Shown here: positions 1 through 21,072 of the stretch, piece after piece | Layout: the number at the start of each line of letters is the position of its first letter | Numbering within the stretch: the stretch's first letter is position 1 | From: a virus | Lineage: Duplodnaviria > Heunggongvirae > Uroviricota > Caudoviricetes | Length of the DNA stretch: 21,072 nucleotides | Strand: one strand, 5' to 3' | IMG/VR virus record: IMGVR_UViG_2648501437_000019 | Coordinates: 1 to 21,072 of that record | Made by a program: the position numbers and the translations under genes | The notes under the pieces: generated by a model | What the model was told of the DNA's origin: nothing | Seen by the model: only the letters and a program-made list of their open reading frames with translations | Database searches by the model: none

Positions 1-84
1 CACGAATATAATGGTGGGTTACCCCCAAACGAATCGGAAAATCGATACTGGAAAAACTCTAACGCGGTGGCCAGTTTTTGTTGA
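1..84 (+). CDS. IS3-family transposase OrfB, C-terminal fragment (partial, window-truncated)
   Basis: Frame 1 translates to [27 protein letters not shown] then TGA at 82-84, identical to the C-terminus of the minus-strand transposase ORF at 20594-21072. Confidence 0.85.
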   Translation, partial: HEYNGGLPPNESENRYWKNSNAVASFC

Positions 85-92
85 CCACTTCA
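1..92 (+). mobile_element. IS3-family insertion sequence (IS911-like), 3' portion with terminal inverted repeat; 5' part lies outside the window
   Basis: Bases 1-95 are the exact reverse complement of 20583-20677. Terminus ...CCACTTCA at 92 matches the TGAAGTGG... end that I recall for IS911 (from memory, not searched). Contains the transposase 3' end. Confidence 0.8.
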
Positions 93-770
93 ATTCTACC
101 TTTCGCGCCCATTCAGGTTACTGTGCCTGGTTTTTCTTGGAAGCGTGCGATTGACAAAGAGGTGCTAAGAGTTCACATCAAGACTCTCCAGCAATTGCGT
201 GAAATTTCAGTCTCACATAGAGACATTGCTGTAATCTTAGAACACATAAACAATAATCGTGACCGCACAATTCTCGATCCATCGCATTTGGAGGACGAGA
301 TAAGTAAGACCTATAAGCTTACTAGTTTTGTGATGGGCAATTACATTGAGTTTCAGACAAAAACGGTTAGCGACAGAGCATACGGGGAAGCTAAGTTTCT
401 GGCATTTGCAGCACTTTTGTTGTTCGTGTCAGATTGGGACCTCAACATTGCTATTGGTAAGTTTTCTAAGATTGCCAGAGTGAAGGAGGTTGATGACATG
501 CTGGCTGGTAATTTCATTGGTCTTAATCCTTACTTCCGATACGACCTGGCTAATGCAGTGAAGAGATTGCAGGATAACTGGCCGATTGAATACCAAGAGT
601 TGGAGCATTGGAATGTTGAGAAATCCATGCGTGACGCATATGAAAAGTGGCGTGCGACAGAGCCTGAATTCGCTCCACCCCTATTGCCAGACTTGTATAT
701 TGCCAAACATGAGAAAGAAGTCGCACAAGACGAGCAAGTCAGGCAGTGGATTAAGAACGGGGATGTTTGA
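78..770 (+). CDS. hypothetical protein; start uncertain, possibly 5'-truncated by the IS insertion
   Basis: 693-nt ORF whose first 15 nt lie inside the IS (junction at 92/93). The listed start at 78 is TTG; first in-frame candidates after the junction are GTG at 123 and ATG at 333, neither with a convincing SD. No recognisable motifs. Confidence 0.45.
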   Translation: MLTTSILPFAPIQVTVPGFSWKRAIDKEVLRVHIKTLQQLREISVSHRDIAVILEHINNNRDRTILDPSHLEDEISKTYKLTSFVMGNYIEFQTKTVSDRAYGEAKFLAFAALLLFVSDWDLNIAIGKFSKIARVKEVDDMLAGNFIGLNPYFRYDLANAVKRLQDNWPIEYQELEHWNVEKSMRDAYEKWRATEPEFAPPLLPDLYIAKHEKEVAQDEQVRQWIKNGDV

Positions 771-899
771 GTGTAATTAGCTTAATCAATCAGTTGATAA
801 TGGCGGTCACAATTTGATTCTTTTCTATAAGAATCCGTTGATCGCCACTACTCTTCTTCCATACCTGCAATCACACCTTTAAATATCAATAGGTTAGCG

Positions 900-1660
900 T
901 TGTTTATACCAATAAGAAAACAACTAAATAACAGATCAACGAAACGTCAACGCTTTCACCCGATTTGGTCTAAAAAATTGACGTTTTCACACATCACTGC
1001 TTATACCCGTAACTCTACGCAGCAGACAGCGCCACAGAGTCCAATTTTCACCACAGACGACTCAACACACTACCAACAAAAACACACGCTCAAAATCGCT
1101 CCCGCTGCGTTACACAACCATATAAACAACATATTTTCAGGTATAACAAAACAACTAAATAACACATATGCCATTCCCCAAAACAACCAACCTCTTTATG
1201 GCAGGCTACCGAAAAGACCCACCTCTTCTCCCCAGGCTACTGGACAACCAACCTAACTTTCACAGGCAATCCGAAAACATTCATACGCGCGATACCCACG
1301 ACACGCCATTCCCCAAACAGCGAAGAAACACCAGAATCACTGAAACCCCAACGAAGCCTGTAACCGCAAGGATTCTCTCAATCCCAAAAGACTCGAAGCA
1401 TAACAATCACGGGAAACGCCATTACCCAATACACGAATAACTACAAAAGCCTTTCACACACTCCAGACAAACAACTCAAACACAATAACGAAAGGAATCG
1501 CCCACCTGCCATTACTCCATACACGGAGAAGAACAATCACCAAAACGACGAGAACACCCCATAGAAGAACCACCGCAAAACGAACGAAACCACATACACC
1601 GACAGAGAAAACAACACACCCAATTCACCAACAGAAATAGTCGCCGTATAGAACATTCTG
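900..1660. other. G-depleted, A+C-rich non-coding tract
   Basis: The plus strand is about 77% A+C and 10% G in one hand-counted 60-nt stretch (1441-1500). The only ORFs (900-1256, 1168-1440) are low-complexity P/T/Q/N/H-rich with no SD; no minus-strand ORF of 60 aa or more. Contains a 16-bp direct repeat AAACAACTAAATAACA (about 917-932 and 1148-1163). Confidence 0.6.
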
Positions 1661-1752
1661 GAAGGAGTGAGCATTAACGCCTATAGAGAGGTTGAGACAG
1701 ATAAAACACAACATGTATAGCGAAGAAGCCAGGTATGTATAAGTGGGGAGGG

Positions 1753-1777
1753 AAGGAGGGGTGTCGCCTCCTTTTTC
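1753..1777 (+). terminator. putative intrinsic terminator
   Basis: Hairpin AAGGAGG (1753-1759), loop GGTGTCG, CCTCCTT (1767-1773), running into TTTTT (1772-1776). Confidence 0.5.
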
Positions 1778-1840
1778 GTATTTATTCAACTCCTGATTTT
1801 ATCCCCCCGTAACACCCCTACGGTCAGCCTTCGGTCCATA

Positions 1841-1976
1841 CAGGGAAAAGGCTGCATCCCGCTACAGAAACGGCTGGGTTGCCTTCGGGGAACGGCTGGA
1901 GGTTTTCAGGGAAACGGTCGAGTTGCCTGTGTGGATTTCGGGAAAAGGCTCGATGCCGGTTCAGGAACGGTGGCGT
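1841..1976. repeat. iteron-like array, six degenerate direct repeats of GGRAAMGG-CTG with 21-23 bp spacing
   Basis: CAGGGAAAAGGCTGCAT 1841-1857; AGAAACGGCTGGG 1866-1878; CGGGGAACGGCTGGA 1886-1900; CAGGGAAACGGTCGA 1907-1921; CGGGAAAAGGCTCGA 1939-1953; CAGGAACGGTGGCG 1962-1975. The AACGG/AAAGG cores sit at 1847, 1868, 1891, 1913, 1945 and 1966. Confidence 0.6.
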
Positions 1977-2285
1977 ACCGGTATAGCGAGAGGGAGAGTT
2001 GCGGCTACCCACCTGTAATGTGCGGGAAGAAGAGAGGCGCTCACGTAGGCGGACTTGCTTACCGCTGGATTCCCTCTGAATGCCCAGCTACAGCGTAATT
2101 GTGCCAGACAGCCAACGGGTCACAATCGATTTCAGTAGGTTTTCGGGGAGAGGATTATTCTGCCCACCAGCCACCTTCGGCCACTAAATCAGAATAATGT
2201 AAAAAGTATACTCGGTACTGAACCTGAAAACTCACTGCCAAAACCATATTCACCGGAATAAAATCCTTTTTCGCCTGTGCGTTAT

Positions 2286-2294
2286 TGCGATAAT
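2286..2294 (+). promoter_or_regulatory. candidate extended -10 promoter element (TGcGATAAT) upstream of the 2333 gene
   Basis: TGCGATAAT lies about 38 nt upstream of the ATG at 2333; no good -35. Sequence pattern only. Confidence 0.3.
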
Positions 2295-2332
2295 AACACC
2301 ATCAAGAAAACATGTTGTTTAAGGATTGCTTT

Positions 2333-2662
2333 ATGTTTGCAAATATCGACATCAACCAAATCAAGAAATTAACTCAAAAAGAGTTTGATCAGTTTTATGA
2401 GTTAGAAGGTTGGTCTTCCACTCTGATCAATTCAAGATGGGTGCTGGAACTGATGACTCGTGATGACGCACCTGCTTTGATAATTTGCGACATGGGTGAA
2501 GATGCTGACTTTATGGATATGAGCGAATTTTGTGTGGACACATACAACCGCAGCCAGAAGTACTACTTCACATGCGATAGCGAAAATGACGTGATTTCTA
2601 AGGTCTATCTTCACCTCGTCCAGCATTGGGACGTTCAGGAGTTTCTTGAAGTATTCGAGTAA
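2333..2662 (+). CDS. small acidic hypothetical protein (109 aa)
   Basis: ATG at 2333 preceded by AAGGAT SD; the upstream ATG at 2312 has no SD. About 22 D+E against about 8 K+R. Followed by a hairpin. Confidence 0.6.
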   Translation: MFANIDINQIKKLTQKEFDQFYELEGWSSTLINSRWVLELMTRDDAPALIICDMGEDADFMDMSEFCVDTYNRSQKYYFTCDSENDVISKVYLHLVQHWDVQEFLEVFE

Positions 2663-2671
2663 CCCCAACCA

Positions 2672-2698
2672 AAGCCAGCAATGCTGGCTTAATTTCTC
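2672..2698 (+). terminator. putative intrinsic terminator
   Basis: AAGCCAGC (2672-2679), loop AAT, GCTGGCTT (2683-2690), then AATTTCTC. Confidence 0.45.
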
Positions 2699-2815
2699 TA
2701 TAGCCGCAGGGAAGAACCTGCATATCGCTCATGCACCTGATCAATATGCTTTGTAGCCGTTTTCTTACTGGTATTATTTACGCCATTGAGAAAACAAGTT
2801 GTTTACGGAGTTGTA

Positions 2816-3127
2816 ATGAAAAAATCATTGGTTCTTGGTCTGGACAAAGACCAGAAGAGAAAAGAGAAGCCTGCGCTGGTTGCTCAATTAACTTTGCTGG
2901 ACATCGTTGCCAATGGAACCTCTATTCGTCTGTTCCGTGAAACAGCGGTGTCTTTCGATAAAAACACCTTTACTCGTTATGTAATGAATGTTCGTCGCCA
3001 GCGTGGAAAAGGCTGGGTGGCATTTCAAAGAATGTGGCCGGAACATCAGCTCGAACTGGCTTTGATGGAAGTTAACCGCGTGGCCCAGCAAGAGATTCAG
3101 AGAGCATCAGTGATGGCAATAGCCTGA
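2816..3127 (+). CDS. hypothetical protein (103 aa)
   Basis: ATG at 2816 with ACGGAG SD 5 nt upstream (the listed ORF starts at TTG 2786). Terminator immediately downstream. Confidence 0.6.
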   Translation: MKKSLVLGLDKDQKRKEKPALVAQLTLLDIVANGTSIRLFRETAVSFDKNTFTRYVMNVRRQRGKGWVAFQRMWPEHQLELALMEVNRVAQQEIQRASVMAIA

Positions 3128-3161
3128 TAATGTGCAAGTGGCAATTAGTCGACAGTACGAC

Positions 3162-3190
3162 AGCCCCGCCATCCTTACGGGGCTTTTTTG
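3162..3190 (+). terminator. intrinsic terminator
   Basis: AGCCCCG (3162-3168), 9-nt loop, CGGGGCT (3178-3184), followed by TTTTTT. Confidence 0.7.
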
Positions 3191-3253
3191 TATTGTAAGT
3201 ACATACTTACGATCATAGAATATAAAAATAACCAATACACTACGGAGAGTGAA

Positions 3254-3649
3254 ATGACCGTTAAACGCGAAAAACTGACAGTTGATGTTTACTATGCCTC
3301 TGAAACCGCCGAAGGTAAGAATGTGGCAAAAATCACCGTTGTTACGTACAACACCGAAACTGGTGCCGAAGTCCAGGCCAGTACGATCGTGCGTAAAGGT
3401 GATGCCTCCGGCGGCGAGTACGCGACTCAATACCAGTCCATTCTCGATGCAACTGACCCGCTGCTGCTGAAAATCGAGAACTACTTCCGCCAGGTTGATG
3501 AAGAGGTGTTTGAAACCATGATGAATATGGTTAACACCGTATTCGCCTCCAGCCTGAATACCAACACTACCTGGATTGGTCAGTACGGCCTGCGCATTAC
3601 CTCTGGCATTCCTGCCGACACCTTAATCCCTGAAAGCGTATTCGCTTAA
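3254..3649 (+). CDS. hypothetical protein (131 aa)
   Basis: ATG at 3254 with GGAGAG SD at 3244-3249; the listed ORF start at 3188 lies in the upstream terminator region. Confidence 0.65.
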   Translation: MTVKREKLTVDVYYASETAEGKNVAKITVVTYNTETGAEVQASTIVRKGDASGGEYATQYQSILDATDPLLLKIENYFRQVDEEVFETMMNMVNTVFASSLNTNTTWIGQYGLRITSGIPADTLIPESVFA

Positions 3650-3657
3650 TCCTCTTT

Positions 3658-3686
3658 AAATGGCGCGTAAACCGCGCCATTTTATT
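3658..3686 (+). terminator. intrinsic terminator
   Basis: AAATGGCGCG (3658-3667), loop TAAAC, CGCGCCATTT (3673-3682), then TTTTATT. Confidence 0.7.
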
Positions 3687-3766
3687 AAGCCCGATAACAA
3701 TTTGTTTTCTGCCTTATCTGATTTGTGAAAATGATTTCACTGAAGCAACTTAATAAGGAAACCATC

Positions 3767-4141
3767 ATGGGACTTGATATCTATATCGAGACACAGCCTA
3801 AAAACGATCTGAATAACGAGGCATCCAGAAAGCAGGTTGCTTACTTCCGTAAGTTCAATGCGCTCGTTGGGTGGATGGAGCGCAACGTAGGTGAAGTCGA
3901 AAATTGTGAGCTTTTAGAATTAACGATGAATGACATTTGTTTTCTGAAGGCTCATTTGATGCACATAAACGAAAGTAATTGCGAAGAGTACTTGCCTACC
4001 CGGGAAGGTTTTTTCTTCGGCAGTCAGGAGTACGATGAAGGTTACTGGCATGATGTGGGGCAGTTGAAAGAGCTTGTGGAAGATCTGATTAAGAACCACG
4101 ACTTTCACAATAACAGACTGACCTTCTGCGCCTGGTGGTAA
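3767..4141 (+). CDS. hypothetical protein (124 aa), acidic
   Basis: ATG at 3767 with AAGGA SD at 3755-3759 (the listed ORF starts at GTG 3725). Confidence 0.6.
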   Translation: MGLDIYIETQPKNDLNNEASRKQVAYFRKFNALVGWMERNVGEVENCELLELTMNDICFLKAHLMHINESNCEEYLPTREGFFFGSQEYDEGYWHDVGQLKELVEDLIKNHDFHNNRLTFCAWW

Positions 4142-4143
4142 AT

Positions 4144-4287
4144 ATGGGCGATTTCAAGAAACGCCTGAAGGAAAGAGCCGAGATGGTCAGAAAGCAAAAC
4201 GCCTCTTCTGTCATCAGATACGCAAGGCAGTTTAGTCGCAACAACAAATCAGTTGAGGAAAAGATCCTTAGCGTAATCGTGCGATAA
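4144..4287 (+). CDS. candidate small basic protein (47 aa), not in the ORF track
   Basis: ATG at 4144, 2 nt after the stop of the 3767-4141 gene, so tightly coupled. Translation MGDFKKRLKERAEMVRKQNASSVIRYARQFSRNNKSVEEKILSVIVR, stop TAA 4285-4287, followed by a hairpin (4291-4318). Confidence 0.35.
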   Translation: MGDFKKRLKERAEMVRKQNASSVIRYARQFSRNNKSVEEKILSVIVR

Positions 4288-4491
4288 TTATTAAGGCCAT
4301 CAGCATTGGTGGCCTTAAATGACCATCTTGTTTCCCGCAGGCTAAAAACACCAACCTCTTACCTCCAGGCAACCGACAAACCCACCTGTTCCCGTCCGGC
4401 TACCGCAACTTTCCACTTTGACGCCTTATTCGTACAACGATAATTAACACCAACAAGAAAACAATTTGTTATTTACGATAAGGAATTAATC

Positions 4492-4974
4492 ATGAATTTT
4501 ATCGCTACTGTAAACGCACCCGCACATGGCAATATCGCTGTAACGTTCTCTGACATTGAAAAACGAGTACTTGGTGCATGGCGCGACAATGAGACGGTAG
4601 AACTGTCAGCACAAGAAAAATGCATTATTGCACGCGACATCATTGGCAATCGTCGTTACTCGCGGGTATTTGAGAAAGCGTATGTGGTAAATTCTGGATT
4701 CGGAACGTTCGTCTTTCCGGTGCGCTCCGGGCGATTCTGCCAGTCCAAGCTGATTGAGTTCGCTACGCAGATTTCTGTCTGGATTAAAACTCAATCGTCG
4801 TTCAAATTTTCCGACGATGAAGCAGTATCGCAGGGGATGCGGATCGCCAACAATGCAATTAAATGCAAAAACATTACGTATACCGCTGGCGTTGATACAT
4901 GGAAACTGTTTTGCGCTAACTTTATGCTGAATGTATACGCAAGCAACCGCATCCACATCCTTGATGGCGTGTAA
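4492..4974 (+). CDS. hypothetical protein (160 aa)
   Basis: ATG at 4492 with AAGGAATTAATC-ATG SD; followed by a hairpin. Confidence 0.65.
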   Translation: MNFIATVNAPAHGNIAVTFSDIEKRVLGAWRDNETVELSAQEKCIIARDIIGNRRYSRVFEKAYVVNSGFGTFVFPVRSGRFCQSKLIEFATQISVWIKTQSSFKFSDDEAVSQGMRIANNAIKCKNITYTAGVDTWKLFCANFMLNVYASNRIHILDGV

Positions 4975-4982
4975 CTGAGAAG

Positions 4983-5008
4983 AGGGCCAGAAACGGCCCT
5001 TTCTCTAT
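4983..5008 (+). terminator. putative intrinsic terminator
   Basis: AGGGCC (4983-4988), loop AGAAAC, GGCCCT (4995-5000), then TTCTCTAT. The 13-mer TTTCTCTATAGCC after it also follows the 2672-2690 hairpin (2693-2705). Confidence 0.5.
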
Positions 5009-5023
5009 AGCCACCAGCTGCCG

Positions 5024-5105
5024 CAGGGAAATTTTCAGAAGCGGCGAGGAACGTATTCATGAGCCGACGGGGAACGGCCAGGATTTTTTCGGGAAACGGC
5101 TGCAT
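5024..5105. repeat. second iteron-like array, same repeat family as 1841-1976
   Basis: CAGGGAAATTTT 5024-5035; CGAGGAACGTATT 5045-5057; CGGGGAACGGCCA 5068-5080; CGGGAAACGGCTGCAT 5090-5105. Cores about 21-24 bp apart. Confidence 0.55.
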
Positions 5106-5230
5106 TTGCCTTTGTGTAGAAAAAAACATCGGGAAGCTGGTGGAATCCAACCAGCGGTTGTCGGACAGGTGAGCGGGGAAAATTATGATGACTTTCGTCA
5201 CCTGAGACATCCAGATTTCTTTCGTAGCAT

Positions 5231-5273
5231 AATCACATACGTGATTAAGTGGTGTGATTATGTGAAAAATCAC
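5231..5273. promoter_or_regulatory. operator-like cluster of AATCAC/GTGATT half-sites
   Basis: AATCAC-ATAC-GTGATT palindrome at 5231-5246; further half-sites GTGATT at 5254-5259 and AATCAC at 5268-5273. Confidence 0.4.
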
Positions 5274-5504
5274 GCGCACATAATACGCGAGCGGATACGG
5301 AACAAAACAAAATGCCGATCCGCGCCGACAAATAAACGCGGATCATAAAGCAAGACTAAAAGCCAATGATTAACTATGCGCTATAACGCGTTTTAAGCGC
5401 GTTAATGTGTTAAGTAATGGGTATGTACTGGCAAGGATATAAAAGCGCGTCTATGGCGTTATTTTGGCGCTTATTTTTATGTTGTTGGAGTGAGTTAAAG
5501 ACAA

Positions 5505-5530
5505 TAAAAAACGCGCCATCAATGGCGCGT
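5505..5530 (-). terminator. intrinsic terminator, minus strand
   Basis: GC-rich palindrome ACGCGCCAT/ATGGCGCGT (5511-5530) preceded on the plus strand by AAAAAA, which is a U-run after the hairpin on the minus strand. Confidence 0.55.
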
Positions 5531-5551
5531 TATTGTGGAAGTATTGGAAAC

Positions 5552-5576
5552 GAAAAAAGCGCCCATAGTGGGCGCT
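5552..5576 (-). terminator. intrinsic terminator, minus strand (possibly bidirectional)
   Basis: AGCGCCCA-TAG-TGGGCGCT (5558-5576), flanked by AAAAAA on the plus-strand 5' side and CGATTTTATTTG on the 3' side. Lies just downstream of the stop at 5582 on the minus strand. Confidence 0.6.
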
Positions 5577-5581
5577 CGATT

Positions 5582-5812
5582 TTATTTGTGTAAACTGATT
5601 TTAAATCCCATTTCTACGAACGCTTTTAACATTAAAAATATATCAGCGTCGTTCACGTCTGCTTTTTTTCGCTCCTGGTCGCTCAATAAGTCAATTTTGC
5701 GCGTCGTTTCATCTATAAGCTCGACTACGCGCCCAGCGTAACCAGCGATCCCAGCGATGCGATTAACATAATATTCATTATGGACGTTAACGCCAGCGAT
5801 AAGAACAAACAT
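5582..5812 (-). CDS. small hypothetical protein (76 aa)
   Basis: ATG at 5812 preceded on the minus strand by AAGGAG 8 nt upstream; terminator downstream. Confidence 0.55.
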   Translation of the reverse strand: MFVLIAGVNVHNEYYVNRIAGIAGYAGRVVELIDETTRKIDLLSDQERKKADVNDADIFLMLKAFVEMGFKISLHK

Positions 5813-5832
5813 GATTAAGCTCCTTAAAAAAA

Positions 5833-6036
5833 TTAAATAGAATTTTGAAGTTTTCCGATTAATGCGCTTAAACGTAAGTATTCACGTTTGCGCTTGCAAT
5901 CTCGCTTGCTGTTAAGCAAATCAGAAAACGTAAAATTTAATTGGTCGCGTTGCGCGATTAAATCATCGATTAATTCTAGTTTATAAGCGCGATACTTTGC
6001 GCGATATTCCGCGCGGATCTTGTCATAGCTGACCAT
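5833..6036 (-). CDS. small basic hypothetical protein (67 aa)
   Basis: ATG at 6036 preceded by AAAGGAG about 9 nt upstream on the minus strand. Confidence 0.55.
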   Translation of the reverse strand: MVSYDKIRAEYRAKYRAYKLELIDDLIAQRDQLNFTFSDLLNSKRDCKRKREYLRLSALIGKLQNSI

Positions 6037-6054
6037 TTTTCAAAGCTCCTTTAA

Positions 6055-6073
6055 AGCGCCCATAGTGGGCGCT
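6055..6073. repeat. second exact copy of the 19-bp palindrome AGCGCCCATAGTGGGCGCT
   Basis: Identical to 5558-5576; with flanks about 25 bp match with one mismatch. Confidence 0.55.
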
Positions 6074-6085
6074 TGATTCCATTAA

Positions 6086-6736
6086 TTACGCTTTGAAAGC
6101 ATCAGCTAAATAATTGTAGAAATCATTTTTAATGAAGCGATATTGCTGAGTACCAGCTTTTGCACTCCCAGCTCCTTTGACTTTTTCAACAAGTCCAAGA
6201 CGTTCGCAAAGATTGATCAACTGGTTGGCTTGAGTATAGCCAGCGTCCAATTTAATTTCACACGCTTTTTTAGCTTCATTCATTAAATCGAAAACAGCGC
6301 CATTGGTGAACGTGTCGATCTCGTCGTTAATCATATCGATTAAAGCGAATACACGAGATCCTGACATATCAGCGACGGAATAAACACATTTACCAGCTTT
6401 AATGGATTTAACCAGATAAACCAGTTTTTCCAGTGAATAACTATTAGTCATTGCATCACGGAAAAATACTTCTGGCGCTTGTTTGCTTGCTTTAATCGCA
6501 TAGTAGAAAACAGAGCATAATTTTTCGTCTTCTACTGCGTTTACGACGTTGTTGATGAAGTAAGCAAGTTTAGTGGTCGCAGCTTGCATATTTGCTTTGT
6601 CTGCTTTAGTGTGCGTACCATTTTTATAATGTTCGTTATATGTTTGAGTTGCCAGATCTGCTTTTTCGCGCAGCTCGTCGGATACAATAGATGCAGCTTC
6701 AATGATGGACTTTTTAGAAATGATAATGTTAGCCAT
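6086..6736 (-). CDS. hypothetical protein (216 aa)
   Basis: ATG at 6736 (MANIIISKK...) with AAGGA SD 7 nt upstream on the minus strand; the listed ORF start at 6811 lacks an SD. Confidence 0.65.
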   Translation of the reverse strand: MANIIISKKSIIEAASIVSDELREKADLATQTYNEHYKNGTHTKADKANMQAATTKLAYFINNVVNAVEDEKLCSVFYYAIKASKQAPEVFFRDAMTNSYSLEKLVYLVKSIKAGKCVYSVADMSGSRVFALIDMINDEIDTFTNGAVFDLMNEAKKACEIKLDAGYTQANQLINLCERLGLVEKVKGAGSAKAGTQQYRFIKNDFYNYLADAFKA

Positions 6737-6984
6737 GATAATATCCTTACGAAAAATTAAAATGAATTTATTTTTTACTGTCGTTAGCCAGCTCGCTTTC
6801 GACGAGTTCAATTATCGATACGTGAAAAAAGATTGCAAGTGTTTTTTTAAATTTTTTGCAGGGGTGAAAGCCCTAGAAATAAAAGAGAGAGCGTCGAAGG
6901 TGTTCCCTAAATAAATAATCAATTCGGGCCTTTAACCTTATATATTTATACGGGGTGGCATTGAAAGAGTTTTAAATGAATGGC

Positions 6985-7017
6985 ATGTAAAATAATAACC
7001 GGACTTAGCCGGTTATT
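6985..7017 (-). terminator. putative terminator, minus strand
   Basis: AATAACCGG (6994-7002), loop ACTTAG, CCGGTTATT (7009-7017), followed on the minus strand by an A/U-rich stretch. Confidence 0.4.
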
Positions 7018-7029
7018 ACCCTTATAGAT

Positions 7030-7554
7030 TTAAAATGGAAGGATTCGTTCAACCCAATCGAAGAAAACAAGTATTTTTCTGCCGTCTTCTAACTTAAGAG
7101 TGACCTGGCAAGCATCAACGCCTCTTGACACCCCTTCAATTTCACGACCGTCTGCCATGTAGACCCTTATAGATTGGTCGTTTTGATAAGCCTTGCGACA
7201 TATCGCAAAAAAGTCACGGCGTGATGGCTGATTGTCAACATAGTCTGGATGTATTGTTAGCCTACCTTTGAACTCGCGAGCAATGCCATCGATTACACCT
7301 GATTCAATTGTGCTAATGCGCTCAAGTGGGAGTCTTATACGATTTTCTTTATCATATGGAAGCGGGCATAAATCTAGCTTATTGCGGGAAGGCATTGTCC
7401 CCTGAACGTACATGCAAAACACCTGACCGTCTTCAAGCGTGACTCTTACAGGAATGTTGTTCTTCCGCCAGAACATAAGTATGTTTTCAGCATGTTCGTA
7501 GTCTCGCGGCCAGACTTCAGCCGGTATGCCGTAGGTGATGTCCGATGTTCTCAT
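7030..7554 (-). CDS. hypothetical cytoplasmic protein (174 aa)
   Basis: The start ATG overlaps the upstream stop (ATGA at 7551-7554), so it is translationally coupled. Confidence 0.6.
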   Translation of the reverse strand: MRTSDITYGIPAEVWPRDYEHAENILMFWRKNNIPVRVTLEDGQVFCMYVQGTMPSRNKLDLCPLPYDKENRIRLPLERISTIESGVIDGIAREFKGRLTIHPDYVDNQPSRRDFFAICRKAYQNDQSIRVYMADGREIEGVSRGVDACQVTLKLEDGRKILVFFDWVERILPF

Positions 7555-8150
7555 TCTGATACTCTTAGAGGTGTTTTCAGCAACCCAAATTTAAATTCTT
7601 TGTTACCAACGACAAAGAAGGGAACCTCAACATAGATTTTTTTATCGACGGATTTAGAGTTCGCTGTTTTCTGTATGTCACGAACGATACGTTTTGAGGT
7701 ATTTTCATCGATAAACAATACCTTTCCACTTGTATTCCCTTCAGCCTTGGCGTAAGTAACGATAGGGTCTTCATTGCCAACCCTAATGTTTACTTGGCAA
7801 CCTGTTGTAGCCATTTCATCACAGTAAAGTGTGCCGTCTTGAACTTCTAAAACAATTCCAGATGGCTTCATGGCTTCGTCAGAGCTTACATTAACGTTTT
7901 CTGGTACAGCGGTCCCGTTAATTTGCAACCGTAATCTTTCTTTTCCTCCATTAAGTATTGTTTCTTCTGCGTTGTCTGAGAATCTGAACCAAACTGGCTG
8001 ATTCAGACCTCGTGATTTGTATTCTACTACATCTTCGGAGGTAAACATGCTGTACGTTTTTTGCATGTCAGAGGCGAAATCTGATAATGCGTTGGCGGAA
8101 AACGCCGGGAGGCATATACAAGCAAGGAGTAACGAAAGTTTCATTTTCAT
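7551..8150 (-). CDS. hypothetical secreted protein with N-terminal signal peptide (about 199 aa precursor)
   Basis: MKMKLSLLLACICLPAFSANA-LSD: basic n-region, hydrophobic core, AxA-type cleavage motif (ANA). The listed start at 8165 is TTG, so ATG 8150 is preferred. Confidence 0.6.
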   Translation of the reverse strand: MKMKLSLLLACICLPAFSANALSDFASDMQKTYSMFTSEDVVEYKSRGLNQPVWFRFSDNAEETILNGGKERLRLQINGTAVPENVNVSSDEAMKPSGIVLEVQDGTLYCDEMATTGCQVNIRVGNEDPIVTYAKAEGNTSGKVLFIDENTSKRIVRDIQKTANSKSVDKKIYVEVPFFVVGNKEFKFGLLKTPLRVSE

Positions 8151-8165
8151 ATCATGATAATCCAA

Positions 8166-8654
8166 TTATTTAACATCACACTTTCTAAGTTTTTCTATTT
8201 GTTCTAATTTTTCATGATCATCATTTAGATTTCCTTCGACTATCTCCGTTTCAAGTTTGCTGATTAGCATGTTAAGTGCGTTGTAGTTATTGCATTTTAC
8301 TTTGTAGGCGTAGTATGACCTTGTCCCTGGTTTTTGTACACCCATATCATTAAAGTTAGAGCTTAAAGTATAACCTTCAAGTTCAACCCCTTTTATTGTT
8401 GGAAGAATTATATTTAATGGTTCTAATTTAAATGGGTAGATATAAATATGTGATATGAAGTACTCTTCTGAAGAGATTTTCTTCATGTCTTTTGTGATTG
8501 AAACTGAATATTTACGGTTCCGAGTGATATAAAATTTTGTGCATCTGTACAGCTCTAAGTTGAATAGATAATATTTGTCTTTAAAAAGAACATCTTTTCC
8601 ATGTGATATTTTATGTCGTAAAGAGTTAATTATTTTGTTTATGGAAATACTCAT
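8166..8654 (-). CDS. hypothetical protein (162 aa), strongly AT-rich gene
   Basis: ORF with G+C about 23-30% in hand-counted 60-nt stretches; K/N/I/Y-rich product. Stop lies 15 nt upstream of the next start. Confidence 0.55.
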   Translation of the reverse strand: MSISINKIINSLRHKISHGKDVLFKDKYYLFNLELYRCTKFYITRNRKYSVSITKDMKKISSEEYFISHIYIYPFKLEPLNIILPTIKGVELEGYTLSSNFNDMGVQKPGTRSYYAYKVKCNNYNALNMLISKLETEIVEGNLNDDHEKLEQIEKLRKCDVK

Positions 8655-8763
8655 CTACAGTATCCGACCTTAGTTATCAATTGAAAAGCCTACAAATATC
8701 GTTCTGCCAATCAAGAAATTTTTTCAGCCGGAGGTGTGTACTTCAAAAAATGTGATGGATGTC

Positions 8764-8793
8764 ACATGCAGGTGCTCTCATACACCTGCATGT
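8764..8793 (-). terminator. terminator-like hairpin
   Basis: 11-bp perfect stem ACATGCAGGTG (8764-8774), 8-nt loop, CACCTGCATGT (8783-8793), 7 nt downstream of the stop at 8800; the U-run is displaced by about 17 nt. Confidence 0.35.
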
Positions 8794-8799
8794 AGACTA

Positions 8800-9366
8800 T
8801 TAATCATTCAATAATCTATATTTTCTTTTGATTAAATCTTCACCTTTTTTGGTGAACACAAAACCAAATTGCGATTTTTTGTTCAGCCTCAGTACTCTGT
8901 TATCCAACGCATCGGTTGATGGAATCAATGTTTGATCATCTATCCAATTAAGTAGCGTAAGAAAGTTCAGCAGCCTCAACGTTGTTGTGCGAAGCTCTTT
9001 CGATATATTTTCAATGCTGGCAATTCGTCTTTCTTTTTTCTCAGGTGGTACAGATAATTGTTCTTGAGGTTTCGTGGATAGATAATCAATTTCGTTTGCT
9101 GCATCGAATGATATGTGTGGCGTAATTTTGCTAAAAAAGCCTTTCGCTGACTCACTTGATAATAAACCAGACCTATTCATATCGTTTGTTATTCTGTACA
9201 GGAGTGGACTGTGTTTCATTTCAGGATAACGTTGATAAAAGTTAAGCAATTCAAAAGCAGCATTAGCACCAACAATAAAATCAGAAGGATCGCTGACTTT
9301 CCAGAAAGAATGATTTTTCTTAGCGCCAGTGGTGTCAACAAATGATAATTCTTTTAACCAACTCAT
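8800..9366 (-). CDS. hypothetical protein (188 aa)
   Basis: ATG at 9366 (MSWLKEL...) with AAAGGAG SD; the upstream in-frame ATGs at 9399 and 9396 lack an SD. Confidence 0.6.
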   Translation of the reverse strand: MSWLKELSFVDTTGAKKNHSFWKVSDPSDFIVGANAAFELLNFYQRYPEMKHSPLLYRITNDMNRSGLLSSESAKGFFSKITPHISFDAANEIDYLSTKPQEQLSVPPEKKERRIASIENISKELRTTTLRLLNFLTLLNWIDDQTLIPSTDALDNRVLRLNKKSQFGFVFTKKGEDLIKRKYRLLND

Positions 9367-9399
9367 GATGTGCTCCTTTCTAACAAGTGAGCACATCAT
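9365..9399 (-). promoter_or_regulatory. hairpin sequestering the SD and start codon of the 8800-9366 gene
   Basis: Perfect 11-bp inverted repeat ATGATGTGCTC (9365-9375) and GAGCACATCAT (9389-9399) with a 13-nt loop. On the mRNA the SD spans the loop/3'-arm junction and the ATG overlaps the end of the 3' arm. Confidence 0.45.
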
Positions 9400-9431
9400 A
9401 GAATTAGTAGATAGGGGGTAAATATAAAATG

Positions 9432-9710
9432 TTACGGCAACCTGCTCAGTATTTCCTCTAAATCTTTTTTTGTCATATTGGAGTTTTCATAGATGCGCAT
9501 GATTTTCTCACGCGTCTTAGCGGAAACCCCAACGGCAGATGTGACTTTGTCAAATTCAGCCATAGTCATCGTCTCCAGAATGGCATTGATAACTTCAGCC
9601 TTAGACATCTTGATTTTTTTCTCTTTGAGTTTTATTTGGAATTTTCCAAGTTTTTCATTGGCCTTATCAGACAATGCCACTTGGCAATAAGTTGTTTTCT
9701 TTTCGCTCAT
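9432..9710 (-). CDS. small hypothetical protein (92 aa)
   Basis: ATG 2 nt after the helicase stop codon; lysine-rich. No confident motif. Confidence 0.55.
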   Translation of the reverse strand: MSEKKTTYCQVALSDKANEKLGKFQIKLKEKKIKMSKAEVINAILETMTMAEFDKVTSAVGVSAKTREKIMRIYENSNMTKKDLEEILSRLP

Positions 9711-9712
9711 AA

Positions 9713-11272
9713 CTAATCTCGTTTCAGAACTCCAAAATCGAATGCGCCATCAATAGGCAATACACCTTCCGCAAAGCCAGGTGTGGTGTCGATGATGTGT
9801 TTTCGCTCATAAGAGTGAGACAACAGGTATTTGTTGCTAATGTCAATGAAATCAGTGATAAAACACACGTTTGCCTGATTCTTCTTGGCTCGTAAGCCAC
9901 GACCGACACGTTGTCTCATTTCAACTTCTGCTTTCCCACCACCAGCAAGAATGACCGCACCAACGCTTGGCACATCAACACCGACATCCAGAATAGTCGA
10001 GCCTATTAAAACATCTATTTCGCCAGACGCTAAACTGTTCAGCTTTGCTTGTCTTGTCGCCTGGTTCGATTCCCCATAGATAAAGTCAACTCTAAGGCCT
10101 GACTCCTTCATCATCTCCATCAGGATTTGCCCGTGGCGTTTAAGACGAACTAGAGTCATACAATTGAGAGAATGTTGCTTATAGAGCAATGCCTCGCGCA
10201 CTATGGCCTCGTTACGTCCCAAATTATACACGATCCCCAACTGATAAGCCTTTTGGTAGGCGGTGCTCATACCAACTCTAAAATTGAGGTGTTTGTTGGC
10301 AAGTTCGGCCTTGATTCTGGCCTCGTCTGGCTTGTAGGCAACTTTATGATAAAGGAAGTACGGCTTTGCCAGAATGCCTCGATCAATCAGGTACTTTTCT
10401 GTGACTTTAATTTCAATTCGCCCGGCCACCGCCATCAGACGCATGTTGGCTTCCGTCGAATCCTTCATGAACGGCGTGGCCGTAAGCGCCAGACGATAGT
10501 CTGCGTTCACACATAATCTGGCAATGTCATAGAAATTAGAACCTGAAGACTCATGCGCCTCTTCCAGAATAAGCAGAGACACACTTGAAAGGAAGCGTTT
10601 CACCAAGTCCCGACGTTTGAGGTGGTAGCTCTTCTTATCTGGAGTTGCATCGCGTGGTGGTTCTTCAAGGAAACTTGCCAGAGTTTGAACTGTAGCGACG
10701 TTGATATGTCGTGATACCTGGAACTCACCCGAGCCAATGACTCCAACCTTTTGGTCTTTTAACCACGGTTCGCCATTTTTGGCGCGGTAGTCGATGGATC
10801 TCTGGAAGTTTTCGGCCATTTGAAACATCAGAACAGAGCGGGTTGTTAAAAATAATGTCATTCGACCGATACGTGCAGCTGCTTTACAGGCAACGTTAGA
10901 TTTCCCGCCACCAGTAGCGATTTGCGCAATCATCATTCCCTCTCGAACTAGTGTTTCCACAGTCTGATCCTGATACGCATAATCAGGATTGTATGGGAAT
11001 GGGTTAACCGCCGGATTTGGTTTACCAAGCGCCGGGGCTTTGTCTTTGCGGATATGAACACATCTGATGCCCGCCTTGTTCAAGTTCGCCGCTACAGGCT
11101 TGGCAAAGCCAGCAGGGAACGAGTTTTTACTCCAGTTGAACATCGTGCTTGTGCCCTTCCAGTCGCCAGTCTCGACTTCGTAGCTCAACATTTGCTGCAC
11201 CAGTTGCTTTACCTTGTCATCTGCGCCAGAAATAAGCGCATTTACTGCGTTAGATACAATCCGAACAGTCAT
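9713..11272 (-). CDS. superfamily-2 DEAD/DEAH-box-type helicase (519 aa)
   Basis: Motif I ATGGGKS, motif II LILEEAH, motif III LTATP, motif VI QRVGRGLR; strong SD AAGGAAAGAGG upstream of the ATG at 11272. Confidence 0.85.
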   Translation of the reverse strand: MTVRIVSNAVNALISGADDKVKQLVQQMLSYEVETGDWKGTSTMFNWSKNSFPAGFAKPVAANLNKAGIRCVHIRKDKAPALGKPNPAVNPFPYNPDYAYQDQTVETLVREGMMIAQIATGGGKSNVACKAAARIGRMTLFLTTRSVLMFQMAENFQRSIDYRAKNGEPWLKDQKVGVIGSGEFQVSRHINVATVQTLASFLEEPPRDATPDKKSYHLKRRDLVKRFLSSVSLLILEEAHESSGSNFYDIARLCVNADYRLALTATPFMKDSTEANMRLMAVAGRIEIKVTEKYLIDRGILAKPYFLYHKVAYKPDEARIKAELANKHLNFRVGMSTAYQKAYQLGIVYNLGRNEAIVREALLYKQHSLNCMTLVRLKRHGQILMEMMKESGLRVDFIYGESNQATRQAKLNSLASGEIDVLIGSTILDVGVDVPSVGAVILAGGGKAEVEMRQRVGRGLRAKKNQANVCFITDFIDISNKYLLSHSYERKHIIDTTPGFAEGVLPIDGAFDFGVLKRD

Positions 11273-11354
11273 AAACCTCTTTCCTTAGTGCCTTTTGTAT
11301 GTTATTTGGCTATTATAATAAGTAAGTGATTACTTAGTGGATTGTAGCAATAAA
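11273..11354. promoter_or_regulatory. divergent promoter region between the helicase and the late plus-strand operon
   Basis: 82-bp spacer with TATAAT at 11314-11319 and the palindrome AAGTAA-GTGA-TTACTT at 11321-11336. Confidence 0.4.
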
Positions 11355-12035
11355 ATGGATGTAAAAATCACGATTTTGCAGGTTGATGTTGCCAACCTTC
11401 GCCCGAATACCTGGAACACCAATTCGGTTGGTGCGCAGAATTTTGAAAAACTGAAAGGTTCTATCGAAAAATTGGGCTTTTTTAAGCCAATTTTGGCTCG
11501 TGAACTTGAAGATGGATTTTTTGAAATCCTCGGCGGCGAACATCGCTGGCGTGCCGCTATTGAGCAAGGAATTTCAACGGTTCCGGTGCTTTCTGTGGGC
11601 AAAATTAGCGATGTCGTAGCTAAACAGATGTCACTGGTGGACAACGAGCGATACGGTGAAGACGACCAAATCGCATTGCAACGCTTCATTGAAGAAATTC
11701 AGTCAGAACTTGACTATCAACTGTCTGAAATCGCCCCGTATGACGACGAAATCTCGATGGTTTTAGCAAAAGAGGCGGCAATCGACCTTGAAGCACTGGA
11801 GGCGTTGTCTCGTGGTAGTGATGAGCCTGTCGATACCGACAAACGAGAGAAAACCGAACGTGTGGGTGCGGAACATCAGACCATGCGCTTCAAAGTAACT
11901 TTCGATGCGTCAGATCGTGTTGCAGAAACCATAAAAAACATCATCAAAGAGCAGGCTATTAACACCGGTAATGAAATGGAGAACGCTGGTGAGGCTCTGG
12001 TGTGGCTGGTCGACTACTACAAGGAGCGTATGTAA
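11355..12035 (+). CDS. ParB/Srx-like nuclease-domain protein 1
   Basis: ParB/Srx signature ILGGEHRWRAAIEQGISTVPV; acidic C-terminal half. Start taken as ATG 11355 (the listed ORF starts at GTG 11337). Confidence 0.7.
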   Translation: MDVKITILQVDVANLRPNTWNTNSVGAQNFEKLKGSIEKLGFFKPILARELEDGFFEILGGEHRWRAAIEQGISTVPVLSVGKISDVVAKQMSLVDNERYGEDDQIALQRFIEEIQSELDYQLSEIAPYDDEISMVLAKEAAIDLEALEALSRGSDEPVDTDKREKTERVGAEHQTMRFKVTFDASDRVAETIKNIIKEQAINTGNEMENAGEALVWLVDYYKERM

Positions 12036-12703
12036 TGACCAAAAAGTTTGAAATCGTATATCGCGACCCGGCAGATCTTATTCCCTATGAGATGAATGCC
12101 AAAAAGCATGATGAACAGCAGATCCGAGATCTGGCCGCAGCCATTAAAAAGCGCGGATTTGACCAGCCAATTACGGTCGATAAGAACGACGTAATTATTA
12201 CTGGCCACGGCCGCCGTGAGGCTGCAATTTTTGCTGGACTTGAGCGCGTACCGGTTATTGTTCGCGATGATCTCAGTGATGACGAGGTTCGTGCGAAGCG
12301 CCTTGAAGATAACCGACTTGCCAGCATTGATTACGATGCAATTAAGCTACAGAAAGAGCTTGAGTCGCTTGTTCTGGACGATATCGAGGTTTTCGGCTTT
12401 GAAGAGCGTGAGTTGAATGTTCTCGTTGGCAGTATGACAGAAGAAATGGACACCGACTCGCTAGTTATCGATCTTGGCGAAGAAACTAAACGACAGAAGG
12501 ATGAACACACCGAGATCAGTCGTGAAGTTGCAGCGGAAGAAGTACGTGTTGTCGACGTATTGGGCTTTAAAACGCTCCCTGCTGGCTCTGCCATTGTTGT
12601 TGGTGATTTGCTTGCCCACATGGAAGAAATGACGGGAGAAAGCGGGGTAGACGCATTTGTGGCATATGCGGAGAAGATCTCTTCTGGGGAGATGGCTGCA
12701 TGA
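12035..12703 (+). CDS. ParB/Srx-like nuclease-domain protein 2
   Basis: Signature ITGHGRREAAIFAGLERVPV; ATG overlaps the upstream stop (TAATG) with AAGGAG SD at 12021-12026. Confidence 0.7.
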   Translation: MTKKFEIVYRDPADLIPYEMNAKKHDEQQIRDLAAAIKKRGFDQPITVDKNDVIITGHGRREAAIFAGLERVPVIVRDDLSDDEVRAKRLEDNRLASIDYDAIKLQKELESLVLDDIEVFGFEERELNVLVGSMTEEMDTDSLVIDLGEETKRQKDEHTEISREVAAEEVRVVDVLGFKTLPAGSAIVVGDLLAHMEEMTGESGVDAFVAYAEKISSGEMAA

Positions 12704-13365
12704 GCAAATACATCATCAACGTATCGTTTCAGACACGCGTAAATAAAACCACGCGCACGTTGGAAATCGCTGAGTCGTTCGGGCTTGGCCTGGACGAAAA
12801 AGAGTGGACGCTTTACGACAATCTGGAGCTGGAAGTGAAGCAGGGCGATGTGGTGTATATCACCGGCCAATCCGGTTCCGGCAAATCCGTTGTGCTGCGC
12901 GAGTTGCAACGACAGATGAAGGATGAAGGGCTGTCTGTAGCCTCCATCGATGATTTTACCTTCGATAATGAGGTTAACGTCATCGATCAGTTGGGCAAAA
13001 CGACCAGCGATGCGCTTGGGTTGTTATCTATGGCTGGTCTGAACGATGCATATCTGTTTGTTCGCAAGCCTTCTGAAATGTCAGACGGTCAGAAATATCG
13101 TCTCAAGATTGCCAAACTGATTGAGTCAGGCGCTAAAGTGTGGGCTGCTGACGAGTTCGGTGCTGTTCTAGACCGTGTAACCGCTCAGGTTGTGGCATCT
13201 AACCTCCAGCGTGCCGCTCGAAAGGTTGGTGCGACGGTAATGGTGGCGACGACTCACGAAGACCTGAAGAACGCGCTGCGCCCGGATATGCAGATCACCA
13301 AGCACTACAAAGAACGCGTGAAGGTGGAATATCACAATGGTAGTCATGATGAGGTCCATTCATGA
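12700..13365 (+). CDS. ABC-type ATPase (nucleotide-binding domain only, 221 aa)
   Basis: Walker A GQSGSGKS, signature-like SDGQKYRL, Walker B VWAADEFGAVLD, H-loop TTHE; ATGA overlap with the upstream gene. Confidence 0.7.
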   Translation: MSKYIINVSFQTRVNKTTRTLEIAESFGLGLDEKEWTLYDNLELEVKQGDVVYITGQSGSGKSVVLRELQRQMKDEGLSVASIDDFTFDNEVNVIDQLGKTTSDALGLLSMAGLNDAYLFVRKPSEMSDGQKYRLKIAKLIESGAKVWAADEFGAVLDRVTAQVVASNLQRAARKVGATVMVATTHEDLKNALRPDMQITKHYKERVKVEYHNGSHDEVHS

Positions 13366-14252
13366 CGGACATCATCATCAAACGCTACCGCCCTGAAGAG
13401 TTTCCGCGTCATCTGGACTTTCTGGAGCGAATGACTGTCACAAAGGGAACTGTAGAGGACTGGCACGCTCTTAAGTCGCTTCACTACAAAACAGACGGCA
13501 AACCTTTCGCGCCAACATACTATCGCTGCGAACTGGATGACCGTCTGGTGGGCGTCGTGGTTATGGCTTACCCGAAACTACTGTTGGCACCTCGCCACCG
13601 CATGTTTCCTAAGTTGAAACCAACCACTAATACCACCGTGGCTAACCAGTACTGGGGTCGGTACGTGAATAACAACTTTGCGGTGATCAGTCGCTCAGTT
13701 GTGGATACTCAGTATCGTGGCGTAGGCGTCTCTTATCGAATGATTAACCTGGTTAGCAGGATGCATGACCGGCCAATCATTGAGATCCAGTCCTCGATGA
13801 GCAAATACAATCCCTTCGCCATGAAAGCAGGGTTTAAGTTCATCCGCCCTGAGCGACCGAAGAGCTATGAAAGTGCACTGCGTGTGTTCCAGCGCCATTT
13901 CCGCTCCGACCCGGGTGATAACGAGGCGATCGTCAAAGAGTTGTTCGCTATGAGCGAGTCTCGTCGTCGCCGTGCGCTGCGCGATTTGGTGGCGGACTAC
14001 CATAAGAACAGTTCCCTGGCAAAAGCTGGGCGGAATCGTGGCACGACGATTCAGGACATTGCCGACAGTCTGGTGGACGAGGCCAGCATTGTGAAGCTGC
14101 TCAAGGACATTCACAACCTGAGCTTTACGTCTCCGTTGTATGGTGTGTACCGAAACCCTGACTTTGGCCGTCGACTGCCTGACACGCTGCCACTGCTGGC
14201 ATTCGACAAACAACCTTTGGATAAACCGTTAGAAATTGCTTTACCGGCATAA
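13362..14252 (+). CDS. GNAT-fold (acyl-CoA N-acyltransferase-like) domain protein (296 aa)
   Basis: GNAT motif A-like VISRSVVDTQYRGVGVSYRMINLV then NPFAMKAGFKF; ATGA overlap with the ABC ATPase gene. Confidence 0.5.
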   Translation: MTDIIIKRYRPEEFPRHLDFLERMTVTKGTVEDWHALKSLHYKTDGKPFAPTYYRCELDDRLVGVVVMAYPKLLLAPRHRMFPKLKPTTNTTVANQYWGRYVNNNFAVISRSVVDTQYRGVGVSYRMINLVSRMHDRPIIEIQSSMSKYNPFAMKAGFKFIRPERPKSYESALRVFQRHFRSDPGDNEAIVKELFAMSESRRRRALRDLVADYHKNSSLAKAGRNRGTTIQDIADSLVDEASIVKLLKDIHNLSFTSPLYGVYRNPDFGRRLPDTLPLLAFDKQPLDKPLEIALPA

Positions 14253-14261
14253 GGATTTGCC

Positions 14262-14528
14262 ATGACGTTAACCGATAAACAAAAGGACATCATCAAAACG
14301 CTCAATCTCGGTTATGAGCGAGGTCATCTACTTGACCTGGACGAATTGCTTGAAGTTTTGCCGTACAAGACAACCAAGCAAAGTATCCAGTTCTCAATTC
14401 GCGCTCTGATAAAAAAGGGGCTGGTGGAGAAAGGGCATACGCGCCAACGCAGTGACAATCGCTATCACCGCCGAACTCTTGGGTTAACCACTTTAGGTCG
14501 AGCCAAAGCGAAGTTACTGGTGATGTAA
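14262..14528 (+). CDS. small winged-helix-like DNA-binding protein (88 aa)
   Basis: AAGGA SD 6 nt upstream of the ATG; helix-turn-helix-like segment QSIQFSIRALIKKGLVEKG followed by a basic tail. Confidence 0.5.
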   Translation: MTLTDKQKDIIKTLNLGYERGHLLDLDELLEVLPYKTTKQSIQFSIRALIKKGLVEKGHTRQRSDNRYHRRTLGLTTLGRAKAKLLVM

Positions 14529-14561
14529 TCGGTCTGGGAGCTTATTTAAAGACCTGCATCT

Positions 14562-14599
14562 GTATATATAAATAATAAGTAACTTATTAAATATATACG
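14562..14599. promoter_or_regulatory. AT-rich imperfect palindrome of about 38 bp upstream of terS
   Basis: GTATATATAAATAATAAGT-A-ACTTATTAAATATATAC. Followed by direct repeats AAACAAGTTG (14647-14657, 14671-14681) and a hairpin AGAGCGC/GCGCTCT (14685-14704) with a T-run. Confidence 0.45.
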
Positions 14600-14723
14600 G
14601 AAGCAGGCTTCGTAAGACATGCCAGACCTAATTAAACACCCCAGAAAACAAGTTGGTTAGCAGATGCAGTAAACAAGTTGTTTTAGAGCGCATGGACGCG
14701 CTCTGTGTGTTTTAGAGGGATCT

Positions 14724-15356
14724 ATGACGGTCGAAAAAGACGAGGTAAAAACTCGCCTGACACCAGCGGAGTGGGCCGAAGCTGAAGCCAAATGGACGTC
14801 AGGCGAATATACACTCTCAAAGCTTGAGGAAGAGTACGGCATTCGTCGTGAAACACTCTCCAGACATTTCAAAAAGCGAGGATTAGAGAAAGGCGCGGAC
14901 TCTGTTGGGAAGATGGTTCGTGAGTCTCTTAAATCTGACGCAGAGCTTCGCGCTAAAGCCCGTGCGGAAAAGATAGAAGAACGTCGTACACGTTATGACG
15001 GCTGGGCGTATGCGTTGGGGCAGATGGTGATGGTCGAAGTCACTACGGCCAAACGTGAGGGTAAGCCTTTAGGGGCGATTGAGGATTCTCTCAAGAGCTT
15101 ACAGAGAGCCAGTAATACCCTTGCAAAATGCTTTGAAGTTTCGTCCAAAGCATTGGGCATGGATCATGCGGAAAATGACGAGGAAGAAATTCCGAACCTG
15201 GTATTTGGTGAGCTTACGCCTTCCCAGGTGGCGAAATTACGTCAGGAAGACGACGAGCCTGAAATCATCGATGACGAATTGCTTGAGACGTTGGAAGAAG
15301 AAGCTCTAAGCGAATTTGATGCGACAGATGATGGAAGTGAAGGGGAGGACGAATAA
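14724..15356 (+). CDS. terS: terminase small subunit (210 aa)
   Basis: Sits directly upstream of and overlapping terL (TAATG); N-terminal HTH-like region YTLSKLEEEYGIRRETLSRHFKKRG; acidic C-terminus. Confidence 0.7.
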   Translation: MTVEKDEVKTRLTPAEWAEAEAKWTSGEYTLSKLEEEYGIRRETLSRHFKKRGLEKGADSVGKMVRESLKSDAELRAKARAEKIEERRTRYDGWAYALGQMVMVEVTTAKREGKPLGAIEDSLKSLQRASNTLAKCFEVSSKALGMDHAENDEEEIPNLVFGELTPSQVAKLRQEDDEPEIIDDELLETLEEEALSEFDATDDGSEGEDE

Positions 15357-16612
15357 TGGCAATCCCGTCCTCGCTCAGTCTTGTGCAACTGCATTCTGGA
15401 CAGATGAAAGTCTTCCAGTCTCCGCATCGATTTAAAGTTGTTTGTGCTGGTCGACGCTGGGGAAAATCCCGGTTGTCGATCTCCACTATTATTCGTGCGG
15501 CGGCAAAGGAAAAAAAGCAAAGGGTCTGGTATGTCGCTCCTACTTACCAGATGGCTCGCCAGATTTTGTGGGACGATCTACAGGAAGTTCTGCCTCGTAA
15601 GTGGGTTAGGAAAAAGAACGACACCACGATGACAATCGTGTTGAAGAACGGTTCGGAGATCGCCCTCAAAGGTGCTGATAAGCCTGACACTCTGCGCGGC
15701 GTAGCGTTGCATTTTGTAGTGCTTGATGAATTTCAGGATATGAAGGCTGACACCTGGTACAAGGTGTTACGACCTACTCTTTCATCGACACGCGGCGGTG
15801 CACTGATCATTGGTACGCCAAAAGGCTTCTCGGAATTTCACAAACTGTGGACTATAGGCCAGAACGTAGAGCTGCAAAGAAAGGGACAGTGGAAGAGCTG
15901 GCAGTTTGTAACTGCCGATTCTCCGTTTGTACCTACGGCGGAAATTGAAGCTGCTAAGAACGATATGGACCCCAAATCGTTCGCTCAGGAGTACCTGGCC
16001 AGCTTTGAGAACATGTCCGGGCGCGTTTACTACCCGTTCGATCGTAACGTGCATGTAAAACCGCTTCAGTTCAACCCTCGGTTGCCTATATGGGTAGGGC
16101 AGGACTTCAACATTGACCCGATGTCTTCAGTAATTTTGCAACCTCAGCCAAATGGTGAGCTATGGGCAATTGATGAATTGGTGCTCTTTTCCTCTAACAC
16201 GGCAGAAGTTTGTGATGAGCTTGAGAGACGCTTCTGGCGCTGGAAATCACAGGTAACGGTATTTCCAGATCCGGCAGGTGCTTATCGCCAACATGCTCGT
16301 GGGGAGTCTGACGTAGACATATTCAAAGAGAAGGGATTCTTACGTGTCGATTATTCGAAAAAGCACCCGCCAATTGCGGATCGTGTTAATGCTGTTAACC
16401 GAATGCTGATGTCCGCATCTGGAGATATCCGGCTGTATATCGATCCGAAGTGCAAGCATTTGATTGATTCACTGGAAAAAGTCATCTACAAGCCTGGAAC
16501 ACGAGATATGGATAAGACGGGTGGCATTGAGCATAGTGCAGACGCATTGGGCTATCCAGTACATCGTAGGTATCCAGTCAAAAACCGTGTTATTCTTGGT
16601 GGTTCTAGATAG
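15356..16612 (+). CDS. terL: terminase large subunit (418 aa)
   Basis: Walker A VCAGRRWGKS, Walker B HFVVLDEF, C-terminal nuclease-like region; SD AGGGGAGGA upstream. Confidence 0.9.
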   Translation: MAIPSSLSLVQLHSGQMKVFQSPHRFKVVCAGRRWGKSRLSISTIIRAAAKEKKQRVWYVAPTYQMARQILWDDLQEVLPRKWVRKKNDTTMTIVLKNGSEIALKGADKPDTLRGVALHFVVLDEFQDMKADTWYKVLRPTLSSTRGGALIIGTPKGFSEFHKLWTIGQNVELQRKGQWKSWQFVTADSPFVPTAEIEAAKNDMDPKSFAQEYLASFENMSGRVYYPFDRNVHVKPLQFNPRLPIWVGQDFNIDPMSSVILQPQPNGELWAIDELVLFSSNTAEVCDELERRFWRWKSQVTVFPDPAGAYRQHARGESDVDIFKEKGFLRVDYSKKHPPIADRVNAVNRMLMSASGDIRLYIDPKCKHLIDSLEKVIYKPGTRDMDKTGGIEHSADALGYPVHRRYPVKNRVILGGSR

Positions 16613-16638
16613 GTAAGTAATTATCTAAGGTTATTCAA

Positions 16639-18213
16639 ATGGAATTGAACGACAAACAAATTAAGGATCTGGTGGCGCGACGCCACCCGGAATACGAAAA
16701 GAAAAAAGAACATTGGGACTTCCTCGCCAGCACTTACGCTGGCGGGCGTGGTTGGTTTACAGACAATATCTTTCGTTACTTTAAAGAGGGAGATCAGGAG
16801 TTTAAGGAGCGAGTTGAACGTGCTTATCGCTTCAACCACACTCGTGAGGTGGTAAACCTCATCAACAAATATCTCTTTAAAGAAGACATTCATAGAAATA
16901 TCGAAGAGGCACCAGAGCAGATCCGCAATTTCTGGAAACGTGCGACTCGCCAGAATGCCTCTATTGACTCATTTATGGCCGCTATTGATTTGCAGTCGTC
17001 TATTTACGGTCGCATATGGGTTGTTGTCGATAGCACGATGAGTGGTGATGTTGAGTCAGTAGCTGACGAGAAAAAGAAAGATGCTCGCGCCTACGCCTAC
17101 TGGATTTCACCTCAGCAAATGCTGGATGTGGCATGGGACGACGACGGGAATATGTTGTGGGCGTTAATTGTGGAAGTCGCTCGTGATGACGCAGATCCTT
17201 TTACTTCTACAGGTCAGGAATACCAACGTTATCGTCTGTGGACACAAAACGAGTGGTATCTGTTCCGTGAGGAAGTGAAGAAGGGCGCTGGTGGAGCAGG
17301 TCGCCGTCAGGCAAAAGTTATTTTAGAGGATAGCGGTGAGCATAATCTCGGCGTAGTTCCTGTGTTTCCTGTTGATTGTATTGGAGAAAGTGAATCACCG
17401 TATTTCAGCCCATCGTTGATCGATGATATCGCTTATCTTGATCGTGCGGTTGCAAACTATCTGTCAAACCTTGATGCCATTATTCAGGATCAGACATTTA
17501 GCCAGTTGGCTATACCGGTACAGTCGCTTTTACCTGGTGATGAAAACCACACTAAAGTGCTTGAAATGGGCACAAAGCGAGTCTTCACCTACGATTCTGA
17601 AGGTGGAAACCAGCCGTTTTATCTGTCACCAGACCCGAAACAAGCTCAGATGATCATCACTACGATTAAGACGGTGATTAACGAAATCTACCATTCAGTT
17701 GGTGTAGCTGGTGAGCGAACGAAGCAGGACAACGCACAGGGAATCGATAATTCATCTGGTGCCGCAAAAATGTATGACTTCCAGCGTGTAAATAGCTTGC
17801 TTGTCACAAAAGCAGAGCGTCTGGAAAGGGCTGAACGCCAAATCATGCTACTGGTTGCGAAATGGATGGGGGTAGATCTGGACGAAGACCACTCTTTAAT
17901 TGCGTATCCAGAAAGTTTCGATATTCGTGGCCTTACTGATGAATTTTCTGTTGCCGAGAAACTGTCATTACTTCAGGCACCGGACTCTGTACGTCGTCAC
18001 CAGATGGAAATGCTTATTGAGAAGATTTTCCCGAACATTACTGAGGCGATGAAAAAGGAATTTGATAAAGATCTCTTGAATTTTCCTCCAAAAAATGATC
18101 TAAACACCCTTGAAAATAAGTCGGTACTTACTTATGATCGTGGTGCAGCCCAAGAAAGCGGGCAAGATCAACCCCGAGGGAATGGGGACTCATCTACTCA
18201 AGAGAACGAGTGA
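16639..18213 (+). CDS. portal protein (524 aa)
   Basis: Large gene immediately after terL with an acidic C-terminus; called on position and size, no catalytic motif. Confidence 0.65.
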   Translation: MELNDKQIKDLVARRHPEYEKKKEHWDFLASTYAGGRGWFTDNIFRYFKEGDQEFKERVERAYRFNHTREVVNLINKYLFKEDIHRNIEEAPEQIRNFWKRATRQNASIDSFMAAIDLQSSIYGRIWVVVDSTMSGDVESVADEKKKDARAYAYWISPQQMLDVAWDDDGNMLWALIVEVARDDADPFTSTGQEYQRYRLWTQNEWYLFREEVKKGAGGAGRRQAKVILEDSGEHNLGVVPVFPVDCIGESESPYFSPSLIDDIAYLDRAVANYLSNLDAIIQDQTFSQLAIPVQSLLPGDENHTKVLEMGTKRVFTYDSEGGNQPFYLSPDPKQAQMIITTIKTVINEIYHSVGVAGERTKQDNAQGIDNSSGAAKMYDFQRVNSLLVTKAERLERAERQIMLLVAKWMGVDLDEDHSLIAYPESFDIRGLTDEFSVAEKLSLLQAPDSVRRHQMEMLIEKIFPNITEAMKKEFDKDLLNFPPKNDLNTLENKSVLTYDRGAAQESGQDQPRGNGDSSTQENE

Positions 18214-18234
18214 TAAGTAACAAAAGGAATTTTT

Positions 18235-19122
18235 ATGAATCTGTGGCAAATGCTTTTGGCCCGTCGTGGTCTGATGGATGTCGCTGAAGCGCATGAGCGT
18301 GGAGGCGCTGGCGGTGTAGCTGCTGATAATGAGCAGAGTACACAAGATCCTGACAAACAGGGTGAACAAAAAGAGCAGCCGAAGGGCGATGACGAATACG
18401 CTGGCATGACTCAGGAAGAGTTACTGGCCGAACTTCGTAAAACCAAGAAAGCTGGTGCTGAACTGCTGAAGGAGAACATGAAGCGCAAAGAGAAAGAGCG
18501 CACATTGGCCGATCAGCTTGCTCAGTACGGTGATATCGATCCGGCTCGTGCTCGCCAGCTTTTAGAAGCTGAACAGGCCGCAGAAAACGCACGTCGTGAG
18601 GCGGAGCAAGCTGAACTGGAGCGTCGTGGTGAGTTCGATGCTGTTAAAAAACAGATGATCGAAGCACACCAGGCAGAGCTGGCACAGCGTGACGAACGTT
18701 ATGCAGCACTGGAAAGTGAAAACGCATCACTGAAATCTCAATTAGTCGAGATGACCGTGGGCGCTTCCTTCAGTAACTCTCTCTTCCTACGTGACAAAGT
18801 TCTGATGACCCCGGCAAAAGCCCGCGTGATCTACGGTTCTCATTTTGAAGTGGGTGAAGACGGTAGCGTAGTGGGTTATGACAAACCGGCAGGTCACAAA
18901 GAACGAGCTGTTCTGGTTGACGGTGAAGGTAAGCCGTTGCCGTTTGAATCCGCGATTGAACGCATTGTGCGGGCAGATCCGGAAGCTGACGCATTGATGC
19001 GTAGCGAAGCCAAGCAGGGTGTAGGCTCACATTCCAAATCGACCTACACAATATCCCAACCGAAGAACAAGTCGACTATGGATAAGTTGGCCTCCGGTCT
19101 GGGGAAAATTGGACTTAAGTAA
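18235..19122 (+). CDS. putative head scaffolding protein (295 aa)
   Basis: Highly charged, A/E/Q/R-rich helical middle region (AEQAAENARREAEQAELERR...) between portal and capsid genes; SD AAAGGA. Confidence 0.5.
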   Translation: MNLWQMLLARRGLMDVAEAHERGGAGGVAADNEQSTQDPDKQGEQKEQPKGDDEYAGMTQEELLAELRKTKKAGAELLKENMKRKEKERTLADQLAQYGDIDPARARQLLEAEQAAENARREAEQAELERRGEFDAVKKQMIEAHQAELAQRDERYAALESENASLKSQLVEMTVGASFSNSLFLRDKVLMTPAKARVIYGSHFEVGEDGSVVGYDKPAGHKERAVLVDGEGKPLPFESAIERIVRADPEADALMRSEAKQGVGSHSKSTYTISQPKNKSTMDKLASGLGKIGLK

Positions 19123-19147
19123 CATCTAAATCAAAGGGAATTGATAG

Positions 19148-20023
19148 ATGCCATTACTGCGTGAAGAAGCTGAAAAGCTGTCTAACAACGAACTTGAACA
19201 GGGTGTGATCGAAACTATCATCGATCGCGATGACCTGTTTGCCATCCTGCCTTTTATGAAAATTAATTCAAAGGCATATCTGTACAACCGTGAAAAAACG
19301 CTGAGTGAAGCTACCTTCATCGACGTTAACGACACCATCCCTGAAGGTGCAGCAACCTTCGAAGAATGCGTTGCGAAACTGCGTATTCTGGCTGGTGACG
19401 TAGACGTTGATAAATTCCTGGCGACCACTATGGCCGACACCAACAACCAGTTGGCTATTCAGGTTCGTCAGAAAGTTAAAGGTCTGGCTCGTGCGTTCCG
19501 TCGCAACCTGATTTTGGGTGACTCCAGCTCCAACAACAAGGCGTTTGACGGCATTCCACGCCTGATGCACGCAGATCAGAAGATCGATATCGCCGGTGCA
19601 TCTATGACTTTCTCTATGTTCGACGAACTGGTCGATGCGGTGAAAGATCTTGGTGCTGACTGCATCATGATGCGTTCAGAGCACCTGCGTGCTTACCGTG
19701 CGCTGCTGCGTACAGTAAATGTAGGTCCGTCTGAAATCATGATGGAGAACTTCGGTCGTCCGATGCTGTGTCATAACGGCGTTCCGTTCATCATCAACGA
19801 CTTCATCCCGACCGATTCTGGCAAAGCAAGCATCTACTGCCTGCATCTGTCAGAAGAGAACGGCGTTACTGGTCTGTATGGCGGCGACAACGCAGGTATC
19901 GTTGTTGAAAACATTGGTACTGTACAGAACAAAGACGCAGTACGTACCCGTGTGAAGTGGTACTGCTCTCTGGCGAATAAGCACGATAAGGCTATCGCTG
20001 CACTGACCAATGTAAAAATTTAA
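19148..20023 (+). CDS. putative major capsid protein (291 aa)
   Basis: Follows the scaffold gene and is followed by the strongest terminator in the window; SD AAGGGA. Called on position only. Confidence 0.6.
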   Translation: MPLLREEAEKLSNNELEQGVIETIIDRDDLFAILPFMKINSKAYLYNREKTLSEATFIDVNDTIPEGAATFEECVAKLRILAGDVDVDKFLATTMADTNNQLAIQVRQKVKGLARAFRRNLILGDSSSNNKAFDGIPRLMHADQKIDIAGASMTFSMFDELVDAVKDLGADCIMMRSEHLRAYRALLRTVNVGPSEIMMENFGRPMLCHNGVPFIINDFIPTDSGKASIYCLHLSEENGVTGLYGGDNAGIVVENIGTVQNKDAVRTRVKWYCSLANKHDKAIAALTNVKI

Positions 20024-20056
20024 TCAGTGAAGTAGATAAGTAATTATCTATGTTAA

Positions 20057-20084
20057 AGGGTGGGCTATACGCCCACCCTTTTTG
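20057..20084 (+). terminator. strong intrinsic terminator after the capsid gene
   Basis: AGGGTGGGC (20057-20065), loop TATAC, GCCCACCCT (20071-20079), then TTTTT. Confidence 0.8.
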
Positions 20085-20096
20085 TAGGAGCGAGAA

Positions 20097-20585
20097 ATGC
20101 CAGAACAAAAGATGAAGATTACGGAAGAGGCATTTTCGGATTTTACGGGGCATATGTGCCGTGCCGGATTTACCAATTCTATCTCCGATGAACCTTTAAC
20201 CGAGCGGCAACAAAGTCAGCTATCTGCTTGTTTGCAGGCGGTTCCCCTCTCCCAATCCGTAAACATAACCCCGGCTTCACCGTCAGTTTTGGTTGGGAAA
20301 ACTGTTCAACTTAGTGCAGGTATTAGTATGGGTAAGAGTGCCAGTTCATTCACCTGGAAGTCAGCAAATGACCAAATTGCAACCGTTAATGGCACTGGAT
20401 TAGTAACTGGCGTAGCACCAGGCAAAGTAAAAATTACTGCAACTGATCAGGAAACCCAGCTTTCCGCGTCAGTGGAAGTCACCGTAAATCCGGTAGCCGT
20501 TCAATCCGTAACGGTAACGCCAGACTCAACCTCTGTTGAGAAAGGGAAATCAGTCAGTCTGAAAGCGAATGTTCAGCCGTCAAAT

Positions 20586-20588
<3 letters not shown>
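20097..20588 (+). pseudogene. Ig-like (Big_2) domain structural protein, 3'-truncated by IS insertion
   Basis: Big_2-like repeats (TVQLSAG..., FTWKSANDQIATVNGTGLVTGVAPGKVKITATDQ; a second repeat begins AVQSVTVTPDS). The reading frame ends at TGA 20586-20588, which is the first 3 nt of the IS terminus. Confidence 0.7.

Positions 20589-21072
<484 letters not shown>

What the first reader, a model, noticed from the sequence alone, without database searches (positions are those of the whole stretch)
900..1777. About 750 bp of G-depleted A+C-rich sequence with no plausible coding capacity, ending at a terminator
Phage genomes are normally gene-dense, yet this tract has extreme strand-compositional skew (plus strand about 77% A+C and 10% G in the one 60-nt stretch hand-counted, 1441-1500). 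The only ORFs are low-complexity artefacts of that composition. An internal 16-bp direct repeat (about 917-932 and 1148-1163) and a putative terminator at 1753-1777 are present. If transcribed from the plus strand the RNA would be nearly unstructured and rich in AAC/ACA motifs; as inference only, that is the kind of sequence bound by host factors such as Hfq or ribosomal protein S1. Alternatively it could be a structural DNA element or decayed sequence.
Basis: partly seen in the sequence, partly recalled or inferred. Interest (0 to 1): 0.55.

Follow-up and report, generated by a model that had tools for sequence, protein, structure and literature searches.

The report
Conserved G-poor non-coding tract in phage-plasmid
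A roughly 700-base stretch made almost only of A and C on one strand is a real, conserved, non-coding part of a 1.5-kb control region shared by hundreds of SSU5/pHCM2-type phage-plasmids of gut bacteria; it is most likely a structure-free RNA zone that stops transcription, but its function has not been tested.

Summary
Window 970-1662 is 72% A+C and 12% G on the + strand, and no other stretch of the window or of a complete 111.7-kb relative is comparable. The 16-nt repeat and the terminator at 1750-1777 are also present.

The window is an E. coli SSU5/pHCM2-type phage-plasmid. The tract lies in a 1.55-kb gene-free gap found in 839 PLSDB plasmids and 64 IMG/VR contigs. It is not a decayed gene: no reading frame is conserved, 1-nt indels dominate, there is no 3-nt periodicity and no protein family matches.

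The skew persists in all 56 full copies even where the sequence has diverged to about 60%. Recent mutations erode it and show no strand bias, so selection seems to maintain it. Only the + strand RNA would be structure-free.

Four to six co-oriented GCCATTAC boxes, operator-like motifs at the 5' end and hairpins at both ends are conserved. In lysogens of the 96%-identical phage Cyrano, published RNA-seq gives 0 FPKM over the tract while both flanking genes are expressed.

Best reading (0.35): an oversized Rho-entry, transcription-sink insulator. Rivals are a lytic-phase protein-binding RNA or a DNA repeat array. Canonical Hfq motifs are not enriched.

The parts
801..847 (+). Conserved hairpin or inverted repeat (TGGCGGTCA ... 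TGATCGCCA, with an inner small hairpin) at the left border of the conserved element. It has no U-run. It may protect the 3' end of upstream transcripts, or it may be a protein site.
   Evidence: Fold z = -3.98 on the + strand against -1.95 on the - strand. The 8 outer pairs are invariant in 23 distinct sequences, one of them a G.U pair that would be a C.A mismatch on the - strand. Homology among all plasmids begins at about 788.
912..936 (+). It shares the AAGAAAACAA half of the operator found at the transcription start of early promoters.
   Evidence: Column conservation is 9-10/10 over 38 non-redundant copies.
941..987 (.). Inverted repeat GAAACGTCAA ... TTGACGTTTT, followed by the conserved CTTATACCC (1001-1009).
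   Evidence: The core 5 pairs are invariant and there is little covariation.
1123..1138 (.). Palindromic operator-like site (TAAACAAnnTnTTTTC; AAACAAGTTGTTT in other lineages).
   Evidence: (I1).
1143..1167 (+). Copy 2 of the AAAACAACTAAATAACA box.
970..1662 (+). Core A+C-rich, G- and T-poor, structure-free tract. The continuous C>G zone runs 799-1662.
   Evidence: The composition is conserved in 56 copies.
1170..1182 (+). GCCATTNC box 1 (GCCATTCCCCAAA).
1178..1269 (+). Three tandem 31-nt units (CCnAAAAnACCnACCTCTT...CAGGCTA).
   Evidence: D2. Highly conserved columns 1190-1240.
1305..1317 (+). GCCATTNC box 2.
1418..1430 (+). GCCATTAC box 3.
1508..1593 (+). GCCATTAC box 4, followed by two AGAAGAAC...ACGA.GA.AC repeats (1527-1557 and 1563-1593). 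This is the best-conserved part of the tract.
   Evidence: (D3, D4).
1735..1812 (+). Conserved 3' block (GTATAAGTGGGGAGGG ... CCCCCGTAAC). It contains the purine-arm/pyrimidine-arm hairpin 1750-1777 and a T-run, which together form an intrinsic-terminator-like site.
   Evidence: (z = -3.49 on + against -2.16 on -). The T-run is present in the E. coli and Klebsiella types and weak in the Salmonella/Enterobacter type.
1843..1970 (+). G-rich, strongly foldable array of about six GGGAAA(A/C)GG(C/T)nG units spaced about 22 nt apart. Copy number varies by whole units between lineages, and the array is replaced altogether in one contig (L015).
   Evidence: (D1). A second, smaller array lies at window 5020-5110.
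2283..2321 (+). Promoter and operator of the downstream gene (TGCGATAAT-N9-AAGAAAACATGTTGTTT). It marks the right end of the non-coding region.

Best explanation
The tract is the core of a conserved 1.5-kb non-coding control region of SSU5/pHCM2-type phage-plasmids. The region sits between the variable accessory-gene island (left) and the repressor-controlled early genes (right). Selection keeps its + strand nearly free of G and T. Any + strand transcript entering it, from upstream cargo genes or from a weak local promoter, is therefore untranslated, unable to fold and C>G-biased for about 860 nt, which is several consecutive Rho-loading (rut) lengths. Rho would then terminate transcription and the naked RNA would be degraded back to the conserved hairpin at 801-847. 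The hairpin and T-run at 1750-1777 and the G-rich folded array would serve as back-up stops. The net effect would be a one-way transcriptional firewall that keeps lysogen-expressed cargo transcription out of the early operon. Shown here: the composition, its conservation and maintenance against mutation, non-coding status, strand-specific lack of predicted structure, position and orientation, and absence of RNA in lysogens. Inferred: that Rho is the effector, and that insulation is the selected function. The GCCATTAC boxes are not explained by Rho and probably bind an additional, unidentified factor.
For: C minus G is at least 0.15 per 78 nt continuously from 799 to 1662 (mean 0.20, C/G ratio 2.8). 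Such zones elsewhere in the window are at most about 190 nt, and only 5% of windows of the whole plasmid reach that value. The + strand RNA is the least structured of the window and the - strand is ordinary. No frame is conserved. The skew is kept in all 56 full copies (A+C 64-74%, G 12-19%) and in distant relatives, although variable segments are near saturation. Polarised recent changes run 22 AC>GT against 8 GT>AC, and per-site C>T (0.095) equals G>A (0.098). Mutation therefore neither favours the skew nor is strand-asymmetric. The adjacent upstream gene is on the + strand in 10 of 12 annotated or ORF-scanned contexts, and the downstream genes always are. Cyrano RNA-seq shows the upstream gene at 57 FPKM in LB (up to about 590), the tract ORF at 0 FPKM (at most 14), and the downstream gene rising independently to about 220. 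Rut sites are described as C>G-biased regions of low structure with an optimal length of 60-90 nt (review PMC12360218). A hairpin without a U-run sits at the upstream edge.
Against: The tract is about ten times longer than a rut site needs to be. Rho binding needs no specific sequence, yet 4-6 co-oriented GCCATTAC boxes, 31-nt tandem units and other blocks are conserved to near identity. The conserved operator-like and inverted-repeat motifs at 912-1165 are not needed by a passive insulator. The element persists where the upstream neighbour points away (L010, L078). The RNA-seq values are per gene, of unknown strandedness, and from lysogens only. No Rho-dependence data exist.
Confidence: 0.35

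Rival explanations
1. A lytic-phase (repressor-controlled) long non-coding RNA. It would be transcribed rightward from about 905-915 and end at the 1750-1777 hairpin. It would be kept single-stranded so that its arrayed GCCAUUAC(N)CNAUACACGGAGAAGAACA boxes act as a multivalent platform or sponge for an RNA-binding protein. Candidates are the phage-plasmid's own tandem-Sm FljA-family protein, or host Rho, Hfq, S1 or RNase E.
For: The 5' end carries the AAGAAAACAA motif that sits at the transcription start of at least 6 operator-bearing promoters of the same genome, and two more operator-like sites follow at 1123-1164. The boxes are all in one orientation, 4-6 per element, and are conserved even in the distant Cronobacter sp. 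JZ38 plasmid. Selection for a structure-free + strand fits an RNA. The hairpin at the 3' end tolerates G.U pairs on the + strand only. Silence in lysogens is what a repressed early RNA would show. A core gene 5 kb away encodes an FljA-family protein (a family known as a translational repressor binding the fliC mRNA leader, PMC2652032). Its model is two tandem Hfq-like domains.
Against: No sigma-70-type -10/-35 is found at the 5' end in four lineages. The site lacks the GATAAT -10 and the right operator half present at the bona fide promoters. The tract stays at 14 FPKM or less even in samples where the neighbouring operator-controlled gene rises about 40-fold. (ARN)n Hfq motifs are not enriched. 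The hairpin pairing is only slightly better than expected for purine/pyrimidine arms. The FljA-like gene is kept in Yersinia pMT1-type plasmids, among which no match to the tract was found. The ACCCAATAC match to the fliC leader has a chance probability of about 0.3.
Confidence: 0.25
2. A DNA-level element: arrays of direct-repeat protein-binding sites (GCCATTAC boxes, 31-nt tandem units, 22-bp-spaced G-rich units). These would form a lytic replication origin, a cis-acting replication or partition region, or another nucleoprotein assembly site. The strand asymmetry would serve strand-specific single-stranded DNA binding, or a persistent R-loop or D-loop.
For: The repeats are asymmetric, co-oriented and iteron-like. 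The G-rich units are spaced about 22 bp apart and vary in number by whole units. A second G-rich cluster lies 3.2 kb away at 5020-5110, bracketing the small early genes, reminiscent of the split ori/crr of phage P4 (the comparison is from memory). The absence of RNA in lysogens is compatible. The - strand GC skew of +0.44 would favour R-loops if the tract were transcribed leftward.
Against: Double-stranded binding sites do not explain why non-conserved spacers keep the one-strand A+C bias. GC content (44%) equals the genome average, so there is no AT-rich unwinding element. There is no 10.5-bp phasing. The RepA iterons (ATCCACTATAGAGAGC, flanking repA about 37 kb away) are unrelated to the boxes, and the best tract match has 4 mismatches, like random hits. 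No initiator-like protein was found next to it: the 160-aa neighbour has no fold match, and the other neighbours have no Pfam, NCBIfam or PDB hits. Cumulative GC skew turns at repA, not here. The replication genes (dnaE, DnaB-like) lie 40-60 kb away. Mutation is not strand-asymmetric.
Confidence: 0.2
3. No function of its own: a degraded gene remnant, or a by-product of local mutation bias.
For: Annotators call only low-complexity ORFs or nothing here. No known RNA family matches.
Against: Length, order of blocks and composition are conserved across E. coli, Klebsiella, Salmonella, Enterobacter, Citrobacter, Cronobacter, Kluyvera and Buttiauxella hosts, with many columns above 90% identical in 38 non-redundant copies. 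No intact ORF exists in any relative. Recent mutations erode the skew, and per-site rates are strand-symmetric.
Confidence: 0.04

Closest known systems
Rho-dependent terminators and rut regions (lambda tR1; leader attenuators such as mgtA and corA; Rho silencing of prophage and foreign DNA)
   Same: Untranslated, C>G-biased, poorly structured RNA on the transcribed strand. It lies downstream of a gene and is preceded by a hairpin without a U-run. RNA abundance drops abruptly across it.
   Different: The zone is about 860 nt of continuous C>G, against the 60-90 nt usually quoted. It carries conserved sequence boxes and direct repeats that Rho does not require. Rho dependence is untested.
Untranslated immunity or anti-immunity leaders of plasmid prophages and satellites (P1 immI c4, P4 CI/seqA-seqC, N15 anti-immunity RNA); comparison from memory
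   Same: A long untranslated region in a plasmid prophage with repeated sequence boxes, placed ahead of early genes, where premature termination controls downstream expression.
   Different: Those systems rely on a small structured antisense RNA that pairs with complementary repeats. Here the repeats are direct rather than complementary, and the RNA is predicted to have almost no structure. The downstream genes have their own promoter. No homology was found (Rfam).
Protein-sponge RNAs with arrayed short motifs (CsrB/RsmZ for CsrA; CrcZ for Hfq/Crc)
   Same: Multiple copies of a short conserved motif spread along a non-coding RNA. There is A/C-rich single-stranded context, as in the CA motifs of CrcZ.
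   Different: There are only 4-6 boxes, 45-140 nt apart, in 0.7 kb. No GGA or (ARN)n enrichment was found. No expression was detected in lysogens, and the binding partner is unknown.
Iteron arrays of plasmid and phage origins (P1 oriR/incA, lambda ori, P4 ori/crr)
   Same: Asymmetric direct repeats in one orientation. G-rich units are about 22 bp apart with copy-number variation, and a second cluster lies a few kb away.
   Different: There is no adjacent initiator gene, no AT-rich unwinding region and no DnaA or IHF box cluster. The repeats are unrelated to the plasmid's own RepA iterons. Strand bias of the spacers is not a feature of iteron origins.

Membership tests
Rho-dependent terminator / rut region | C>G-biased RNA segment of at least 60-90 nt | tested here: met
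   C minus G is at least 0.15 per 78 nt from 799 to 1662, with a mean C/G ratio of 2.8. The criterion comes from PMC12360218.
Rho-dependent terminator / rut region | Little secondary structure in the nascent RNA | tested here: met
   Folding energy is -0.07 to -0.14 kcal/mol/nt, the lowest magnitude in the window, and on the + strand only.
Rho-dependent terminator / rut region | Not covered by translating ribosomes | tested here: met
   No conserved ORF, frameshifting indels, no 3-nt periodicity and no family hits.
Rho-dependent terminator / rut region | Transcription enters in that orientation and RNA ends there | tested here: inconclusive
   The flanking genes are co-oriented. Gene-level RNA-seq in Cyrano drops from 57 to 0 FPKM across the boundary, but there is no per-base or strand-resolved data.
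Rho-dependent terminator / rut region | Termination depends on Rho (bicyclomycin or rho mutants) | not testable with these tools
   Needs an experiment.
Intrinsic terminator (site at 1750-1777) | G+C-containing stem-loop followed by a U-run | tested here: met
   Ten pairs followed by CGTATTTATT. The same site is detected in the Klebsiella type. The U-run is weak in the Salmonella/Enterobacter type.
   (ARN)x3-5 counts are at or below dinucleotide-shuffle expectation in three lineages. Only the 3' U-run is present, and only in some lineages.
Iteron-type replication origin | Arrays of direct repeats bound by an initiator encoded nearby | tested here: inconclusive
   Direct repeats are present. 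No initiator-like neighbour was identified.
Iteron-type replication origin | AT-rich unwinding element and host-factor boxes | tested here: not met
   GC content of the tract is 44%, equal to the window average (45%). The DnaA boxes, GATC cluster and RepA iterons are at repA instead.
RepFIB (P1-like) origin or incompatibility region of this plasmid | RepA iterons ATCCACTATAGAGAGC | tested here: not met
   All good matches flank repA. The best tract match has 4 of 16 mismatches, like random sites.
Type III toxin-antitoxin RNA array (ToxI-like) | Near-identical tandem repeats of about 34-45 nt followed by a toxin gene | tested here: not met
   Tandem Repeats Finder finds nothing. The boxes are 45-140 nt apart in divergent spacers. 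Downstream proteins have no family match.
Any Rfam family | Covariance-model match | tested here: not met
   There are 0 matches at gathering score in the window, and only one E = 9.5 match in 700-2400.
Protein-coding gene or pseudogene | Conserved frame, codon periodicity, homologous protein | tested here: not met

The most novel reading that the evidence does not exclude
The tract encodes a new kind of phage regulatory RNA. It would be a roughly 0.8-kb, G-depleted, deliberately structure-free early transcript whose 4-6 co-oriented GCCAUUAC boxes make it a multivalent landing pad or sponge for an RNA-binding protein. The partner could be the phage-plasmid's own tandem-Hfq-fold FljA-family protein or host Rho. 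The RNA would help set the lysis-lysogeny or host-takeover programme of SSU5/pHCM2 phage-plasmids.
Probability: 0.2. Interest if true: 0.8.

Novelty: new variant of a known kind. Interest (0 to 1): 0.58.

Why it matters
SSU5/pHCM2-type phage-plasmids are common in clinical E. coli, Klebsiella, Enterobacter and Salmonella (including S. Typhi pHCM2). This element is present in 839 PLSDB plasmids. Their lysis-lysogeny and maintenance circuitry is almost uncharacterised. Here is a 1.5-kb core region with no gene, no annotation, no Rfam family and no mention in the searched literature. Its one-strand composition is held by selection. If it is a Rho-based firewall, it shows how a mobile element lets cargo genes be swapped and expressed next to lethal early genes. 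If it is an RNA or DNA platform for a dedicated protein, it is a new regulatory part. Either way it is directly testable in the inducible Cyrano/LF82 system.

Tried and rejected
- Rfam at gathering and E-value thresholds found nothing usable. ARAGORN found no tRNA or tmRNA. Tandem Repeats Finder found nothing.
- Fourier analysis showed no 3-nt coding periodicity and no 10.5-bp A-tract phasing, so neither coding nor intrinsic curvature is supported.
- The RepA iteron hypothesis was rejected: the iterons sit at repA and are unrelated to the boxes.
- Cumulative GC skew of the whole plasmid turns at repA, not at the element.
- Strand-asymmetric mutation as in mitochondrial DNA was rejected: per-site C>T equals G>A, and recent changes erode the skew.
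- Hfq (ARN)n motifs are not enriched.
- The 9-mer ACCCAATAC is shared between box 3 and the E. coli fliC leader. I checked it against K-12 sequence, but a match this good is expected by chance with a probability of about 0.3, and the FljA binding-site paper is not held. I kept it only as a lead.
- Covariation tests on the three hairpins were uninformative. The stems are invariant, or are purine/pyrimidine arms whose pairing is close to chance expectation.
- The sigma-70 consensus scan found no conserved promoter on either strand inside the element in four lineages.
- A box-pair scan of IMG/VR (GCCATTAC-N30-60-GCCATTAC) was non-specific.
- The species-representative genome scan found only Kluyvera and Buttiauxella, plus a 604-bp contig in a Catenulispora assembly that looks like contamination.
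- Neighbouring small proteins gave no Pfam, NCBIfam or PDB sequence hits. The AlphaFold model of the 160-aa protein at 4492-4974 had no significant fold match.
- Literature searches for SSU5 or pHCM2 origin, iterons, transcripts or intergenic RNA found nothing on this region. One possibly relevant 2026 preprint is not held.

Full report
**What the window is.** Megablast of 780-2330 hits Escherichia phages CMS-2020a and Cyrano at 96% identity and Salmonella phage SSU5 in part. The gene content includes large terminase, portal, ParB-like proteins, a DEAD-box helicase and an FljA-family protein. Both results place the window in the SSU5/pHCM2 family of phage-plasmids. The finding lies in a 1.55-kb gap between ORF 78-770 (+) and ORF 2333-2662 (+). 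A sensitive blastn finds this gap in 839 PLSDB plasmids from Klebsiella, Escherichia, Enterobacter, Salmonella, Citrobacter, Cronobacter and Shigella, almost always with no annotated gene under it. A motif scan finds it in 64 IMG/VR contigs. Among species-representative genomes it occurs in Kluyvera and Buttiauxella.

**Checking the observation.** Positions 900-1640 are A 40%, C 32%, G 12% and T 16%. A+C stays above 65% from 970 to 1690, and the skew ends near 1660. In the complete relative pLR-48_2, this is the only long stretch with such a bias: the deviation is 0.237, against at most 0.100 outside the element. The 16-mer repeat is at 918-933 and 1149-1164, and the hairpin plus T-run is at 1750-1777.

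**The tract is not coding and not a dead gene.**
- The two ORFs in the tract are not conserved. Stop-free stretches shift position and length between lineages and even within the 96%-identical group.
- Of 223 indels, 107 are single bases.
- There is no 3-nt periodicity.
- Translations match no Pfam or PHROGs family.
- No relative has an intact gene here.

**Composition is conserved beyond sequence.** All 56 full-length copies have A+C of 64-74% and G of 12-19% in the equivalent 630 nt. The divergent Cronobacter sp. JZ38, Kluyvera and Buttiauxella versions are similar. Between lineages the tract is only 59-72% identical. The difference classes approach what two random sequences of this composition would give, so the variable spacers have turned over while keeping the bias.

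I polarised changes inside the E. coli clade with five outgroup copies. This gave 22 changes from A/C to G/T against 8 in the other direction. Per-site C>T (0.095) equals G>A (0.098). Mutation therefore pushes against the skew and is not strand-asymmetric, which points to selection. The numbers are small.

**Which strand matters.** Folded in 200-nt windows, the + strand RNA of the tract scores -0.07 to -0.14 kcal/mol/nt and gives six of the seven least-structured windows of all 21 kb. The window mean is -0.25 with sd 0.05. The - strand RNA is ordinary because G.U pairs form. The adjacent 1700-2000 is the most structured segment. A dsDNA-binding function would not require non-conserved spacers to keep a one-strand bias. 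The simplest reading is selection on a single-stranded + strand molecule, most plausibly RNA. All flanking genes from 78 to about 5000 are also on the + strand.

**Anatomy.** An alignment of 38 non-redundant copies shows, in order:
- An invariant hairpin at 801-847 with one G.U pair.
- An AAGAAAACAA(n)TAAATAAC box at 912-936, repeated at 1143-1167.
- An inverted repeat at 941-987, followed by CTTATACCC.
- A palindrome at 1123-1138.
- Four GCCATTNC boxes at 1170, 1305, 1418 and 1508. Other lineages have four to six. All are on the + strand, and they are kept even in the JZ38 plasmid.
- Three 31-nt tandem units at 1178-1269.
- A very well conserved 1500-1660 segment.
- A conserved 1735-1812 block with the terminator-like hairpin.
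- A G-rich array of about 22-nt units at 1843-1970 whose copy number changes by whole units.

One contig (L015) replaces everything to the right of about 1812. This marks 790-1812 as a separable module.

**A regulon motif.** AAGAAAACA occurs 5 times in the window against 0.43 expected and 11 times in pLR-48_2. At six or more sites it forms [-10 GATAAT]-N9-AAGAAAACAAnTTGTTT just upstream of a ribosome-binding site and start codon. This is a palindromic operator at the transcription start of scattered early promoters, including those of the genes at 2333 and 4492. The copy at the 5' end of the tract has the left half only and lacks a good -10. No sigma-70 consensus promoter is found in the element in four lineages.

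**Expression data.** Table S1 of the LF82 prophage study (PMC9928086) gives values as log2(FPKM+5), with a floor of 2.32.

| Cyrano ORF | Window position | Values |
|---|---|---|
| CYRAN_102 | upstream gene | 6.0 and 5.6 in LB, up to 9.2 |
| CYRAN_103 | 900-1256 | 2.32 and 2.32 in LB, at most 4.27 in ten samples |
| CYRAN_104 | about 1746-2150 | 2.6-4.7 |
| CYRAN_105 | downstream gene | rises to 7.8 |

The tract is therefore dark in lysogens while both neighbours are transcribed. The data are per gene, and lytic growth was not sampled.

**Interpretation.** The best-supported mechanism is an oversized Rho-entry zone acting as a transcription sink. The zone is 860 nt of continuous C>G bias. It is untranslated and unstructured, lies downstream of co-oriented cargo genes, and is preceded by a U-less hairpin that could protect processed 3' ends. 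Intrinsic and structured stops follow it. RNA is lost abruptly across it. This agrees with the textbook description of rut sites. It does not explain the length or the conserved boxes, so I give it 0.35.

A lytic-phase RNA that presents the boxes to a protein is the main rival (0.25). A DNA repeat array, such as a lytic origin or another nucleoprotein site, comes next (0.20). The plasmid's own RepA iterons, DnaA boxes and GATC cluster sit at repA and are unrelated to the boxes. GC skew turns at repA. No initiator-like neighbour was found.

**Side finding.** The core gene at 7030-7554 (-) belongs to Pfam Flag1_repress, the FljA family. It occurs in 831 plasmids, including Yersinia records. Its AlphaFold model has pLDDT 79.7 and pTM 0.78, and consists of two tandem helix-plus-five-strand units. 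Foldseek places it on Hfq structures, with TM-score 0.67-0.84 on the Hfq chain and, for most top hits, rmsd 1.1-1.5 A over about 57 residues. FljA is described as preventing fliC mRNA translation (PMC2652032). This makes a phage-encoded Sm-like RNA binder available. I could not connect it to the tract: (ARN)n motifs are not enriched, and the 9-mer shared with the fliC leader is within chance.

**Verdict.** This is a real and unusual conserved non-coding element. The function remains open, with clear experiments available to settle it.

Noticed in passing
window 7030-7554 (-): An FljA-family protein (Pfam PF03614, 'repressor of phase-1 flagellin') is a core gene of SSU5/pHCM2/pMT1-type plasmids (831 PLSDB records). 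Its AlphaFold model is two tandem Hfq/Sm-like domains (residues about 20-85 and 112-173). The top Foldseek hits are almost all Hfq structures. No solved homologue is detectable by sequence.
   Followed up: yes
window 2283-2321 and 4430-4472; pLR-48_2 (L079-L081) positions 3097, 32782, 71623, 73775, 77011, 91055: A scattered regulon motif: a -10 (GATAAT-like), then about 9 nt, then AAGAAAACAAnTTGTTT, a palindrome at the transcription start and shortly before the ribosome-binding site. It lies upstream of at least six genes around the genome. This looks like the operator set of the family's unidentified lytic repressor, comparable in layout to the dispersed C1 operators of P1.
   Followed up: partly
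window 5020-5110: A second cluster of the G-rich GGGRAACGGC units lies just after the hairpin that follows ORF 4492-4974, where + and - strand transcription units converge. Chi sequences lie on both strands nearby (5012 and 5135).
   Followed up: partly
pLR-48_2 (NZ_AP027545.1) 110,990-111,667 and 1,060-1,450 (L081, L079): A P1-like RepFIB origin. Two sets of 22-bp-spaced iterons (ATCCACTATAGAGAGC) lie upstream of repA and a further set downstream, together with DnaA boxes and a cluster of GATC repeats. The region upstream of repA is the only other spot in the plasmid with marked A+C strand bias.
   Followed up: partly
pLR-48_2 whole sequence: Chi (GCTGGTGG) occurs 25 times in 111.7 kb, against about 3.4 expected from length alone. 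One copy lies on the - strand at window 2163-2170, inside the non-coding region.
   Followed up: no
immediately left of window 790; loci L003-L011, L078: The region just upstream of the element is a cargo hot spot that differs between plasmids. It holds, variously, a GIY-YIG nuclease, a DUF262 protein, a type I restriction-modification system, metG/apbC, IS elements or a DUF4942 protein. Homology between plasmids starts abruptly at about 788.
   Followed up: partly
L084 (NZ_BAAAQN010000196.1, Catenulispora yoronensis, 604-bp contig): A 604-bp contig in an actinomycete assembly carries the enterobacterial element's 5' block exactly. This is probably contamination of that assembly.
   Followed up: no
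window 78-770 (+) / CYRAN_102: The gene directly upstream of the element (phrog_12525, annotated as containing coiled-coil segments) is expressed in LF82 lysogens. It rises about 10-fold in the B6 samples of the published RNA-seq table (log2 9.2), so it behaves like a moron.
   Followed up: no

What the first reader, a model, noticed from the sequence alone, without database searches (positions are those of the whole stretch)
1841..1976. Iteron-like array of six GGRAAMGG-CTG repeats at about 22-bp periodicity
Six degenerate direct repeats with core spacings of 21, 23, 22, 32 and 21 bp (about two helical turns) sit in a 1.5-kb gene-free region. A DnaA-box-like 9-mer TGTGGATTT (1930-1938) lies inside the array and TTATCCCCC (1799-1807) lies just upstream. 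The same family recurs as a second array at 5024-5105 and as a single copy at 2706-2723, so the two arrays bracket the 2333-4974 gene block. This is the architecture expected for a replication origin or a multi-site binding platform for a phage DNA-binding protein, rather than for promoters.
Basis: seen in the sequence. Interest (0 to 1): 0.6.

Follow-up and report, generated by a model that had tools for sequence, protein, structure and literature searches.

The report
Conserved paired protein-binding repeat arrays
The six repeats are real and are kept, with a second array about 3 kb away, in hundreds of SSU5-type phage-plasmids, so they are most likely docking sites on the DNA for an unidentified protein; they are not the plasmid's replication origin, which lies elsewhere.

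Summary
The window is an SSU5-like phage-plasmid, 94-98% identical to Escherichia phages CMS-2020a, Cyrano and PhiR41_1. The array at 1841-1973 is real: six same-strand copies of yMGGRAAMGGcTG, spaced 22, 22, 22, 31 and 22 bp. Shuffled sequence never gave more than 3 clustered cores. A second array (5024-5105) has the same core and orientation. Both arrays sit at the same map positions in Escherichia, Salmonella (SSU5, pHCM2), Klebsiella, Enterobacter, Citrobacter and Cronobacter relatives. Cores are nearly invariant and spacers vary freely. In the about 102 kb of the Cyrano genome that was scanned, no other site scores above 15 bits. There is no RNA structure and no Rfam hit.

The origin reading is not supported. 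The plasmid origin (RepA, 21-bp iterons CTCTCTATAGTGG, DnaA boxes) lies about 33 kb away. The DnaA-like 9-mers here are not conserved. No AT-rich unwinding element adjoins the arrays. Y. pestis pMT1 has lost array 1 yet is maintained.

Best reading: paired multi-site DNA platforms for one unidentified sequence-specific protein, acting in phage mode. Whether they regulate or insulate the flanked small-gene block or act in lytic replication is unresolved. The single copy at 2706 is doubtful.

The parts
1841..1973 (+). Array 1: six units of yMGGRAAMGGcTG. The 14-nt units start at 1841, 1863, 1885, 1907, 1938 and 1960, spaced 22, 22, 22, 31 and 22 bp.
   Evidence: Seen in the sequence. PWM scores are 11.3-18.7 bits. 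Clustering exceeds all shuffles. The array is conserved in all SSU5-like relatives examined.
5024..5105 (+). Array 2: same core and same strand. Strong units lie at 5067-5080 and 5089-5102; degenerate units lie at about 5026 and 5047.
   Evidence: The layout TTCAGAAACGG, 33/34 bp, AMGGGAAACGGCCA, 22 bp, TCGGGAAACGGCKG is kept in most relatives, including Y. pestis pMT1. In this window the first unit is degenerate, and in the Klebsiella loci L005, L013 and L043 it falls below the PWM cut-off.
2706..2723 (+). Claimed single copy (CGCAGGGAAGAACCTGCA): doubtful member of the family.
   Evidence: It lacks the invariant GG of the core, falls below the PWM threshold, and is not conserved in SSU5.
1797..1840 (+). 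Conserved block just upstream of array 1 (TTTTATCCCCCCGTAAC ... CGGTCAGCCTTCGG).
   Evidence: Alignment of 17 relatives. The CCCGTAAC part is nearly invariant; the TTATCC part is not.
771..2332 (.). Conserved gene-free region that holds array 1.
   Evidence: No conserved ORF. Plasmid annotations of the relatives examined list no gene in the matching gap; Cyrano and PhiR41_1 annotate short hypothetical ORFs there. Alignment indels are not multiples of three.
978..1007 (+). Sigma-70-like promoter candidate: TTGACG, 17 nt, TTATAC (or 18 nt, TATACC).
   Evidence: Read from the sequence and conserved in all relatives. The consensus scan does not report it.
1010..1660 (+). A+C-rich, G-poor stretch with GCCATTACCCAATACACGGAGAAGAAC-type repeats.
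   Evidence: GC skew -0.39 to -0.54 and AT skew +0.29 to +0.60 over 901-1600. Conserved across the family. At the expression floor in the LF82 lysogen.
1750..1777 (+). Terminator-like hairpin plus T-run upstream of array 1, present in the E. coli lineage only.
   Evidence: The hairpin is not kept in SSU5-type sequences.
1180..1276 (+). Second repeat family (family B): ACCnACCTCTTnnnnnCAGGCTACCG, three copies at 30-31 bp.
   Evidence: families D1, D2; conserved.
4317..4409 (+). Family B repeats again, three copies, directly upstream of the promoter of the 160-aa gene.
   Evidence: Also present in SSU5, pMT1 and L042.
2333..4974 (+). Block of small genes between the arrays: 2333-2662, 2816-3127, 3254-3649, 3767-4141, 4144-4287 and 4492-4974. 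All are of unknown function.
   Evidence: No Pfam family; PHROG families of unknown function. The 160-aa protein gives a confident model with no fold match. The 103-aa basic protein is a weak candidate binder.
5011..5018 (-). Chi (GCTGGTGG on the minus strand) just left of array 2.
   Evidence: Kept in most lineages.
5136..5143 (+). Chi (GCTGGTGG) right of array 2, pointing inwards.
   Evidence: Present within about 150 bp of the array in most lineages although the flanks diverge; mutated in pMT1.

Best explanation
The two arrays are cis-acting docking platforms on double-stranded DNA for one sequence-specific protein of the phage-plasmid.

Proposed mechanism:
- Each asymmetric 9-10 bp core (RGGRAAMGG) is one site for a monomer or a head-to-tail subunit.
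- The roughly two-turn spacing places neighbouring sites on about the same face of the helix, so bound subunits can contact each other and fill the array cooperatively.
- The two arrays have the same polarity and lie 2.3-5.1 kb apart in different relatives. They can then be bridged, looping out the block of small genes between them.
- The platform serves the phage side of the element's life: control or insulation of the flanked gene block, or phage-mode replication. It does not serve plasmid replication or partition.

Shown: the repeats, their non-random clustering, their conservation, their confinement to two clusters in the Cyrano genome scanned, their strand polarity, the absence of RNA structure, the separate location of the plasmid origin, and the dispensability of array 1 for plasmid maintenance.

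Inferred: that a protein binds, that binding is cooperative, that the arrays are bridged, and what the biological output is.
For: - Clustering is far beyond chance.
- In 29 distinct units from 8 lineages, the seven core positions G-R-A-A-M-G-G are invariant or limited to two bases (G in 28 of 29 units at the first), while spacers are close to free.
- Number, order and spacing of units are kept from Escherichia to Cronobacter.
- Length changes come in helical or unit steps. A 9-bp spacer difference separates the Escherichia/Salmonella type from the Klebsiella type. PhiR41_1 lacks one unit of array 1 (its first spacing is 21 rather than 22 bp), and its record names E. coli K-12 MG1655 as host.
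- Only two clusters above 15 bits occur in the about 102 kb of the Cyrano genome scanned.
- No RNA signal: fold z-scores are -0.06 and +0.80, the consensus structure is weak, and there is no Rfam match.
- The region matches 716 (array 1) and 762-766 (array 2) plasmid records; in the rows listed, no gene lies under the array-only queries.
- Plasmid functions are elsewhere: RepA with its iterons lies at 60.6-62.4 kb of Cyrano and ParA at 29.3 kb.
- pMT1 lacks array 1.
Against: - In the most divergent relative (L042) the cores persist but the spacing is 28, 24 and 34 bp. Strict helical phasing is therefore not universal.
- All copies in both arrays lie on the transcribed strand of the neighbouring genes. 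This would also fit a linear RNA motif.
- Bridging of the two arrays is pure inference.
Confidence: 0.55

Rival explanations
1. The arrays are the iterons of the phage-mode (lytic) replication origin, separate from the RepA plasmid origin. An unidentified initiator binds array 1, with array 2 as a distant cis partner as in P4 ori/crr or SPP1 oriL/oriR. The upstream promoter and long untranslated A+C-rich transcript would give transcriptional activation or priming, as in T4, T7 or lambda.
For: - The architecture is iteron-like and there are two clusters.
- The element carries its own DnaB-like helicase, primase, Pol III alpha, gp32-like SSB, UvsX/RecA, UvsY and UvsW, yet has no mapped lytic origin and no recognisable initiator.
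- A conserved promoter-like site and a 650-bp strand-asymmetric non-coding stretch lie just upstream.
- Array 1 is dispensable in the plasmid state.
- Among known phage and plasmid elements, phased direct-repeat arrays are most often origins (general knowledge).
Against: - The arrays are 57-58% GC with no adjoining AT-rich unwinding element.
- The DnaA-like boxes are not conserved.
- No initiator gene lies next to the arrays.
- GC skew is monotonic across the arrays.
- Spacing is irregular in L042.
- Another candidate cis site exists: an 18-bp perfect inverted repeat with an AT-rich centre beside the helicase and primase genes.
Confidence: 0.2
2. The motif acts in RNA. The arrays are transcribed as the leader of the first small gene and the 3' end of the last one, and repeated purine-rich GGRAAMGG motifs bind or titrate an RNA-binding protein. 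One candidate is the FljA-like protein encoded at 7030-7554.
For: - All copies in both arrays lie on the sense strand of the neighbouring genes.
- The FljA-like protein (PF03614, E 5e-81, with a weak Hfq-like hit) is kept in L042 and in the Klebsiella relative L043. Klebsiella lacks flagella (general knowledge), so this protein needs a target other than flagellin mRNA.
- FljA-type repressors act on mRNA (PMC2652032).
Against: - There is no structure or covariation and no Rfam hit.
- Flanking CAG/CTG bases do not covary (units listed).
- In several lineages each array follows a terminator-like hairpin.
- Transcription of the array region is near background in the lysogen.
- Spacing kept at helical or unit steps has no obvious meaning in RNA.
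Confidence: 0.1
3. The arrays are centromere-like partition or plasmid-pairing sites, comparable to parC1/parC2 flanking a par operon.
For: Two arrays of direct repeats bracket a gene block. A degraded 62-kb E. albertii derivative, in which none of the 52 features listed is a capsid, tail or terminase gene, still keeps both arrays.
Against: - The ParA gene lies at 29.3 kb of Cyrano, far from the arrays.
- No ATPase lies between the arrays.
- pMT1 is stably maintained without array 1.
Confidence: 0.07
4. The repeats are a neutral remnant of local duplication with no present function.
For: Unit-length gain or loss occurs, as in PhiR41_1.
Against: Core positions stay invariant while spacers diverge across at least six genera and in a relative whose neighbouring protein is only 51% identical. 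Two separate loci keep the same core.
Confidence: 0.03

Closest known systems
Phage-plasmid P4 ori / crr (type I iterons bound by the alpha primase-helicase); recalled from the literature, not tested here
   Same: Two clusters of the same short direct repeat lie several kb apart on one replicon and are thought to be bridged by one protein.
   Different: The P4 octamer TGTTCACC is unrelated. The binder in P4 is a known primase-helicase. Here no binder is known and no replication function is shown.
P1 / RepFIB-type plasmid origin with flanking iteron arrays (oriR / incA)
   Same: Phased direct repeats of about 21-22 bp form two arrays that bracket genes.
   Different: This element has exactly such a replicon elsewhere: RepA with CTCTCTATAGTGG iterons, DnaA boxes and GATC clusters. 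The arrays studied here have a different motif, no Rep gene, no DnaA boxes and no AT-rich region.
Type Ib partition centromeres flanking a par operon (pB171 parC1/parC2)
   Same: Repeat arrays lie on both sides of a small gene block.
   Different: No ParA or centromere-binding gene lies between the arrays. One array is dispensable in pMT1.
Lambda cosB R sites bound by the small terminase subunit gpNu1 (from memory the R sites contain GGAAACG)
   Same: The same 7-mer core occurs in several copies as a protein-binding site.
   Different: The cos site and terminase genes of this element lie about 9-12 kb away, near window 14590. No such sites were found there. The resemblance is a lead only.

Membership tests
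Iteron-type replication origin | Several direct repeats of 17-22 bp period in one orientation | tested here: met
   Six units at 22/31 bp in array 1 and units at 21-22 bp in array 2.
Iteron-type replication origin | Adjoining A+T-rich DNA unwinding element | tested here: not met
   The array windows are 0.565-0.585 GC. The nearest AT-rich stretch (0.335 GC) lies at least 200 bp away and holds the next gene's promoter.
Iteron-type replication origin | Conserved DnaA box or other host-factor sites | tested here: not met
Iteron-type replication origin | Initiator (Rep) gene next to or containing the iterons | tested here: not met
   No Rep-type domain occurs in any flanking ORF. The RepA gene lies about 33 kb away with a different iteron motif.
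Iteron-type replication origin | Supports autonomous replication, or exerts incompatibility | not testable with these tools
   This needs cloning and replication assays. Indirect evidence: pMT1 replicates without array 1.
Partition centromere (parC/parS-type repeats) | Adjacent to the partition ATPase and centromere-binding genes, and autoregulatory | tested here: not met
   ParA lies at Cyrano 29307-29975. Its upstream region carries the dispersed palindrome, not this motif.
Partition centromere (parC/parS-type repeats) | Needed for stable inheritance | tested here: inconclusive
   Array 1 is absent from pMT1, which is maintained, but array 2 is retained there.
Structured or sponge non-coding RNA (CsrB-like) | Conserved secondary structure that presents the motif in hairpin loops | tested here: not met
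   Fold z-scores are -0.06 and +0.80. The consensus fold is -13.8 kcal/mol over 246 columns. There is no Rfam hit.
Lambda-type operator clusters (OL/OR) flanking an immunity block | Palindromic sites overlapping promoters | tested here: not met
   The cores are asymmetric and no promoter-like site overlaps the arrays. A separate dispersed palindrome, GAAAACAAnTTGTTT, fills that role.

The most novel reading that the evidence does not exclude
Array 1, together with the upstream promoter and its 650-nt G-poor transcript, and with array 2 as a distant partner flanked by inward-pointing Chi sites, forms the unmapped phage-mode origin of SSU5-type phage-plasmids. This would be a second replicon that combines iteron-like sites with T4-style transcript- and recombination-dependent initiation. 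It would be switched on at induction, while the RepA origin serves the plasmid state.
Probability: 0.15. Interest if true: 0.7.

Novelty: new member of a known kind. Interest (0 to 1): 0.45.

Why it matters
SSU5-type phage-plasmids are common in clinical Escherichia, Klebsiella, Enterobacter and Salmonella. The group includes pHCM2 of S. Typhi and is related to pMT1 of Y. pestis. Papers returned by the literature searches describe phage-plasmids in general as carriers of resistance genes. How these elements switch between plasmid and phage life is largely unknown. A conserved pair of binding-site arrays, with no gene annotated under them in the plasmid records examined and sitting in a large non-coding region, gives a concrete handle. 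Finding the binder would reveal either a regulator of the early gene block or the lytic origin. The arrays are also a simple DNA marker for this family.

Tried and rejected
- **Rfam scan of the whole window:** only two sub-threshold chance hits, far from the arrays.
- **RNA folding of both strands and consensus folding of 17 relatives:** no signal.
- **CsrA-type GGA sponge:** rejected. The invariant positions are GRAAMGG, some units lack GGA, and no hairpins form.
- **Sigma-54 promoters and IHF sites:** looked for by eye; spacing and consensus do not fit.
- **RepA iterons:** the motif is different. The TCTCTATAG words beside the copy at 2706 and beside array 2 occur only in the E. coli lineage.
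- **Segmental duplication of an array-gene-array unit:** only the repeat families align. The A+C-rich region is not a decayed copy of the 160-aa gene.
- **Structure prediction of the 160-aa and 103-aa proteins:** no convincing fold match.
- **Profile search of the 103-aa family:** 17 proteins at E-value 0.001 or better in 1.8 billion representatives, so no remote homologues.
- **Pattern scan of viral contigs:** returned SSU5-like contigs plus unrelated perfect tandem repeats selected by the pattern itself.
- **Literature:** no paper found on this region. Searches for the motif gave only primers. The key comparative paper (PMC5800970) and one preprint are not held.
- **Acinetobacter relatives:** too divergent to align.
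- **afdb50 fold library:** unavailable.

Full report
**What the window is.** Megablast places the window in SSU5-like phage-plasmids. It is 94-98% identical to Escherichia phages CMS-2020a, Cyrano (the plasmid prophage of E. coli LF82) and PhiR41_1. Parts are about 82% identical to Salmonella phage SSU5 and about 80% to Klebsiella relatives. The SSU5 and Cyrano records end at about window 14590, just upstream of the terminase genes. The finding therefore lies 9-13 kb from the right end of the phage map.

**The observation.**
- The six repeats are in the sequence as described. In register they read CAGGGAAAAGGCTG, TACAGAAACGGCTG, TCGGGGAACGGCTG, CAGGGAAACGGTCG, TCGGGAAAAGGCTC and TTCAGGAACGGTGG.
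- They start at 1841, 1863, 1885, 1907, 1938 and 1960, all on the + strand, with spacings of 22, 22, 22, 31 and 22 bp.
- Exact GGRAAMGG occurs 7 times in 21 kb against 2.16 expected, and 6 of the 7 lie in the two arrays.
- Six loose cores within 140 bp on one strand compare with a maximum of 2 in 1000 dinucleotide-preserving shuffles of the window, and a maximum of 3 in 2000 shuffles of the local G-rich segment.
- The second array (5024-5105) has two strong units and two degenerate ones, on the same strand.
- The 'single copy' at 2706-2723 lacks the invariant GG, falls below the position-weight-matrix (PWM) threshold and is not kept in SSU5. I do not count it.

**Conservation.**
- The region 1700-2250 matches 716 plasmid records and the array 2 region matches 762-766. 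In the rows listed, no gene is annotated under the array-only queries.
- I fetched relatives from E. coli, S. enterica (SSU5, pHCM2), K. pneumoniae, K. oxytoca, E. hormaechei, C. freundii and C. sakazakii, plus viral contigs.
- All have a non-coding gap of about 1.4-2 kb at the same map position, with array 1 inside it. Array 2 lies just after the conserved 160-aa gene.
- In 29 distinct units the core G-R-A-A-M-G-G is invariant or two-state, while the spacer columns carry little information.
- Unit order and the 22/22/22/31/22 spacing are identical from Escherichia to Citrobacter.
- Klebsiella has 22 bp where the others have 31, a 9-bp change of about one helical turn. Cronobacter has three units.
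- PhiR41_1, whose record names E. coli K-12 MG1655 as host, lacks one unit of array 1 (spacings 21, 22, 31, 22).
- The most divergent relative found (L042, whose 160-aa protein is 51% identical) keeps both arrays on the same strand, but spaced 28, 24 and 34 bp. The motif is therefore more strongly conserved than the phasing.
- A PWM scan of about 102 kb of the Cyrano genome finds sites above 15 bits only in these two clusters.

**DNA or RNA.** There is no Rfam match. Single-sequence folds of either strand are no better than shuffles (z = -0.06 and +0.80). The consensus fold of 17 relatives is weak, at -13.8 kcal/mol over 246 columns. The partly conserved CAG and CTG flanks do not covary (units). 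In the LF82 lysogen transcriptome, the ORF call over the A+C-rich region is at the floor and the one over array 1 is near background (PMC9928086, supplementary table). Invariant asymmetric cores, free spacers and length changes in unit or helical steps point to protein recognition of duplex DNA. A linear RNA motif cannot be excluded, because every copy lies on the sense strand of the neighbouring genes.

**Is it the origin?**
- The plasmid replicon is plainly elsewhere. In Cyrano, RepA (CYRAN_63, 60.6-61.7 kb) is flanked by arrays of 21-bp iterons (CTCTCTATAGTGGWT), TGTGGATAA boxes and GATC clusters. PLSDB types all but two of the relatives fetched as IncFIB. That motif is unrelated to the one studied here.
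- The partition ATPase lies at 29.3 kb.
- The arrays are 57-58% GC and no AT-rich element adjoins them.
- Genome-wide cumulative GC skew rises almost monotonically with gene orientation and shows no inflection at the arrays. The only strong local dip is the A+C-rich stretch itself.
- In Y. pestis pMT1, an IS1541 copy sits where the A+C-rich region, array 1 and most of the small genes would be. The 160-aa gene and array 2 remain. Array 1 is therefore not needed for plasmid replication or segregation.
- A phage-mode origin remains possible. The element has its own helicase, primase, Pol III alpha and T4-like recombination proteins, and no recognisable initiator. Nothing beyond the iteron-like look supports this role, and another candidate cis site lies beside the helicase gene.

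**Surroundings.**
- The flanked genes (109, 103, 131, 124, 47 and 160 aa) have no Pfam family and fall in PHROGs of unknown function.
- Several have a sigma-70-like promoter followed by the palindrome GAAAACAAnTTGTTT. That palindrome occurs about 18 times across the genome at operon starts, including terS, parA and the helicase gene. It is probably the operator of a master regulator, so the arrays are a different kind of site.
- A second repeat family (CCCACCTCTT-N-CAGGCTACCG, 30-31 bp period, three copies) occurs at 1180-1276 and again at 4317-4409, directly upstream of the promoter of the 160-aa gene.
- Array 2 sits in a convergent intergenic region. In most lineages it is flanked by Chi sites that point inwards (5011-5018 on the minus strand, 5136-5143 on the plus strand), although the flanking sequence diverges.

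**Search for a binder.**
- The family of the 103-aa protein has only 17 members at E-value 0.001 or better among 1.8 billion representative proteins.
- This protein is a weak candidate and no more. Other untested candidates are the 47-aa basic peptide, the 92-aa protein at 9432-9710, the 88-aa protein at 14262-14528 and the two ParB_N proteins.

**Verdict.** The arrays are best read as paired multi-site DNA-binding platforms for an unidentified protein, working like iterons or centromere repeats: cooperative binding to phased direct repeats, possibly with bridging of the two arrays. They fail the defining tests for an iteron origin, a par centromere, an operator cluster and a structured RNA. 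Their role belongs to the phage side of the element. Whether it is control or insulation of the flanked gene block or phage-mode replication cannot be decided from sequence.

Noticed in passing
window 1010-1660 (promoter-like site at 978-1007): A 650-bp A+C-rich, G-poor non-coding stretch (GC skew down to -0.54, AT skew up to +0.60) lies downstream of a conserved TTGACG-17-TTATAC site. It carries four or five GCCATTACCCAATACACGGAGAAGAAC-type repeats. It is conserved across the family and silent in the LF82 lysogen.
   Followed up: partly
window 1180-1276 and 4317-4409: A second direct-repeat family (ACCnACCTCTT-N5-CAGGCTACCG, 30-31 bp period, three copies each) occurs in two places. The second array abuts the promoter of the 160-aa gene. 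It is conserved in SSU5, pMT1 and the divergent relative.
   Followed up: partly
window 1124, 2306, 2790, 3693, 4457, 14644, 14669; about 18 sites in Cyrano: The palindrome GAAAACAAnTTGTTT is dispersed over the genome at operon starts (terS, parA, helicase, the small genes), just downstream of sigma-70-like promoters. It looks like the operator set of a master regulator, as with the C1 operators of P1.
   Followed up: partly
window 5011-5018 (-), 5136-5143 (+), 2164-2171 (-): Chi sites point inwards on both sides of array 2 and are kept in most lineages although the flanks diverge. They are mutated in pMT1 and absent in L042. Overall Chi density (23 in 102 kb) is about ten times the base-composition expectation; one per 4.4 kb is, from memory, close to the E. 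coli chromosomal density.
   Followed up: partly
window 7030-7554 (-): An FljA-like 'repressor of phase-1 flagellin' (PF03614, E 5e-81, with a weak Hfq-like hit) is kept in L042 and in the Klebsiella relative L043. Klebsiella has no flagella (general knowledge), so its real target may lie on the element itself.
   Followed up: no
L045 (Y. pestis pMT1, NZ_CP033692) 4838-5705: An IS1541 copy sits where the segment holding the A+C-rich region, array 1 and most small genes would be. The 160-aa gene and array 2 are retained.
   Followed up: yes
[not shown]
   Followed up: partly
window 20583-21072: The last 490 bases are 95-98% identical to IS911/IS3-family sequence found in Shigella phages Sf6 and SfII. 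This indicates an insertion sequence at the end of the window.
   Followed up: no
L011 (Cyrano) 31157-31213: A perfect 18-bp inverted repeat with an AT-rich centre lies between two unknown genes just upstream of the DnaB-like helicase and primase. It is another candidate cis-acting site.
   Followed up: no
L046 (A. baumannii p5683_2) 6463-7814: A distant relative (TerL 59% identical) has a 1.35-kb non-coding, A-rich region (AT skew about +0.34) full of TAGATAGA / ATGTAGAAA repeats, upstream of the same helicase and ParB_N block. The motif is unrelated.
   Followed up: partly
window 2694-2704 and 5003-5013: TCTCTATAGCC words, matching the left half of the RepA iteron CTCTCTATAGTGG, precede the copy at 2706 and array 2. 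This occurs in the E. coli lineage only and is probably chance.
   Followed up: partly

What the first reader, a model, noticed from the sequence alone, without database searches (positions are those of the whole stretch)
5000..5105. Second iteron array plus a terminator-linked 13-mer shared with the 2693 region
Four or five repeats of the same GGRAAMGG family occur at about 21-24 bp spacing. Immediately before them the exact 13-mer TTTCTCTATAGCC (5000-5012) follows a terminator hairpin, and the identical 13-mer follows the 2672-2690 hairpin at 2693-2705, there followed by the single copy CAGGGAAGAACCTGCAT (2707-2723). The recurring terminator, 13-mer, GCAGGGAA arrangement looks like a reused regulatory cassette.
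Basis: seen in the sequence. Interest (0 to 1): 0.5.

Follow-up and report, generated by a model that had tools for sequence, protein, structure and literature searches.

The report
Conserved iteron-like repeat array, phage-plasmid
The repeats are real: they form one of two matching, evenly spaced arrays of a short DNA motif kept in every relative of this SSU5/pHCM2/pMT1-type phage-plasmid, most likely a docking platform for a still unidentified DNA-binding protein, while the shared 13-mer is only a terminator tail copied recently in the E. coli branch.

Summary
TTTCTCTATAGCC occurs exactly at 2693 and 5000, each time after a hairpin. GGRAAMGG units lie at 5026, 5037, 5047, 5070, 5092 and 5131.

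The window is an SSU5/pHCM2/pMT1-type phage-plasmid. Array 2 and array 1 (1843-1970) are unit-by-unit paralogues. They are the only two such clusters in a 109-kb relative and bracket a variable block of small genes.

Array 2 lies in a 600-bp gene-free gap between terminators. It is conserved in E. coli, Klebsiella, Enterobacter, Salmonella and Yersinia pestis plasmids. The unit cores are conserved, the spacers diverge without indels, and the 22-bp period is kept.

I found no conserved RNA structure, no Rfam match and no conserved promoter. The plasmid's own Rep gene lies 30 kb away and has unrelated iterons. Most lineages flank array 2 with inward-facing Chi sites.

The 13-mer is the terminator's U-tract plus six bases specific to the E. 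coli lineage. The 2693 copy is a duplication confined to that lineage.

My best reading is a cis-acting protein-binding DNA array that works with array 1 in replication or maintenance. A neighbouring winged-helix protein is a candidate binder. The function is inferred, not shown.

The parts
4984..5006 (+). Terminator-like hairpin (GGGCC-AGAAAC-GGCCC) plus U-tract TTTCTCT, ending the 160-aa gene 4492-4974
   Evidence: Read. The hairpin is kept in all lineages with different stem sequences: GGGGC..GCCCC, GGGCCG..CGGCTC, GGGAGA..TCTCCC. RNAalifold predicts it as the only well-supported helix.
5000..5012 (+). 13-mer TTTCTCTATAGCC: U-tract plus six bases specific to the E. coli lineage
   Evidence: Exact copy at 2693. 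Other lineages have TTTCTTTyCGTCC or TTTCTTTGCC here.
5011..5018 (-). Chi octamer (CCACCAGC on the + strand), active for RecBCD moving rightward into the array
   Evidence: Present at this position in 48 of 62 unique -300..+500 segments, about six of which are array-1 cross-matches, so about 56 are array 2.
5021..5033 (+). Unit A (CCGCAGGGAAATT); CCGCAGGGAA is nearly invariant across the family
5037..5054 (+). Units B (AGAAGCGG; AGAAACGG in relatives) and C (AGGAACGT), both degenerate
5066..5082 (+). Unit D (ACGGGGAACGGCCAGG; GGGAAACGG in relatives)
5086..5104 (+). Unit E (TTTTCGGGAAACGGCTGCA), the best-conserved unit, 22 bp after unit D
5105..5119 (+). Spacer box TTTGCCTTTGTGTAG, homologous to TTGCCTGTGTG inside array 1
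   Evidence: conserved as TTTGCCTTTATGTAG
5130..5143 (+). Unit F (CGGGAAGCT) overlapping a + strand Chi octamer GCTGGTGG (5136-5143), active for RecBCD moving leftward into the array
   Evidence: A downstream Chi is present in 53 of the same 62 segments (about 56 are array 2), at +49, +70 or +94 depending on lineage.
1843..1970 (+). Array 1, the paralogous array: six units spaced 22, 22, 22, 31 and 22 bp
   Evidence: The spacing is kept in the Salmonella, Klebsiella and other lineages.
1750..1776 (+). Terminator preceding array 1
2672..2723 (+). Short copy of the junction: hairpin, 13-mer and one solo unit (GCAGGGAAGAACCTGCAT); E. coli lineage only
4975..5581 (.). A 607-bp gene-free gap between convergent genes. 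It holds array 2 at its left end and several hairpin/terminator-like elements to the right
   Evidence: No feature is annotated here in any relative. Terminators on both strands are listed. Indels that are not multiples of three rule out coding.
6086..6736 (-). Candidate binder (inference only): a conserved 216-aa protein with a long helical hairpin and a C-terminal winged-helix-like domain

Best explanation
Array 2 is a cis-acting DNA element. It is a helically phased row of 14-16-bp direct repeats with the consensus (T)TTYsGGRAAMGGCYGG and a period of 22 bp. Several copies of one sequence-specific DNA-binding protein, encoded by the phage-plasmid family, probably bind along one face of the helix. 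Array 2 is the partner of the paralogous array 1, 3.2 kb upstream.

I think the pair most likely forms a two-part nucleoprotein complex that serves replication or maintenance. That could be a second, phage-mode origin or a pairing or copy-control site. The logic would resemble the separated ori/crr sites of phage P4 or oriR/incA of P1. The pair is independent of the plasmid's own Rep and iteron origin.

Terminators on both sides keep transcription out of array 2. In most lineages, inward-facing Chi sites would stop RecBCD before it degrades the array.

What is shown: the repeats, their phasing, their conservation, the paralogy of the two arrays, the terminators, the Chi sites, and the absence of conserved RNA structure or a conserved promoter. 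What is inferred: protein binding, the identity of the binder (best guess the 216-aa winged-helix protein at 6086-6736) and the replication or maintenance role.

The 13-mer has no function of its own. It is the terminator's U-tract plus six lineage-specific bases. Its second copy at 2693, with one solo unit, is a recent duplication of the terminator-array junction in the E. coli lineage.
For: - Only two clusters of the motif exist in a complete 109-kb relative. Both are on the same strand and correspond to arrays 1 and 2.
- The two arrays align unit by unit, including an internal TTGCCTnTGTG spacer box.
- Array 2 is conserved across E. coli, Klebsiella, Enterobacter, Salmonella pHCM2 and Y. 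pestis pMT1, with conserved unit cores and variable spacers. It persists in the most divergent relative found.
- The 22-bp spacing is preserved while spacer sequences diverge, with no small indels. One phage has lost roughly one unit length.
- Unit positions are coherent with a 10.5-11-bp period.
- Information content is concentrated in about 14 bp, GGGAAACGGCTGG.
- There is no excess RNA folding on the + strand, with z-scores of +0.43 and -0.11. The RNAalifold covariation term is -0.47, and predicted pairs inside the array do not vary. Rfam gives no match.
- Terminator-like hairpins lie on both sides of the gap.
- Chi sites flank the array in the protecting orientation. The downstream Chi sits at three different positions in different lineages.
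- A conserved winged-helix-like protein is encoded 1 kb away.
Against: - No DnaA boxes, IHF site, GATC cluster or AT-rich unwinding region lie next to either array.
- GC skew shows no switch at the arrays.
- The DnaB-like helicase and the primase lie about 45 kb away.
- Spacing from unit A to unit B varies by 2-3 bp between lineages, and the most divergent relative has spacings of 12, 24 and 34 bp.
- Chi is enriched across the whole genome, 21 sites against about 2.7 expected. The flanking Chi sites are absent in pMT1 and in the most divergent relative.
- Y. pestis pMT1 keeps array 2 but has lost array 1, so the pair is not indispensable for plasmid life.
Confidence: 0.4

Rival explanations
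1. Transcriptional silencer or insulator. A regulator binds both arrays and loops or insulates the intervening block of small early or accessory genes. This would resemble the lambda OL-OR looping logic and keep the block off in lysogeny or time its expression.
For: The arrays bracket a variable block of 1.5-3.3 kb. Each small gene in it has its own sigma70-like promoter, palindromic operator and terminator. Two-turn spacing of sites and two arrays a few kb apart resemble operator clusters. A winged-helix protein and an FljA-type regulator are encoded nearby.
Against: No promoter overlaps either array. Nothing annotated lies downstream of array 2 on the + strand. The genes already carry a different, highly enriched operator-like palindrome.
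Confidence: 0.2
2. RNA-level element. Read-through transcripts carry the repeats as binding sites or a decoy for an RNA-binding protein, for example the neighbouring FljA homologue.
For: All units lie on the same strand as the upstream genes. An FljA homologue (PF03614, E 5e-81, with a weak Hfq-like tail) is encoded at 7030-7554. FljA is known, from my own knowledge, to bind the fliC mRNA leader. Window 5060-5071 shares an exact 12-mer, TGAGCCGACGGG, with the E. coli K-12 fliC leader, with an empirical p of about 0.007 for a match of at least 11 nt.
Against: Both arrays sit directly after terminators. There is no structure signal or covariation and no Rfam match. The strict 22-bp period and unit-length indels fit DNA geometry better. 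The fliC match is confined to the E. coli lineage, and Salmonella-lineage arrays do not resemble the Salmonella leader. After correcting for the roughly 20 comparisons made, the match is marginal.
Confidence: 0.1
3. One reading: a reused terminator, 13-mer and GCAGGGAA regulatory cassette that starts transcripts just downstream of the 13-mer.
For: The arrangement of hairpin, 13-mer and GCAGGGAA does occur twice. The window reuses other regulatory modules, such as an identical 21-nt terminator at 5556 and 6053 and a repeated promoter/operator family.
Against: The 13-mer is not conserved outside the E. coli lineage, whereas the array is. The short copy is lineage-specific. No consensus promoter was found at or after the 13-mer.
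Confidence: 0.07
4. Packaging recognition site: a pac or cosB-like array bound by the small terminase subunit.
For: Arrays of short direct repeats are typical of terminase recognition sites. From memory, the lambda cosB R sites contain GGAAACG, the core of this unit. A protein in a PHROG family described only as 'DNA binding domain', which I take to be a putative small terminase, precedes the large terminase gene.
Against: The arrays lie 10 kb from the terminase genes. The Chi sites face the wrong way to protect ends made by a cut between them. There are two arrays instead of one. The non-phage plasmid pMT1 retains array 2.
Confidence: 0.07
5. Functionless repeat DNA that hitch-hikes in a conserved intergenic region.
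For: No function has been demonstrated.
Against: Unit cores are conserved much more strongly than spacers. Spacing is preserved across genera. Two paralogous arrays are kept in nearly all lineages.
Confidence: 0.04

Closest known systems
Iteron arrays of theta-replicating plasmids and plasmid prophages (P1 oriR/incA, F incB/incC, R6K, RK2)
   Same: Several direct repeats with a roughly 14-17-bp informative core on a 22-bp (two-turn) period. There are two arrays a few kb apart in direct orientation. Indels come in whole units.
   Different: There is no adjacent rep gene. The family's own Rep has unrelated iterons 30 kb away. The arrays do not co-vary with replicon type. No DnaA boxes or AT-rich region lie nearby. 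Binding has not been shown.
Bipartite phage origins with separated repeat clusters (P4 ori/crr bound by alpha; SPP1 oriL/oriR bound by G38P), recalled from my own knowledge
   Same: Two clusters of the same short repeat lie kilobases apart and would be recognised by one phage-encoded protein.
   Different: No initiator has been identified here. Origin activity is untested. The replicative helicase and primase genes are distant.
Repeat-type plasmid centromeres (R1 parC, pB171 parC1/parC2, tubC of TubZRC systems)
   Different: No partition NTPase operon adjoins the arrays. The phage-plasmid has separate ParA-like genes elsewhere. The fold similarity is generic.
Promoter/stem-loop gene cassettes of hyperplastic phage regions (T4-type PeSL modules), recalled from my own knowledge
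   Same: The small genes between the arrays each carry their own promoter, operator-like palindrome and terminator. Terminator and junction sequences are duplicated, which fits module shuffling.
   Different: That describes the surrounding gene block and the 2693 copy, not the conserved array itself.

Membership tests
Plasmid iterons (Rep-binding origin or copy-control repeats) | Multiple direct repeats of about 17-22 bp spaced in phase with the DNA helix | tested here: met
   Array 1 spacings are 22, 22, 22, 31 and 22 bp. Array 2 spacings are 11, 10, 23 and 22 bp. Positions are coherent with a 10.5-11-bp period.
Plasmid iterons (Rep-binding origin or copy-control repeats) | Located in or next to the origin beside the cognate rep gene | tested here: not met
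   The RepB-family initiator lies at 104.9-106.1 kb of the closest relative, about 30 kb from the arrays, and is flanked by its own repeats, ACCGCTGACAGCATAC.
Plasmid iterons (Rep-binding origin or copy-control repeats) | Repeat sequence co-varies with the Rep or replicon type | tested here: not met
   The same arrays occur in rep_cluster_488 and IncFIB plasmids.
Plasmid iterons (Rep-binding origin or copy-control repeats) | Adjacent AT-rich unwinding element and DnaA or IHF sites | tested here: not met
   No exact DnaA box (only three 1-mismatch matches) or IHF consensus was found. Only two GATC sites occur. Only two 40-nt windows reach 70% AT, one in each scanned region and neither next to the repeat units.
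Plasmid iterons (Rep-binding origin or copy-control repeats) | Bound by the initiator; exerts incompatibility or supports replication | not testable with these tools
   Needs EMSA or footprinting, incompatibility tests and origin-cloning tests.
Rho-independent terminator (the hairpin before the 13-mer) | GC-rich hairpin followed by a U-tract, kept by compensatory change | tested here: met
   The hairpin at 4984-4999 is followed by TTTCTCT. The stem sequences differ between lineages but still pair.
Sigma70 promoter downstream of the 13-mer | Conserved -35 and -10 hexamers with 16-18-bp spacing | tested here: not met
   The scan found none at 5000-5100 or 2693-2745. The TATAG of the 13-mer is absent in other lineages.
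Known structured or sponge RNAs (Rfam families, CsrB/Rsm type) | Match to a covariance model, or conserved structure with covariation | tested here: not met
   No Rfam hit was found. Folding z-scores are +0.43 and -0.11. The covariation term is -0.47. Unit B, CAGAAACGG, lacks the GGA motif.
Repeat-type centromere (parC/tubC) | Adjacent partition NTPase and adaptor operon | tested here: not met
   The neighbours are small genes of unknown function, an FljA homologue and a helicase. The ParB_N proteins start 6 kb away, and the ParA-like gene is about 41 kb away in the closest relative.
Chi sites | Exact 5'-GCTGGTGG-3' in a defined orientation | tested here: met
   5011-5018 on the - strand and 5136-5143 on the + strand. 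Both are conserved in most lineages. Activity with RecBCD was not tested.

The most novel reading that the evidence does not exclude
The two arrays form a previously unrecognised bipartite cis element of the whole SSU5/pHCM2/pMT1 family. They would act as a phage-mode origin or recombination-primed replication start, guarded by inward-facing Chi sites and served by an orphan winged-helix protein, separate from the plasmid Rep origin. This would explain how these phage-plasmids switch replication mode.
Probability: 0.15. Interest if true: 0.7.

Novelty: new member of a known kind. Interest (0 to 1): 0.45.

Why it matters
SSU5-type phage-plasmids are common in clinical Enterobacteriaceae and include S. 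Typhi pHCM2 and much of Y. pestis pMT1. Apart from the Rep and Par genes, their cis-acting maintenance and replication sites are essentially unmapped. I found no description of these arrays in the searchable literature.

A pair of strongly conserved, protein-sized binding arrays gives a concrete target for experiments. The questions it opens are how these elements control copy number, how they switch to lytic replication, and how they hold a variable accessory-gene block.

If the arrays prove to be only regulator sites, the finding is useful annotation but not surprising.

Tried and rejected
- **Known RNA family.** An Rfam gathering search of the whole window and a permissive search of 700-5700 found nothing at the arrays.
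- **Structured RNA.** Single-sequence folds and RNAalifold on 12 lineages gave no signal beyond the terminator.
- **Iterons of the plasmid Rep.** Rejected. Rep lies 30 kb away with different repeats.
- **Classical origin features.** DnaA boxes, IHF sites, GATC clusters and AT-rich stretches are absent. GC skew is uniformly positive and uninformative.
- **The 216-aa protein.** It has no Pfam, NCBIfam or PDB sequence hits. Only 23 representatives exist among 1.84 billion proteins. Distant members could not be located in viral contigs, so I could not run a test of co-variation between protein and motif.
- **Whole-plasmid Chi orientation as an origin marker.** 16 of 21 sites fit an origin at array 2. 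An equally good boundary exists elsewhere, and gene orientation confounds the test.
- **Coding potential of the array.** Excluded by 1-3-nt indels between lineages.
- **Mimicry of the flagellin leader.** A 12-mer is shared with the E. coli fliC leader, but there is no counterpart in the Salmonella lineages. I keep it only as a lead.
- **Literature.** The LF82/Cyrano paper (PMC9928086) gives expression data for genes only. One possibly relevant 2026 preprint could not be opened.

Full report
**What the window is.** The region around the finding is 99.7% identical to E. coli plasmid pGMI17-003_2. It is 97-98% identical to Escherichia phages CMS-2020a, PhiR41_1 and Cyrano. These are about 110-kb, non-mobilisable phage-plasmids of the SSU5/pHCM2 type. 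The window runs from a block of small genes of unknown function, through a helicase and ParB_N genes, to terminase, portal and capsid genes.

**Check of the observation.** TTTCTCTATAGCC is exact at 2693-2705 and 5000-5012 and nowhere else. Both copies follow a hairpin, at 2672-2690 and 4984-4999. Both are followed by GCAGGGAA, directly at 2706 and after a 10-nt insert at 5023.
- GGRAAMGG occurs 7 times against 2.2 expected.
- In array 2 the units start at 5026, 5037, 5047, 5070, 5092 and 5131.
- A 13-mer pair alone is weak evidence, because the window has 14 such exact repeats against 3.8 expected. The shared context makes homology likely.

**Anatomy.** A complete 109-kb relative has only two clusters of the motif. 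They correspond to array 1 (window 1843-1970) and array 2, and both are on the + strand.
- The arrays align unit by unit: four units on a 22-bp period, a TTGCCTnTGTG spacer box, then two more units. They are therefore paralogues.
- Each follows a terminator-like hairpin. The hairpin is kept in other lineages with different stem sequences.
- Pooling 37 units from five lineages gives the consensus (T)TTYsGGRAAMGGCYGG, with information concentrated in about 14 bp.
- Array 2 opens a 607-bp gap between convergent genes. No relative has an annotated feature there. The gap holds further terminator-like hairpins on both strands.

**Conservation.** The gap matches 779 plasmid records from Klebsiella, Escherichia, Enterobacter, Yersinia (pMT1), Salmonella (pHCM2), Citrobacter and Cronobacter.
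- Alignments of independent BLAST-derived relatives show conserved blocks exactly at the units and variable spacers. 55 unique viral-contig copies agree. Those copies were selected by a pattern that fixes units D and E.
- Array 1 keeps its 22, 22, 22, 31, 22 spacing in the E. coli and Salmonella lineages, and its four core units keep the 22-bp period in every lineage examined, although the spacers have diverged. There are no small indels. PhiR41_1 has lost roughly one unit length.
- The most divergent relative (53% identity in a neighbouring protein) keeps the synteny, both arrays and the GRAAACGG core.
- The distance between the arrays varies from 1.5 to 3.3 kb with different small genes in between.
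- pMT1 has array 2 but not array 1.

**The 13-mer.** Outside the E. coli lineage, the bases after the array-2 terminator read TTTCTTTyCGTCC or TTTCTTTGCC. Only TTTCT.T, the U-tract, is conserved. The short form TTTCTCTATAGCC+GCAGGGAA, 2.1-3.5 kb upstream of array 2, occurs only in the lineage that also has this 13-mer at array 2. It is therefore a recent duplication of the terminator-array junction that left one solo unit. No promoter consensus follows either copy.

**DNA or RNA?**
- No Rfam family matches.
- The + strand of either array folds no better than shuffled sequence, with z-scores of +0.43 and -0.11.
- RNAalifold on 12 lineages recovers only the terminator, with a covariation term of -0.47.
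- Indels exclude coding.
- The strict two-turn period, unit-length indels and position behind terminators all favour a DNA-level protein-binding array.

**Whose sites?** They are not the plasmid Rep's. Rep lies about 30 kb away and is flanked by many ACCGCTGACAGCATAC repeats. The arrays are the same in IncFIB and rep_cluster_488 plasmids.
- Classical origin features are absent, and GC skew is uninformative.
- The 160-aa protein next to array 2 has no recognisable fold relatives.

**Chi sites.** Array 2 is bracketed by CCACCAGC (5011-5018) and GCTGGTGG (5136-5143). Each is oriented to be recognised by RecBCD travelling toward the array.
- I compared 62 unique -300..+500 segments. About six of them are array-1 cross-matches, so about 56 are array 2. 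Of the 62, 48 have the upstream site and 53 have a downstream one. The downstream site sits at +49, +70 or +94 depending on lineage, and GCTGGTGG is never found upstream in the wrong orientation.
- Chi is enriched genome-wide. The flanking sites are missing in pMT1 and in the most divergent relative.
- I therefore treat this as supporting context, not proof.

**Verdict.** The array is real, conserved and almost certainly functional as a protein-binding DNA element paired with array 1. I favour a replication or maintenance role (bipartite origin, pairing or copy control) at about 0.4. A looping silencer or insulator for the enclosed gene block comes next at about 0.2. The 'regulatory cassette' is a lineage-specific duplication. 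I found no published description of these arrays.

Noticed in passing
window 940-1700 (+ strand): An ~800-nt non-coding stretch that is rich in C and A and poor in G (0.10-0.15) and T. It ends at the terminator just before array 1. The same composition is kept upstream of array 1 in Salmonella, Klebsiella and K. quasipneumoniae relatives, and in the last of these a ~200-nt purine-rich run follows it. Its function is unknown.
   Followed up: partly
window 1180-1276 and 4317-4409: Tandem repeats of about 30 nt (AAACAACCAACCTCTT....CAGGCTA), three copies in the C/A-rich region and three to four copies upstream of gene 4492.
   Followed up: no
window 1124, 2306, 2790, 3693, 4457, 7063, 9685, 14644, 14669: The palindrome GAAAACAAnTTGTTT gives 14 matches at about nine sites, against 0.65 expected. 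It sits between a sigma70-like promoter (repeat family D3) and the ribosome-binding site of each small + strand gene, and occurs twice before the packaging operon. It is probably the operator of a family-wide regulator. Its core, CAAGTTG, also lies just 5' of the ribosome-binding site in the Salmonella fliC leader.
   Followed up: partly
window 7030-7554 (-): A full-length homologue of FljA, the repressor of phase-1 flagellin (PF03614, E 5e-81), with a weak Hfq-like C-terminal match. It is conserved in all relatives, including pMT1 and pHCM2.
   Followed up: partly
window 5060-5071: An exact 12-mer, TGAGCCGACGGG, shared with the 5' leader of E. coli K-12 fliC. The empirical chance of a match of at least 11 nt is about 0.007 before multiple-test correction. 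It is present only in the E. coli lineage of the array.
   Followed up: partly
whole window; relative NZ_CP031136.1: Chi octamers are strongly over-represented: 6 in the window against 0.33 expected, and 21 in the 109-kb relative against about 2.7. Five of the 21 lie within 3.5 kb around the two arrays.
   Followed up: partly
window 5556-5576 and 6053-6073: An identical 21-nt bidirectional terminator, AAAGCGCCCATAGTGGGCGCT, is reused after two different - strand genes.
   Followed up: no
window 5200-5580: The rest of the gap is packed with conserved GC-rich hairpins that have T-runs on both strands. It gives weak, sub-threshold Rfam matches to Hfq-binding small RNAs such as Hrs1, isrK and rseX. 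Small RNA genes are possible here.
   Followed up: no
L002 (phage PhiR41_1) 3090-3140: Array 1 of this phage lacks one ~22-bp unit relative to the window, consistent with whole-unit slippage in a tandem array.
   Followed up: yes
window 11337-14252: Two ParB_N-domain proteins, an ABC/SMC-like ATPase and a conserved 296-aa protein form a block just upstream of the terminase genes. Their role is unknown.
   Followed up: no

What the first reader, a model, noticed from the sequence alone, without database searches (positions are those of the whole stretch)
5231..5273. Operator-like cluster of four AATCAC/GTGATT half-sites in the central gene-free hub
The palindrome AATCAC-N4-GTGATT plus two further half-sites within 43 bp sits between the convergent left plus-strand and minus-strand blocks, near the second iteron array. 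This resembles a repressor operator array, but no repressor-like gene is evident nearby. The small proteins at 5582-6036 or the 14262-14528 winged-helix protein are candidates.
Basis: seen in the sequence. Interest (0 to 1): 0.4.

Follow-up and report, generated by a model that had tools for sequence, protein, structure and literature searches.

The report
Repeated ATCAC motif in phage-plasmid hub
Four copies of a short DNA word sit in a conserved gene-free stretch of an SSU5-like E. coli phage-plasmid; they are real and not chance, and probably bind a protein, but only one copy is conserved across the family and nothing shows a repressor acts there.

Summary
AATCAC/GTGATT occurs at 5231, 5241, 5254 and 5268. 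It is the only hexamer clustered like this in the window (0 of 200 shuffles) and in a near-identical 109-kb plasmid.

The window is an SSU5/pHCM2/pMT1-type phage-plasmid. The cluster lies in a 607-bp non-coding hub (4975-5581) that is flanked by terminators and conserved family-wide.

Only a core, TGTGAT (usually TATGTGATTATG), is shared across the family. The four-site layout belongs to the main E. coli lineage (204 of 239 E. coli plasmids). It looks like an inverted duplication of that core.

Other lineages carry 2-6 ATCAC copies at different spacings, and a divergent group has a different repeat in the same slot. I found no conserved RNA fold, no ORF and no Rfam match.

Best reading (about 0.35): the sites bind an unidentified DNA-binding protein in a control hub and overlap weak -10-like hexamers.

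The proposed binders are not supported:
- The 88-aa protein is a true winged helix, but it lies 9 kb away beside its own palindrome.
- The 67-aa gene is absent from phage Cyrano, which has the identical cluster.
- The 76-aa model is uninformative.

Rivals are an origin-type site, RNA hairpins, or a neutral quasi-palindrome. Interest is modest.

The parts
5231..5236 (+). Half-site 1, AATCAC (context CATAATCACATAC)
   Evidence: Part of the inverted copy of the ancestral 12-mer. Mutated without compensation in two natural variants, L023 (AATCGC) and L049 (AATTAC).
5241..5246 (-). Half-site 2, GTGATT on the + strand (AATCAC on the - strand; context CTTAATCACGTAT)
   Evidence: Specific to the window's E. 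coli lineage, type A.
5254..5259 (-). Half-site 3, GTGATT on the + strand. This is the only copy conserved across the family.
   Evidence: TGTGAT is present at this position in types A-F.
5268..5273 (+). Half-site 4, AATCAC (context AAAAATCACGCGC)
   Evidence: An AAATCAC is present in type B with different spacing. It is degenerate (AACCAC, AGCCAC, ACCCAC) in type C.
5230..5247 (.). Perfect 18-bp palindrome TAATCAC-ATAC-GTGATTA
   Evidence: unique in the 109-kb plasmid. The spacer varies (ATAC or ATAT) among close relatives.
5253..5266 (+). Conserved core TGTGATTATGTGAA. The ancestral form is TATGTGATTATGTGAA.
5228..5239 (-). Inverted duplicate of the ancestral 12-mer; it reads TATGTGATTATG exactly on the - strand
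   Evidence: exact match on the minus strand at plasmid position 29523; pairwise alignments show a 26-nt insertion relative to type B.
5252..5275 (.). Everted pair GTGATT-N8-AATCAC, which could form a second hairpin or cruciform
   Evidence: The 53-nt cluster folds into two hairpins: -16.4 kcal/mol, z = -3.0 on the + strand; -12.3 kcal/mol, z = -2.2 on the - strand.
4975..5581 (.). Conserved non-coding hub between convergent transcription units, present in all SSU5/pHCM2/pMT1 relatives examined
   Evidence: No conserved ORF (indels; no Pfam match for the 80-aa ORF). No Rfam hit reaching a gathering score.
5037..5104 (+). GGGAAACGGC-type repeats about 22 bp apart, paralogous to the array at 1843-1975
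5011..5018 (-). Chi octamer on the - strand (CCACCAGC on the + strand)
   Evidence: (inverted repeat I19)
5136..5143 (+). Chi octamer GCTGGTGG
   Evidence: It sits at non-orthologous positions in types A, B/C and F.
4984..5006 (+). Terminator-like hairpin GGGCC-AGAAAC-GGCCC followed by TTTCTCT, ending the + strand operon
   Evidence: sequence; conserved; alifold signal
5510..5577 (-). Two tandem - strand intrinsic terminators (5577-5557 and 5531-5510)
   Evidence: structure conservation index, SCI, 0.7-0.9
5273..5345 (-). Two further - strand terminator-like hairpins (5345-5316 and 5289-5273). The U-tract of the second overlaps half-site 4.
   Evidence: 5345-5316: -17.4 kcal/mol, z = -3.9; 5289-5273: z = -1.7, not significant. 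These occur only in E. coli-type right flanks.

Best explanation
The four half-sites are copies of one short recognition element. Its core is ATCAC/GTGAT with flanking purines; the family-wide form is TGTGAT, usually TATGTGATTATG. The element sits in a variable 'slot' of a conserved, terminator-flanked, Chi-bracketed non-coding hub of SSU5-type phage-plasmids. In the dominant E. coli lineage, a 26-nt inverted duplication plus two deletions multiplied the single ancestral element into four copies. This created one perfect 18-bp palindrome and one everted pair.

The most likely function is a cluster of DNA binding sites for a sequence-specific protein that has not been identified. That protein could be encoded by the phage-plasmid or by the host. 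The copies overlap -10-like hexamers: CATAAT at 5228-5233 on the + strand, CATAAT at 5262-5257 on the - strand, and TGTGATTAT at 5253-5261. A protein bound there would therefore occlude transcription starting inside the hub, which is operator-like behaviour.

Shown: the repeat structure, its uniqueness, its evolutionary origin, and the motif enrichment.
Inferred: protein binding, promoter overlap, and any regulatory output.
For: - The cluster is non-random and unique.
- The core is retained through three independent divergences of its flanks, in types A, D and E, and TGTGAT persists even in type F.
- ATCAC/GTGAT is enriched in the hub against dinucleotide shuffles in several lineages: A, 4 vs 0.8, P = 0.004; C, 3 vs 0.64, P = 0.024; D, 6 vs 0.73, P < 0.002. 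The extra copies in A and D are lineage-specific, lie in both orientations and include non-palindromic placements. An RNA stem would not require that.
- A divergent group carries a different short repeat (CTTTAACGCTAAATGG, 1-2 copies) in the same slot. That is the pattern expected of a specificity determinant.
- No conserved RNA fold, no ORF and no Rfam match reaching a gathering score are found.
- Promoter-like hexamers overlap the sites.
- The type A segment is stable in 204 of 239 E. coli plasmids of this family.
Against: - No binder is identified.
- The two pairs have different geometry (inverted with N4, everted with N8), and copy spacing varies between lineages. That does not fit a rigid dimeric repressor.
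- Within the E. coli clade the cluster is no more conserved than the rest of the hub: 6 segregating sites in 49 bp, with 30% of equal-sized windows doing as well; half-sites 2/24 against spacers 3/19.
- Two natural variants carry half-site mutations.
- Promoter-like matches are not above chance, and the position-weight-matrix (PWM) scores are low (5.8-9.4).
- In B/C lineages the whole ~50-bp block around the 12-mer is equally conserved, so the 12-mer does not stand out there.
- The lineages are related, so the enrichment tests are not independent.
- An inverted duplication can arise by template switching, without selection.
Confidence: 0.35

Rival explanations
1. The hub is a DNA-transaction site, such as a lytic replication origin, an incompatibility or copy-control locus, or another initiator-loading site. 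On this reading the ATCAC elements are binding sites for an initiator or a DnaA-like protein, not operators.
For: - The hub is a mosaic of short repeat families: GGGAAACGGC repeats in about 22-bp phase with a paralogous second array, the ATCAC elements, and ACGCGCTAAAAC repeats of about 11-12 bp whose copy number varies and which carry phased A-tracts.
- A conserved outward-facing Chi pair brackets the first repeat family.
- The hub is non-coding yet conserved in 779 plasmids.
- TGTGATTAT matches the DnaA-box consensus TGTGNAWAA at 7 of 9 positions (from the sequence and general knowledge).
Against: - The known plasmid origin is elsewhere, the RepFIB origin at plasmid 104-106 kb, with unrelated iterons ACCGCTGACAGCATAC.
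- No initiator gene lies beside the hub, and neighbouring proteins have no Pfam or NCBIfam domains.
- The detrended cumulative GC-skew minimum is at plasmid 35.6 kb (window about 11.3 kb), not at the hub.
- There is no long AT-rich unwinding element.
- A 7/9 DnaA-box match is weak.
Confidence: 0.2
2. The cluster acts at the RNA level. The two palindromes would form stem-loops in a hub-encoded non-coding transcript, or in read-through RNA, serving as 5' stabilising hairpins, a processing site or a terminator.
For: - The 53-nt cluster folds into two hairpins, -16.4 kcal/mol with z = -3.0 on the + strand.
- GTGATT...AATCAC pairs with loops of 3, 8 or 17 nt occur in types D, A and B.
- On the - strand, hairpin 5289-5273 is followed by UGAUUUUU, which overlaps half-site 4.
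- A family-conserved - strand -10-like hexamer TAT(T/C/G)AT at 5285-5280 would start a transcript at the cluster (11 of 12 representatives).
Against: - No conserved structure or covariation is seen in 5040-5500 on either strand (SCI about 0, covariation term -0.21).
- The stem partner is mismatched in the most widespread type C. G-U compatibility points to opposite strands in types C and E (sequences; pairing assessed by eye).
- Natural half-site mutations are not compensated.
- There is no Rfam match reaching a gathering score.
- The Y. pestis RNA-seq catalogue lists no sRNA between these genes on pMT1 (PMC3770706, Table S1).
- The - strand promoter candidate has a 19-bp spacer and a poor -35.
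Confidence: 0.15
3. The four-site pattern is a neutral by-product. A template-switch or inverted-duplication event in a recombination-prone spacer copied a pre-existing 12-mer, and the extra copies have no function.
For: - The - strand 12-mer at 5228-5239 is an exact inverted copy of the ancestral TATGTGATTATG.
- Type A differs from type B by one 26-nt insertion and two deletions.
- The central cassette is exchanged by recombination: Ec_91H1 has type-A flanks with a type-B/C centre. Chi sites bracket the adjacent region.
- Within-clade diversity in the cluster equals the hub average.
- Three of the four sites are absent from other lineages.
Against: - Sites 2 and 4 are not part of the simple inverted copy, yet they also carry the hexamer.
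- Extra ATCAC copies were gained independently in L055.
- The type A form is fixed in about 85% of E. coli members of the family, and the hexamers are rarely disrupted.
Confidence: 0.2
4. One reading: an operator array bound by the small proteins at 5582-6036, or by the winged-helix protein at 14262-14528.
For: - The 88-aa protein is a bona fide winged helix-turn-helix (wHTH): pLDDT 82; Foldseek matches to MarR and MepR with TM 0.70-0.77.
- The 76-aa gene is the hub's immediate neighbour and is restricted to this family.
Against: - The wHTH gene is 9 kb away, just upstream of the terminase genes, and has its own AT-rich inverted repeat at 14562-14598.
- The 67-aa gene is absent from Cyrano, which has the identical cluster.
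- The gene next to the hub varies (231, 228 or 204 nt) without tracking the slot type.
- The 76-aa model has pLDDT 48, and the protein has no PDB, Pfam or NCBIfam match.
Confidence: 0.05

Closest known systems
Lambdoid cI/Cro operators (half-site TATCAC, 17-bp dyads in OR/OL arrays)
   Same: The ATCAC...GTGAT half-site letters are shared. There are several copies within about 45 bp, and they overlap -10-like hexamers.
   Different: - The dyad spacing is N4, against N5 in lambda.
- Only one true dyad is present.
- No repressor gene is transcribed divergently from the site.
- The copies are not conserved in relatives.
- The site sits between convergent operons, not at an early-promoter switch.
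The resemblance is recalled from memory and was tested only for geometry.
Dispersed or multipartite cis sites of phage-plasmids (P1 C1 operators; P1/P7 immI specificity sequences; N15 dispersed centromere sites)
   Same: Both involve short lineage-specific sequence elements in non-coding DNA of a phage-plasmid, and the specificity appears to differ between related elements.
   Different: The cluster is a single locus, not dispersed. No cognate protein or RNA is known. The GGTAAG-N2-CTTACC palindrome next to the HTH regulator gene is the better candidate for a dispersed operator in this element.
Iteron/DnaA-box architecture of plasmid and phage origins (lambda ori, P1 oriR, RepFIB)
   Same: Phased direct repeats (~22 bp), further short repeats, inverted repeats and a DnaA-box-like 9-mer all lie in one non-coding block.
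   Different: The element's RepFIB origin and iterons are elsewhere and unrelated. There is no adjacent initiator gene, no clear unwinding element, and no GC-skew extremum at the hub.
CRP/FNR-family sites
   Same: ATGTGAT/ATCACAT is a perfect CRP half-site.
   Different: No pair has the defining TGTGA-N6-TCACA (or TGA-N6-TCA) geometry. The pairs present are everted, or have 4-, 7- or 12-nt spacing (from the sequence).

Membership tests
Repressor operator array (lambda-type OR/OL) | Two or more sites with the same dyad geometry | tested here: not met
   One inverted dyad, AATCAC-N4-GTGATT (5231-5246), and one everted pair, GTGATT-N8-AATCAC (5254-5273). Searching the N4 dyad with up to 3 mismatches finds no second site in the cluster. 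The would-be partners of sites 3 and 4 match at 3/6 and 0/6 positions (from the sequence).
Repressor operator array (lambda-type OR/OL) | Overlap with a functional promoter | tested here: inconclusive
   -10-like hexamers overlap the sites. The region has 2 consensus promoter matches against 3.0 expected in shuffles. No transcription-start data exist.
Repressor operator array (lambda-type OR/OL) | A cognate DNA-binding regulator encoded nearby or co-varying with the sites | tested here: not met
   Neighbouring ORFs have no DNA-binding domain. The FljA-like gene at 7030-7554 belongs to a family known to act on fliC mRNA (PF03614; mode of action from general knowledge). The CI-type HTH gene at plasmid 87.4 kb has a different palindrome. 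The neighbouring gene variant does not track the slot type.
Repressor operator array (lambda-type OR/OL) | Conservation of the sites in relatives | tested here: not met
   Only site 3 (TGTGAT) is family-wide. Sites 1 and 2 are confined to type A, and site 4 to types A and B.
Repressor operator array (lambda-type OR/OL) | Protein binding and repression | not testable with these tools
   Needs EMSA or footprinting, and reporter assays.
CRP binding site | TGTGA-N6-TCACA inverted repeat | tested here: not met
   Read from the sequence: TCACA-N3-GTGAT (everted), TGTGA-N4-TCACG, and TGTGA-N7-TCACT (in L055).
DnaA box | 9-mer TTATNCACA (TGTGNATAA) with at most 1 mismatch for a strong box | tested here: not met
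   TGTGATTAT matches the relaxed consensus at 7/9 positions. The 12/14 similarity to the RepFIB-origin sequence TGTGGATATGTGAA is at chance level, about 0.7 expected.
RepFIB/P1-type iterons | Match to the element's own iteron, ACCGCTGACAGCATAC | tested here: not met
   searches show no resemblance to AATCAC or to GGGAAACGGC.
Intrinsic terminator | GC-rich hairpin immediately followed by a U-tract, conserved | tested here: inconclusive
   The - strand hairpin 5289-5273 with UGAUUUUU was found by scan, but z = -1.7 and it is absent from type B/C hubs. The two cluster hairpins have no U-tract.
Structured non-coding RNA (any Rfam family or a new one) | Match to a curated model, or a conserved fold with covariation | tested here: not met
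   Rfam: only two sub-threshold hits elsewhere. Sliding alifold over 21 representatives gives SCI about 0 across 5040-5500. The alifold covariation term is -0.21.
Chi site (context feature) | Exact GCTGGTGG octamer | tested here: met
   5136-5143 on the + strand and 5011-5018 on the - strand. Both are present in 36 of 52 unique hubs. Activity with RecBCD was not tested.

The most novel reading that the evidence does not exclude
The hub as a whole, not the four half-sites alone, is a previously undescribed cis-acting control locus of SSU5-type phage-plasmids. It comprises Chi-bracketed GGGAAACGGC repeats, a hypervariable slot filled with lineage-specific short repeats (ATCAC-type in most lineages, CTTTAACGCTAAATGG in others), and phased ACGCGCTAAAAC repeats. 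It could be the lytic-cycle origin, or an incompatibility/superinfection-specificity determinant. On this reading the slot repeats set which initiator or regulator allele is recognised.
Probability: 0.15. Interest if true: 0.55.

Novelty: new member of a known kind. Interest (0 to 1): 0.3.

Why it matters
SSU5/pHCM2/pMT1-type phage-plasmids are common in E. coli, Klebsiella, Salmonella and Yersinia pestis. They carry resistance genes, yet their regulatory and replication cis-elements are essentially unmapped.

A conserved 600-bp non-coding hub with several repeat families and a lineage-variable slot is an obvious place to look for the lytic origin, an immunity or incompatibility determinant, or a regulatory RNA. 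If the ATCAC cluster is a protein site, it offers a handle (a pull-down probe) for finding that regulator.

On present evidence the cluster itself is a modest feature, largely specific to one lineage.

Tried and rejected
1. Same motif elsewhere in the element. None was found in the 109-kb plasmid, so this is not a dispersed operator.
2. RepFIB iterons or a DnaA box as relatives of the motif. They are unrelated, or similar only at chance level.
3. Conserved RNA structure. Sliding RNAalifold on 21 representatives, both strands, and fold_alignment on 15 sequences found only the flanking terminators. Hairpin covariations I noticed by eye near 5190-5200 and in the type C GTGGGTAAACCAC were not picked up and were not pursued.
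4. Rfam. No match reached a gathering score.
5. Published transcript evidence. The Y. pestis RNA-seq catalogue lists three pMT1 sRNAs (sR082, sR083, sR103). sR082 and sR083 map near ymt and an IS element; none is listed between the hub's flanking genes. The LF82/Cyrano paper names CYRAN_45 as the putative repressor, a gene number well before those that match the window (CYRAN_100 onward). A 2026 preprint on PhiR41_1-type heteroresistance could not be opened.
6. fliC 5'-UTR mimicry for the FljA-like protein. The 12-mer TGAGCCGACGGG is shared with the window's hub, but the local alignment gives P = 0.047 in the window and is not significant in other lineages. Rejected.
7. SSU5_116, a 'putative repressor-like protein' about 700 bp left of the hub in SSU5. 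It has no homologue in the window or in the E. coli plasmid.
8. CRP, FNR, IHF, Fur, NrdR, XerCD/dif and MntR boxes, compared from memory. None fits the geometry. The MntR-like ATAGC-TTTC-GCTAT repeat exists only in types B/C, and its right arm varies.
9. Within-clade purifying selection on the half-sites. There is no signal.
10. Targets elsewhere in the plasmid for the conserved hub blocks. None were found.
11. GC skew as an origin indicator. The extremum is at window about 11.3 kb, not at the hub.
12. Structure of the 76-aa neighbour. Confidence was too low to use.

Full report
**What the window is.** The region around the finding is 95-97% identical to Escherichia phages CMS-2020a, PhiR41_1 and Cyrano, and more distantly related to Salmonella phage SSU5. 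In PLSDB, 779 plasmids match the 607-bp gene-free gap. They include Y. pestis pMT1, S. Typhi pHCM2 and many Klebsiella and Enterobacter plasmids, nearly all IncFIB and non-mobilizable. In complete E. coli genomes the gap is found on 239 plasmids and never on a chromosome. The window is therefore part of an SSU5/pHCM2/pMT1-type phage-plasmid.

The gene layout follows from ORFs, Pfam/PHROGs and the annotation of relatives:
- A + strand block of small unknown genes ends at 4974.
- A - strand block runs from 5582 to 11272. It includes an FljA-like gene (PF03614, E = 5e-81, 7030-7554) and a DEAD-box helicase.
- From 11337 a + strand block follows, with two ParB_N proteins, an ATPase, a small 88-aa protein, then terminase, portal and capsid genes.

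**The observation.** The hexamer is not enriched in the window as a whole (18 hits against 14.4 expected). The clustering is exceptional, though. No other hexamer has four non-overlapping copies in 43 bp, and none of 200 dinucleotide shuffles produced any such cluster. In the complete 109,442-bp plasmid NZ_CP031136.1, which is 99.7% identical across the gap, the cluster and its 18-bp palindrome TAATCAC-ATAC-GTGATTA are unique.

**The setting: a conserved non-coding hub.** Every relative examined has a 580-640-bp gap between the conserved 160-aa gene (+) and a small - strand gene. The gap aligns across genera with 81% mean column identity. It has no conserved ORF, because indels break the frames and the 80-aa ORF has no Pfam match. 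No Rfam family reaches threshold. The hub is bounded by:
- a + strand terminator-like hairpin at 4984-5006;
- two strong, conserved - strand terminators at 5577-5557 and 5531-5510.

The E. coli-type right flank adds two more - strand terminator-like hairpins, at 5345-5316 and 5289-5273.

The left part carries GGGAAACGGC repeats about 22 bp apart (5037-5104). The only other array of this motif in the whole plasmid is at window 1843-1975, with six copies in 22-bp phase. The two arrays share about 50 bp of paralogous sequence. They are unrelated to the RepFIB iterons ACCGCTGACAGCATAC that flank the rep gene at plasmid 104-106 kb.

**Comparative anatomy of the cluster.** I collected 52 distinct hub sequences, from annotated plasmids and phages plus 56 IMG/VR loci. 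Six loci from GTDB species genomes were examined afterwards. The segment between the conserved blocks CCAGAT..CTTTCG and ATACGCGAGCG comes in discrete types:
- Type A, the window's lineage, has all four hexamers.
- Type B (for example Ec_91H1) has GTGATT-N17-AATCAC.
- Type C (Klebsiella, Enterobacter, pMT1, pHCM2 and SSU5 itself) has only the first GTGATT. Its partner is AACCAC, AGCCAC or ACCCAC.
- L055 has GTGATT-ATG-AATCAC.
- L036 has GTGATT...AATTAC.
- Type F has only TGTGATC.
- A more divergent group (L015, L017, L027, L065) lacks the motif. In the same slot it carries one or two tandem copies of CT(T/A)TAACGCTAAATGG and a CTGGATAGCCAG palindrome.

The common denominator is TGTGAT, usually TATGTGATTATG. 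Pairwise alignments show that type A equals type B plus a 26-nt insertion and two deletions. The inserted piece contains, on the minus strand, an exact copy of the ancestral 12-mer TATGTGATTATG (5228-5239). The four-site pattern is therefore largely an inverted duplication of a pre-existing element.

Ec_91H1 has type-A-like flanks with a type-B/C centre, so the central ~250 bp behaves as an exchangeable cassette. Type A is the dominant E. coli form: the 61-nt segment is at least 95% identical in 204 plasmids and identical in 67.

**Is there selection on the sites?** Within 21 distinct type A hubs, the cluster has 6 segregating sites in 49 bp, against a hub average of 17%. Thirty percent of equal-sized windows do as well. 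Half-sites (2/24) and spacers (3/19) do not differ, and two variants carry uncompensated half-site-1 mutations. Close relatives therefore give no evidence either way.

Across lineages the picture is more suggestive. The pentamer ATCAC/GTGAT is enriched in the hub relative to dinucleotide shuffles:
- type A: 4 against 0.8, P = 0.004;
- type C: 3 against 0.64, P = 0.024 (the extra two are GATCACG copies 26 bp apart, further right);
- L055: 6 against 0.73, P < 0.002.

Types B, E and F show weaker trends. The extra copies in A and L055 are lineage-specific, occur in both orientations, and share flanking purines (R-ATCAC-R). These tests are not independent because the sequences are related. In types B/C the whole ~50-bp block around the 12-mer is equally conserved.

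**RNA or DNA?** The cluster can fold into two hairpins: -16.4 kcal/mol with z = -3.0 on the + strand, and -12.3 with z = -2.2 on the - strand. That follows trivially from the palindromes. Sliding RNAalifold on 21 representatives found conserved structure only at the three flanking terminators, and SCI was about 0 everywhere between 5040 and 5500 on both strands. A focused alignment of 15 sequences gave a covariation term of -0.21. The GTGATT/AATCAC stem partner is mismatched in the commonest type. Where wobble pairs would rescue it, they point to opposite strands in types C and E. The published Y. pestis sRNA catalogue has no entry between these genes on pMT1. I therefore rank an RNA role below a DNA role.

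**Promoters.** The simple scan finds GAGACA-18-CATAAT ending at 5233, overlapping site 1. However, the region has no more promoter-like matches than shuffles do. A PWM scan of 12 representatives gave three candidates:
- a - strand -10, TAT(T/C/G)AT, at 5285-5280 with a TTG-type -35 at 19 bp, the best family-conserved candidate (11 of 12 representatives); it would start transcription at the cluster;
- TGTGATTAT (5253-5261), which reads as an extended -10 on the + strand;
- its complement CATAAT, which reads as a -10 on the - strand.

All scores are modest (5.8-9.4). Overlap of the sites with initiation signals is plausible but unproven.

**Candidate binders.**
- The 88-aa protein (14262-14528) is predicted with pLDDT 82 as helix-helix-helix-wing-helix. 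The gene lies 9 kb away, immediately upstream of the terminase genes and beside its own AT-rich inverted repeat at 14562-14598.
- The 67-aa gene (5833-6036) is absent from Cyrano, whose cluster is identical.
- The 76-aa neighbour is restricted to this family. It has no Pfam, NCBIfam or PDB match, and its model is unusable at pLDDT 48.
- The element's CI-type HTH regulator (plasmid 87365-87751) has a different palindrome, GGTAAG-TG-CTTACC, beside its gene. Near-copies lie at or just upstream of several gene starts, and none is in the hub.
- SSU5's 'repressor-like' SSU5_116 has no homologue here.
- The FljA-like protein belongs to a family that acts on fliC mRNA (general knowledge). A test for fliC-leader mimicry in the hub was negative.

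The best-supported account is that the four sites are copies of a short recognition element, multiplied in one lineage by inverted duplication, within the variable slot of a conserved non-coding control hub. They most likely bind an unidentified sequence-specific DNA-binding protein and overlap weak initiation signals (confidence about 0.35).

The rivals, with my confidence in each, are:
- a replication-origin or other DNA-transaction site (0.2). This is suggested by the several phased repeat families and the Chi pair, but weakened by the absence of an adjacent initiator gene and by the GC-skew minimum lying at window about 11.3 kb;
- RNA hairpins (0.15);
- a neutral quasi-palindrome (0.2);

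No experiment or transcript map exists for this locus in the literature I could reach.

Noticed in passing
window 5011-5018 (- strand) and 5136-5143 (+ strand): Two exact Chi octamers face outward and bracket the GGGAAACGGC repeats. Both are kept in 36 of 52 distinct hubs. The + strand copy lies at non-orthologous positions in types A, B/C and F, which suggests its presence is selected rather than its position. The whole plasmid has 21 Chi sites in 109 kb, against about 3 expected.
   Followed up: partly
window 1843-1975 and 5037-5104: These are the only two arrays of GGGAAACGGC-type repeats in the 109-kb element. Both lie on the + strand in about 22-bp phase, each just downstream of a + strand terminator-like hairpin, and they share about 50 bp of paralogous sequence. 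They are unrelated to the RepFIB iterons. The binder and function are unknown.
   Followed up: partly
window 5376-5406; L074, L077 and L078 right halves of the hub: A third repeat family, ACGCGCTAAAAC, occurs in tandem with a period of about 11-12 bp. Copy number varies between relatives: about 2 in pMT1, 3 in Kluyvera and 5 in Buttiauxella. The A-tracts in helical phase suggest bent DNA.
   Followed up: no
L015, L017, L027, L065 (IMG/VR), at the slot homologous to window 5226-5276: A divergent hub group replaces the ATCAC elements with one or two tandem copies of CT(T/A)TAACGCTAAATGG plus a CTGGATAGCCAG palindrome. The flanking GGGAAACGGC repeat and the AGCGCCCACGGA block are kept.
   Followed up: partly
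plasmid NZ_CP031136.1 position 87783 (L012: 37783), and near-copies at 2322, 11873, 14086, 18137, 41138, 67872: A perfect palindrome GGTAAG-TG-CTTACC lies next to the HTH regulator/integrase pair. Copies with 1-2 mismatches lie at or just upstream of the starts of several genes or gene blocks (nrdA, the methyltransferase and others). This may be a dispersed operator or promoter motif of the element's master regulator.
   Followed up: no
window 7030-7554 (- strand): A full-length FljA-like 'repressor of phase-1 flagellin' (PF03614, E = 5e-81) is conserved in SSU5, pMT1 and E. coli members. It may let the phage-plasmid shut off host flagellin.
   Followed up: partly
window 14262-14528 and 14562-14598: An 88-aa MarR-like winged-helix protein lies immediately upstream of the terminase genes. 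It is followed by an AT-rich imperfect inverted repeat (GTATATAT...ATATATAC), a candidate late-gene or packaging control site.
   Followed up: partly
window ~1260-1680: About 400 bp is strongly A+C-rich and G+T-poor on the + strand, with no convincing ORF. It lies in a stretch left unannotated in the RefSeq plasmid (plasmid 24691-26275). The three AATCAC hits here (1335, 1405, 1535) are explained by this composition.
   Followed up: no
L003 (E. coli pEHP91H1-1) against the window: This plasmid is a mosaic. Its hub flanks are nearly identical to the window, but the central ~250 bp is of the Klebsiella/Enterobacter type. The hub centre is therefore exchanged by recombination as a cassette.
   Followed up: partly
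window 20594-21010 (- strand): A truncated rve-family integrase/transposase ORF (an IS fragment) is inserted after the Ig-like domain gene in the structural module.
   Followed up: no
window 11272-11337: The detrended cumulative GC-skew minimum of the whole plasmid falls at the divergence between the helicase (-) block and the ParB-like (+) block (plasmid ~35.6 kb). If skew means anything here, this is a better candidate than the hub for a replication or transcription divergence point.
   Followed up: no

What the first reader, a model, noticed from the sequence alone, without database searches (positions are those of the whole stretch)
7030..9399. AT-rich four-gene accessory (moron-like) operon with a secreted protein, downstream of the helicase
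Genes 8800-9366, 8166-8654, 7551-8150 and 7030-7554 lie on the minus strand between the helicase module and a terminator at 6985-7017. The 8166-8654 gene has G+C of roughly 23-30% in hand-counted stretches, against about 50% in the structural genes, which suggests horizontal acquisition. One product carries a classical signal peptide (MKMKLSLLLACICLPAFSANA) and is translationally coupled (ATGA overlap) to a cytoplasmic 174-aa protein. None of the four has a motif I can recognise. Secreted or periplasmic prophage proteins in such positions often act in superinfection exclusion or receptor blocking, and AT-rich cargo operons in prophages are frequent sites of anti-phage defence genes.
Basis: partly seen in the sequence, partly recalled or inferred. 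Interest (0 to 1): 0.65.

Follow-up and report, generated by a model that had tools for sequence, protein, structure and literature searches.

The report
Phage-plasmid cargo slot beside FljA-like repressor
This stretch of an SSU5-type E. coli phage-plasmid is three rare accessory genes of unknown function, one of them secreted, inserted just upstream of a core gene related to FljA, the Salmonella flagellin translational repressor, which these elements keep even in hosts that have no flagella.

Summary
The four minus-strand genes, the signal peptide, the ATGA overlap, the AT-rich gene and the downstream hairpin are all real. They are not one acquired four-gene cassette.

**Core gene.** The last gene (7030-7554) is a full-length FljA-family protein (Pfam PF03614, E=5e-81). 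It sits in the same place, helicase -> orf92 -> [slot] -> fljA-like -> hairpin -> orf216, in all 72 SSU5-type loci examined, and homologues occur in 831 PLSDB plasmids. These include plasmids of Klebsiella and Yersinia pestis. Its G+C (45%) equals the window mean.

**Accessory genes.** The other three genes fill a variable slot. In PLSDB the orf188 family occurs in 178 plasmids, the sec199 family in 65 and the orf162 family in 23. All three are orphan families with no Pfam, NCBIfam or PADLOC match.

**The slot.** Nearly every variant carries an exported protein, from five unrelated lipoprotein or secreted families. Two relatives have it empty.

**Transcription.** A covarying hairpin and a conserved promoter-like box after orf188 suggest two transcription units, not one.

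**Most likely function (inferred, untested).** The core gene is an RNA-binding translational repressor whose conserved target is not only flagellin. The cargo is an envelope-acting lysogenic-conversion gene set. No known defence system is present.

The parts
9432..9710 (-). orf92: core 92-aa gene directly after the helicase. It forms the upstream border of the cargo slot.
   Evidence: Present after the helicase in all SSU5-type loci examined, at 36-100% identity. phrog_1466, no Pfam family.
8800..9366 (-). orf188: accessory, basic (pI 9.3), soluble 188-aa protein of an orphan family. It is always the first gene of the slot when present.
   Evidence: AGGAG lies 7 nt before ATG 9366. 10 clusters in 5.8 billion proteins; 178 PLSDB plasmids. 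A 43%-identical homologue occupies the same position in Klebsiella plasmids. No Pfam, NCBIfam or PDB match, and only a weak, non-credible PADLOC listing (SspC, E=0.0064, 12.2 bits). The AF2 model was unusable, pLDDT 43.
8745..8792 (-). Terminator-like element after orf188: an 11-12 bp hairpin (8765-8792), a 3-4 bp mini-hairpin (8752-8764) and a U-run (8745-8750).
   Evidence: dG -25.5 kcal/mol, z -5.3. Across 9 diverged versions 97.6% of cells are paired and 8 of 14 pairs show compensatory changes; 0 of 500 shuffles reach this, and slid controls pair at 17-55%.
8687..8714 (-). Conserved promoter-like box TTGATT-N16-TAGGCT, preceded by an A-run. It would drive orf162, sec199 and fljA.
   Evidence: The same box (TTGAT[TC]-N16-TAG[GCT]CT) follows the hairpin in most of the diverged lineages that carry an orf188-family gene. 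Homology with phage Cyrano, which has different downstream cargo, resumes at about 8686, immediately after the box. The generic sigma-70 scan did not call it, so promoter activity is inferred.
8166..8654 (-). orf162: accessory, very AT-rich (29% G+C), basic (pI 9.2), soluble protein of an orphan family.
   Evidence: 3 clusters in 5.8 billion proteins; 23 PLSDB plasmids. The full 162-aa reading frame is conserved, N-terminus included, in a 57-58%-identical Citrobacter homologue. RefSeq annotates only 106 aa. A distant homologue (29-33% identity) lies in the same position in Klebsiella plasmids. It is found only after an orf188-family gene and before a secreted-protein gene.
7551..8150 (-). sec199: accessory Sec-exported (signal peptidase I) periplasmic protein, beta-rich, with two invariant cysteines. 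The signal peptide is encoded at 8088-8150.
7030..7554 (-). fljA-like: core 174-aa gene of the FljA / Flag1_repress family, translationally coupled to sec199 through ATGA.
   Evidence: PF03614 E=5.4e-81, profile positions 1-170 of 170; phrog_1444. 35% identical and colinear with a flagellin-linked FljA. 831 PLSDB plasmids. Same position in all 72 SSU5-type loci. dN/dS about 0.1. G+C 45.0%.
6989..7022 (-). Terminator hairpin that ends the fljA unit. Stem and loop are almost invariant across lineages.
   Evidence: dG -15.3 kcal/mol, z -3.1, followed by UUUU. At least 90% identical in 40 distinct intergenic sequences whose neighbouring fljA proteins are only 54-100% identical.

Best explanation
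The window is part of an SSU5-supergroup phage-plasmid of E. coli. The finding covers the far end of the leftward helicase gene row and has two different components.

(1) A core gene, fljA-like (7030-7554). It encodes a member of the FljA family. The characterised members of that family block translation of the phase-1 flagellin mRNA. I infer that this protein is likewise an RNA-binding translational repressor. The gene is kept at this position, under purifying selection, in every lineage of the supergroup, including those resident in hosts without flagella (Klebsiella pneumoniae, Yersinia pestis, Shigella). Its conserved job is therefore most likely control of a phage-plasmid mRNA or of some widely shared host mRNA. 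Repression of host fliC is a possible additional effect in motile hosts such as E. coli.

(2) A recombinational cargo slot between core gene orf92 and fljA-like. Here it holds three lineage-restricted genes:
- orf188, which ends in a covarying terminator-like hairpin followed by a conserved promoter-like box;
- the AT-rich orf162;
- sec199, a Sec-exported periplasmic protein with a conserved cysteine pair, whose stop codon overlaps the fljA start, so that FljA-like synthesis probably depends on translation of sec199.

In nearly all relatives the slot carries an exported protein from one of several unrelated families. I therefore infer that the cargo acts at the cell envelope of the lysogen, as lysogenic conversion or exclusion of other phages.

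Shown: gene anatomy, family membership by sequence, core versus accessory status, export signal, hairpin covariation. Inferred: RNA binding, the target, the promoter, and any envelope or exclusion activity.
For: Identity of the element:
- 99% DNA identity to E. coli plasmids of about 110 kb, which also encode terminase, portal and major capsid proteins.
- Synteny with phage SSU5.

FljA family membership:
- PF03614 at 271 bits over the whole profile.
- 35% identical and colinear with a flagellin-linked FljA, E=6e-32.
- Residues conserved between the clades are listed.
- FljA-type proteins block fliC mRNA translation (PMC2652032 and PMC3378880, both citing Bonifield & Hughes 2003 and Yamamoto & Kutsukake 2006).

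Core status:
- 831 PLSDB plasmids: Klebsiella 341, Escherichia 229, Enterobacter 92, Yersinia 62, Salmonella 60. 822 of them cover at least 80% of the protein.
- The order helicase-orf92-[slot]-fljA-orf216 holds in all 72 SSU5-type loci. The same helicase-fljA-orf216 order holds in a Klebsiella element whose helicase is only 69% identical; no orf92 match was scored there.
- dN/dS is 0.10-0.11, including between Klebsiella-borne copies.
- There is no flagellin gene beside it, whereas the 34-40%-identical clade always follows a flagellin gene.

Cargo status:
- Prevalence counts, mosaic combinations and empty sites.
- Exported proteins of five unrelated families occupy the slot.
- sec199 signal peptide and invariant cysteines.
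- Coupling junctions of 0-4 nt without a Shine-Dalgarno sequence.

Two transcription units:
- Hairpin covariation, 0 of 500 shuffles, and the conserved promoter-like box.
Against: - No experiment or paper was found on the phage-plasmid FljA clade.
- RNA binding is inferred only from family membership and from weak Hfq/Sm-like hints: Pfam Hfq E=0.0012, below its cut-off, and hhalign probability 4%.
- No candidate RNA target was identified. The E. coli fliC leader has no similarity in the window beyond shuffled controls.
- The argument from non-flagellated hosts assumes long residence in those hosts. The elements may move between genera.
- The three cargo proteins have no detectable homologues of known function, and both structure models were poor. 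The envelope or exclusion role therefore rests only on the recurrence of export signals.
- The promoter-like box is weak and was not called by the consensus scan.
Confidence: 0.6

Rival explanations
1. Surface-conversion reading. In E. coli the FljA-like protein does what FljA does: it binds the host fliC mRNA leader and stops flagellin synthesis. The lysogen then loses its flagellar filament, which would block flagellotropic phages, save energy and reduce flagellin recognition. The coupled exported protein changes another envelope component. The two together form a superinfection-exclusion or lysogenic-conversion unit.
For: - Full-length membership of the FljA family, with conserved core residues.
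- All characterised members repress fliC, including plasmid-borne and E. coli versions (PMC2652032, PMC3378880).
- An FljA without its own flagellin gene would simply switch flagellin off.
- It is tightly coupled to genes for exported proteins in most lineages.
Against: - Only 32-38% identical to the flagellin-linked clade.
- Kept intact and under purifying selection in plasmids of Klebsiella pneumoniae, Yersinia pestis and Shigella (for S. sonnei). These hosts make no flagella (established knowledge).
- No motility phenotype has been reported for carriers in the literature searched.
Confidence: 0.3
2. All four genes form one horizontally acquired, AT-rich moron operon that encodes an anti-phage defence or exclusion system.
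For: - orf162 and orf188 are AT-rich.
- The three upstream genes are accessory and of unknown function.
- orf188-family and orf162-family genes co-occur in E. coli, Citrobacter and Klebsiella elements at 30-57% identity. This suggests a functional pair.
Against: - The fourth gene is core and has backbone composition.
- None of the four genes has a credible PADLOC match; the only listing is orf188 to SspC at E=0.0064, 12.2 bits.
- A covarying hairpin and a promoter-like box split the row into two units.
- The genes are found only in this slot of SSU5-type elements, not in unrelated prophages.
- The AT-richness is ancient.
- The genes occur in many partial combinations: sec199 alone, orf188 alone, orf188 with sec199.
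Confidence: 0.12
3. The three cargo ORFs are decaying or non-functional filler, and only the fljA-like gene matters.
For: - Frameshifted or truncated orf188 variants exist.
- RefSeq annotates a shortened orf162.
- The distribution is very narrow.
Against: - All three keep open reading frames in homologues down to 30-50% identity, with amino-acid divergence far below the saturated synonymous divergence. dN/dS is 0.11-0.28 where it can be measured, and about 0.5 for the most distant orf162 pair.
- The signal peptide, the cleavage motif and the cysteine pair of sec199 are conserved.
Confidence: 0.05

Closest known systems
FljA of Salmonella enterica, and FljA(z66) of linear plasmid pBSSB1 / FlkB of E. 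coli flk islands: post-transcriptional repressors of phase-1 flagellin
   Same: Same Pfam family (PF03614) over the full length and the same size (174 aa). 35% identical and colinear, with shared invariant residues, for example DFF, DxR, G..G and DWV.RI in the C-terminal half.
   Different: It is not preceded by a flagellin gene and is not part of a phase-variation switch. It forms a separate clade (32-38% identity) that is fixed next to a helicase in a phage-plasmid backbone and occurs in non-flagellated hosts. Its target is untested.
SSU5_121 ('putative repressor of phase 1 flagellin') and SSU5_122 ('lipoprotein') of Salmonella phage SSU5, with their counterparts in pHCM2 and pMT1-type elements
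   Same: SSU5_121 is the orthologue of the fljA-like gene: 79% protein identity, same position, same terminator hairpin. As in the window, an exported-protein gene lies directly upstream on the same strand, and its stop codon is only 4 nt from the fljA start.
   Different: The SSU5 slot holds a single DUF2846-like lipoprotein of 53% G+C. The window holds three unrelated genes, with a signal-peptidase-I secreted protein instead of a lipoprotein.
Prophage morons and superinfection-exclusion envelope proteins (for example T5 Llp and phi80/HK022 Cor lipoproteins; named from general knowledge)
   Same: Small exported proteins encoded in a variable, compositionally deviant slot of a temperate element. 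A terminator-like hairpin and a promoter-like box flank the cargo.
   Different: There is no sequence or reliable fold similarity to any such protein. sec199 has no conserved lipobox. No phenotype is known.
Phage T4 RegA: a translational repressor encoded among replication genes (analogy from general knowledge, not homology)
   Same: A small phage-encoded protein, thought to repress translation, encoded in a row of replication and recombination genes (here next to a UvsW-like helicase).
   Different: No sequence relationship was tested or expected. This is only a model of how a flagellin-independent role could work.

Membership tests
FljA / Flag1_repress (Pfam PF03614) | Full-length match to the family profile above the curated cut-off | tested here: met
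   E=5.4e-81, 270.9 bits against a cut-off of 24; residues 5-171 on profile positions 1-170 of 170.
FljA / Flag1_repress (Pfam PF03614) | Colinear homology with a flagellin-linked, named phase-1 flagellin repressor | tested here: met
   35% identity over 171 residues, E=6e-32, to the repressor encoded after the flagellin gene of a pBSSB1-like linear plasmid.
FljA as a flagellar phase-variation repressor (functional class) | Encoded directly downstream of, and co-transcribed with, an alternative flagellin gene | tested here: not met
   The upstream gene is a secreted orphan protein. No flagellin-sized ORF lies in the locus or in any of the 72 related loci. The 34-40% clade does follow a flagellin gene.
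FljA as a flagellar phase-variation repressor (functional class) | Binds the fliC mRNA leader and blocks its translation | not testable with these tools
   This needs reporter fusions or RNA-binding assays. The only computation possible, similarity of the fliC leader to the window, was negative and does not bear on binding.
FljA as a flagellar phase-variation repressor (functional class) | Occurs only where a flagellin target exists | tested here: not met
   341 Klebsiella and 62 Yersinia plasmids carry intact copies. dN/dS is 0.11 between Klebsiella-borne copies. That these hosts lack flagella is established knowledge, not tested here.
Sm / Hfq-like RNA-binding fold | Detectable profile or fold similarity to Hfq/LSM | tested here: inconclusive
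   Pfam Hfq E=0.0012 and LSM E=0.03, both below their cut-offs, at residues 123-165. hhalign against four Hfq sequences gave E=0.0096 and probability 4%. There is a weak internal repeat, E=0.045. No structure model was made for this protein.
SSU5-supergroup phage-plasmid | Backbone identity and synteny with SSU5/pHCM2-type elements, carried on plasmids of about 100-115 kb | tested here: met
   99% identity to 108-115 kb E. coli plasmids, with 0 chromosomal places. Helicase 92% and ParB 88% identical to SSU5, in the same order. Supergroup definition from PMC7969092.
Prophage moron / accessory cargo | Present in some close relatives and absent from others | tested here: met
   Met for orf188, orf162 and sec199. 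Not met for the fljA-like gene.
Prophage moron / accessory cargo | Own promoter and terminator, independent of the neighbouring operon | tested here: inconclusive
   A covarying hairpin and a conserved TTGATT-N16-TAGGCT box lie after orf188, and a terminator follows fljA. No transcript data exist, and the generic promoter scan did not call the box.
Known anti-phage defence systems (PADLOC-DB v2) | Significant match of any of the proteins to a defence-system model | tested here: not met
   The only listing is SspC at E=0.0064, 12 bits, for orf188, which is not credible. Nothing was found for the other three proteins.
Bacterial lipoprotein (for sec199) | Conserved lipobox cysteine at the end of the signal peptide | tested here: not met
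   The cysteines in LLLACIC are absent from homologues P0010 and P0013, whereas the AxA site FSANA|LSD is conserved.

The most novel reading that the evidence does not exclude
The phage-plasmid FljA clade is a flagellin-independent, possibly Sm-like, RNA-binding translational regulator that belongs to the core life-cycle control of the whole SSU5/pHCM2/pMT1/pKpn supergroup. The well-known flagellar phase-variation repressor FljA would then be a specialised offshoot of this mobile-element regulator family, or the reverse. The slot next to the gene would be a dedicated landing site where envelope-acting cargo is placed under the same expression signals.
Probability: 0.4. Interest if true: 0.6.

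Novelty: new variant of a known kind. Interest (0 to 1): 0.4.

Why it matters
SSU5-type phage-plasmids are common in clinical E. coli, Shigella, Salmonella Typhi, Klebsiella and Yersinia pestis and are usually treated as cryptic.

If their universal FljA-like gene silences host flagellin, carriage would change motility, H-antigen expression, flagellin-driven immune recognition and sensitivity to flagellotropic phages. If it controls the element's own genes instead, it is an unstudied post-transcriptional regulator of a very widespread mobile element, and it changes how the FljA family should be understood.

The adjacent slot is a compact and easily cloned collection of unrelated exported proteins, several of orphan families. 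It is a sensible place to look for new exclusion or envelope-modifying functions. As it stands, the locus itself is an ordinary variable region with unknown genes.

Tried and rejected
- Structure prediction of orf188 gave pLDDT 43. It was not searched further. The afdb50 library was unavailable.
- An exhaustive profile search for sec199 found 9 hits in 1.8 billion representatives. One weak multi-repeat match to a Big_2 protein and one distant secreted homologue gave no functional lead.
- Profile searches of the orf188 and orf162 families and of FljA-like against PDB sequences found nothing below E=0.1.
- Pfam scans of the Klebsiella and Citrobacter homologues and of the alternative slot proteins gave only sub-threshold hits: DUF2846 for the SSU5 lipoprotein and BiPBP_C for the pJN2-26 lipoprotein.
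- Rfam found no known RNA family in the window.
- The E. coli fliC leader aligned to the window scored 24, against 24.6 +/- 2.2 for shuffles.
- The lipoprotein reading of sec199 was rejected.
- Literature searches for SSU5, pHCM2 or phage-plasmid together with FljA, flagellin or motility found no functional study. The original FljA mechanism papers are not held in the library.
- The genome-contig scan returned only 4 loci. The IMG/VR scan was used for the survey instead.
Full report
**What the window is.** The stretch 6900-9450 is 99% identical to about 110-kb plasmids of E. coli. It matches 231 of 5426 complete genomes and is never chromosomal. The best match also carries ParB genes, a DEAD-box helicase, and terminase, portal and capsid genes. 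Among phages it matches only SSU5-type elements: Escherichia phages CMS-2020a, Cyrano and PhiR41_1, Salmonella phage SSU5 and several Klebsiella phage-plasmids. The window is therefore part of an SSU5-supergroup phage-plasmid, as that group is defined in PMC7969092.

**Checking the observation.** The four minus-strand ORFs exist at the stated coordinates. I call them orf188 (8800-9366), orf162 (8166-8654), sec199 (7551-8150) and fljA-like (7030-7554).
- G+C is 35.4%, 29.4%, 40.3% and 45.0% respectively. The window mean is 45.2% and the structural genes are 46-52%. Only the first two genes are clearly AT-rich, and the last one has backbone composition.
- sec199 begins MKMKLSLLLACICLPAFSANA|LSD. 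This is the only hydrophobic segment in the four proteins.
- In seven homologues down to 47% identity, the AxA cleavage motif and the following SD are conserved. The cysteines inside the signal peptide are not conserved. Two cysteines of the mature protein (C110, C118) are invariant. This indicates a signal-peptidase-I substrate with a periplasmic disulfide, not a lipoprotein.
- The sec199 stop and the fljA-like start share ATGA.
- After fljA-like, a 14-bp hairpin with a U-run (6989-7022) folds at -15.3 kcal/mol, z = -3.1.

**The last gene is not an unknown.** It matches Pfam PF03614, 'repressor of phase-1 flagellin', over the whole profile (E=5.4e-81, 271 bits) and PHROG 1444. It is 35% identical and colinear with the repressor encoded directly after the flagellin gene of a pBSSB1-like linear Salmonella plasmid. 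Characterised members of the family (FljA, FljA-z66, E. coli FlkB) prevent translation of fliC mRNA (PMC2652032 and PMC3378880, which cite Bonifield & Hughes 2003 and Yamamoto & Kutsukake 2006). SSU5's orthologue was already annotated 'putative repressor of phase 1 flagellin' in GenBank.

**The fljA-like gene is core to the lineage.**
- tblastn finds it in 831 PLSDB plasmids, and 822 of them cover at least 80% of the protein. By genus: Klebsiella 341, Escherichia 229, Enterobacter 92, Yersinia 62, Salmonella 60, plus Citrobacter, Cronobacter and Shigella.
- All 72 SSU5-type loci I classified (the window plus 71 IMG/VR contigs) have the order ParB <- | helicase -> orf92 -> [slot] -> fljA-like -> [slot] -> orf216.
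- The same helicase-fljA-orf216 order holds in a Klebsiella element whose helicase is only 69% identical and whose FljA-like protein is only 36% identical.
- Where synonymous sites are not saturated, dN/dS is 0.10-0.11, including between copies carried by different Klebsiella plasmids.
- An identity matrix shows three clades. The main phage-plasmid clade is 54-100% identical within itself. The divergent Klebsiella element stands alone. A flagellin-linked clade is 59-68% identical within itself and 32-38% to the phage-plasmid clade.
- Every flagellin-linked member I inspected is preceded by a gene with Flagellin_N and Flagellin_C domains. No phage-plasmid member is.

**What this means for function.** K. 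pneumoniae, Y. pestis and Shigella do not make flagella (established knowledge). SSU5-type elements are frequent in S. sonnei as well. The conserved function of this clade therefore cannot be flagellin repression alone.

Family membership makes an RNA-binding translational repressor the most likely activity. Weak hints of an Sm-like C-terminal domain agree with that but do not prove it: Pfam Hfq E=0.0012, an hhalign alignment to the Hfq Sm1 region at E=0.0096 and probability 4%, and an internal repeat at E=0.045.

I could not identify a target. The E. coli fliC leader has no similarity in the window beyond shuffled controls, and Rfam finds nothing.

**The other three genes are cargo in a slot.**
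- Among the 231 E. coli plasmids with this locus, orf188 is in 87, sec199 in 81 and sec199 with orf162 in 35.
- In PLSDB the families occur in 178, 65 and 23 plasmids, against 831 for fljA-like.
- All three are orphan families: 10, 14 and 3 clusters among 5.8 billion proteins. An exhaustive profile search for sec199 found 9 hits among 1.8 billion representatives.
- There is no Pfam, NCBIfam or PDB-sequence match and no credible PADLOC match; the one PADLOC listing is orf188 to SspC at E=0.0064, 12.2 bits.
- Every homologue whose context I examined lies in this same slot of an SSU5-type element, not in unrelated prophages.
- Two relatives have the slot empty: orf92, a hairpin, a promoter-like TATAAT and Shine-Dalgarno sequence, then fljA-like.

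**The slot has rules.** Its occupants are the following.
- A DUF2846-like lipoprotein on the same strand (SSU5, Y. pestis, Kluyvera, Buttiauxella and some E. coli).
- A 266-aa lipoprotein on the opposite strand (Cyrano type).
- A 145-aa lipoprotein on the opposite strand (Klebsiella pJN2-26 type).
- sec199, alone or after orf188-family and orf162-family genes.
- An unrelated 118-aa secreted protein after orf188-like and orf162-like genes (Klebsiella).
- Small secreted proteins or lipoproteins just downstream of fljA-like in other lineages.

An exported protein is thus present next to fljA-like in all but two of the 72 loci, although many of these loci are close relatives of each other.

orf188-family genes always come first, directly after orf92. 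orf162-family genes occur only between an orf188-family gene and a secreted-protein gene. The whole four-gene order of the window recurs in Citrobacter freundii at 46-66% protein identity.

All three genes keep open frames in diverged homologues, with amino-acid change far below the saturated synonymous change. The low G+C of the orf162 family (28-32%) persists in those homologues. It is therefore an old property of the gene and not a mark of recent arrival.

**Transcription signals.** Directly after orf188 lies a strong hairpin (8765-8792; -25.5 kcal/mol, z = -5.3), then a mini-hairpin and a U-run. Nine diverged versions of this element keep the structure with different sequences. 97.6% of cells are paired, 8 of 14 pairs show compensatory changes, 0 of 500 shuffles reach this, and slid controls pair at 17-55%.

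Next comes a box that is conserved across lineages, TTGAT[TC]-N16-TAG[GCT]CT (8687-8714 in the window), preceded by an A-run. Homology with Cyrano, which carries different cargo downstream, ends right after this box.

I read this as a terminator followed by a promoter that drives whatever cargo lies behind it, plus fljA-like. The 'operon' would then be two units: helicase-orf92-orf188, and orf162-sec199-fljA-like. This is inferred. The generic promoter scan did not call the box, and there are no transcript data.

Where the gene upstream of fljA-like is sec199 or the SSU5-type lipoprotein, the stop and start are 0-4 nt apart with no Shine-Dalgarno sequence. Elsewhere fljA-like has its own Shine-Dalgarno sequence. 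In the window, FljA-like synthesis is thus probably tied to translation of sec199.

**What the cargo does.** I cannot show it. sec199 is predicted to be beta-rich, but the model is poor (pLDDT 56) and the fold hits are weak. The orf188 model is unusable. orf188 and orf162 are soluble and basic (pI 9.2-9.3).

The one regularity is the recurrence of export signals in the slot. No known defence system is present.

**Verdict.** The locus is an ordinary variable region of a well-sampled phage-plasmid family.

The point worth following up is the FljA-like core gene. It is an orphan member of the flagellin-repressor family, fixed next to a helicase, kept in hosts without flagella, and habitually coupled to genes for exported proteins. 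I found no paper that addresses it.

Noticed in passing
window 6737-7029 (between fljA-like and orf216): This non-coding region is more conserved than the flanking genes. Across 40 distinct sequences, blocks that are at least 90% identical include the whole hairpin with its loop (TCTATAAGGGTAATAACCGGCTAAGTCCGGTTATTATTTT), a second TATAAGG repeat (AAATATATAAGG), ATTTATTTAGG-AACACCTTCGA, a promoter-like CTTG...GATAAT (6811-6838) and TCGAAAGC in the orf216 leader. It looks like a regulatory region with protein- or RNA-binding sites. Whether FljA-like acts here is unknown.
   Followed up: partly
window 8166-8654: RefSeq (PGAP) annotates only the last 106 codons (8166-8486) of orf162 in the 99%-identical plasmid NZ_CP048306. 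The full 162-codon frame, including the N-terminus, is conserved in a 57-58%-identical Citrobacter homologue, so the short call is probably wrong.
   Followed up: yes
window 5833-6036: The 67-aa soluble protein matches PHROG 6145, which is labelled 'MIT family metal ion transporter' (SSU5_119 carries the same name). A 67-residue protein with no hydrophobic stretch evident on reading the sequence cannot be such a transporter, so the label looks like a propagated misannotation.
   Followed up: no
window 5447-5577: A cluster of strong G+C-rich hairpins with T-runs lies on both strands. These look like bidirectional terminators where the leftward gene row (orf216, orf67, orf76) meets the rightward genes.
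   Followed up: no
L090-L099 (IMG/VR contigs of 23-46 kb): FljA homologues of the flagellin-linked clade (34-40% identical to the window protein) lie directly after flagellin genes on contigs that IMG/VR classes as viral. They may be pBSSB1-like linear plasmids or prophages carrying an alternative flagellin with its repressor.
   Followed up: partly
L001 1-2343 (NZ_CP048306, just upstream of the window start): The closest plasmid carries metG (methionine-tRNA ligase) and apbC next to this region. These are unusual housekeeping-type genes for a phage-plasmid.
   Followed up: no
proteins P0023-P0027 (orf188 variants in other E. coli plasmids): Several plasmids carry orf188 versions of 114-129 aa with frameshifted tails. 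The gene is therefore being lost in some lineages.
   Followed up: no
window 9432-9710: orf92 is a core, basic (pI 9.5) 92-aa protein that always lies between the helicase and the slot. Its N-terminal strand-like segment followed by helices suggests a small DNA-binding protein, but no family match was found.
   Followed up: no

What the first reader, a model, noticed from the sequence alone, without database searches (positions are those of the whole stretch)
9365..9399. Perfect 11-bp hairpin occluding the SD and start codon of the 188-aa accessory gene
On the mRNA the SD AAAGGAG spans the loop and 3' arm, and the ATG overlaps the end of the 3' arm of an 11-bp perfect stem. There is no U-run after it, so it reads as a translational control element, not a terminator. 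It would keep the first AT-rich accessory gene silent unless the structure is opened by an upstream ribosome, temperature, or an RNA or protein factor. Tight control is typical of toxic or defence genes.
Basis: seen in the sequence. Interest (0 to 1): 0.4.

Follow-up and report, generated by a model that had tools for sequence, protein, structure and literature searches.

The report
Conserved hairpin burying a ribosome-binding site
A very stable RNA stem-loop, kept across phage-plasmids of at least six enterobacterial genera, buries the ribosome-binding site and start codon of a small conserved gene; it is a well-known kind of translational lock, here in an undescribed example whose key is still unknown.

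Summary
The hairpin is real. A perfect 11-bp stem (9399-9389 / 9375-9365, minus strand, 13-nt loop) extends to a 22-bp structure spanning 9408-9357, with dG -28.5 kcal/mol and z = -8.1. The SD AAAGGAG and the ATG at 9366 lie inside it, and no U-run follows.

The window is an SSU5-like phage-plasmid of E. coli. The gene is the last cistron of a helicase / 92-aa / 188-aa operon that ends in a terminator. Among 127 genes of a sister plasmid, this RBS is by far the most occluded: -26 kcal/mol to open, against a mean of -7 and a next-worst of -15.

Twenty distinct versions from E. coli, Klebsiella, Salmonella, Cronobacter, Citrobacter and Enterobacter all keep at least a 12-bp stem over SD and AUG. 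They show compensatory changes (G-C to C-G; G-C/G-U/A-U). The loop varies from 11 to 25 nt and synonymous sites are saturated. The protein is under purifying selection (dN/dS 0.1-0.2), so it must be translated at some point.

Best reading: a default-off, cis-acting anti-RBS hairpin on the operon mRNA. Thermosensing, direct coupling to the upstream ORF, a terminator and a fixed-spacing DNA operator were tested and rejected. How the lock opens is unknown. The toxic-or-defence label has no support. This is a new member of a known kind.

The parts
9357..9408 (-). Complete RBS-sequestering stem-loop: lower stem 9408-9401 / 9364-9357, bulged U9400, perfect 11-bp stem, 13-nt loop
   Evidence: RNAfold gives -28.5 kcal/mol, z = -8.1. 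It is the only conserved structure in a 275-nt RNAalifold run on 13 lineages.
9389..9399 (-). 5' arm ATGATGTGCTC, the non-coding anti-RBS strand
   Evidence: Its upper 8 nt are essentially invariant in 20 variants (one transition to a G.U pair, in the gene-deleted variant L004), although synonymous divergence between lineages reaches 0.5 to more than 2. One position changes G to C together with its partner.
9376..9388 (-). Loop ACTTGTTAGAAAG. It is variable in sequence apart from the AAAG of the SD, and varies in length (11-25 nt) among relatives
9365..9375 (-). 3' arm GAGCACATCAT: the last 3 nt of the SD, the spacer, and the first 2 nt of the start codon
9373..9379 (-). Shine-Dalgarno AAAGGAG, 6 nt before the ATG
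   Evidence: Read from the sequence. AAAGGAG is conserved in 19 of 20 variants; L044 has ACGGAG.
9364..9366 (-). Start codon ATG of the 188-aa gene
   Evidence: Same start in the PGAP annotation of a 99%-identical plasmid. The protein alignment is conserved from residue 1.
9413..9422 (-). Conserved single-stranded pyrimidine tract TTTACCCCCT (TTTTTCCCC in other lineages), 5 nt upstream of the stem. Function unknown
   Evidence: T and C columns are invariant or nearly so in alignment A3. The tract is unpaired in all folds. It is not a recurring promoter motif in the plasmid.
9395..9422 (-). Weak sigma-70-like promoter match TTTACC-16 nt-TATGAT, whose -10 hexamer lies in the 5' arm. A transcript from it would start in the loop and lack the 5' arm
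   Evidence: 9 of 12 match. The homologous positions in other lineages read TTTTTC-16-CATCAT, about 6 of 12, so it is not conserved.
8800..9366 (-). 188-aa gene (PHROG 13473, unknown function), last cistron of the operon
9432..9710 (-). 92-aa gene (PHROG 1466, unknown function) directly upstream. Its stop codon lies 23 nt before the base of the stem
   Evidence: The structure model has low confidence, pLDDT 54.
9713..11272 (-). DEAD/DEAH-box (UvsW-like) helicase gene, first cistron of the operon
   Evidence: Pfam ResIII, DEAD and Helicase_C; annotation.
8745..8793 (-). Double-hairpin terminator that closes the operon: ACATGCAGGTG-N8-CACCTGCATGT, then TGTGA-N6-TCACA followed by T6
   Evidence: (I14). 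The architecture is conserved in 13 of 15 lineages, with many compensatory changes in hairpin 1.

Best explanation
The element is a cis-acting anti-RBS stem-loop on the polycistronic helicase / 92-aa / 188-aa mRNA of an SSU5-like phage-plasmid. A non-coding 5' arm pairs with the last three bases of a strong SD, the spacer, the AUG and, in this lineage, codons 2-3. The 30S subunit therefore cannot bind, and the last cistron is translationally uncoupled from the two genes ahead of it (default OFF).

Shown here: the structure, its extreme stability, its conservation with compensatory changes, and purifying selection on the protein.

Inferred: it blocks translation, and because the protein is evidently made, the block must be relieved. 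Relief would come from RNAs in which the 5' arm is missing or captured.

My ranking of relief routes:
- About 0.3: 5'-truncated RNA. This could come from initiation inside the hairpin, and in this lineage the 5' arm itself reads as a -10 hexamer (TATGAT) with TTTACC 16 nt upstream, the logic of T4 gene e and IS10. It could also come from nuclease cleavage in the A/U-rich loop or in the 22-bp stem.
- About 0.3: a trans factor, protein or sRNA, that binds the conserved pyrimidine tract and 5' arm, the logic of Mu Com-mom or DsrA-rpoS.
- About 0.3: no switch at all, only a permanent strong attenuation that leaves trace expression.
For: - The SD and AUG are inside a -28.5 kcal/mol hairpin, z = -8.1.
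- The cost of opening positions -18 to +10 is -26.1 kcal/mol. That is the most extreme of 127 CDS in sister plasmid p009_B (mean -7.2, sd 3.9, next -15.3).
- 20 distinct homologous sequences from six genera all keep a stem of at least 12 bp (-20 to -30 kcal/mol) over SD and AUG.
- 86% of cells are paired, against 24-50% when the 3' partner is slid by 1-3 columns. The covariation score is 0.156 against 0.091 +/- 0.010 in shuffles, with 0 of 500 shuffles reaching it.
- Pair 9 is C-G in 13 sequences and G-C in 7. Pair 15 runs G-C, G.U, A-U.
- RNAalifold over 275 nt finds this stem as the only conserved structure.
- Loop length varies from 11 to 25 nt.
- The gene has dN/dS 0.08-0.18, and dS between lineages is 0.4 to more than 2. 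A 12-nt non-coding arm would not persist neutrally at that divergence.
- The SD is strong (AAAGGAG) with optimal 6-nt spacing. That fits a switchable site better than a permanently weak one (inference).
- The gene is followed by a conserved terminator, and no conserved promoter precedes it, so it is read from the operon mRNA.
- Established precedents exist: T4 e, soc, 49 and I-TevI (PMC3014915) and Mu mom (PMC6483171).
Against: - There are no expression data of any kind.
- The relief mechanism is not identified. The plasmid holds no second copy of either arm and no additional covariance-model hit. No conserved alternative pairing was found. The promoter-like site is confined to this lineage.
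- Across the family, the sense strand does not fold better than the antisense strand (10 of 20), and G.U-type and A.C-type departures are equally frequent, 6 against 5. The wobble argument for an RNA on this particular strand therefore holds only for the window lineage (-28.5 against -19.4).
- Three independent variants that lost the gene still carry the hairpin: L004, L040 and L109. That could mean the hairpin also serves the upstream message.
- Only about 6-8 independent lineages exist, so the covariation rests on few events.
Confidence: 0.7

Rival explanations
1. The stem-loop mainly serves the upstream genes. It would be an intercistronic RNA stability barrier or processing site, either a 3'-exonuclease block or an RNase III site, that defines the 3' end of the helicase / 92-aa message. 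On this reading the overlap with the RBS is secondary or merely an added benefit.
For: Three independent gene-deletion variants keep the hairpin plus only 5-8 codons (L004, L040, L109). In L109 the stem is a perfect 18 bp and the SD is gone. The window version has about 22 bp of helix, the size of RNase III substrates. Relatives that lack both gene and hairpin place a true terminator directly after the 92-aa gene instead (L039).
Against: The 3' arm always consists of exactly SD, spacer and AUG. Several lineages have only 12 bp, too short for RNase III in vivo. All of the L109 changes can be explained by a single template-switch (quasipalindrome correction) event that copied the 5' arm, so selection need not be invoked. 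In L004 the stem has begun to decay. A stability hairpin does not need to sit on the RBS in every lineage.
Confidence: 0.15
2. The hairpin silences only read-through transcripts. The gene has its own promoter whose -10 element is the 5' arm, so its own transcripts start in the loop, lack the 5' arm and are translated freely. This is the arrangement of T4 gene e and of IS10 fold-back inhibition. It is one specific version of the relief step in the main explanation.
For: The sigma-70-like match TTTACC-16-TATGAT at 9422-9395 scores 9 of 12. Its -10 hexamer is the bulged U plus the first 5 nt of the 5' arm, and the predicted start is near 9388, in the loop. The homologous CATCAT in other lineages keeps the two key bases of a -10 hexamer, A at position 2 and T at position 6. 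The precedent is documented for T4 (PMC3014915).
Against: The scan found 17 such matches in 5.8 kb against 13.3 +/- 3.7 in shuffles, so a 9-of-12 hit is unremarkable. The -35 region in other lineages is TTTTTC, 2 of 6. The conserved pyrimidine tract does not recur upstream of other genes, so it is not a phage promoter class. No transcription-start data are available.
Confidence: 0.2
3. The inverted repeat acts as double-stranded DNA: a palindromic operator for a dimeric DNA-binding protein. Candidates are the 188-aa protein itself, which may carry a winged-helix domain, or the 92-aa protein.
For: The core is a perfect 12-bp palindrome whose upper 8 bp are sequence-invariant. Folding shows no strand asymmetry across the family. 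The C-terminal domain of the 188-aa protein weakly resembles MerR/Par/RacA DNA-binding domains.
Against: The spacer between half-sites varies: 11, 13, 14 and 25 bp. That is incompatible with a dimer of fixed geometry. No conserved promoter is available to regulate. A symmetric G-C to C-G swap in both half-sites would change the contacted bases. The invariant 3' arm is already explained by the SD and AUG. The site is single-copy in the plasmid.
Confidence: 0.06
4. The inverted repeat is a chance occurrence with no function.
For: None beyond the small number of independent lineages.
Against: z = -8.1. The RBS is an outlier among 127 genes. The stem is conserved with compensatory changes despite saturated synonymous divergence.
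Confidence: 0.01

Closest known systems
Inhibitory RBS hairpins of phage T4 genes e, soc, 49 and I-TevI (reviewed in PMC3014915)
   Same: A phage gene whose SD and/or AUG is sequestered in a helix on transcripts that read in from upstream. The 5' strand of the helix is non-coding DNA just upstream of the RBS, and the structure is conserved among related phages.
   Different: In T4, a late promoter (TATAAATA) inside the region that encodes the 5' strand produces open transcripts. Here a promoter-like match exists only in the window lineage and is weak. The stem is also far more stable than is needed for the roughly 100-fold repression reported for gene e.
Phage Mu mom translation inhibition structure, opened by the Com protein (PMC6483171)
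   Same: A stem-loop buries the translation start signals of the distal gene of a small operon. There is a conserved element immediately 5' of the inhibitory stem, and the gene directly upstream is a small protein of the same operon.
   Different: Com is a zinc-finger protein that binds a small hairpin. The 92-aa protein has no detectable zinc finger or RNA-binding domain. The adjacent element here is a single-stranded pyrimidine tract. No binding has been tested.
IS10 / IS50 fold-back inhibition of transposase translation on read-through transcripts (from my own knowledge: Davis, Simons and Kleckner 1985; Schulz and Reznikoff 1991)
   Same: An upstream complementary segment pairs with the RBS only on transcripts that start outside the element. 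This insulates the gene from external transcription.
   Different: Those elements have a defined internal promoter. Here the gene lies inside an operon and an internal promoter is not established.
MS2/Qbeta replicase translational operator, and the T4 gp43 and RegA operators
   Same: A hairpin at the initiation region acts as the regulatory unit. The upper stem here is sequence-invariant, as expected for a protein-recognised operator.
   Different: Those hairpins are weak on their own, and a bound repressor stabilises or occludes them. This one is stable enough to block initiation without any protein.
rpoS leader and DsrA/RprA/ArcZ (anti-antisense activation); adhE leader and RNase III (from my own knowledge)
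   Same: The RBS is locked in a long helix, and activation comes from capture or cleavage of the upstream strand.
   Different: No complementary sRNA candidate was found in the plasmid. Host sRNAs were not searched. Stems of 12 bp in some lineages are poor RNase III substrates.

Membership tests
RBS-sequestering translational hairpin (cis-repressor) | A stable helix includes the SD and/or the start codon of a real gene | tested here: met
   SD 9379-9373 and ATG 9366-9364 lie inside a -28.5 kcal/mol stem. The start codon is confirmed by the annotation of a near-identical plasmid and by N-terminal conservation.
RBS-sequestering translational hairpin (cis-repressor) | The structure is maintained by selection: conservation with compensatory changes in homologues | tested here: met
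   All 20 variants keep at least 12 bp. Pair types are C-G/G-C and G-C/G.U/A-U. 86% of cells are paired against 24-50% when slid, with dS between lineages of 0.4 to more than 2.
RBS-sequestering translational hairpin (cis-repressor) | Disrupting the stem raises translation, and compensatory mutations restore repression | not testable with these tools
   This needs reporter fusions.
Intrinsic (Rho-independent) terminator | A G+C-rich stem immediately followed by a U-run | tested here: not met
   The sequence after the stem is GAGUUGGUUAAAAG, and the terminator scan finds no site there. The operon's real terminator is at 8793-8745.
RNA thermometer | The stem melts between about 30 and 42 C, freeing the SD | tested here: not met
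   Predicted dG is -25.9 kcal/mol at 42 C. The SD-AUG segment is more than 97% paired up to 60 C, and the shortest variant (L005) is 92% paired.
Translational coupling / leader-peptide control | An upstream ORF ends inside or right next to the inhibitory stem, so that its ribosome melts the stem | tested here: not met
   The stop codon of the 92-aa ORF (9434-9432) is 23 nt from the base of the stem. No other sense ORF of 20 codons or more enters the hairpin. The ATG in the 5' arm has no SD, and its reading frame is not conserved.
T4 gene e / IS10-type bypass by an internal promoter | A promoter lies within the DNA that encodes the 5' strand, so that its transcripts lack that strand | tested here: inconclusive
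   A 9-of-12 sigma-70 match at 9422-9395 is present in the window lineage only, and such matches are no more frequent than in shuffled sequence. The other lineages score about 6 of 12.
Riboswitch or any curated cis-regulatory RNA (Rfam 15) | A match to a curated covariance model, or an aptamer domain | tested here: not met
   There is no Rfam hit at gathering threshold anywhere in the window. The only hit over the hairpin is a chance match to a miRNA model at E = 6.3. The intergenic region is only 65 nt long.
Palindromic DNA operator | Two half-sites at a fixed centre-to-centre distance | tested here: not met
   The spacer is 11, 13, 14 or 25 bp in different lineages.
Anti-antisense sRNA-activated leader (rpoS type) | A trans-encoded RNA complementary to the 5' strand of the inhibitory helix | tested here: inconclusive
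   The 110-kb sister plasmid contains no candidate. Host chromosomes were not searched.

The most novel reading that the evidence does not exclude
The sequence-invariant upper stem and the conserved pyrimidine tract next to it may form a translational operator read by a protein encoded on the phage-plasmid. One candidate is the co-transcribed 92-aa protein, acting as a Com-like activator. Another is the FljA-family protein three genes downstream (7554-7030); FljA is an RNA-binding translational repressor of flagellin mRNA. The gene under control would encode a MerR/Par-like DNA-binding protein that takes part in the choice between plasmid maintenance and lytic growth. That would be a new post-transcriptional switch in the SSU5 group, and a new role for an FljA-family protein outside flagellar phase variation.
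Probability: 0.1. Interest if true: 0.6.

Novelty: new member of a known kind. Interest (0 to 1): 0.3.

Why it matters
SSU5-like phage-plasmids are common in clinical E. coli, Klebsiella and Salmonella, where they carry resistance genes, and almost nothing is known about how they are regulated. This element marks one conserved gene of unknown function as being under unusually strict post-transcriptional control. That makes the gene a reasonable candidate for a dosage-sensitive regulator. It also offers a compact 52-nt, experimentally tractable handle for finding the condition or factor that turns the gene on. As a mechanism, however, RBS sequestration is textbook, so the finding adds an instance and not a principle.

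Tried and rejected
- **Rfam.** Searching the locus and the whole window found no family.
- **Second copy in the plasmid.** I searched the 110-kb sister plasmid for another copy of either arm, for RNA duplex partners of the 5' arm plus tract, and for further hits with a covariance model built from 21 variants. Only the element itself and trivial palindromic reverse-strand hits appeared.
- **Pattern scan of IMG/VR.** Scanning for ATGTGCTC-N9-30-GAGCACAT gave many chance hits. The covariance model retained only SSU5-like contigs plus one gene-deleted variant, L109.
- **Strand specificity.** I expected G.U pairs to show that the RNA of this strand is the selected form. Across the family they do not: G.U against A.C departures are 6 to 5, and the sense strand folds better in 10 of 20. 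I dropped that argument except for the window lineage.
- **Alternative structures.** RNAalifold on 275 nt found no conserved anti-sequestering pairing.
- **Stop-codon read-through from the 92-aa ORF.** The frame and end point are not conserved between lineages, by inspection, so this was rejected.
- **Pyrimidine tract as a phage promoter element.** It does not recur upstream of other genes.
- **Function of the two neighbouring proteins.** Pfam, PHROGs, PADLOC and PDB sequence searches gave nothing usable. The 92-aa model is too poor (pLDDT 54) to use for a fold search, and my by-eye ribbon-helix-helix guess stays unverified. The 188-aa model gives only weak winged-helix matches. The afdb50 fold library was unavailable.
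- **Literature.** Searches on SSU5/pHCM2 found no mention of this element. One preprint could not be opened.

Full report
**What is in the sequence.** On the minus strand the window reads 5'-ACUAAUUC-U-AUGAUGUGCUC-ACUUGUUAGAAAG-GAGCACAUCAU-GAGUUGGU-3' (9408 to 9357). The two 11-nt arms (9399-9389 and 9375-9365) are perfectly complementary, with 13 nt between them. The SD AAAGGAG (9379-9373) straddles the loop and the 3' arm. In the ATG (9366-9364), A and T lie in the perfect arm and G pairs in an 8-bp lower stem that runs into codons 2-3. RNAfold gives -28.5 kcal/mol for the 52-nt structure. Dinucleotide shuffles give -9.5 +/- 2.35, so z = -8.1, and none of 200 fold as well. No U-run follows and no terminator-like site is called there.

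**Genomic context.**
- The window is an SSU5-like phage-plasmid of E. coli, with terminase, portal, capsid, ParB-like and helicase genes.
- The locus matches 216 of 5,426 complete E. coli genomes, always on plasmids of about 110 kb. It also matches phages Cyrano, PhiR41_1 and CMS-2020a.
- The minus-strand genes are a DEAD/DEAH helicase (11272-9713), a 92-aa protein (9710-9432) and the 188-aa protein (9366-8800).
- They are followed by a conserved double-hairpin terminator (8793-8745) and a new promoter region. The hairpin therefore guards the last cistron of a three-gene operon.
- PGAP starts the gene at the same ATG in a 99%-identical plasmid.
- The in-frame ATGs inside the 5' arm lack an SD. 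In relatives with a 14-nt loop they are out of frame. The refutation condition that the hairpin might be coding sequence therefore does not apply.

**Is it exceptional?** For the 127 annotated CDS of sister plasmid p009_B, I computed the energy needed to unpair positions -18 to +10. This gene costs -26.1 kcal/mol. The mean is -7.2 (sd 3.9) and the next worst is -15.3. The element is single-copy: there is no second copy of either arm and no further covariance-model hit in the 110 kb. No Rfam family matches.

**Comparative evidence.**
- Homologues of the 188-aa protein (36-45% identical; 35 clusters at 90% identity) occur only in SSU5-like elements. Hosts are Escherichia, Klebsiella, Salmonella, Cronobacter, Citrobacter and Enterobacter, and the gene always sits directly after the 92-aa gene.
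- I collected 20 distinct versions of the intergenic region. Every one has a stem of at least 12 bp (CAUCAUGUGCUC / GAGCACAUGAUG or the window variant; -20 to -30 kcal/mol) that contains the last 3 nt of the SD and the AUG.
- The window lineage differs from all others by a double change that keeps a pair: G-C instead of C-G, which also turns the first of two tandem ATGs into ATC.
- Another pair runs through G-C, G.U and A-U as the third position of codon 2 switches between C and U.
- On the MAFFT alignment, 86% of cells are paired, against 24-50% when the 3' partner is slid. The covariation score is 0.156 against 0.091 +/- 0.010, reached by 0 of 500 shuffles. The covariance-model alignment gives the same picture.
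- RNAalifold on 275 nt from 13 lineages finds this stem and nothing else.
- The loop varies in sequence and in length from 11 to 25 nt.
- Synonymous divergence between lineages is 0.4 to more than 2, while dN/dS is 0.08-0.18. The protein is thus made and needed, and a 12-nt non-coding arm would not survive unchanged without selection.
- The only evident property of that arm is complementarity to the RBS.

**What it is not.**
- It is not a thermosensor: the SD-AUG segment stays more than 97% paired up to 60 C.
- It is not classical coupling. The upstream ORF stops 23 nt before the stem, beyond the reach of a terminating ribosome (established knowledge of the ribosome footprint), and no other sense ORF enters the stem.
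- It is not an intrinsic terminator.
- It is not a fixed-geometry DNA operator, because the spacer varies from 11 to 25 bp.
- The pyrimidine tract TTTACCCCCT (9422-9413; TTTTTCCCC elsewhere) is conserved and unpaired. It does not recur upstream of other genes, and its role is open.

**Caveats I could not remove.**
- I expected G.U pairs to prove that the RNA of this strand is the functional form. That holds for the window lineage (-28.5 sense against -19.4 antisense) but not for the family.
- Three independent variants that lost the gene still carry the hairpin plus 5-8 codons (L004, L040, L109). In L109 the stem has become a perfect 18-bp palindrome and the SD is lost.
- A single template-switch event copying the 5' arm explains every L109 change, so selection need not be invoked. 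The pattern still leaves room for a second role, as a stability or processing element for the upstream message.
- Plasmids that lack both gene and hairpin, including SSU5 itself, show that the module is dispensable.

**Mechanism.** I commit, at 0.7, to a default-off anti-RBS hairpin that uncouples the last cistron from the helicase and 92-aa genes. A strong SD at optimal spacing locked by a very stable stem, together with purifying selection on the protein, argues for conditional opening over a merely weak site (inference). The opening step is unknown, and I rank three routes about equally.
- RNAs lacking the 5' arm. In this lineage the 5' arm doubles as a -10-like TATGAT with TTTACC 16 nt upstream, which is the logic of T4 gene e and IS10 (PMC3014915). 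The match is weak and lineage-specific. Nuclease cleavage is an alternative route to such RNAs.
- A trans factor that binds the tract and the 5' arm, as Com does for mom (PMC6483171).
- Permanent attenuation to trace levels.

**Verdict.** The interpretation as a translational control element is the best-supported reading, but it rests on structure and evolution only. This is a new, undescribed member of a well-known class, of modest interest.

Noticed in passing
window 7030-7554 (- strand): A 174-aa protein of the FljA family (Pfam PF03614 'Repressor of phase-1 flagellin', E = 5e-81, with faint Hfq/LSM similarity) sits in a phage-plasmid that carries no flagellin gene. It is conserved downstream of the variable region in relatives. 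FljA is known as an RNA-binding translational repressor of fliC mRNA, so the phage-plasmid may silence host flagellin or use the protein on its own RNAs.
   Followed up: partly
window ~900-1650 (+ strand): A stretch of about 750 nt is strongly strand-asymmetric: A+C-rich and G/T-poor (GC skew -0.46, AT skew +0.41). It has no credible ORF, no Rfam hit and no tandem repeat. More than 200 SSU5-like plasmids cover at least 80% of it, and no listed match has an annotated feature under it.
   Followed up: partly
window 20594-21010 (- strand) and 20097-20588 (+ strand): An IS3-family transposase (rve domains) at the window edge appears to truncate the Big_2 Ig-like domain gene. The gene encodes 163 aa here, against 306 aa in sister plasmid p009_B.
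   Followed up: partly
window 8745-8793 (- strand); homologous sites in L003, L006-L008, L041, L043, L045-L050: The operon's terminator is a conserved pair of adjacent hairpins. The first has no U-run and shows many compensatory changes between lineages. The second (GTGAT...ATCAC) carries the U-run. Directly downstream lies a conserved CACCTCCGGCTGAAAAAA...TTGATTGG promoter region.
   Followed up: partly
L109:8984-9090 (IMGVR_UViG_2579778564_000015): In this gene-deleted variant the RBS hairpin has become a perfect 18-bp palindrome, and the SD is overwritten. Every change in the 3' arm is the reverse complement of the 5' arm, which looks like a single template-switch (quasipalindrome correction) event.
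   Followed up: partly
L005:2190-2235 (Salmonella pSAN1-1735): The hairpin after the gene in this lineage (AATGTGCTGACAT / ATGTCAGCACATG) shares the words ATGTGCT and AGCACATGAT with the RBS hairpin in front of the same gene. This could be coincidence or a shared recognition element. I did not pursue it.
   Followed up: no
L038:2590-2650 (E. coli pGD31-F25 type): In the common E. coli variant that lacks the 188-aa gene, a lipoprotein-like gene follows the 92-aa gene. It also has a small SD-occluding hairpin (GGGAGAC-N9-GTCTCCC, -12 kcal/mol) with its ATG in the loop.
   Followed up: no
window 14553-14607: Nested A/T-rich inverted repeats (CCTGCATCTGTATATAT...ATATATACGGAAGCAGG, with an inner palindrome) lie in the intergenic region before the terminase-proximal genes. 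They could be a regulatory or packaging site (I2 and I5).
   Followed up: no

What the first reader, a model, noticed from the sequence alone, without database searches (positions are those of the whole stretch)
11315..20050. Recurrent ATAAGTAA-containing AT-rich palindromic motifs at late operon boundaries
ATAAGTAA or a close variant sits in intergenic spacers at 11318-11325, 14575-14582, 16613-16620 (GTAAGTAA), 18213-18220 and 20035-20042. The 11-mer ATAATAAGTAA is shared by 11315-11325 and 14572-14582, and the 14-mer TAAGTAATTATCTA by 16614-16627 and 20037-20050, the latter inside the palindrome TAGATAA-GTAA-TTATCTA. A specific 8-mer is expected about 0.3 times per strand in 21 kb. One further copy lies inside a gene at 300-307. 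This looks like a phage-specific late promoter, activator site or RNA processing signal.
Basis: seen in the sequence. Interest (0 to 1): 0.45.

Follow-up and report, generated by a model that had tools for sequence, protein, structure and literature searches.

The report
Dispersed palindromic operator of SSU5-like phage-plasmids
The repeated 8-mer is real: it is half of a 22-26-bp palindrome that occurs about 25 times, almost only between genes, in this family of plasmid-like phages, and it is most likely the docking site of a phage-encoded regulator that keeps the lytic genes switched off.

Summary
The window is an SSU5/Cyrano-type phage-plasmid of E. coli. In detail: ATAAGTAA occurs 6 times against 0.5 expected. 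It is not a late-operon signal. It is the half-site of a palindrome, consensus GATAAGTAAGT·ACTTACTTATC, and the most over-represented 8-mer in the non-coding DNA of the whole 110-kb element (16 vs 1.1). A matrix finds 25 sites, 23 of them in the 13% that is non-coding, next to both early and late genes.

The 14575 copy belongs to a different 3-copy palindrome. The 18213, 19116 and 300 copies are lone half-sites.

Sites keep their positions in SSU5, Y. pestis, Kluyvera, Morganella, Acinetobacter and Massilia relatives, while the inner bases change by lineage. The two arms vary independently, so this is a protein site, not a hairpin.

Several sites sit inside near-consensus sigma-70 promoters that are silent in the Cyrano lysogen and switch on under stress. 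Best reading: the operator of a phage-encoded repressor, probably the Xre-type prophage repressor. The binder is not proven; a winged-helix protein and a ParB-like protein are rivals.

The parts
11317..11338 (.). Full palindromic site AATAAGTAAGTGATTACTTAGT in the 82-bp divergent spacer between the UvsW-type helicase operon (leftward) and the ParB1-ParB2-ABC-hyp296-hyp88 operon (rightward). It overlaps the rightward TATAAT (11314-11319) and lies just upstream of the leftward TATTATAAT (complement of 11312-11320).
   Evidence: 23.5 bits; 22.1 bits with a matrix trained on SSU5 only. A site is present in this same spacer in SSU5, Kluyvera, Y. pestis, a MAG, Morganella, Massilia, Paraburkholderia and Acinetobacter.
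16608..16629 (.). Full site GATAGGTAAGTAATTATCTAAG in the 26-nt gap between the large terminase and portal genes. It overlaps the terL stop codon and the portal Shine-Dalgarno sequence, and has no credible sigma-70 promoter.
   Evidence: 22.1 bits. The position is conserved in SSU5 (2030), Kluyvera and Y. pestis (9963), Morganella (9960), Massilia (9868) and Acinetobacter (86201). Best promoter score is only 4.9, and there is no RNA step in Cyrano.
18115..18136 (+). Full site AATAAGTCGGTACTTACTTATG inside the 3' end of the portal gene. It fills the 17-bp spacer of the promoter TTGAAA (18110-18115) ... TATGAT (18133-18138), which points at the scaffold (DUF6651) and major capsid genes.
   Evidence: 22.2 bits. 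This is the best sigma-70 match (10/12) in window 11000-20600. Morganella keeps it as TTGATA-17-TATGAT with that lineage's own palindrome, although the encoded peptide differs. In Cyrano, RNA rises from portal 4.8 to scaffold 5.9 to MCP 7.6 log2 in macrophages, and all are at background in LB.
20031..20052 (.). Full site AGTAGATAAGTAATTATCTATG, 8 nt after the major capsid stop codon. It is followed by the hairpin GGGTGGGC-tatac-GCCCACCC plus a T-run (20058-20083).
   Evidence: 21.4 bits; terminator-like hit. Position conserved in SSU5 (5470), Kluyvera, Y. pestis, Massilia (13559) and Acinetobacter (89877). RNA drops 3 log2 units across it in Cyrano.
3190..3211 (.). Weak variant site GTATTGTAAGTACATACTTACG directly after an intrinsic-terminator-like hairpin.
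   Evidence: 8.8 and 12.1 bits. The equivalent place in pGD31 is 74740.
14553..14607 (.). NOT the same element. A ~55-bp AT-rich palindrome with GC clamps (CCTGCATCTGTATATATAAATAATAAGTAACTTATTAAATATATACGGAAGCAGG) upstream of terS, present 3 times per genome.
   Evidence: Alignment of 5 copies from E. coli and SSU5. DNA hairpin -14 kcal/mol, z = -7. Scores below 12 bits with the SSU5-trained matrix. The SSU5 and Cyrano GenBank records start inside it.
18213..18220 (+). Lone half-site ATAAGTAA overlapping the portal stop codons (TGA TAA). It has no second arm and is not counted as a site. The same applies to 19116-19122 (scaffold stop codon) and 300-307.
   Evidence: Sequence. No matrix hit of 7 bits or more.
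14262..14528 (+). hyp88 (= CYRAN_123), a candidate binder encoded in the window: a small MarR-like winged-helix protein, last gene of the operon whose promoter carries the 11317 site.
   Evidence: AlphaFold2 pLDDT 81. Foldseek matches MarR, MepR, ZitR and NadR. The recognition helix TTKQSxQFSxRAL is invariant from E. coli to Massilia. Expression is at background in the lysogen (7.8 vs median 9.8).
11355..12035 (+). ParB1 (= CYRAN_119), a weaker candidate binder: ParB N-terminal domain protein with an acidic C-terminal half.
   Evidence: Pfam ParB_N 3e-13. PDB matches to Spo0J, ParB and Noc. Sequence. RNA is at the floor in the lysogen.

Best explanation
ATAAGTAA is the half-site of a 22-26-bp palindrome (enteric consensus A-nn-ATA(A/G)GTAAGT·ACTTAC(C/T)TAT-nn-T). 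It is a sequence-specific DNA site for a dimeric regulator encoded by SSU5-like phage-plasmids.

About 25-30 copies per genome sit at the boundaries of lytic transcription units, in both early and late regions. Where a good sigma-70 promoter is present, the palindrome lies in its spacer or over its -10 or +1, so a bound protein would exclude RNA polymerase. Copies with no promoter, such as the terL/portal junction, would act as roadblocks or auxiliary sites.

The most likely binder is the Xre-type prophage repressor encoded next to the integrase (CYRAN_45 homologue, outside this window). On this reading, it holds the many lytic promoters off while the element lives as a plasmid.

Shown: the motif, its distribution, its positional conservation, its lineage-specific variation, its overlap with promoters, and the silence of those promoters in the lysogen. 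Inferred: repression as the mode of action, and the identity of the binder.
For: 1. Enrichment. It is the top non-coding 8-mer. 25 sites score 16 bits or more, 23 of them non-coding, against 0.02 expected. Four window sites score 20 bits or more with a matrix trained only on SSU5, against 0 in 300 simulations.

2. Protein site, not structure. The arms vary independently.

3. Phage-encoded specificity. 66 of 73 exact hits in IMG/VR are SSU5-like. Sites keep their positions while the inner bases change: E. coli ATAAGTAAGT·ACTTACTTAT; Morganella ATAGGTAtkTAAATACCTAT; Massilia ATAAGTCACCGGTGACTTAT, 9 hits against 0.01 expected; Acinetobacter TAGTAAGCGCTTACTA, with AGTAAG-N2-CTTACT 11 times against 0.011.

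4. Operator-type geometry.
- TTGAAA-17-TATGAT wraps the portal-internal site.
- TTGAAA-17-TATTAT/TATCAT wraps the site after recA.
- In Massilia a site overlaps a perfect TTGACA upstream of terS.
- The -10 starts at site position 8, 13, 19 or 22 in different promoters. An operator tolerates this; a fixed activator box does not.

5. Published Cyrano RNA-seq (PMC9928086, S1 Table).
- Genes just downstream of sites are at background in the LB lysogen, despite near-consensus promoters.
- The four junctions with promoter scores of 10-13 (3->4, 11->12, 55->56, 59->60) are induced by 2.6-6.3 log2 units in macrophages, where the cro-like CYRAN_46 rises from 4.3 to 10.8.

6. Binder.
- The Xre gene is expressed in the lysogen (96 against a background of 9.8).
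- It has the same taxon distribution as the portal across PLSDB (995 vs 966 plasmids).
- Its own promoter (TTTACA-16-TAATAT) is followed by the conserved motif core ATCGGTAAG(C/T)ACTTACC in E. coli, pHCM2 and Klebsiella, as expected for a weak autoregulatory operator.
Against: 1. No binding data exist, and the binder is inferred.

2. SSU5 itself lacks the Xre gene yet keeps about 23 excellent sites. This needs a recent loss of the repressor, or a different binder.

3. The Xre/cro-like spacer holds only a weak core site and half-sites, not a cluster of strong operators.

4. The leftward helicase operon is expressed in the lysogen (46 and 114 against 9.8), although the 11317 site lies just upstream of its -10.

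5. Most sites lack a recognisable -35. This would also fit activator-dependent promoters.

6. Gene-level RNA steps at site junctions are not significantly larger than at other junctions (p = 0.08, and 0.41 against gap-matched junctions). Promoter score does not correlate with the step (rho = 0.31, p = 0.21).
Confidence: 0.5

Rival explanations
1. Activator-dependent promoter element. The palindrome replaces the -35 region and recruits a phage-encoded activator made in the lytic cycle, for example the winged-helix hyp88 encoded just upstream of terS. This would resemble P1 late promoters, which combine an Lpa box with a -10 hexamer.
For: - Most sites have a -10-like TAT(C/T)AT (TATAAT or TAATAT in Acinetobacter) at one end and no -35.
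- Several sites are followed within 6-10 nt by a GC hairpin, then a Shine-Dalgarno sequence and ATG, as if transcripts start there.
- hyp88 is a conserved MarR-like DNA-binding protein whose recognition helix is invariant across lineages.
- hyp88 RNA rises under stress independently of the genes upstream of it.
- P1 has 11 late promoters, each with a 9-bp inverted repeat (PMC10695390; P1 LPhot AAGTTACTT-N9-AATAAT).
Against: - The -10 position relative to the site is not fixed (positions 8, 13, 19, 22).
- The best promoters already have near-consensus -35 and -10 hexamers with 17-bp spacing. They would need no activator, yet they are silent in the lysogen.
- Sites at the terL/portal junction lie 9-10 nt from the start codon and cannot be promoters.
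- The flanking A(-1) and T(24) are symmetric, so there is no strand asymmetry.
- There is no Lpa homologue.
- Sites are not restricted to late genes.
Confidence: 0.25
2. ParB/KorB-type system. The ParB-like proteins of the adjacent operon load at the dispersed palindromes, used as parS/OB-like sites, and silence or organise the genome. RK2 KorB with its 12 OB sites and the dispersed sopC sites of N15 are the models.
For: - The most widely conserved site sits over the promoter of the ParB1 operon in every lineage examined, including beta-proteobacterial relatives.
- ParB1 matches Spo0J, ParB and Noc and has a GEHRWRAA box.
- The sites are palindromic and many are not at promoters.
Against: - Pfam finds only the N-terminal ParB domain and no helix-turn-helix. 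The C-terminal halves are strongly acidic.
- ParB1 RNA is at the detection floor in the lysogen, and ParB2 is at background. These proteins therefore cannot maintain silencing there.
- The motif (22-26 bp) is much longer than parS, NBS or OB sites (my own knowledge).
Confidence: 0.1
3. Binding site of a host factor conserved in proteobacteria, used by the phage.
For: The outer ATAAGT...ACTTAT is kept from E. coli to Massilia.
Against: - Inner positions differ between elements that infect related enteric hosts (E. coli, the MAG L012 and Morganella types).
- Exact matches in viral contigs are almost confined to SSU5-like elements.
Confidence: 0.04
4. RNA-level element: a hairpin for processing, stability or termination.
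For: - The sequence is palindromic.
- Several copies lie just after stop codons, and one lies just before a terminator.
Against: - There is no compensatory covariation, and many copies have 3-4 arm mismatches.
- The sequence rather than the pairing is conserved.
- One copy sits in a divergent promoter spacer.
- No Rfam family matches.
- The stem would be 8-9 weak A-U-rich pairs.
Confidence: 0.04
5. Chance or compositional effect: AT-rich spacers and the double stop TAA-G-TAA.
For: Three window copies (16614, 18214, 19116) touch stop codons.
Against: - Enrichment remains against a second-order model of non-coding DNA itself.
- The second arm is present at a fixed distance.
- Sites are positionally conserved in 62% G+C relatives.
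Confidence: 0.01

Closest known systems
Phage P1 C1 repressor and its dispersed operators (P1 is also a phage-plasmid)
   Same: One phage-encoded regulator has many sites scattered over a ~100-kb plasmid-prophage with dozens of transcription units (45 in P1; PMC10695390). Operators overlap individual promoters, including that of the regulator gene (P1 record annotation).
   Different: There is no C1 homologue here. P1 operators are annotated as 17-bp features, some paired as bivalent operators; here the site is a 22-26-bp palindrome of unrelated sequence. The candidate repressor is a small Xre-type protein, not a C1-type one.
Stoperators of cluster A mycobacteriophages (L5 gp71, Bxb1); from my own knowledge
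   Same: Roughly 25-30 repressor sites lie in short intergenic gaps throughout the early and late regions. Many are not at promoters and sit next to stop or start codons.
   Different: Stoperators are 13-bp, asymmetric and orientation-dependent. This motif is palindromic, and at least some copies are embedded in promoters. Elongation blocking has not been tested here.
P1 late promoters (Lpa box plus -10)
   Same: A short inverted repeat containing AAGT..ACTT lies upstream of a -10 hexamer, without a -35, at many promoters.
   Different: There is no Lpa homologue. The P1 box is 9 bp and sits 9 nt from the -10 in LPhot. Here the palindrome is 22 bp, abuts or overlaps the -10, varies in register, and is not confined to late genes.
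RK2 KorB-OB, B. subtilis Noc-NBS, and N15 SopB with dispersed sopC (ParB-family proteins with dispersed palindromes); from my own knowledge
   Same: Palindromic sites are dispersed over a replicon, some far from promoters. A ParB-like operon lies next to the best-conserved site.
   Different: The ParB-like proteins here show no detectable helix-turn-helix and are not expressed in the lysogen. The site is much longer than those.

Membership tests
P1 C1 operator network | C1-type repressor protein | tested here: not met
   tblastn of P1 C1 against pGD31-F25 and SSU5 gives no hit better than E = 1.6.
P1 C1 operator network | P1-type operator: 17-bp features in the P1 record, single or paired (an asymmetric consensus, from my own knowledge) | tested here: not met
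   The P1 record annotates its C1 operators as 17-bp features. The motif here is a 22-26-bp palindrome of different sequence.
P1 C1 operator network | Many operators dispersed over the plasmid-prophage and overlapping promoters | tested here: met
   25 sites over 110 kb. Overlap with sigma-70-like promoters at several of them.
P1 late promoter (Lpa-dependent) | Lpa homologue | tested here: not met
   tblastn of P1 Lpa gives no hit better than E = 0.44.
P1 late promoter (Lpa-dependent) | Inverted repeat at a fixed distance upstream of a -10 hexamer, without a -35 | tested here: not met
   The -10 starts at site position 8, 13, 19 or 22 in different promoters, and some promoters have near-consensus -35 hexamers.
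P1 late promoter (Lpa-dependent) | Confined to late (morphogenesis and lysis) genes | tested here: not met
   Sites also precede nrdA, thyX, sbcD, SSB, the recA-downstream genes and the replication genes.
Mycobacteriophage stoperators | Many repressor sites in short intergenic gaps of both genome arms | tested here: met
   23 of 25 sites are non-coding. Many lie within 0-20 nt of a stop codon, and one lies in a 26-nt gene junction.
Mycobacteriophage stoperators | Asymmetric site with one orientation relative to transcription | tested here: not met
   The motif is symmetric out to positions -1 and 24 when oriented by transcription direction.
Mycobacteriophage stoperators | Bound by the immunity repressor, and blocks elongating RNA polymerase | not testable with these tools
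   Only indirect evidence: RNA drops across the sites after tail gene M (-1.9) and after MCP (-3.0, where a terminator is also present).
ParB-parS / KorB-OB | ParB-family protein with a site-specific helix-turn-helix domain | tested here: inconclusive
   The ParB_N domain and PDB matches to Spo0J and Noc are present. No HTH domain is detected, and the C-terminal halves are acidic.
ParB-parS / KorB-OB | The protein is present in the state in which silencing or partition operates | tested here: not met
   CYRAN_119 is at the floor (4.99) and CYRAN_120 at background (9.5) in the lysogen.
Structured RNA element or intrinsic terminator | Pairing maintained by compensatory changes; G+C stem plus U-run for terminators | tested here: not met
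   79.3% paired against 78.1 +/- 0.9 in shuffles, with 41 of 500 shuffles as high. The stem is A-U-rich with no U-run. There is no Rfam hit.
Sigma-70 promoter | -35 and -10 hexamers with a 16-18-bp spacer | tested here: inconclusive
   Met at 18110-18138 (10/12) and at a few other sites (scores 10-13). Not met at most sites, which lack a -35.

The most novel reading that the evidence does not exclude
SSU5-like phage-plasmids (about 1000 plasmids in PLSDB, including pHCM2 of S. Typhi, pMT1 of Y. pestis and common Klebsiella and Acinetobacter plasmids) are silenced genome-wide by one small regulator. It binds a co-evolving 22-26-bp palindrome at nearly every transcription-unit boundary. Copies include one selected inside the portal coding sequence and others in junctions too short to hold a promoter. 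The sites would then act both as promoter operators and as stoperator-like roadblocks or insulators. This would be a Gram-negative, palindromic counterpart of the mycobacteriophage stoperator system, and no search of the held papers found it described.
Probability: 0.3. Interest if true: 0.65.

Novelty: new member of a known kind. Interest (0 to 1): 0.55.

Why it matters
The regulatory circuit of SSU5-like phage-plasmids is essentially uncharacterised. My searches of the held papers found no operator, promoter or regulon description for them. These elements are very common in clinical Enterobacterales and Acinetobacter: 966 PLSDB plasmids carry the portal gene. The family includes pHCM2 and plasmids of Y. 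pestis.

A defined motif gives a genome-wide map of their transcription units. It gives three concrete candidate regulators to test. It also offers a handle for inducing, curing or engineering these elements, and for predicting immunity groups from motif variants.

Tried and rejected
1. P1 homology. P1 Lpa and C1 have no homologue in pGD31-F25 or SSU5.

2. Phage sigma factor. The Acinetobacter relative carries a 'sigma-70 family' ORF, but it is only a weak Sigma70_r2 hit (E = 0.0026) and has no counterpart in the enteric elements. A palindrome also argues against sigma recognition.

3. A fixed 'site in the spacer of a sigma-70 promoter' model. Only a few sites have a -35.

4. Strand asymmetry. 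When sites are oriented by transcription, the apparent T at position 24 is mirrored by an A at position -1. It is therefore part of the palindrome and not evidence for a -10.

5. Gene-level RNA-seq statistics. The step size at site junctions is not significant (p = 0.08 and 0.41). Promoter score against step gives rho = 0.31, p = 0.21. Only the individual strong-promoter cases are informative.

6. Homologue searches for ParB1 and hyp88. They returned only close relatives and no informative names.

7. PHROGs scans of conserved unknown proteins. They gave no regulator annotation apart from the Xre protein.

8. Rfam and tandem-repeat scans of the window. Nothing relevant was found.

9. The P1 genome paper could not be read.

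10. The 14575 copy was first scored as a site (17 bits). I rejected it after the alignment of the 3-copy element and the SSU5-only matrix.

Full report
WHAT THE WINDOW IS

Window positions 11000-20586 are 99.5% identical to E. coli phage-plasmids such as pGD31-F25 (NZ_CP031294.1, 110,686 bp). The stretch shared with phage Cyrano of strain LF82 (window 14591-20586) is also 99.5% identical, and the part shared with Salmonella phage SSU5 is 83% identical. The window's + strand carries, in order:
- the UvsW-type helicase operon, which runs leftward (9713-11272 and downstream);
- the operon ParB1, ParB2, ABC ATPase, hyp296 and hyp88 (11355-14528);
- terS, terL, portal, scaffold (DUF6651) and the major capsid gene (14724-20023).

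From 20583 onward the window is an IS911/ISEc52-type insertion.

CHECK OF THE OBSERVATION

The counts and coordinates are right, apart from a one-base error (20036-20043) and a missed minus-strand copy at 18128-18135. ATAAGTAA occurs 6 times against 0.5 expected.

Of 21 copies in 110.7 kb, 16 lie entirely in the 13.3% that is non-coding. In an unbiased scan of all 8-mers against a second-order model of the non-coding DNA itself, ATAAGTAA/TTACTTAT ranks first (16 observed, 1.11 expected, p = 9e-14).

WHAT THE MOTIF REALLY IS

Aligning the copies shows that the 8-mer is one arm of a palindrome with consensus GATAAGTAAGT·ACTTACTTATC. ATAGGTAAG is a common arm variant. When sites are oriented by transcription direction, the symmetry extends to an A at position -1 and a T at position 24, giving about 26 bp.

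A symmetric weight matrix finds 25 sites of 16 bits or more in pGD31-F25, 23 of them non-coding, against 0.02 expected in simulated non-coding DNA. To avoid circularity I rebuilt the matrix from SSU5 sites only. The window then has four sites of 20 bits or more (11317-11338, 16608-16629, 18115-18136, 20031-20052) and one weak site (3190-3211). None of 20 bits or more appeared in 300 composition-matched simulations.

With that matrix the 14575 copy drops out. It is the centre of a separate ~55-bp palindrome present three times per genome. The copies at 18213, 19116 and 300 have no second arm. The first two simply overlap stop codons.

NOT LATE-SPECIFIC

Across the genome, the sites lie next to the genes downstream of recA, the SSB gene, sbcD, nrdA, thyX, the methyltransferase and the replication-module genes. 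They also lie next to head, tail and lysis genes. None lies in the accessory region that holds metG, apbC and the hsd genes, and none lies near repA or parA.

CONSERVATION AND CO-EVOLUTION

SSU5 has about 23 sites at orthologous positions. Relatives were fetched through the portal protein: Kluyvera, Y. pestis, an 80% MAG, Morganella (69%), Massilia (55%) and Paraburkholderia (53%). All keep the gene order from the helicase to the major capsid gene.

All of them have a site in the helicase/ParB1 spacer. All except the MAG and Paraburkholderia also show sites at the terL/portal junction and after the capsid gene.

The sequence changes with lineage:
- Morganella: ATAGGTA-N6-TACCTAT.
- Massilia: ATAAGTCACCGGTGACTTAT (9 hits in 21 kb against 0.01 expected).
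- Acinetobacter baumannii p1A9844: (A)TTAT-TAGTAAGCGCTTACTA-ATA(T), about 30 sites. The core AGTAAG-N2-CTTACT occurs 11 times against 0.011 expected.

The site inside the portal gene is kept in Morganella with that lineage's own palindrome, although the encoded peptide differs (LENKSVLTYD in E. coli, LDNRYVNTYD in Morganella). The DNA motif is therefore itself under selection there.

An exact-pattern scan of 2.9 million viral contigs gave 73 hits, and 66 of them lie in loci that encode SSU5-like proteins. The specificity therefore belongs to the phage family, not to a host.

PROTEIN SITE OR NUCLEIC-ACID STRUCTURE?

Over 50 sites, the two arms pair in 79.3% of cells, against 78.1 +/- 0.9 when partners are shuffled (41 of 500 shuffles were as high). 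Complementarity therefore arises because each arm resembles a consensus, not because pairing is maintained. That is the signature of a symmetric dimeric DNA-binding protein. No Rfam family matches the window.

RELATION TO PROMOTERS

The best sigma-70 match in window 11000-20600 is TTGAAA-17-TATGAT at 18110-18138, and its spacer is the portal-internal palindrome. The same architecture (TTGAAA-17-TATTAT or TATCAT) surrounds the site after recA in pGD31, SSU5 and Cyrano.

Other promoter overlaps:
- At 11317-11338 the site overlaps the rightward TATAAT (11314-11319) of the ParB1 operon. It lies just upstream of the leftward TATTATAAT.
- In Massilia, a site overlaps a perfect TTGACA upstream of terS.
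- Across promoters, the -10 begins at site position 8, 13, 19 or 22.

Most sites have no recognisable -35. The terL/portal site ends 9-10 nt from the start codon, so it cannot be a promoter for portal.

EXPRESSION DATA

Table S1 of the LF82 paper gives per-gene RNA levels for Cyrano (PMC9928086). In the LB lysogen, genes just downstream of sites are at background (median 3.06 log2), including those behind near-consensus promoters.

In macrophages at 6 h, the cro-like CYRAN_46 rises from 4.3 to 10.8. The junctions with promoter scores of 10-13 then show clear upward steps and induction:
- portal 4.8 to scaffold 5.9 to MCP 7.6, then a drop to 4.6 after the terminator;
- CYRAN_11 to CYRAN_12, +2.5;
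- recA to CYRAN_56, +3.6;
- CYRAN_59 to CYRAN_60, +3.7.

The one higher-scoring exception is nrdA, which also has an NrdR-like box. Taken over all junctions, the statistics are weak: p = 0.08, 0.41 against gap-matched junctions, and rho = 0.31 for promoter score against step. I use these data only for the individual strong-promoter cases.

My inference is that strong promoters carrying the palindrome are held off in the lysogen and released under stress. That is operator behaviour.

WHO BINDS?

There are three candidates.

(a) The 128-aa Xre-type regulator next to the integrase (CYRAN_45).
- For: It is expressed in the lysogen (96 against a background of 9.8).
- For: It is found in 995 PLSDB plasmids with the same taxon distribution as the portal (966).
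- For: Its own promoter is followed by the conserved motif core ATCGGTAAG(C/T)ACTTACC in E. coli, pHCM2 and Klebsiella. The Acinetobacter counterpart region holds variant-specific half-sites.
- Against: It is absent from SSU5.

(b) hyp88.
- For: It is a MarR-like winged-helix protein with an invariant recognition helix, encoded in the operon behind the best-conserved site.
- Against: It is at background in the lysogen (7.8).

(c) ParB1.
- For: It has a ParB_N domain.
- Against: No HTH is detected, its C-terminal half is acidic, and its RNA is at the floor in the lysogen.

A factor that silences promoters in the lysogen must be present there, which favours (a). If the sites instead act during lytic growth, (b) becomes the better candidate.

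COMPARISON WITH KNOWN SYSTEMS

Functionally the closest parallels are the dispersed C1 operators of phage-plasmid P1 and the stoperators of cluster A mycobacteriophages. The element is not a member of either system. There is no C1 or Lpa homologue, and the site is palindromic and longer. The P1 Lpa box (AAGTTACTT-N9-AATAAT in LPhot) shares the AAGT..ACTT flavour but not the geometry. KorB/OB and the dispersed N15 sopC sites are further analogies.

I found no description of this motif, or of any operator of SSU5-like elements, in the held papers. That is a limited search.

VERDICT

The interpretation needs correcting: this is a family-wide palindromic protein-binding site at transcription-unit boundaries, not a late-promoter signal or an RNA signal. 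Repressor-operator function is the best-supported mechanism (about 0.5). An activator-box reading (about 0.25) and a ParB-type reading (about 0.1) remain open. The binder is unproven.

Noticed in passing
window 14553-14607 (also pGD31-F25 ~31440-31500 and ~94240-94300; SSU5 ~33450-33510, ~78300-78360 and the genome ends): A ~55-bp AT-rich palindrome with GC clamps occurs three times per genome. It has an invariant CCTG..CTGTATATATAAATAA...ATATACGGAAGCAGG and a conserved downstream leader. The DNA hairpin is -14 kcal/mol (z = -7). The SSU5 and Cyrano GenBank records both start inside the copy upstream of terS. Its function is unknown; a promoter, an origin or a packaging-related site are all possible.
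   Followed up: partly
window 14684-14705: A terminator-like hairpin (TAGAGCGC..GCGCTCTG followed by a T-rich run) lies in the terS leader, 18 nt before the start codon. The Massilia relative has the same layout: promoter, leader terminator, terS. The late operon may therefore depend on antitermination.
   Followed up: partly
window 7030-7554 (- strand): This gene encodes a FljA-like 'repressor of phase-1 flagellin' (Pfam Flag1_repress, E = 5e-81) and corresponds to CYRAN_114. Its RNA rises from 4.2 to 8.0 log2 in macrophage conditions. It could be a phage-plasmid gene that alters host flagellin expression.
   Followed up: partly
window 14262-14528: hyp88 (phrog_900, 'unknown function') is predicted to be a MarR-like winged-helix DNA-binding protein. 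Its recognition helix is invariant from E. coli to beta-proteobacterial relatives. Its RNA rises independently of the upstream gene (3.6 vs 6.6 log2), which suggests an internal promoter.
   Followed up: yes
window 20583-21072: An IS911/ISEc52-type IS3-family element is inserted in the Ig-like head-decoration gene that follows the major capsid gene. Most relatives lack this insertion.
   Followed up: partly
L003 (pGD31-F25 record 104428-104500), outside the window: An NrdR-box-like palindrome (CCACTAAATATAGTGG) lies between a motif site and the nrdA start codon. The phage ribonucleotide reductase may therefore also answer to host NrdR. Related words (CACTATAG, CCACTATA) are over-represented in the non-coding DNA.
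   Followed up: no
L017 24271-24936 (Acinetobacter baumannii p1A9844): The Acinetobacter branch of the family carries an ORF annotated as a sigma-70 family sigma factor. It is only a weak Sigma70_r2 hit (E = 0.0026) and has no counterpart in the enteric elements.
   Followed up: partly
window 1001-2000: This stretch has an unusual composition (AT skew 0.335, GC skew -0.20). It has no long ORF, and the close relative annotates no gene in its corresponding 1.5-kb unannotated spacer.
   Followed up: no
window 9432-9710 (- strand): This small ORF just downstream of the helicase gene (CYRAN_117) is one of the most highly expressed phage-plasmid genes in the lysogen (114 against a background of 9.8). 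Its function is unknown.
   Followed up: no

What the first reader, a model, noticed from the sequence alone, without database searches (positions are those of the whole stretch)
11355..14528. Translationally coupled ParB/Srx, ParB/Srx, ABC-ATPase, GNAT-fold operon directly upstream of the terminase genes
Four genes are chained by overlapping stop/start codons (TAATG at 12033-12037, ATGA at 12700-12703 and 13362-13365), which implies a stoichiometric complex. Two paralogous ParB/Srx-fold proteins (GGEHRWRAA and GHGRREAA motifs) are followed by a free-standing ABC nucleotide-binding domain (GQSGSGKS, SDGQ, DEFG, TTHE) with no membrane partner, then a GNAT-like acyltransferase-fold protein, then a small winged-helix protein. 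ParB-like nuclease-domain genes next to terS are, as far as I recall, usually paired or fused with DNA methyltransferases, and ParB-like ATPases partner with DNA-modifying enzymes (DpdB in 7-deazaguanine systems). I cannot assign this ATPase-plus-acyltransferase pairing to any described system. Working hypotheses: DNA modification or anti-restriction, a packaging-associated DNA recognition complex, or an anti-defence module.
Basis: partly seen in the sequence, partly recalled or inferred. Interest (0 to 1): 0.75.

Follow-up and report, generated by a model that had tools for sequence, protein, structure and literature searches.

The report
ParB-guided ABC–GNAT DNA-modification operon (predicted)
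This is a real, tightly coupled five-gene operon of an SSU5-type phage-plasmid that belongs to a family already predicted, but never tested, to add an acyl group to DNA bases; it matters because the same module sits on hundreds of Klebsiella, E. coli, Salmonella and Yersinia plasmids.

Summary
ParB1, ParB2, an ABC ATPase and a GNAT-fold protein are chained by the stated overlaps. A small winged-helix gene follows 9 nt later, just upstream of terS/terL. The window is an SSU5-like phage-plasmid, 99% identical to Escherichia phage Cyrano.

The pairing is not unassigned. The ABC and GNAT genes are a split form of the fused "ABC-type ATPase with acetyltransferase domain" family (COG2401). The Aravind group predicted this family to acylate a DNA nucleobase (Iyer 2013, cited in Iyer 2021). 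I found no experimental test.

New here:
- The module is in all 31 isolated phages of this portal lineage and in 26 of 26 related genomic loci.
- Natural fusions join ParB+ABC+GNAT (Bathyarchaeia) and PolB+ABC+GNAT.
- ParB→ABC–GNAT→terminase order recurs in Gordonia and Streptococcus phages.
- Neighbours elsewhere include a formyltransferase, ASCH and EVE-like domains and DNA methylases.

Best reading (confidence about 0.5): a ParB-targeted, ATP-driven acyltransferase that modifies phage DNA before packaging. The chemistry, the donor and even DNA as the substrate remain untested. It is a new member of a predicted kind.

The parts
11355..12035 (+). ParB1: ParB/Srx N-terminal domain protein (226 aa), with a near-canonical box II (GGEHRWRAA) and a box III-like DNER
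   Evidence: Pfam ParB_N E 3e-13 and phrog_723. It aligns to the Spo0J/ParB/Noc CTPase domains in the PDB (E 3e-9). Its closest fused counterpart is the ParB domain of the Bathyarchaeal ParB-ABC-GNAT proteins (E 2e-11).
12035..12703 (+). ParB2: a second, more diverged ParB/Srx N-terminal domain protein (222 aa; GHGRREAA). Its start overlaps the ParB1 stop (TAATG).
   Evidence: Pfam ParB_N E 1e-8 and phrog_930. Its N-domain resembles the ParB domain fused to phage DNA methyltransferases (phrog_498 E 2e-31; PADLOC MTase_II E 3e-17). It is 45% identical to the ParB that precedes the ABC gene in S. pyogenes prophage 315.4.
12700..13365 (+). Soluble ABC-type ATPase (221 aa) with Walker A GQSGSGKS, signature SDGQ, Walker B ADEFG and H-loop TTHE. 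It also has a family-specific N-terminal motif (R..EIAESFGLGLDE). Its start overlaps the ParB2 stop (ATGA).
   Evidence: Pfam ABC_tran E 6e-13 and phrog_293. It is 46% identical (E 5e-65) to the N-terminal half of a fused ABC-GNAT protein from an unrelated, probably archaeal, tailed virus.
13362..14252 (+). GNAT-fold acyltransferase-like protein (296 aa). Residues about 20-165 form the GNAT domain, with motif A YRGVGVSYR. Residues about 170-296 form a family-specific helical domain. Its start overlaps the ABC stop (ATGA).
14262..14528 (+). Small winged-helix-like protein (88 aa), the conserved fifth gene of the operon
   Evidence: phrog_900. It is conserved after the GNAT gene in gamma- and alphaproteobacterial relatives, often overlapping its stop. 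It has weak profile similarity to MarR/PadR-type wHTH regulators (E 0.002).
14553..14607 (.). AT-rich palindrome with G+C-rich outer arms, lying between the operon and terS. It is adjacent context and a probable cos/pac or regulatory site. It is not shown to belong to the module.
   Evidence: Inverted repeats I1/I3. The GenBank records of SSU5 and Cyrano are linearised inside it, at window 14590/14591. The same architecture, with different arm sequences, recurs in distant relatives.

Best explanation
The five genes encode one machine. A GNAT-fold acyltransferase is driven by a soluble ABC ATPase and brought to DNA by two ParB/Srx-type NTP-binding proteins. A small winged-helix protein acts as a fifth component or regulator.

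The most likely job is post-replicative acylation of a base in the phage's own DNA, shortly before packaging. The donor would be acetyl or another acyl group from acyl-CoA, or an aminoacyl group from charged tRNA as in Mu Mom. The purpose would be to make the DNA refractory to host nucleases.

Proposed mechanism (inferred): ParB and the ABC domain are both nucleotide-gated dimerisation modules. Together they would close around or travel along DNA and present bases to the GNAT active site.

Shown here: the gene anatomy, the folds, family membership, conservation and the fusions.

Inferred, not shown: DNA as the substrate, the chemistry, the timing of expression and the clamp model.
For: 1. Family. 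The ABC and GNAT genes are collinear halves of fused proteins.
- The ABC gene matches fused residues 22-228 at 46% identity. The GNAT gene matches residues 227-379 at 29% identity.
- A profile search finds 884 relatives, many of them 440-500-aa fusions.
- The family includes Tenacibaculum phage pT24. Iyer et al. 2021 name this phage as an example of their predicted DNA-nucleobase acylation system.

2. Rosetta-stone fusions to DNA-handling domains.
- ParB_N+ABC+GNAT proteins of about 630 aa form at least 500 clusters, mostly from Bathyarchaeia.
- PolB+ABC+GNAT fusions exist.
- In one phage contig the ABC-GNAT gene overlaps a UDG-PolA gene.

3. Recurrent neighbourhood in unrelated phages.
- Gordonia phage Axumite: gp1 (annotated ParB-like; no Pfam hit here) -> ABC+GNAT -> Formyl_trans_N -> terminase.
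- S. pyogenes prophage 315.4: ParB_N -> ABC -> ASCH -> terL.
- Probable archaeal tailed viruses: terS-like -> terL -> ABC-GNAT.

4. Neighbours typical of modification systems: a formyltransferase and an ASCH domain, an EVE-like plus nuclease-like protein, and C5 and N6/N4 DNA methylases and restriction genes.

5. Precedents.
- ParB2's N-domain is the type fused to phage DNA methyltransferases.
- Phage ParB-like proteins are obligate activators of a DNA thymine dioxygenase (bioRxiv 10.1101/2025.08.14.668559).
- Mom is a GNAT that modifies dsDNA adenine using Gly-tRNA (PMC13219725).

6. The fold is GNAT with motif A conserved. Mom-family models rank near the top among viral structures.

7. Core status. 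The module is in 31/31 phage records of this portal lineage and 26/26 genomic loci.
Against: - No modification of SSU5-type DNA is reported in the papers I could search. The 2013 paper that made the prediction could not be read.
- No acyl-donor biosynthesis gene, base-flipping motif or DNA-binding domain was identified in the GNAT protein. Its C-terminal domain matches nothing.
- The ASCH, EVE and formyltransferase neighbours are single examples. The EVE hit is below Pfam's cut-off.
- Position next to the terminase genes and to a probable cos site fits a packaging role equally well.
- ParB2's NTP-binding motif is degenerate.
Confidence: 0.5

Rival explanations
1. It is a protein acetyltransferase machine acting on DNA-bound proteins. 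ParB and the ABC ATPase bring the GNAT to nucleoid proteins, terminase/portal components or ParB itself. This would clear or mark phage DNA for replication and packaging, or redirect host transcription.
For: - Phage GNATs that acetylate host proteins are known, for example Rac of phiKMV-like phages as summarised in PMC7824862.
- The association with the terminase, PolB and ParB fits any chromatin-directed activity.
Against: - The neighbours seen elsewhere (ASCH, EVE-like, formyltransferase, DNA methylases) are typical of nucleic-acid modification, not protein acetylation.
- No candidate target is conserved across bacteria and archaea.
- The authors who defined the family predicted a nucleobase substrate.
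Confidence: 0.15
2. It is a packaging-initiation accessory complex. ParB proteins and the wHTH protein recognise the palindrome or cos region next to the operon. The ABC ATPase remodels DNA for terS/terL. The GNAT fold is structural or regulatory.
For: - The operon ends 25 nt before a conserved palindrome.
- The SSU5 and Cyrano records are linearised within that palindrome.
- The ParB->ABC/GNAT->terminase order recurs in four unrelated phage groups.
Against: - The same fused protein occurs in replication modules joined to PolB.
- It also occurs in integrase-bearing archaeal islands in which my PHROG and Pfam scans found no terminase.
- GNAT motif A and about 37 invariant residues are conserved, which argues for catalysis.
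- DNA-modification genes with ParB partners are also commonly found near terminases.
Confidence: 0.1
3. It is an RNA (for example tRNA) acyltransferase analogous to TmcA/NAT10. An ATPase-coupled GNAT would acetylate host or phage RNA to evade RNA-targeting defences or tune translation.
For: - TmcA is the known ATPase+GNAT nucleic-acid acetyltransferase (my own knowledge).
- ASCH domains are linked to N4-acylcytosine and RNA metabolism (my own knowledge). One sits next to the module in prophage 315.4.
Against: - The partners are DNA proteins: ParB, PolB, UDG-PolA and terminase.
- The ATPase is ABC-type, not the helicase-type ATPase of TmcA.
- No RNA-binding domain was detected.
Confidence: 0.08
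4. It is a plasmid partition or maintenance system of the phage-plasmid (ParB centromere binders with an unusual ATPase), or an ABC transporter ATPase as the databases label it.
For: - The element is a plasmid prophage.
- RefSeq names ParB1 'ParB/RepB/Spo0J family partition protein'.
- PHROG and GenBank label the ABC and GNAT genes 'ABC transporter'.
Against: - SSU5 carries a separate ParA-like partition gene about 70 kb away.
- The module is also present in chromosomally integrated relatives, in Gordonia and Streptococcus phages, and in archaeal integrated elements.
- Neither ParA nor any permease or substrate-binding gene is in the operon.
- The 'ABC transporter ATP-binding subunit' label on the GNAT protein is an annotation carry-over from COG2401.
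Confidence: 0.03

Closest known systems
ABC ATPase-GNAT system (COG2401, 'ABC-type ATPase fused to a predicted acetyltransferase domain'), predicted by Iyer, Zhang, Burroughs & Aravind (NAR 2013) and again in Iyer et al. 2021 to acylate a DNA nucleobase
   Same: - Same two catalytic domains in the same order.
- Direct sequence homology to the fused proteins, including the cited exemplar phage pT24.
- Shared family-specific motifs: FGLG.DE, SDGQKYR, HY[KR], RG.G and NPF..KAG.
   Different: - Here the two domains are separate, translationally coupled polypeptides.
- They are preceded by two ParB paralogues and followed by a wHTH gene.
- The set is a core operon of a ~105-120 kb siphovirus/phage-plasmid lineage.
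- The system itself is only a prediction. No activity has been shown for any member that I could find.
Mom of phage Mu (GNAT-fold enzyme that glycylates N6 of adenine in dsDNA using Gly-tRNA; PMC13219725)
   Same: - Phage-encoded.
- The gene lies at the end of the virion genome map.
- The proposed role, post-replicative protection of DNA, is the same.
   Different: - No sequence-level membership: no Mom family hit in Pfam or PHROGs.
- Mom works alone, without an ATPase or ParB.
- The donor and target base here are unknown.
Phage ParB-like activators of DNA-modifying enzymes (5mYOX thymine dioxygenase partner, bioRxiv 10.1101/2025.08.14.668559; DpdB with DpdA; ParB-methyltransferase fusions)
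   Same: - ParB/Srx N-terminal NTP-binding domain proteins without an evident classical DNA-binding domain.
- Encoded next to, or fused with, a DNA-modifying catalytic module, often near terminase genes.
   Different: - The catalytic partner is an ABC ATPase plus GNAT, not a dioxygenase, transglycosylase or methyltransferase.
- Two ParB paralogues are present.
TmcA / NAT10 (ATPase-coupled GNAT that makes N4-acetylcytidine in RNA)
   Same: An NTPase coupled to a GNAT that acts on a nucleic-acid base. This is the only characterised ATPase+GNAT logic (my own knowledge).
   Different: - The TmcA ATPase is helicase-type and the substrate is RNA.
- There is no homology beyond the GNAT fold.
- The ATPase here is ABC-type and its partners are DNA proteins.

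Membership tests
ABC ATPase-GNAT predicted DNA-modification system (COG2401) | ABC-type nucleotide-binding domain with Walker A, signature, Walker B and H-loop | tested here: met
   Pfam ABC_tran E 6e-13. The motifs GQSGSGKS, SDGQ, ADEFG and TTHE are read in the translation.
ABC ATPase-GNAT predicted DNA-modification system (COG2401) | GNAT-fold domain immediately C-terminal to (here: encoded immediately after) the ABC domain | tested here: met
   [not shown]
ABC ATPase-GNAT predicted DNA-modification system (COG2401) | Sequence homology to fused family members, including the published exemplar (Tenacibaculum phage pT24) | tested here: met
   The profile search finds fused 440-500-aa proteins. 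Pairwise E values are 5e-65 and 3e-20 to a fused viral protein. A fused query hits both the window's lineage and pT24.
ABC ATPase-GNAT predicted DNA-modification system (COG2401) | Acyl transfer to a DNA nucleobase | not testable with these tools
   This is a prediction in the literature. I found no experimental report.
ParB/Srx CTPase-type N-terminal domain proteins | PF02195 match above the curated cut-off | tested here: met
   ParB1 scores 50 bits and ParB2 35 bits, against a cut-off of 26.3.
ParB/Srx CTPase-type N-terminal domain proteins | Conserved NTP-binding boxes (GERRxRA and ENxxR) | tested here: inconclusive
   ParB1 has GEHRWRAA and DNER, aligned to Spo0J/ParB. ParB2 has GHGRREAA and EDNR, which is more degenerate. 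Nucleotide binding was not testable.
ParABS partition system | Cognate ParA ATPase in the same operon, and a ParB with an HTH DNA-binding domain | tested here: not met
   There is no ParA in the window operon. The ParA-like gene of SSU5 lies about 70 kb away. No HTH domain was detected beyond a low-confidence stretch in ParB1.
ABC transporter | Membrane permease and/or substrate-binding partner encoded with the ATPase | tested here: not met
   All neighbours are ParB, GNAT, wHTH, helicase or terminase genes. The same holds in 26 related loci.
Mom family (GNAT DNA adenine modifiers) | Sequence membership in the Mom family and its catalytic residues (R111, S124 of Mu Mom) | tested here: not met
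   There is no Mom family hit in Pfam or PHROGs. Structural similarity is no higher than to generic GNATs. Equivalence of residues was not examined.
TmcA/NAT10 | Helicase-type ATPase domain fused to the GNAT, plus a tRNA-binding domain | tested here: not met
   The ATPase is ABC-type. No such domains were detected.

The most novel reading that the evidence does not exclude
SSU5-type phage-plasmids would carry a so far undetected acylated base in their virion DNA, such as an N4-acyl-cytosine or an N6-acyl or aminoacyl-derived adenine. These elements include the ~100-kb plasmids of Klebsiella, E. coli, Salmonella and Yersinia pestis. The modification would be written by a new kind of enzyme: a GNAT held in a double nucleotide-gated (ParB/CTP plus ABC/ATP) clamp that moves along DNA. 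The same machine would be used by archaeal viruses and by Gram-positive and actinobacterial phages.
Probability: 0.35. Interest if true: 0.85.

Novelty: new member of a known kind. Interest (0 to 1): 0.55.

Why it matters
If the prediction holds, this would be only the second GNAT-based DNA hypermodification after Mu Mom. It would also be the first to depend on an ABC ATPase and ParB partners.

The module is common.
- It is on 792 PLSDB plasmids: Klebsiella 307, Escherichia 237, Enterobacter 91, Yersinia 62, Salmonella 49.
- It is in 259 of 5,426 complete E. coli genomes, always on plasmids.
- Fused relatives of its ABC-GNAT pair are encoded on about 500 IMG/VR viral contigs.

A protective DNA mark would bear on several things: the host range of phage-plasmids that spread resistance genes, the choice of restriction and defence systems able to stop them, and sequencing artefacts.

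Cultured phages are available for a direct test: SSU5, Cyrano, nickie, RHEph10, and Gordonia phages of the Axumite type. A 2013 computational prediction is therefore immediately testable.

Tried and rejected
- The Foldseek search against afdb50 could not be run because the library was not available.
- The homology search with the ABC ATPase alone returned only near-identical enterobacterial copies and added little.
- Literature searches for 'COG2401' and for 'ABC-type ATPase fused to' found nothing.
- The 2013 NAR paper that made the prediction is not held. I rely on its one-sentence summary in the 2021 review.
- Promoter and terminator scans of 11100-14900 gave no more sites than shuffled sequence, so the timing and limits of transcription remain unknown.
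- Rfam and tRNA scans of the window were empty.
- PADLOC gave only weak P-loop-level hits for the ATPase (mad3, mad8, PtuA) and none for the GNAT protein. I found no evidence that this is a known defence system.
- I rejected plasmid partition because of the separate ParA-like gene and the module's presence in integrated and non-plasmid elements.
- I rejected an ABC transporter role because no membrane partner is encoded.
- I considered that linkage to the terminase reflects shared ancestry of a terL-ABC/GNAT block. The terL proteins of the window and of the archaeal-type viruses are barely alignable (E 3e-4), whereas the ABC domains are 46% identical. The association therefore looks independently maintained or horizontally acquired.


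Full report
**What the window is.** The 3.3-kb region is 99.3% identical to Escherichia phage Cyrano and 85% identical to Salmonella phage SSU5. The window therefore comes from an SSU5-type phage-plasmid. Megablast finds the region on 792 PLSDB plasmids: Klebsiella 307, Escherichia 237, Enterobacter 91, Yersinia 62, Salmonella 49. It is in 259 of 5,426 complete E. coli genomes, always on plasmids.

**Check of the observation.** The ORF table and the sequence give these genes:
- ParB1, 11355-12035
- ParB2, 12035-12703
- ABC ATPase, 12700-13365
- GNAT-like protein, 13362-14252
- an 88-aa protein, 14262-14528
- then terS (14724-15356), terL (15356-16612) and portal (16639-18213)

An SF2 helicase (9713-11272) is transcribed divergently.

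**Conservation.** A scan of one genome per prokaryotic species found 26 loci encoding the GNAT-like protein. All 26 show the same order: helicase(-) | ParB1-ParB2-ABC-GNAT-(wHTH)-terS-terL-portal, apart from parts missing where a contig ends. This holds in gamma- and alphaproteobacteria at about 40% identity.

Among isolated phages, the 31 records whose portal is at least 46% identical to the window's are exactly the 31 records that encode the GNAT-like protein. They comprise Escherichia, Salmonella, Klebsiella, Rhizobium, Pseudomonas (nickie), Stenotrophomonas and Xanthomonas phages. Start/stop overlaps are kept in nickie and RHEph10. The operon is therefore a core feature of a ~105-120 kb siphovirus/phage-plasmid lineage.

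**The ABC and GNAT genes are a split version of a fused family.**
- A profile of the GNAT-like protein, searched against 1.8 billion representatives, gave 884 hits. Many are 440-500-aa proteins with an ABC domain at the N-terminus and the GNAT-like region at the C-terminus.
- The window's ABC protein is 46% identical (E 5e-65) to residues 22-228 of one such viral protein. The GNAT-like protein is 29% identical (E 3e-20) to residues 227-379 of the same protein. The gene boundary therefore falls at the domain junction.
- JGI and the Cyrano record already use the COG2401 label, 'ABC-type ATPase fused to a predicted acetyltransferase domain'.

**This family has a published prediction.** Iyer et al. 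[quoted passage not shown] They cite their 2013 NAR paper and name Tenacibaculum phage pT24 as an example. A fused query hits both pT24 and the window's lineage. The pairing is thus described, though only as a prediction. I could not read the 2013 paper and found no experimental test.

**Links to ParB and to DNA.**
- A triple fusion ParB_N + zinc ribbon + ABC + GNAT of about 630 aa forms at least 500 sequence clusters. NCBI assigns several to Bathyarchaeia.
- Other fusions carry family B DNA polymerase, a TFIIB repeat or an intein.
- In one phage contig the ABC-GNAT gene overlaps a UDG-PolA polymerase gene.
- ParB1 is closest to the fused archaeal ParB domain (E 2e-11).
- ParB2 is 45% identical to the ParB that precedes the ABC gene in S. 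pyogenes prophage 315.4.
- ParB2's N-domain also matches the ParB domain fused to phage DNA methyltransferases.

**Neighbourhoods elsewhere.**
- About 500 IMG/VR contigs encode the fused protein. The commonest context is a tailed-virus structural module ending in terS-like, terL, ABC-GNAT. Some are integrated next to archaeal-looking genes.
- In low-GC phages the gene lies in the replication module.
- In Gordonia phage Axumite the order is gp1 (annotated ParB-like, but with no Pfam hit here), ABC+GNAT, a Formyl_trans_N protein, terminase.
- In prophage 315.4 the order is ParB_N, ABC, an 89-aa ORF, ASCH, DUF5681, terL.
- In Bathyarchaeal chromosomes the triple fusion follows two coupled small ORFs. 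It sits in integrase-bearing islands beside C5 and N6/N4 DNA methylases, an HhH-GPD glycosylase, a restriction enzyme and, once, an EVE-like protein with a nuclease-like tail. That EVE hit is below Pfam's cut-off.

**Interpretation.** I think DNA-base acylation by a ParB-targeted, ATP-driven GNAT is the best-supported reading, at about 0.5. Three lines of evidence point that way.
- The catalytic pair travels with DNA-handling partners (ParB, polymerases, terminase).
- It travels with accessory domains typical of nucleic-acid modification systems (formyltransferase, ASCH, EVE-like, methylases).
- Two experimental precedents make the logic plausible. Mom is a GNAT that modifies adenine in dsDNA using Gly-tRNA. 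Phage ParB-like proteins are obligate activators of a DNA thymine dioxygenase, in gene clusters that often lie near terminases.

The clamp-like mechanism, the donor, the target base and the expression time are all inferences.

**Weaknesses.**
- The GNAT fold does not discriminate DNA from protein substrates.
- The C-terminal domain has no known relative.
- The accessory-domain neighbours are single examples.
- I found no report that SSU5-type DNA is modified.

**Rivals.**
- A protein-directed acetyltransferase acting on DNA-bound proteins (0.15).
- A packaging accessory complex (0.10).
- An RNA acyltransferase (0.08).
- Partition or transport (0.03). A separate ParA-like gene lies about 70 kb away in SSU5. 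The module also occurs in integrated and non-plasmid elements, and no membrane partner is encoded.

**The adjacent palindrome.** Between the operon and terS lies an AT-rich palindrome with G+C-rich arms (14553-14607). Both the SSU5 and the Cyrano GenBank records are linearised inside it, at window 14590/14591. An inverted repeat with an AT-rich core recurs at the same place, with different arm sequences, in alphaproteobacterial relatives: scores 17-21 against a shuffle maximum of 10. It is probably the cos/pac site or a regulatory site. This keeps the packaging rival alive. It also places the operon at the right end of the virion map, as mom is in Mu (the latter from my own knowledge).

**Verdict.**
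DNA modification is the favoured hypothesis, but the pairing was already described as a prediction.
- It is a new member of a known, predicted kind. Its own features are split ABC and GNAT genes, two ParB paralogues and a wHTH gene, all as a core operon.
- Interest is moderate to high. The function is untested, the module is very widespread in clinically relevant plasmids, and cultured phages make a decisive test straightforward.

Noticed in passing
window 14553-14607 (also L003 9189-9251, L015 9167-9252, L019 9085-9166, L021 9114-9200, L025 9127-9209): An AT-rich palindrome with G+C-rich outer arms lies between the wHTH gene and terS. The SSU5 and Cyrano GenBank records are both linearised inside it, at window 14590/14591. 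The same inverted-repeat-plus-AT-core architecture recurs in distant relatives with different arm sequences. It is probably the cos/pac site or a regulatory site.
   Followed up: partly
window 14642-14717: Just upstream of terS there are two direct repeats, CAGAAAACAAGTTGGTT and CAGTAAACAAGTTGTTT. TGTTTTAGAG occurs twice, and a terminator-like hairpin lies at 14684-14705. Their function is unknown.
   Followed up: no
L003 7741-7995; L006 7368-7916; L008 7439-8008; L020 6976-7284; L025 7406-7708; L115 5393-5695: The junction between the ABC and GNAT genes is an insertion hotspot in relatives. SSU5-type elements carry an 84-aa ORF there, and others carry 182-189-aa ORFs. RHEph10 has an ORF annotated DUF2829 at this position, and I read two Rhizobiales ORFs as DUF2829-like by eye only. 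DUF2829 is, as I recall, the family of the anti-Thoeris protein Tad2. The window has no insert; the two genes overlap directly.
   Followed up: partly
window 9713-11272 (-): The divergently transcribed SF2 helicase (labelled UvsW-like; best PADLOC similarity is to PbeA) keeps its position next to ParB1 in all 26 related loci. It may be functionally linked to the operon.
   Followed up: partly
L007 9947-12190; L021 9892-12481; L013 about 9927-11392; L027 3493-5031: In several relatives the terL reading frame is interrupted by about 0.9-1.4 kb. This suggests an intein, an intron or a homing-endonuclease insertion. One fused ABC-GNAT protein (P0286) carries a Hint/LAGLIDADG intein inside its ABC domain.
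   Followed up: no
L114 4322-5014 (nickie gp158); L115 3677-4339 (RHEph10 gp083): RefSeq names the ParB2 orthologues 'DNA methyltransferase'. They are only about 220-230 aa and contain just the ParB domain. This is an annotation carry-over from ParB-methyltransferase fusions. The GNAT-like protein is likewise mislabelled 'ABC transporter ATP-binding subunit'.
   Followed up: yes
L028 (Halomonas sulfidaeris chromosome) 3890-12842: This is a chromosomal copy of the whole block. The helicase, GNAT-like, terS, terL and portal genes are broken into several frames, so it appears to be a decaying prophage.
   Followed up: no
window about 900-2300: This 1.4-kb stretch is A+C-rich and G-poor (GC skew about -0.2, AT skew up to +0.33). 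It has no long ORF and contains several degenerate 25-31-nt direct repeats. It is unexplained.
   Followed up: no
L116 (SSU5 record 70-78 kb; outside the window): SSU5 also encodes an unusually long (367 aa) thymidylate-synthase-like protein, a nucleotide pyrophosphohydrolase, DHFR, an AAA/kinase-like protein and a separate DNA methyltransferase. These could bear on nucleotide-level DNA modification in this lineage.
   Followed up: no
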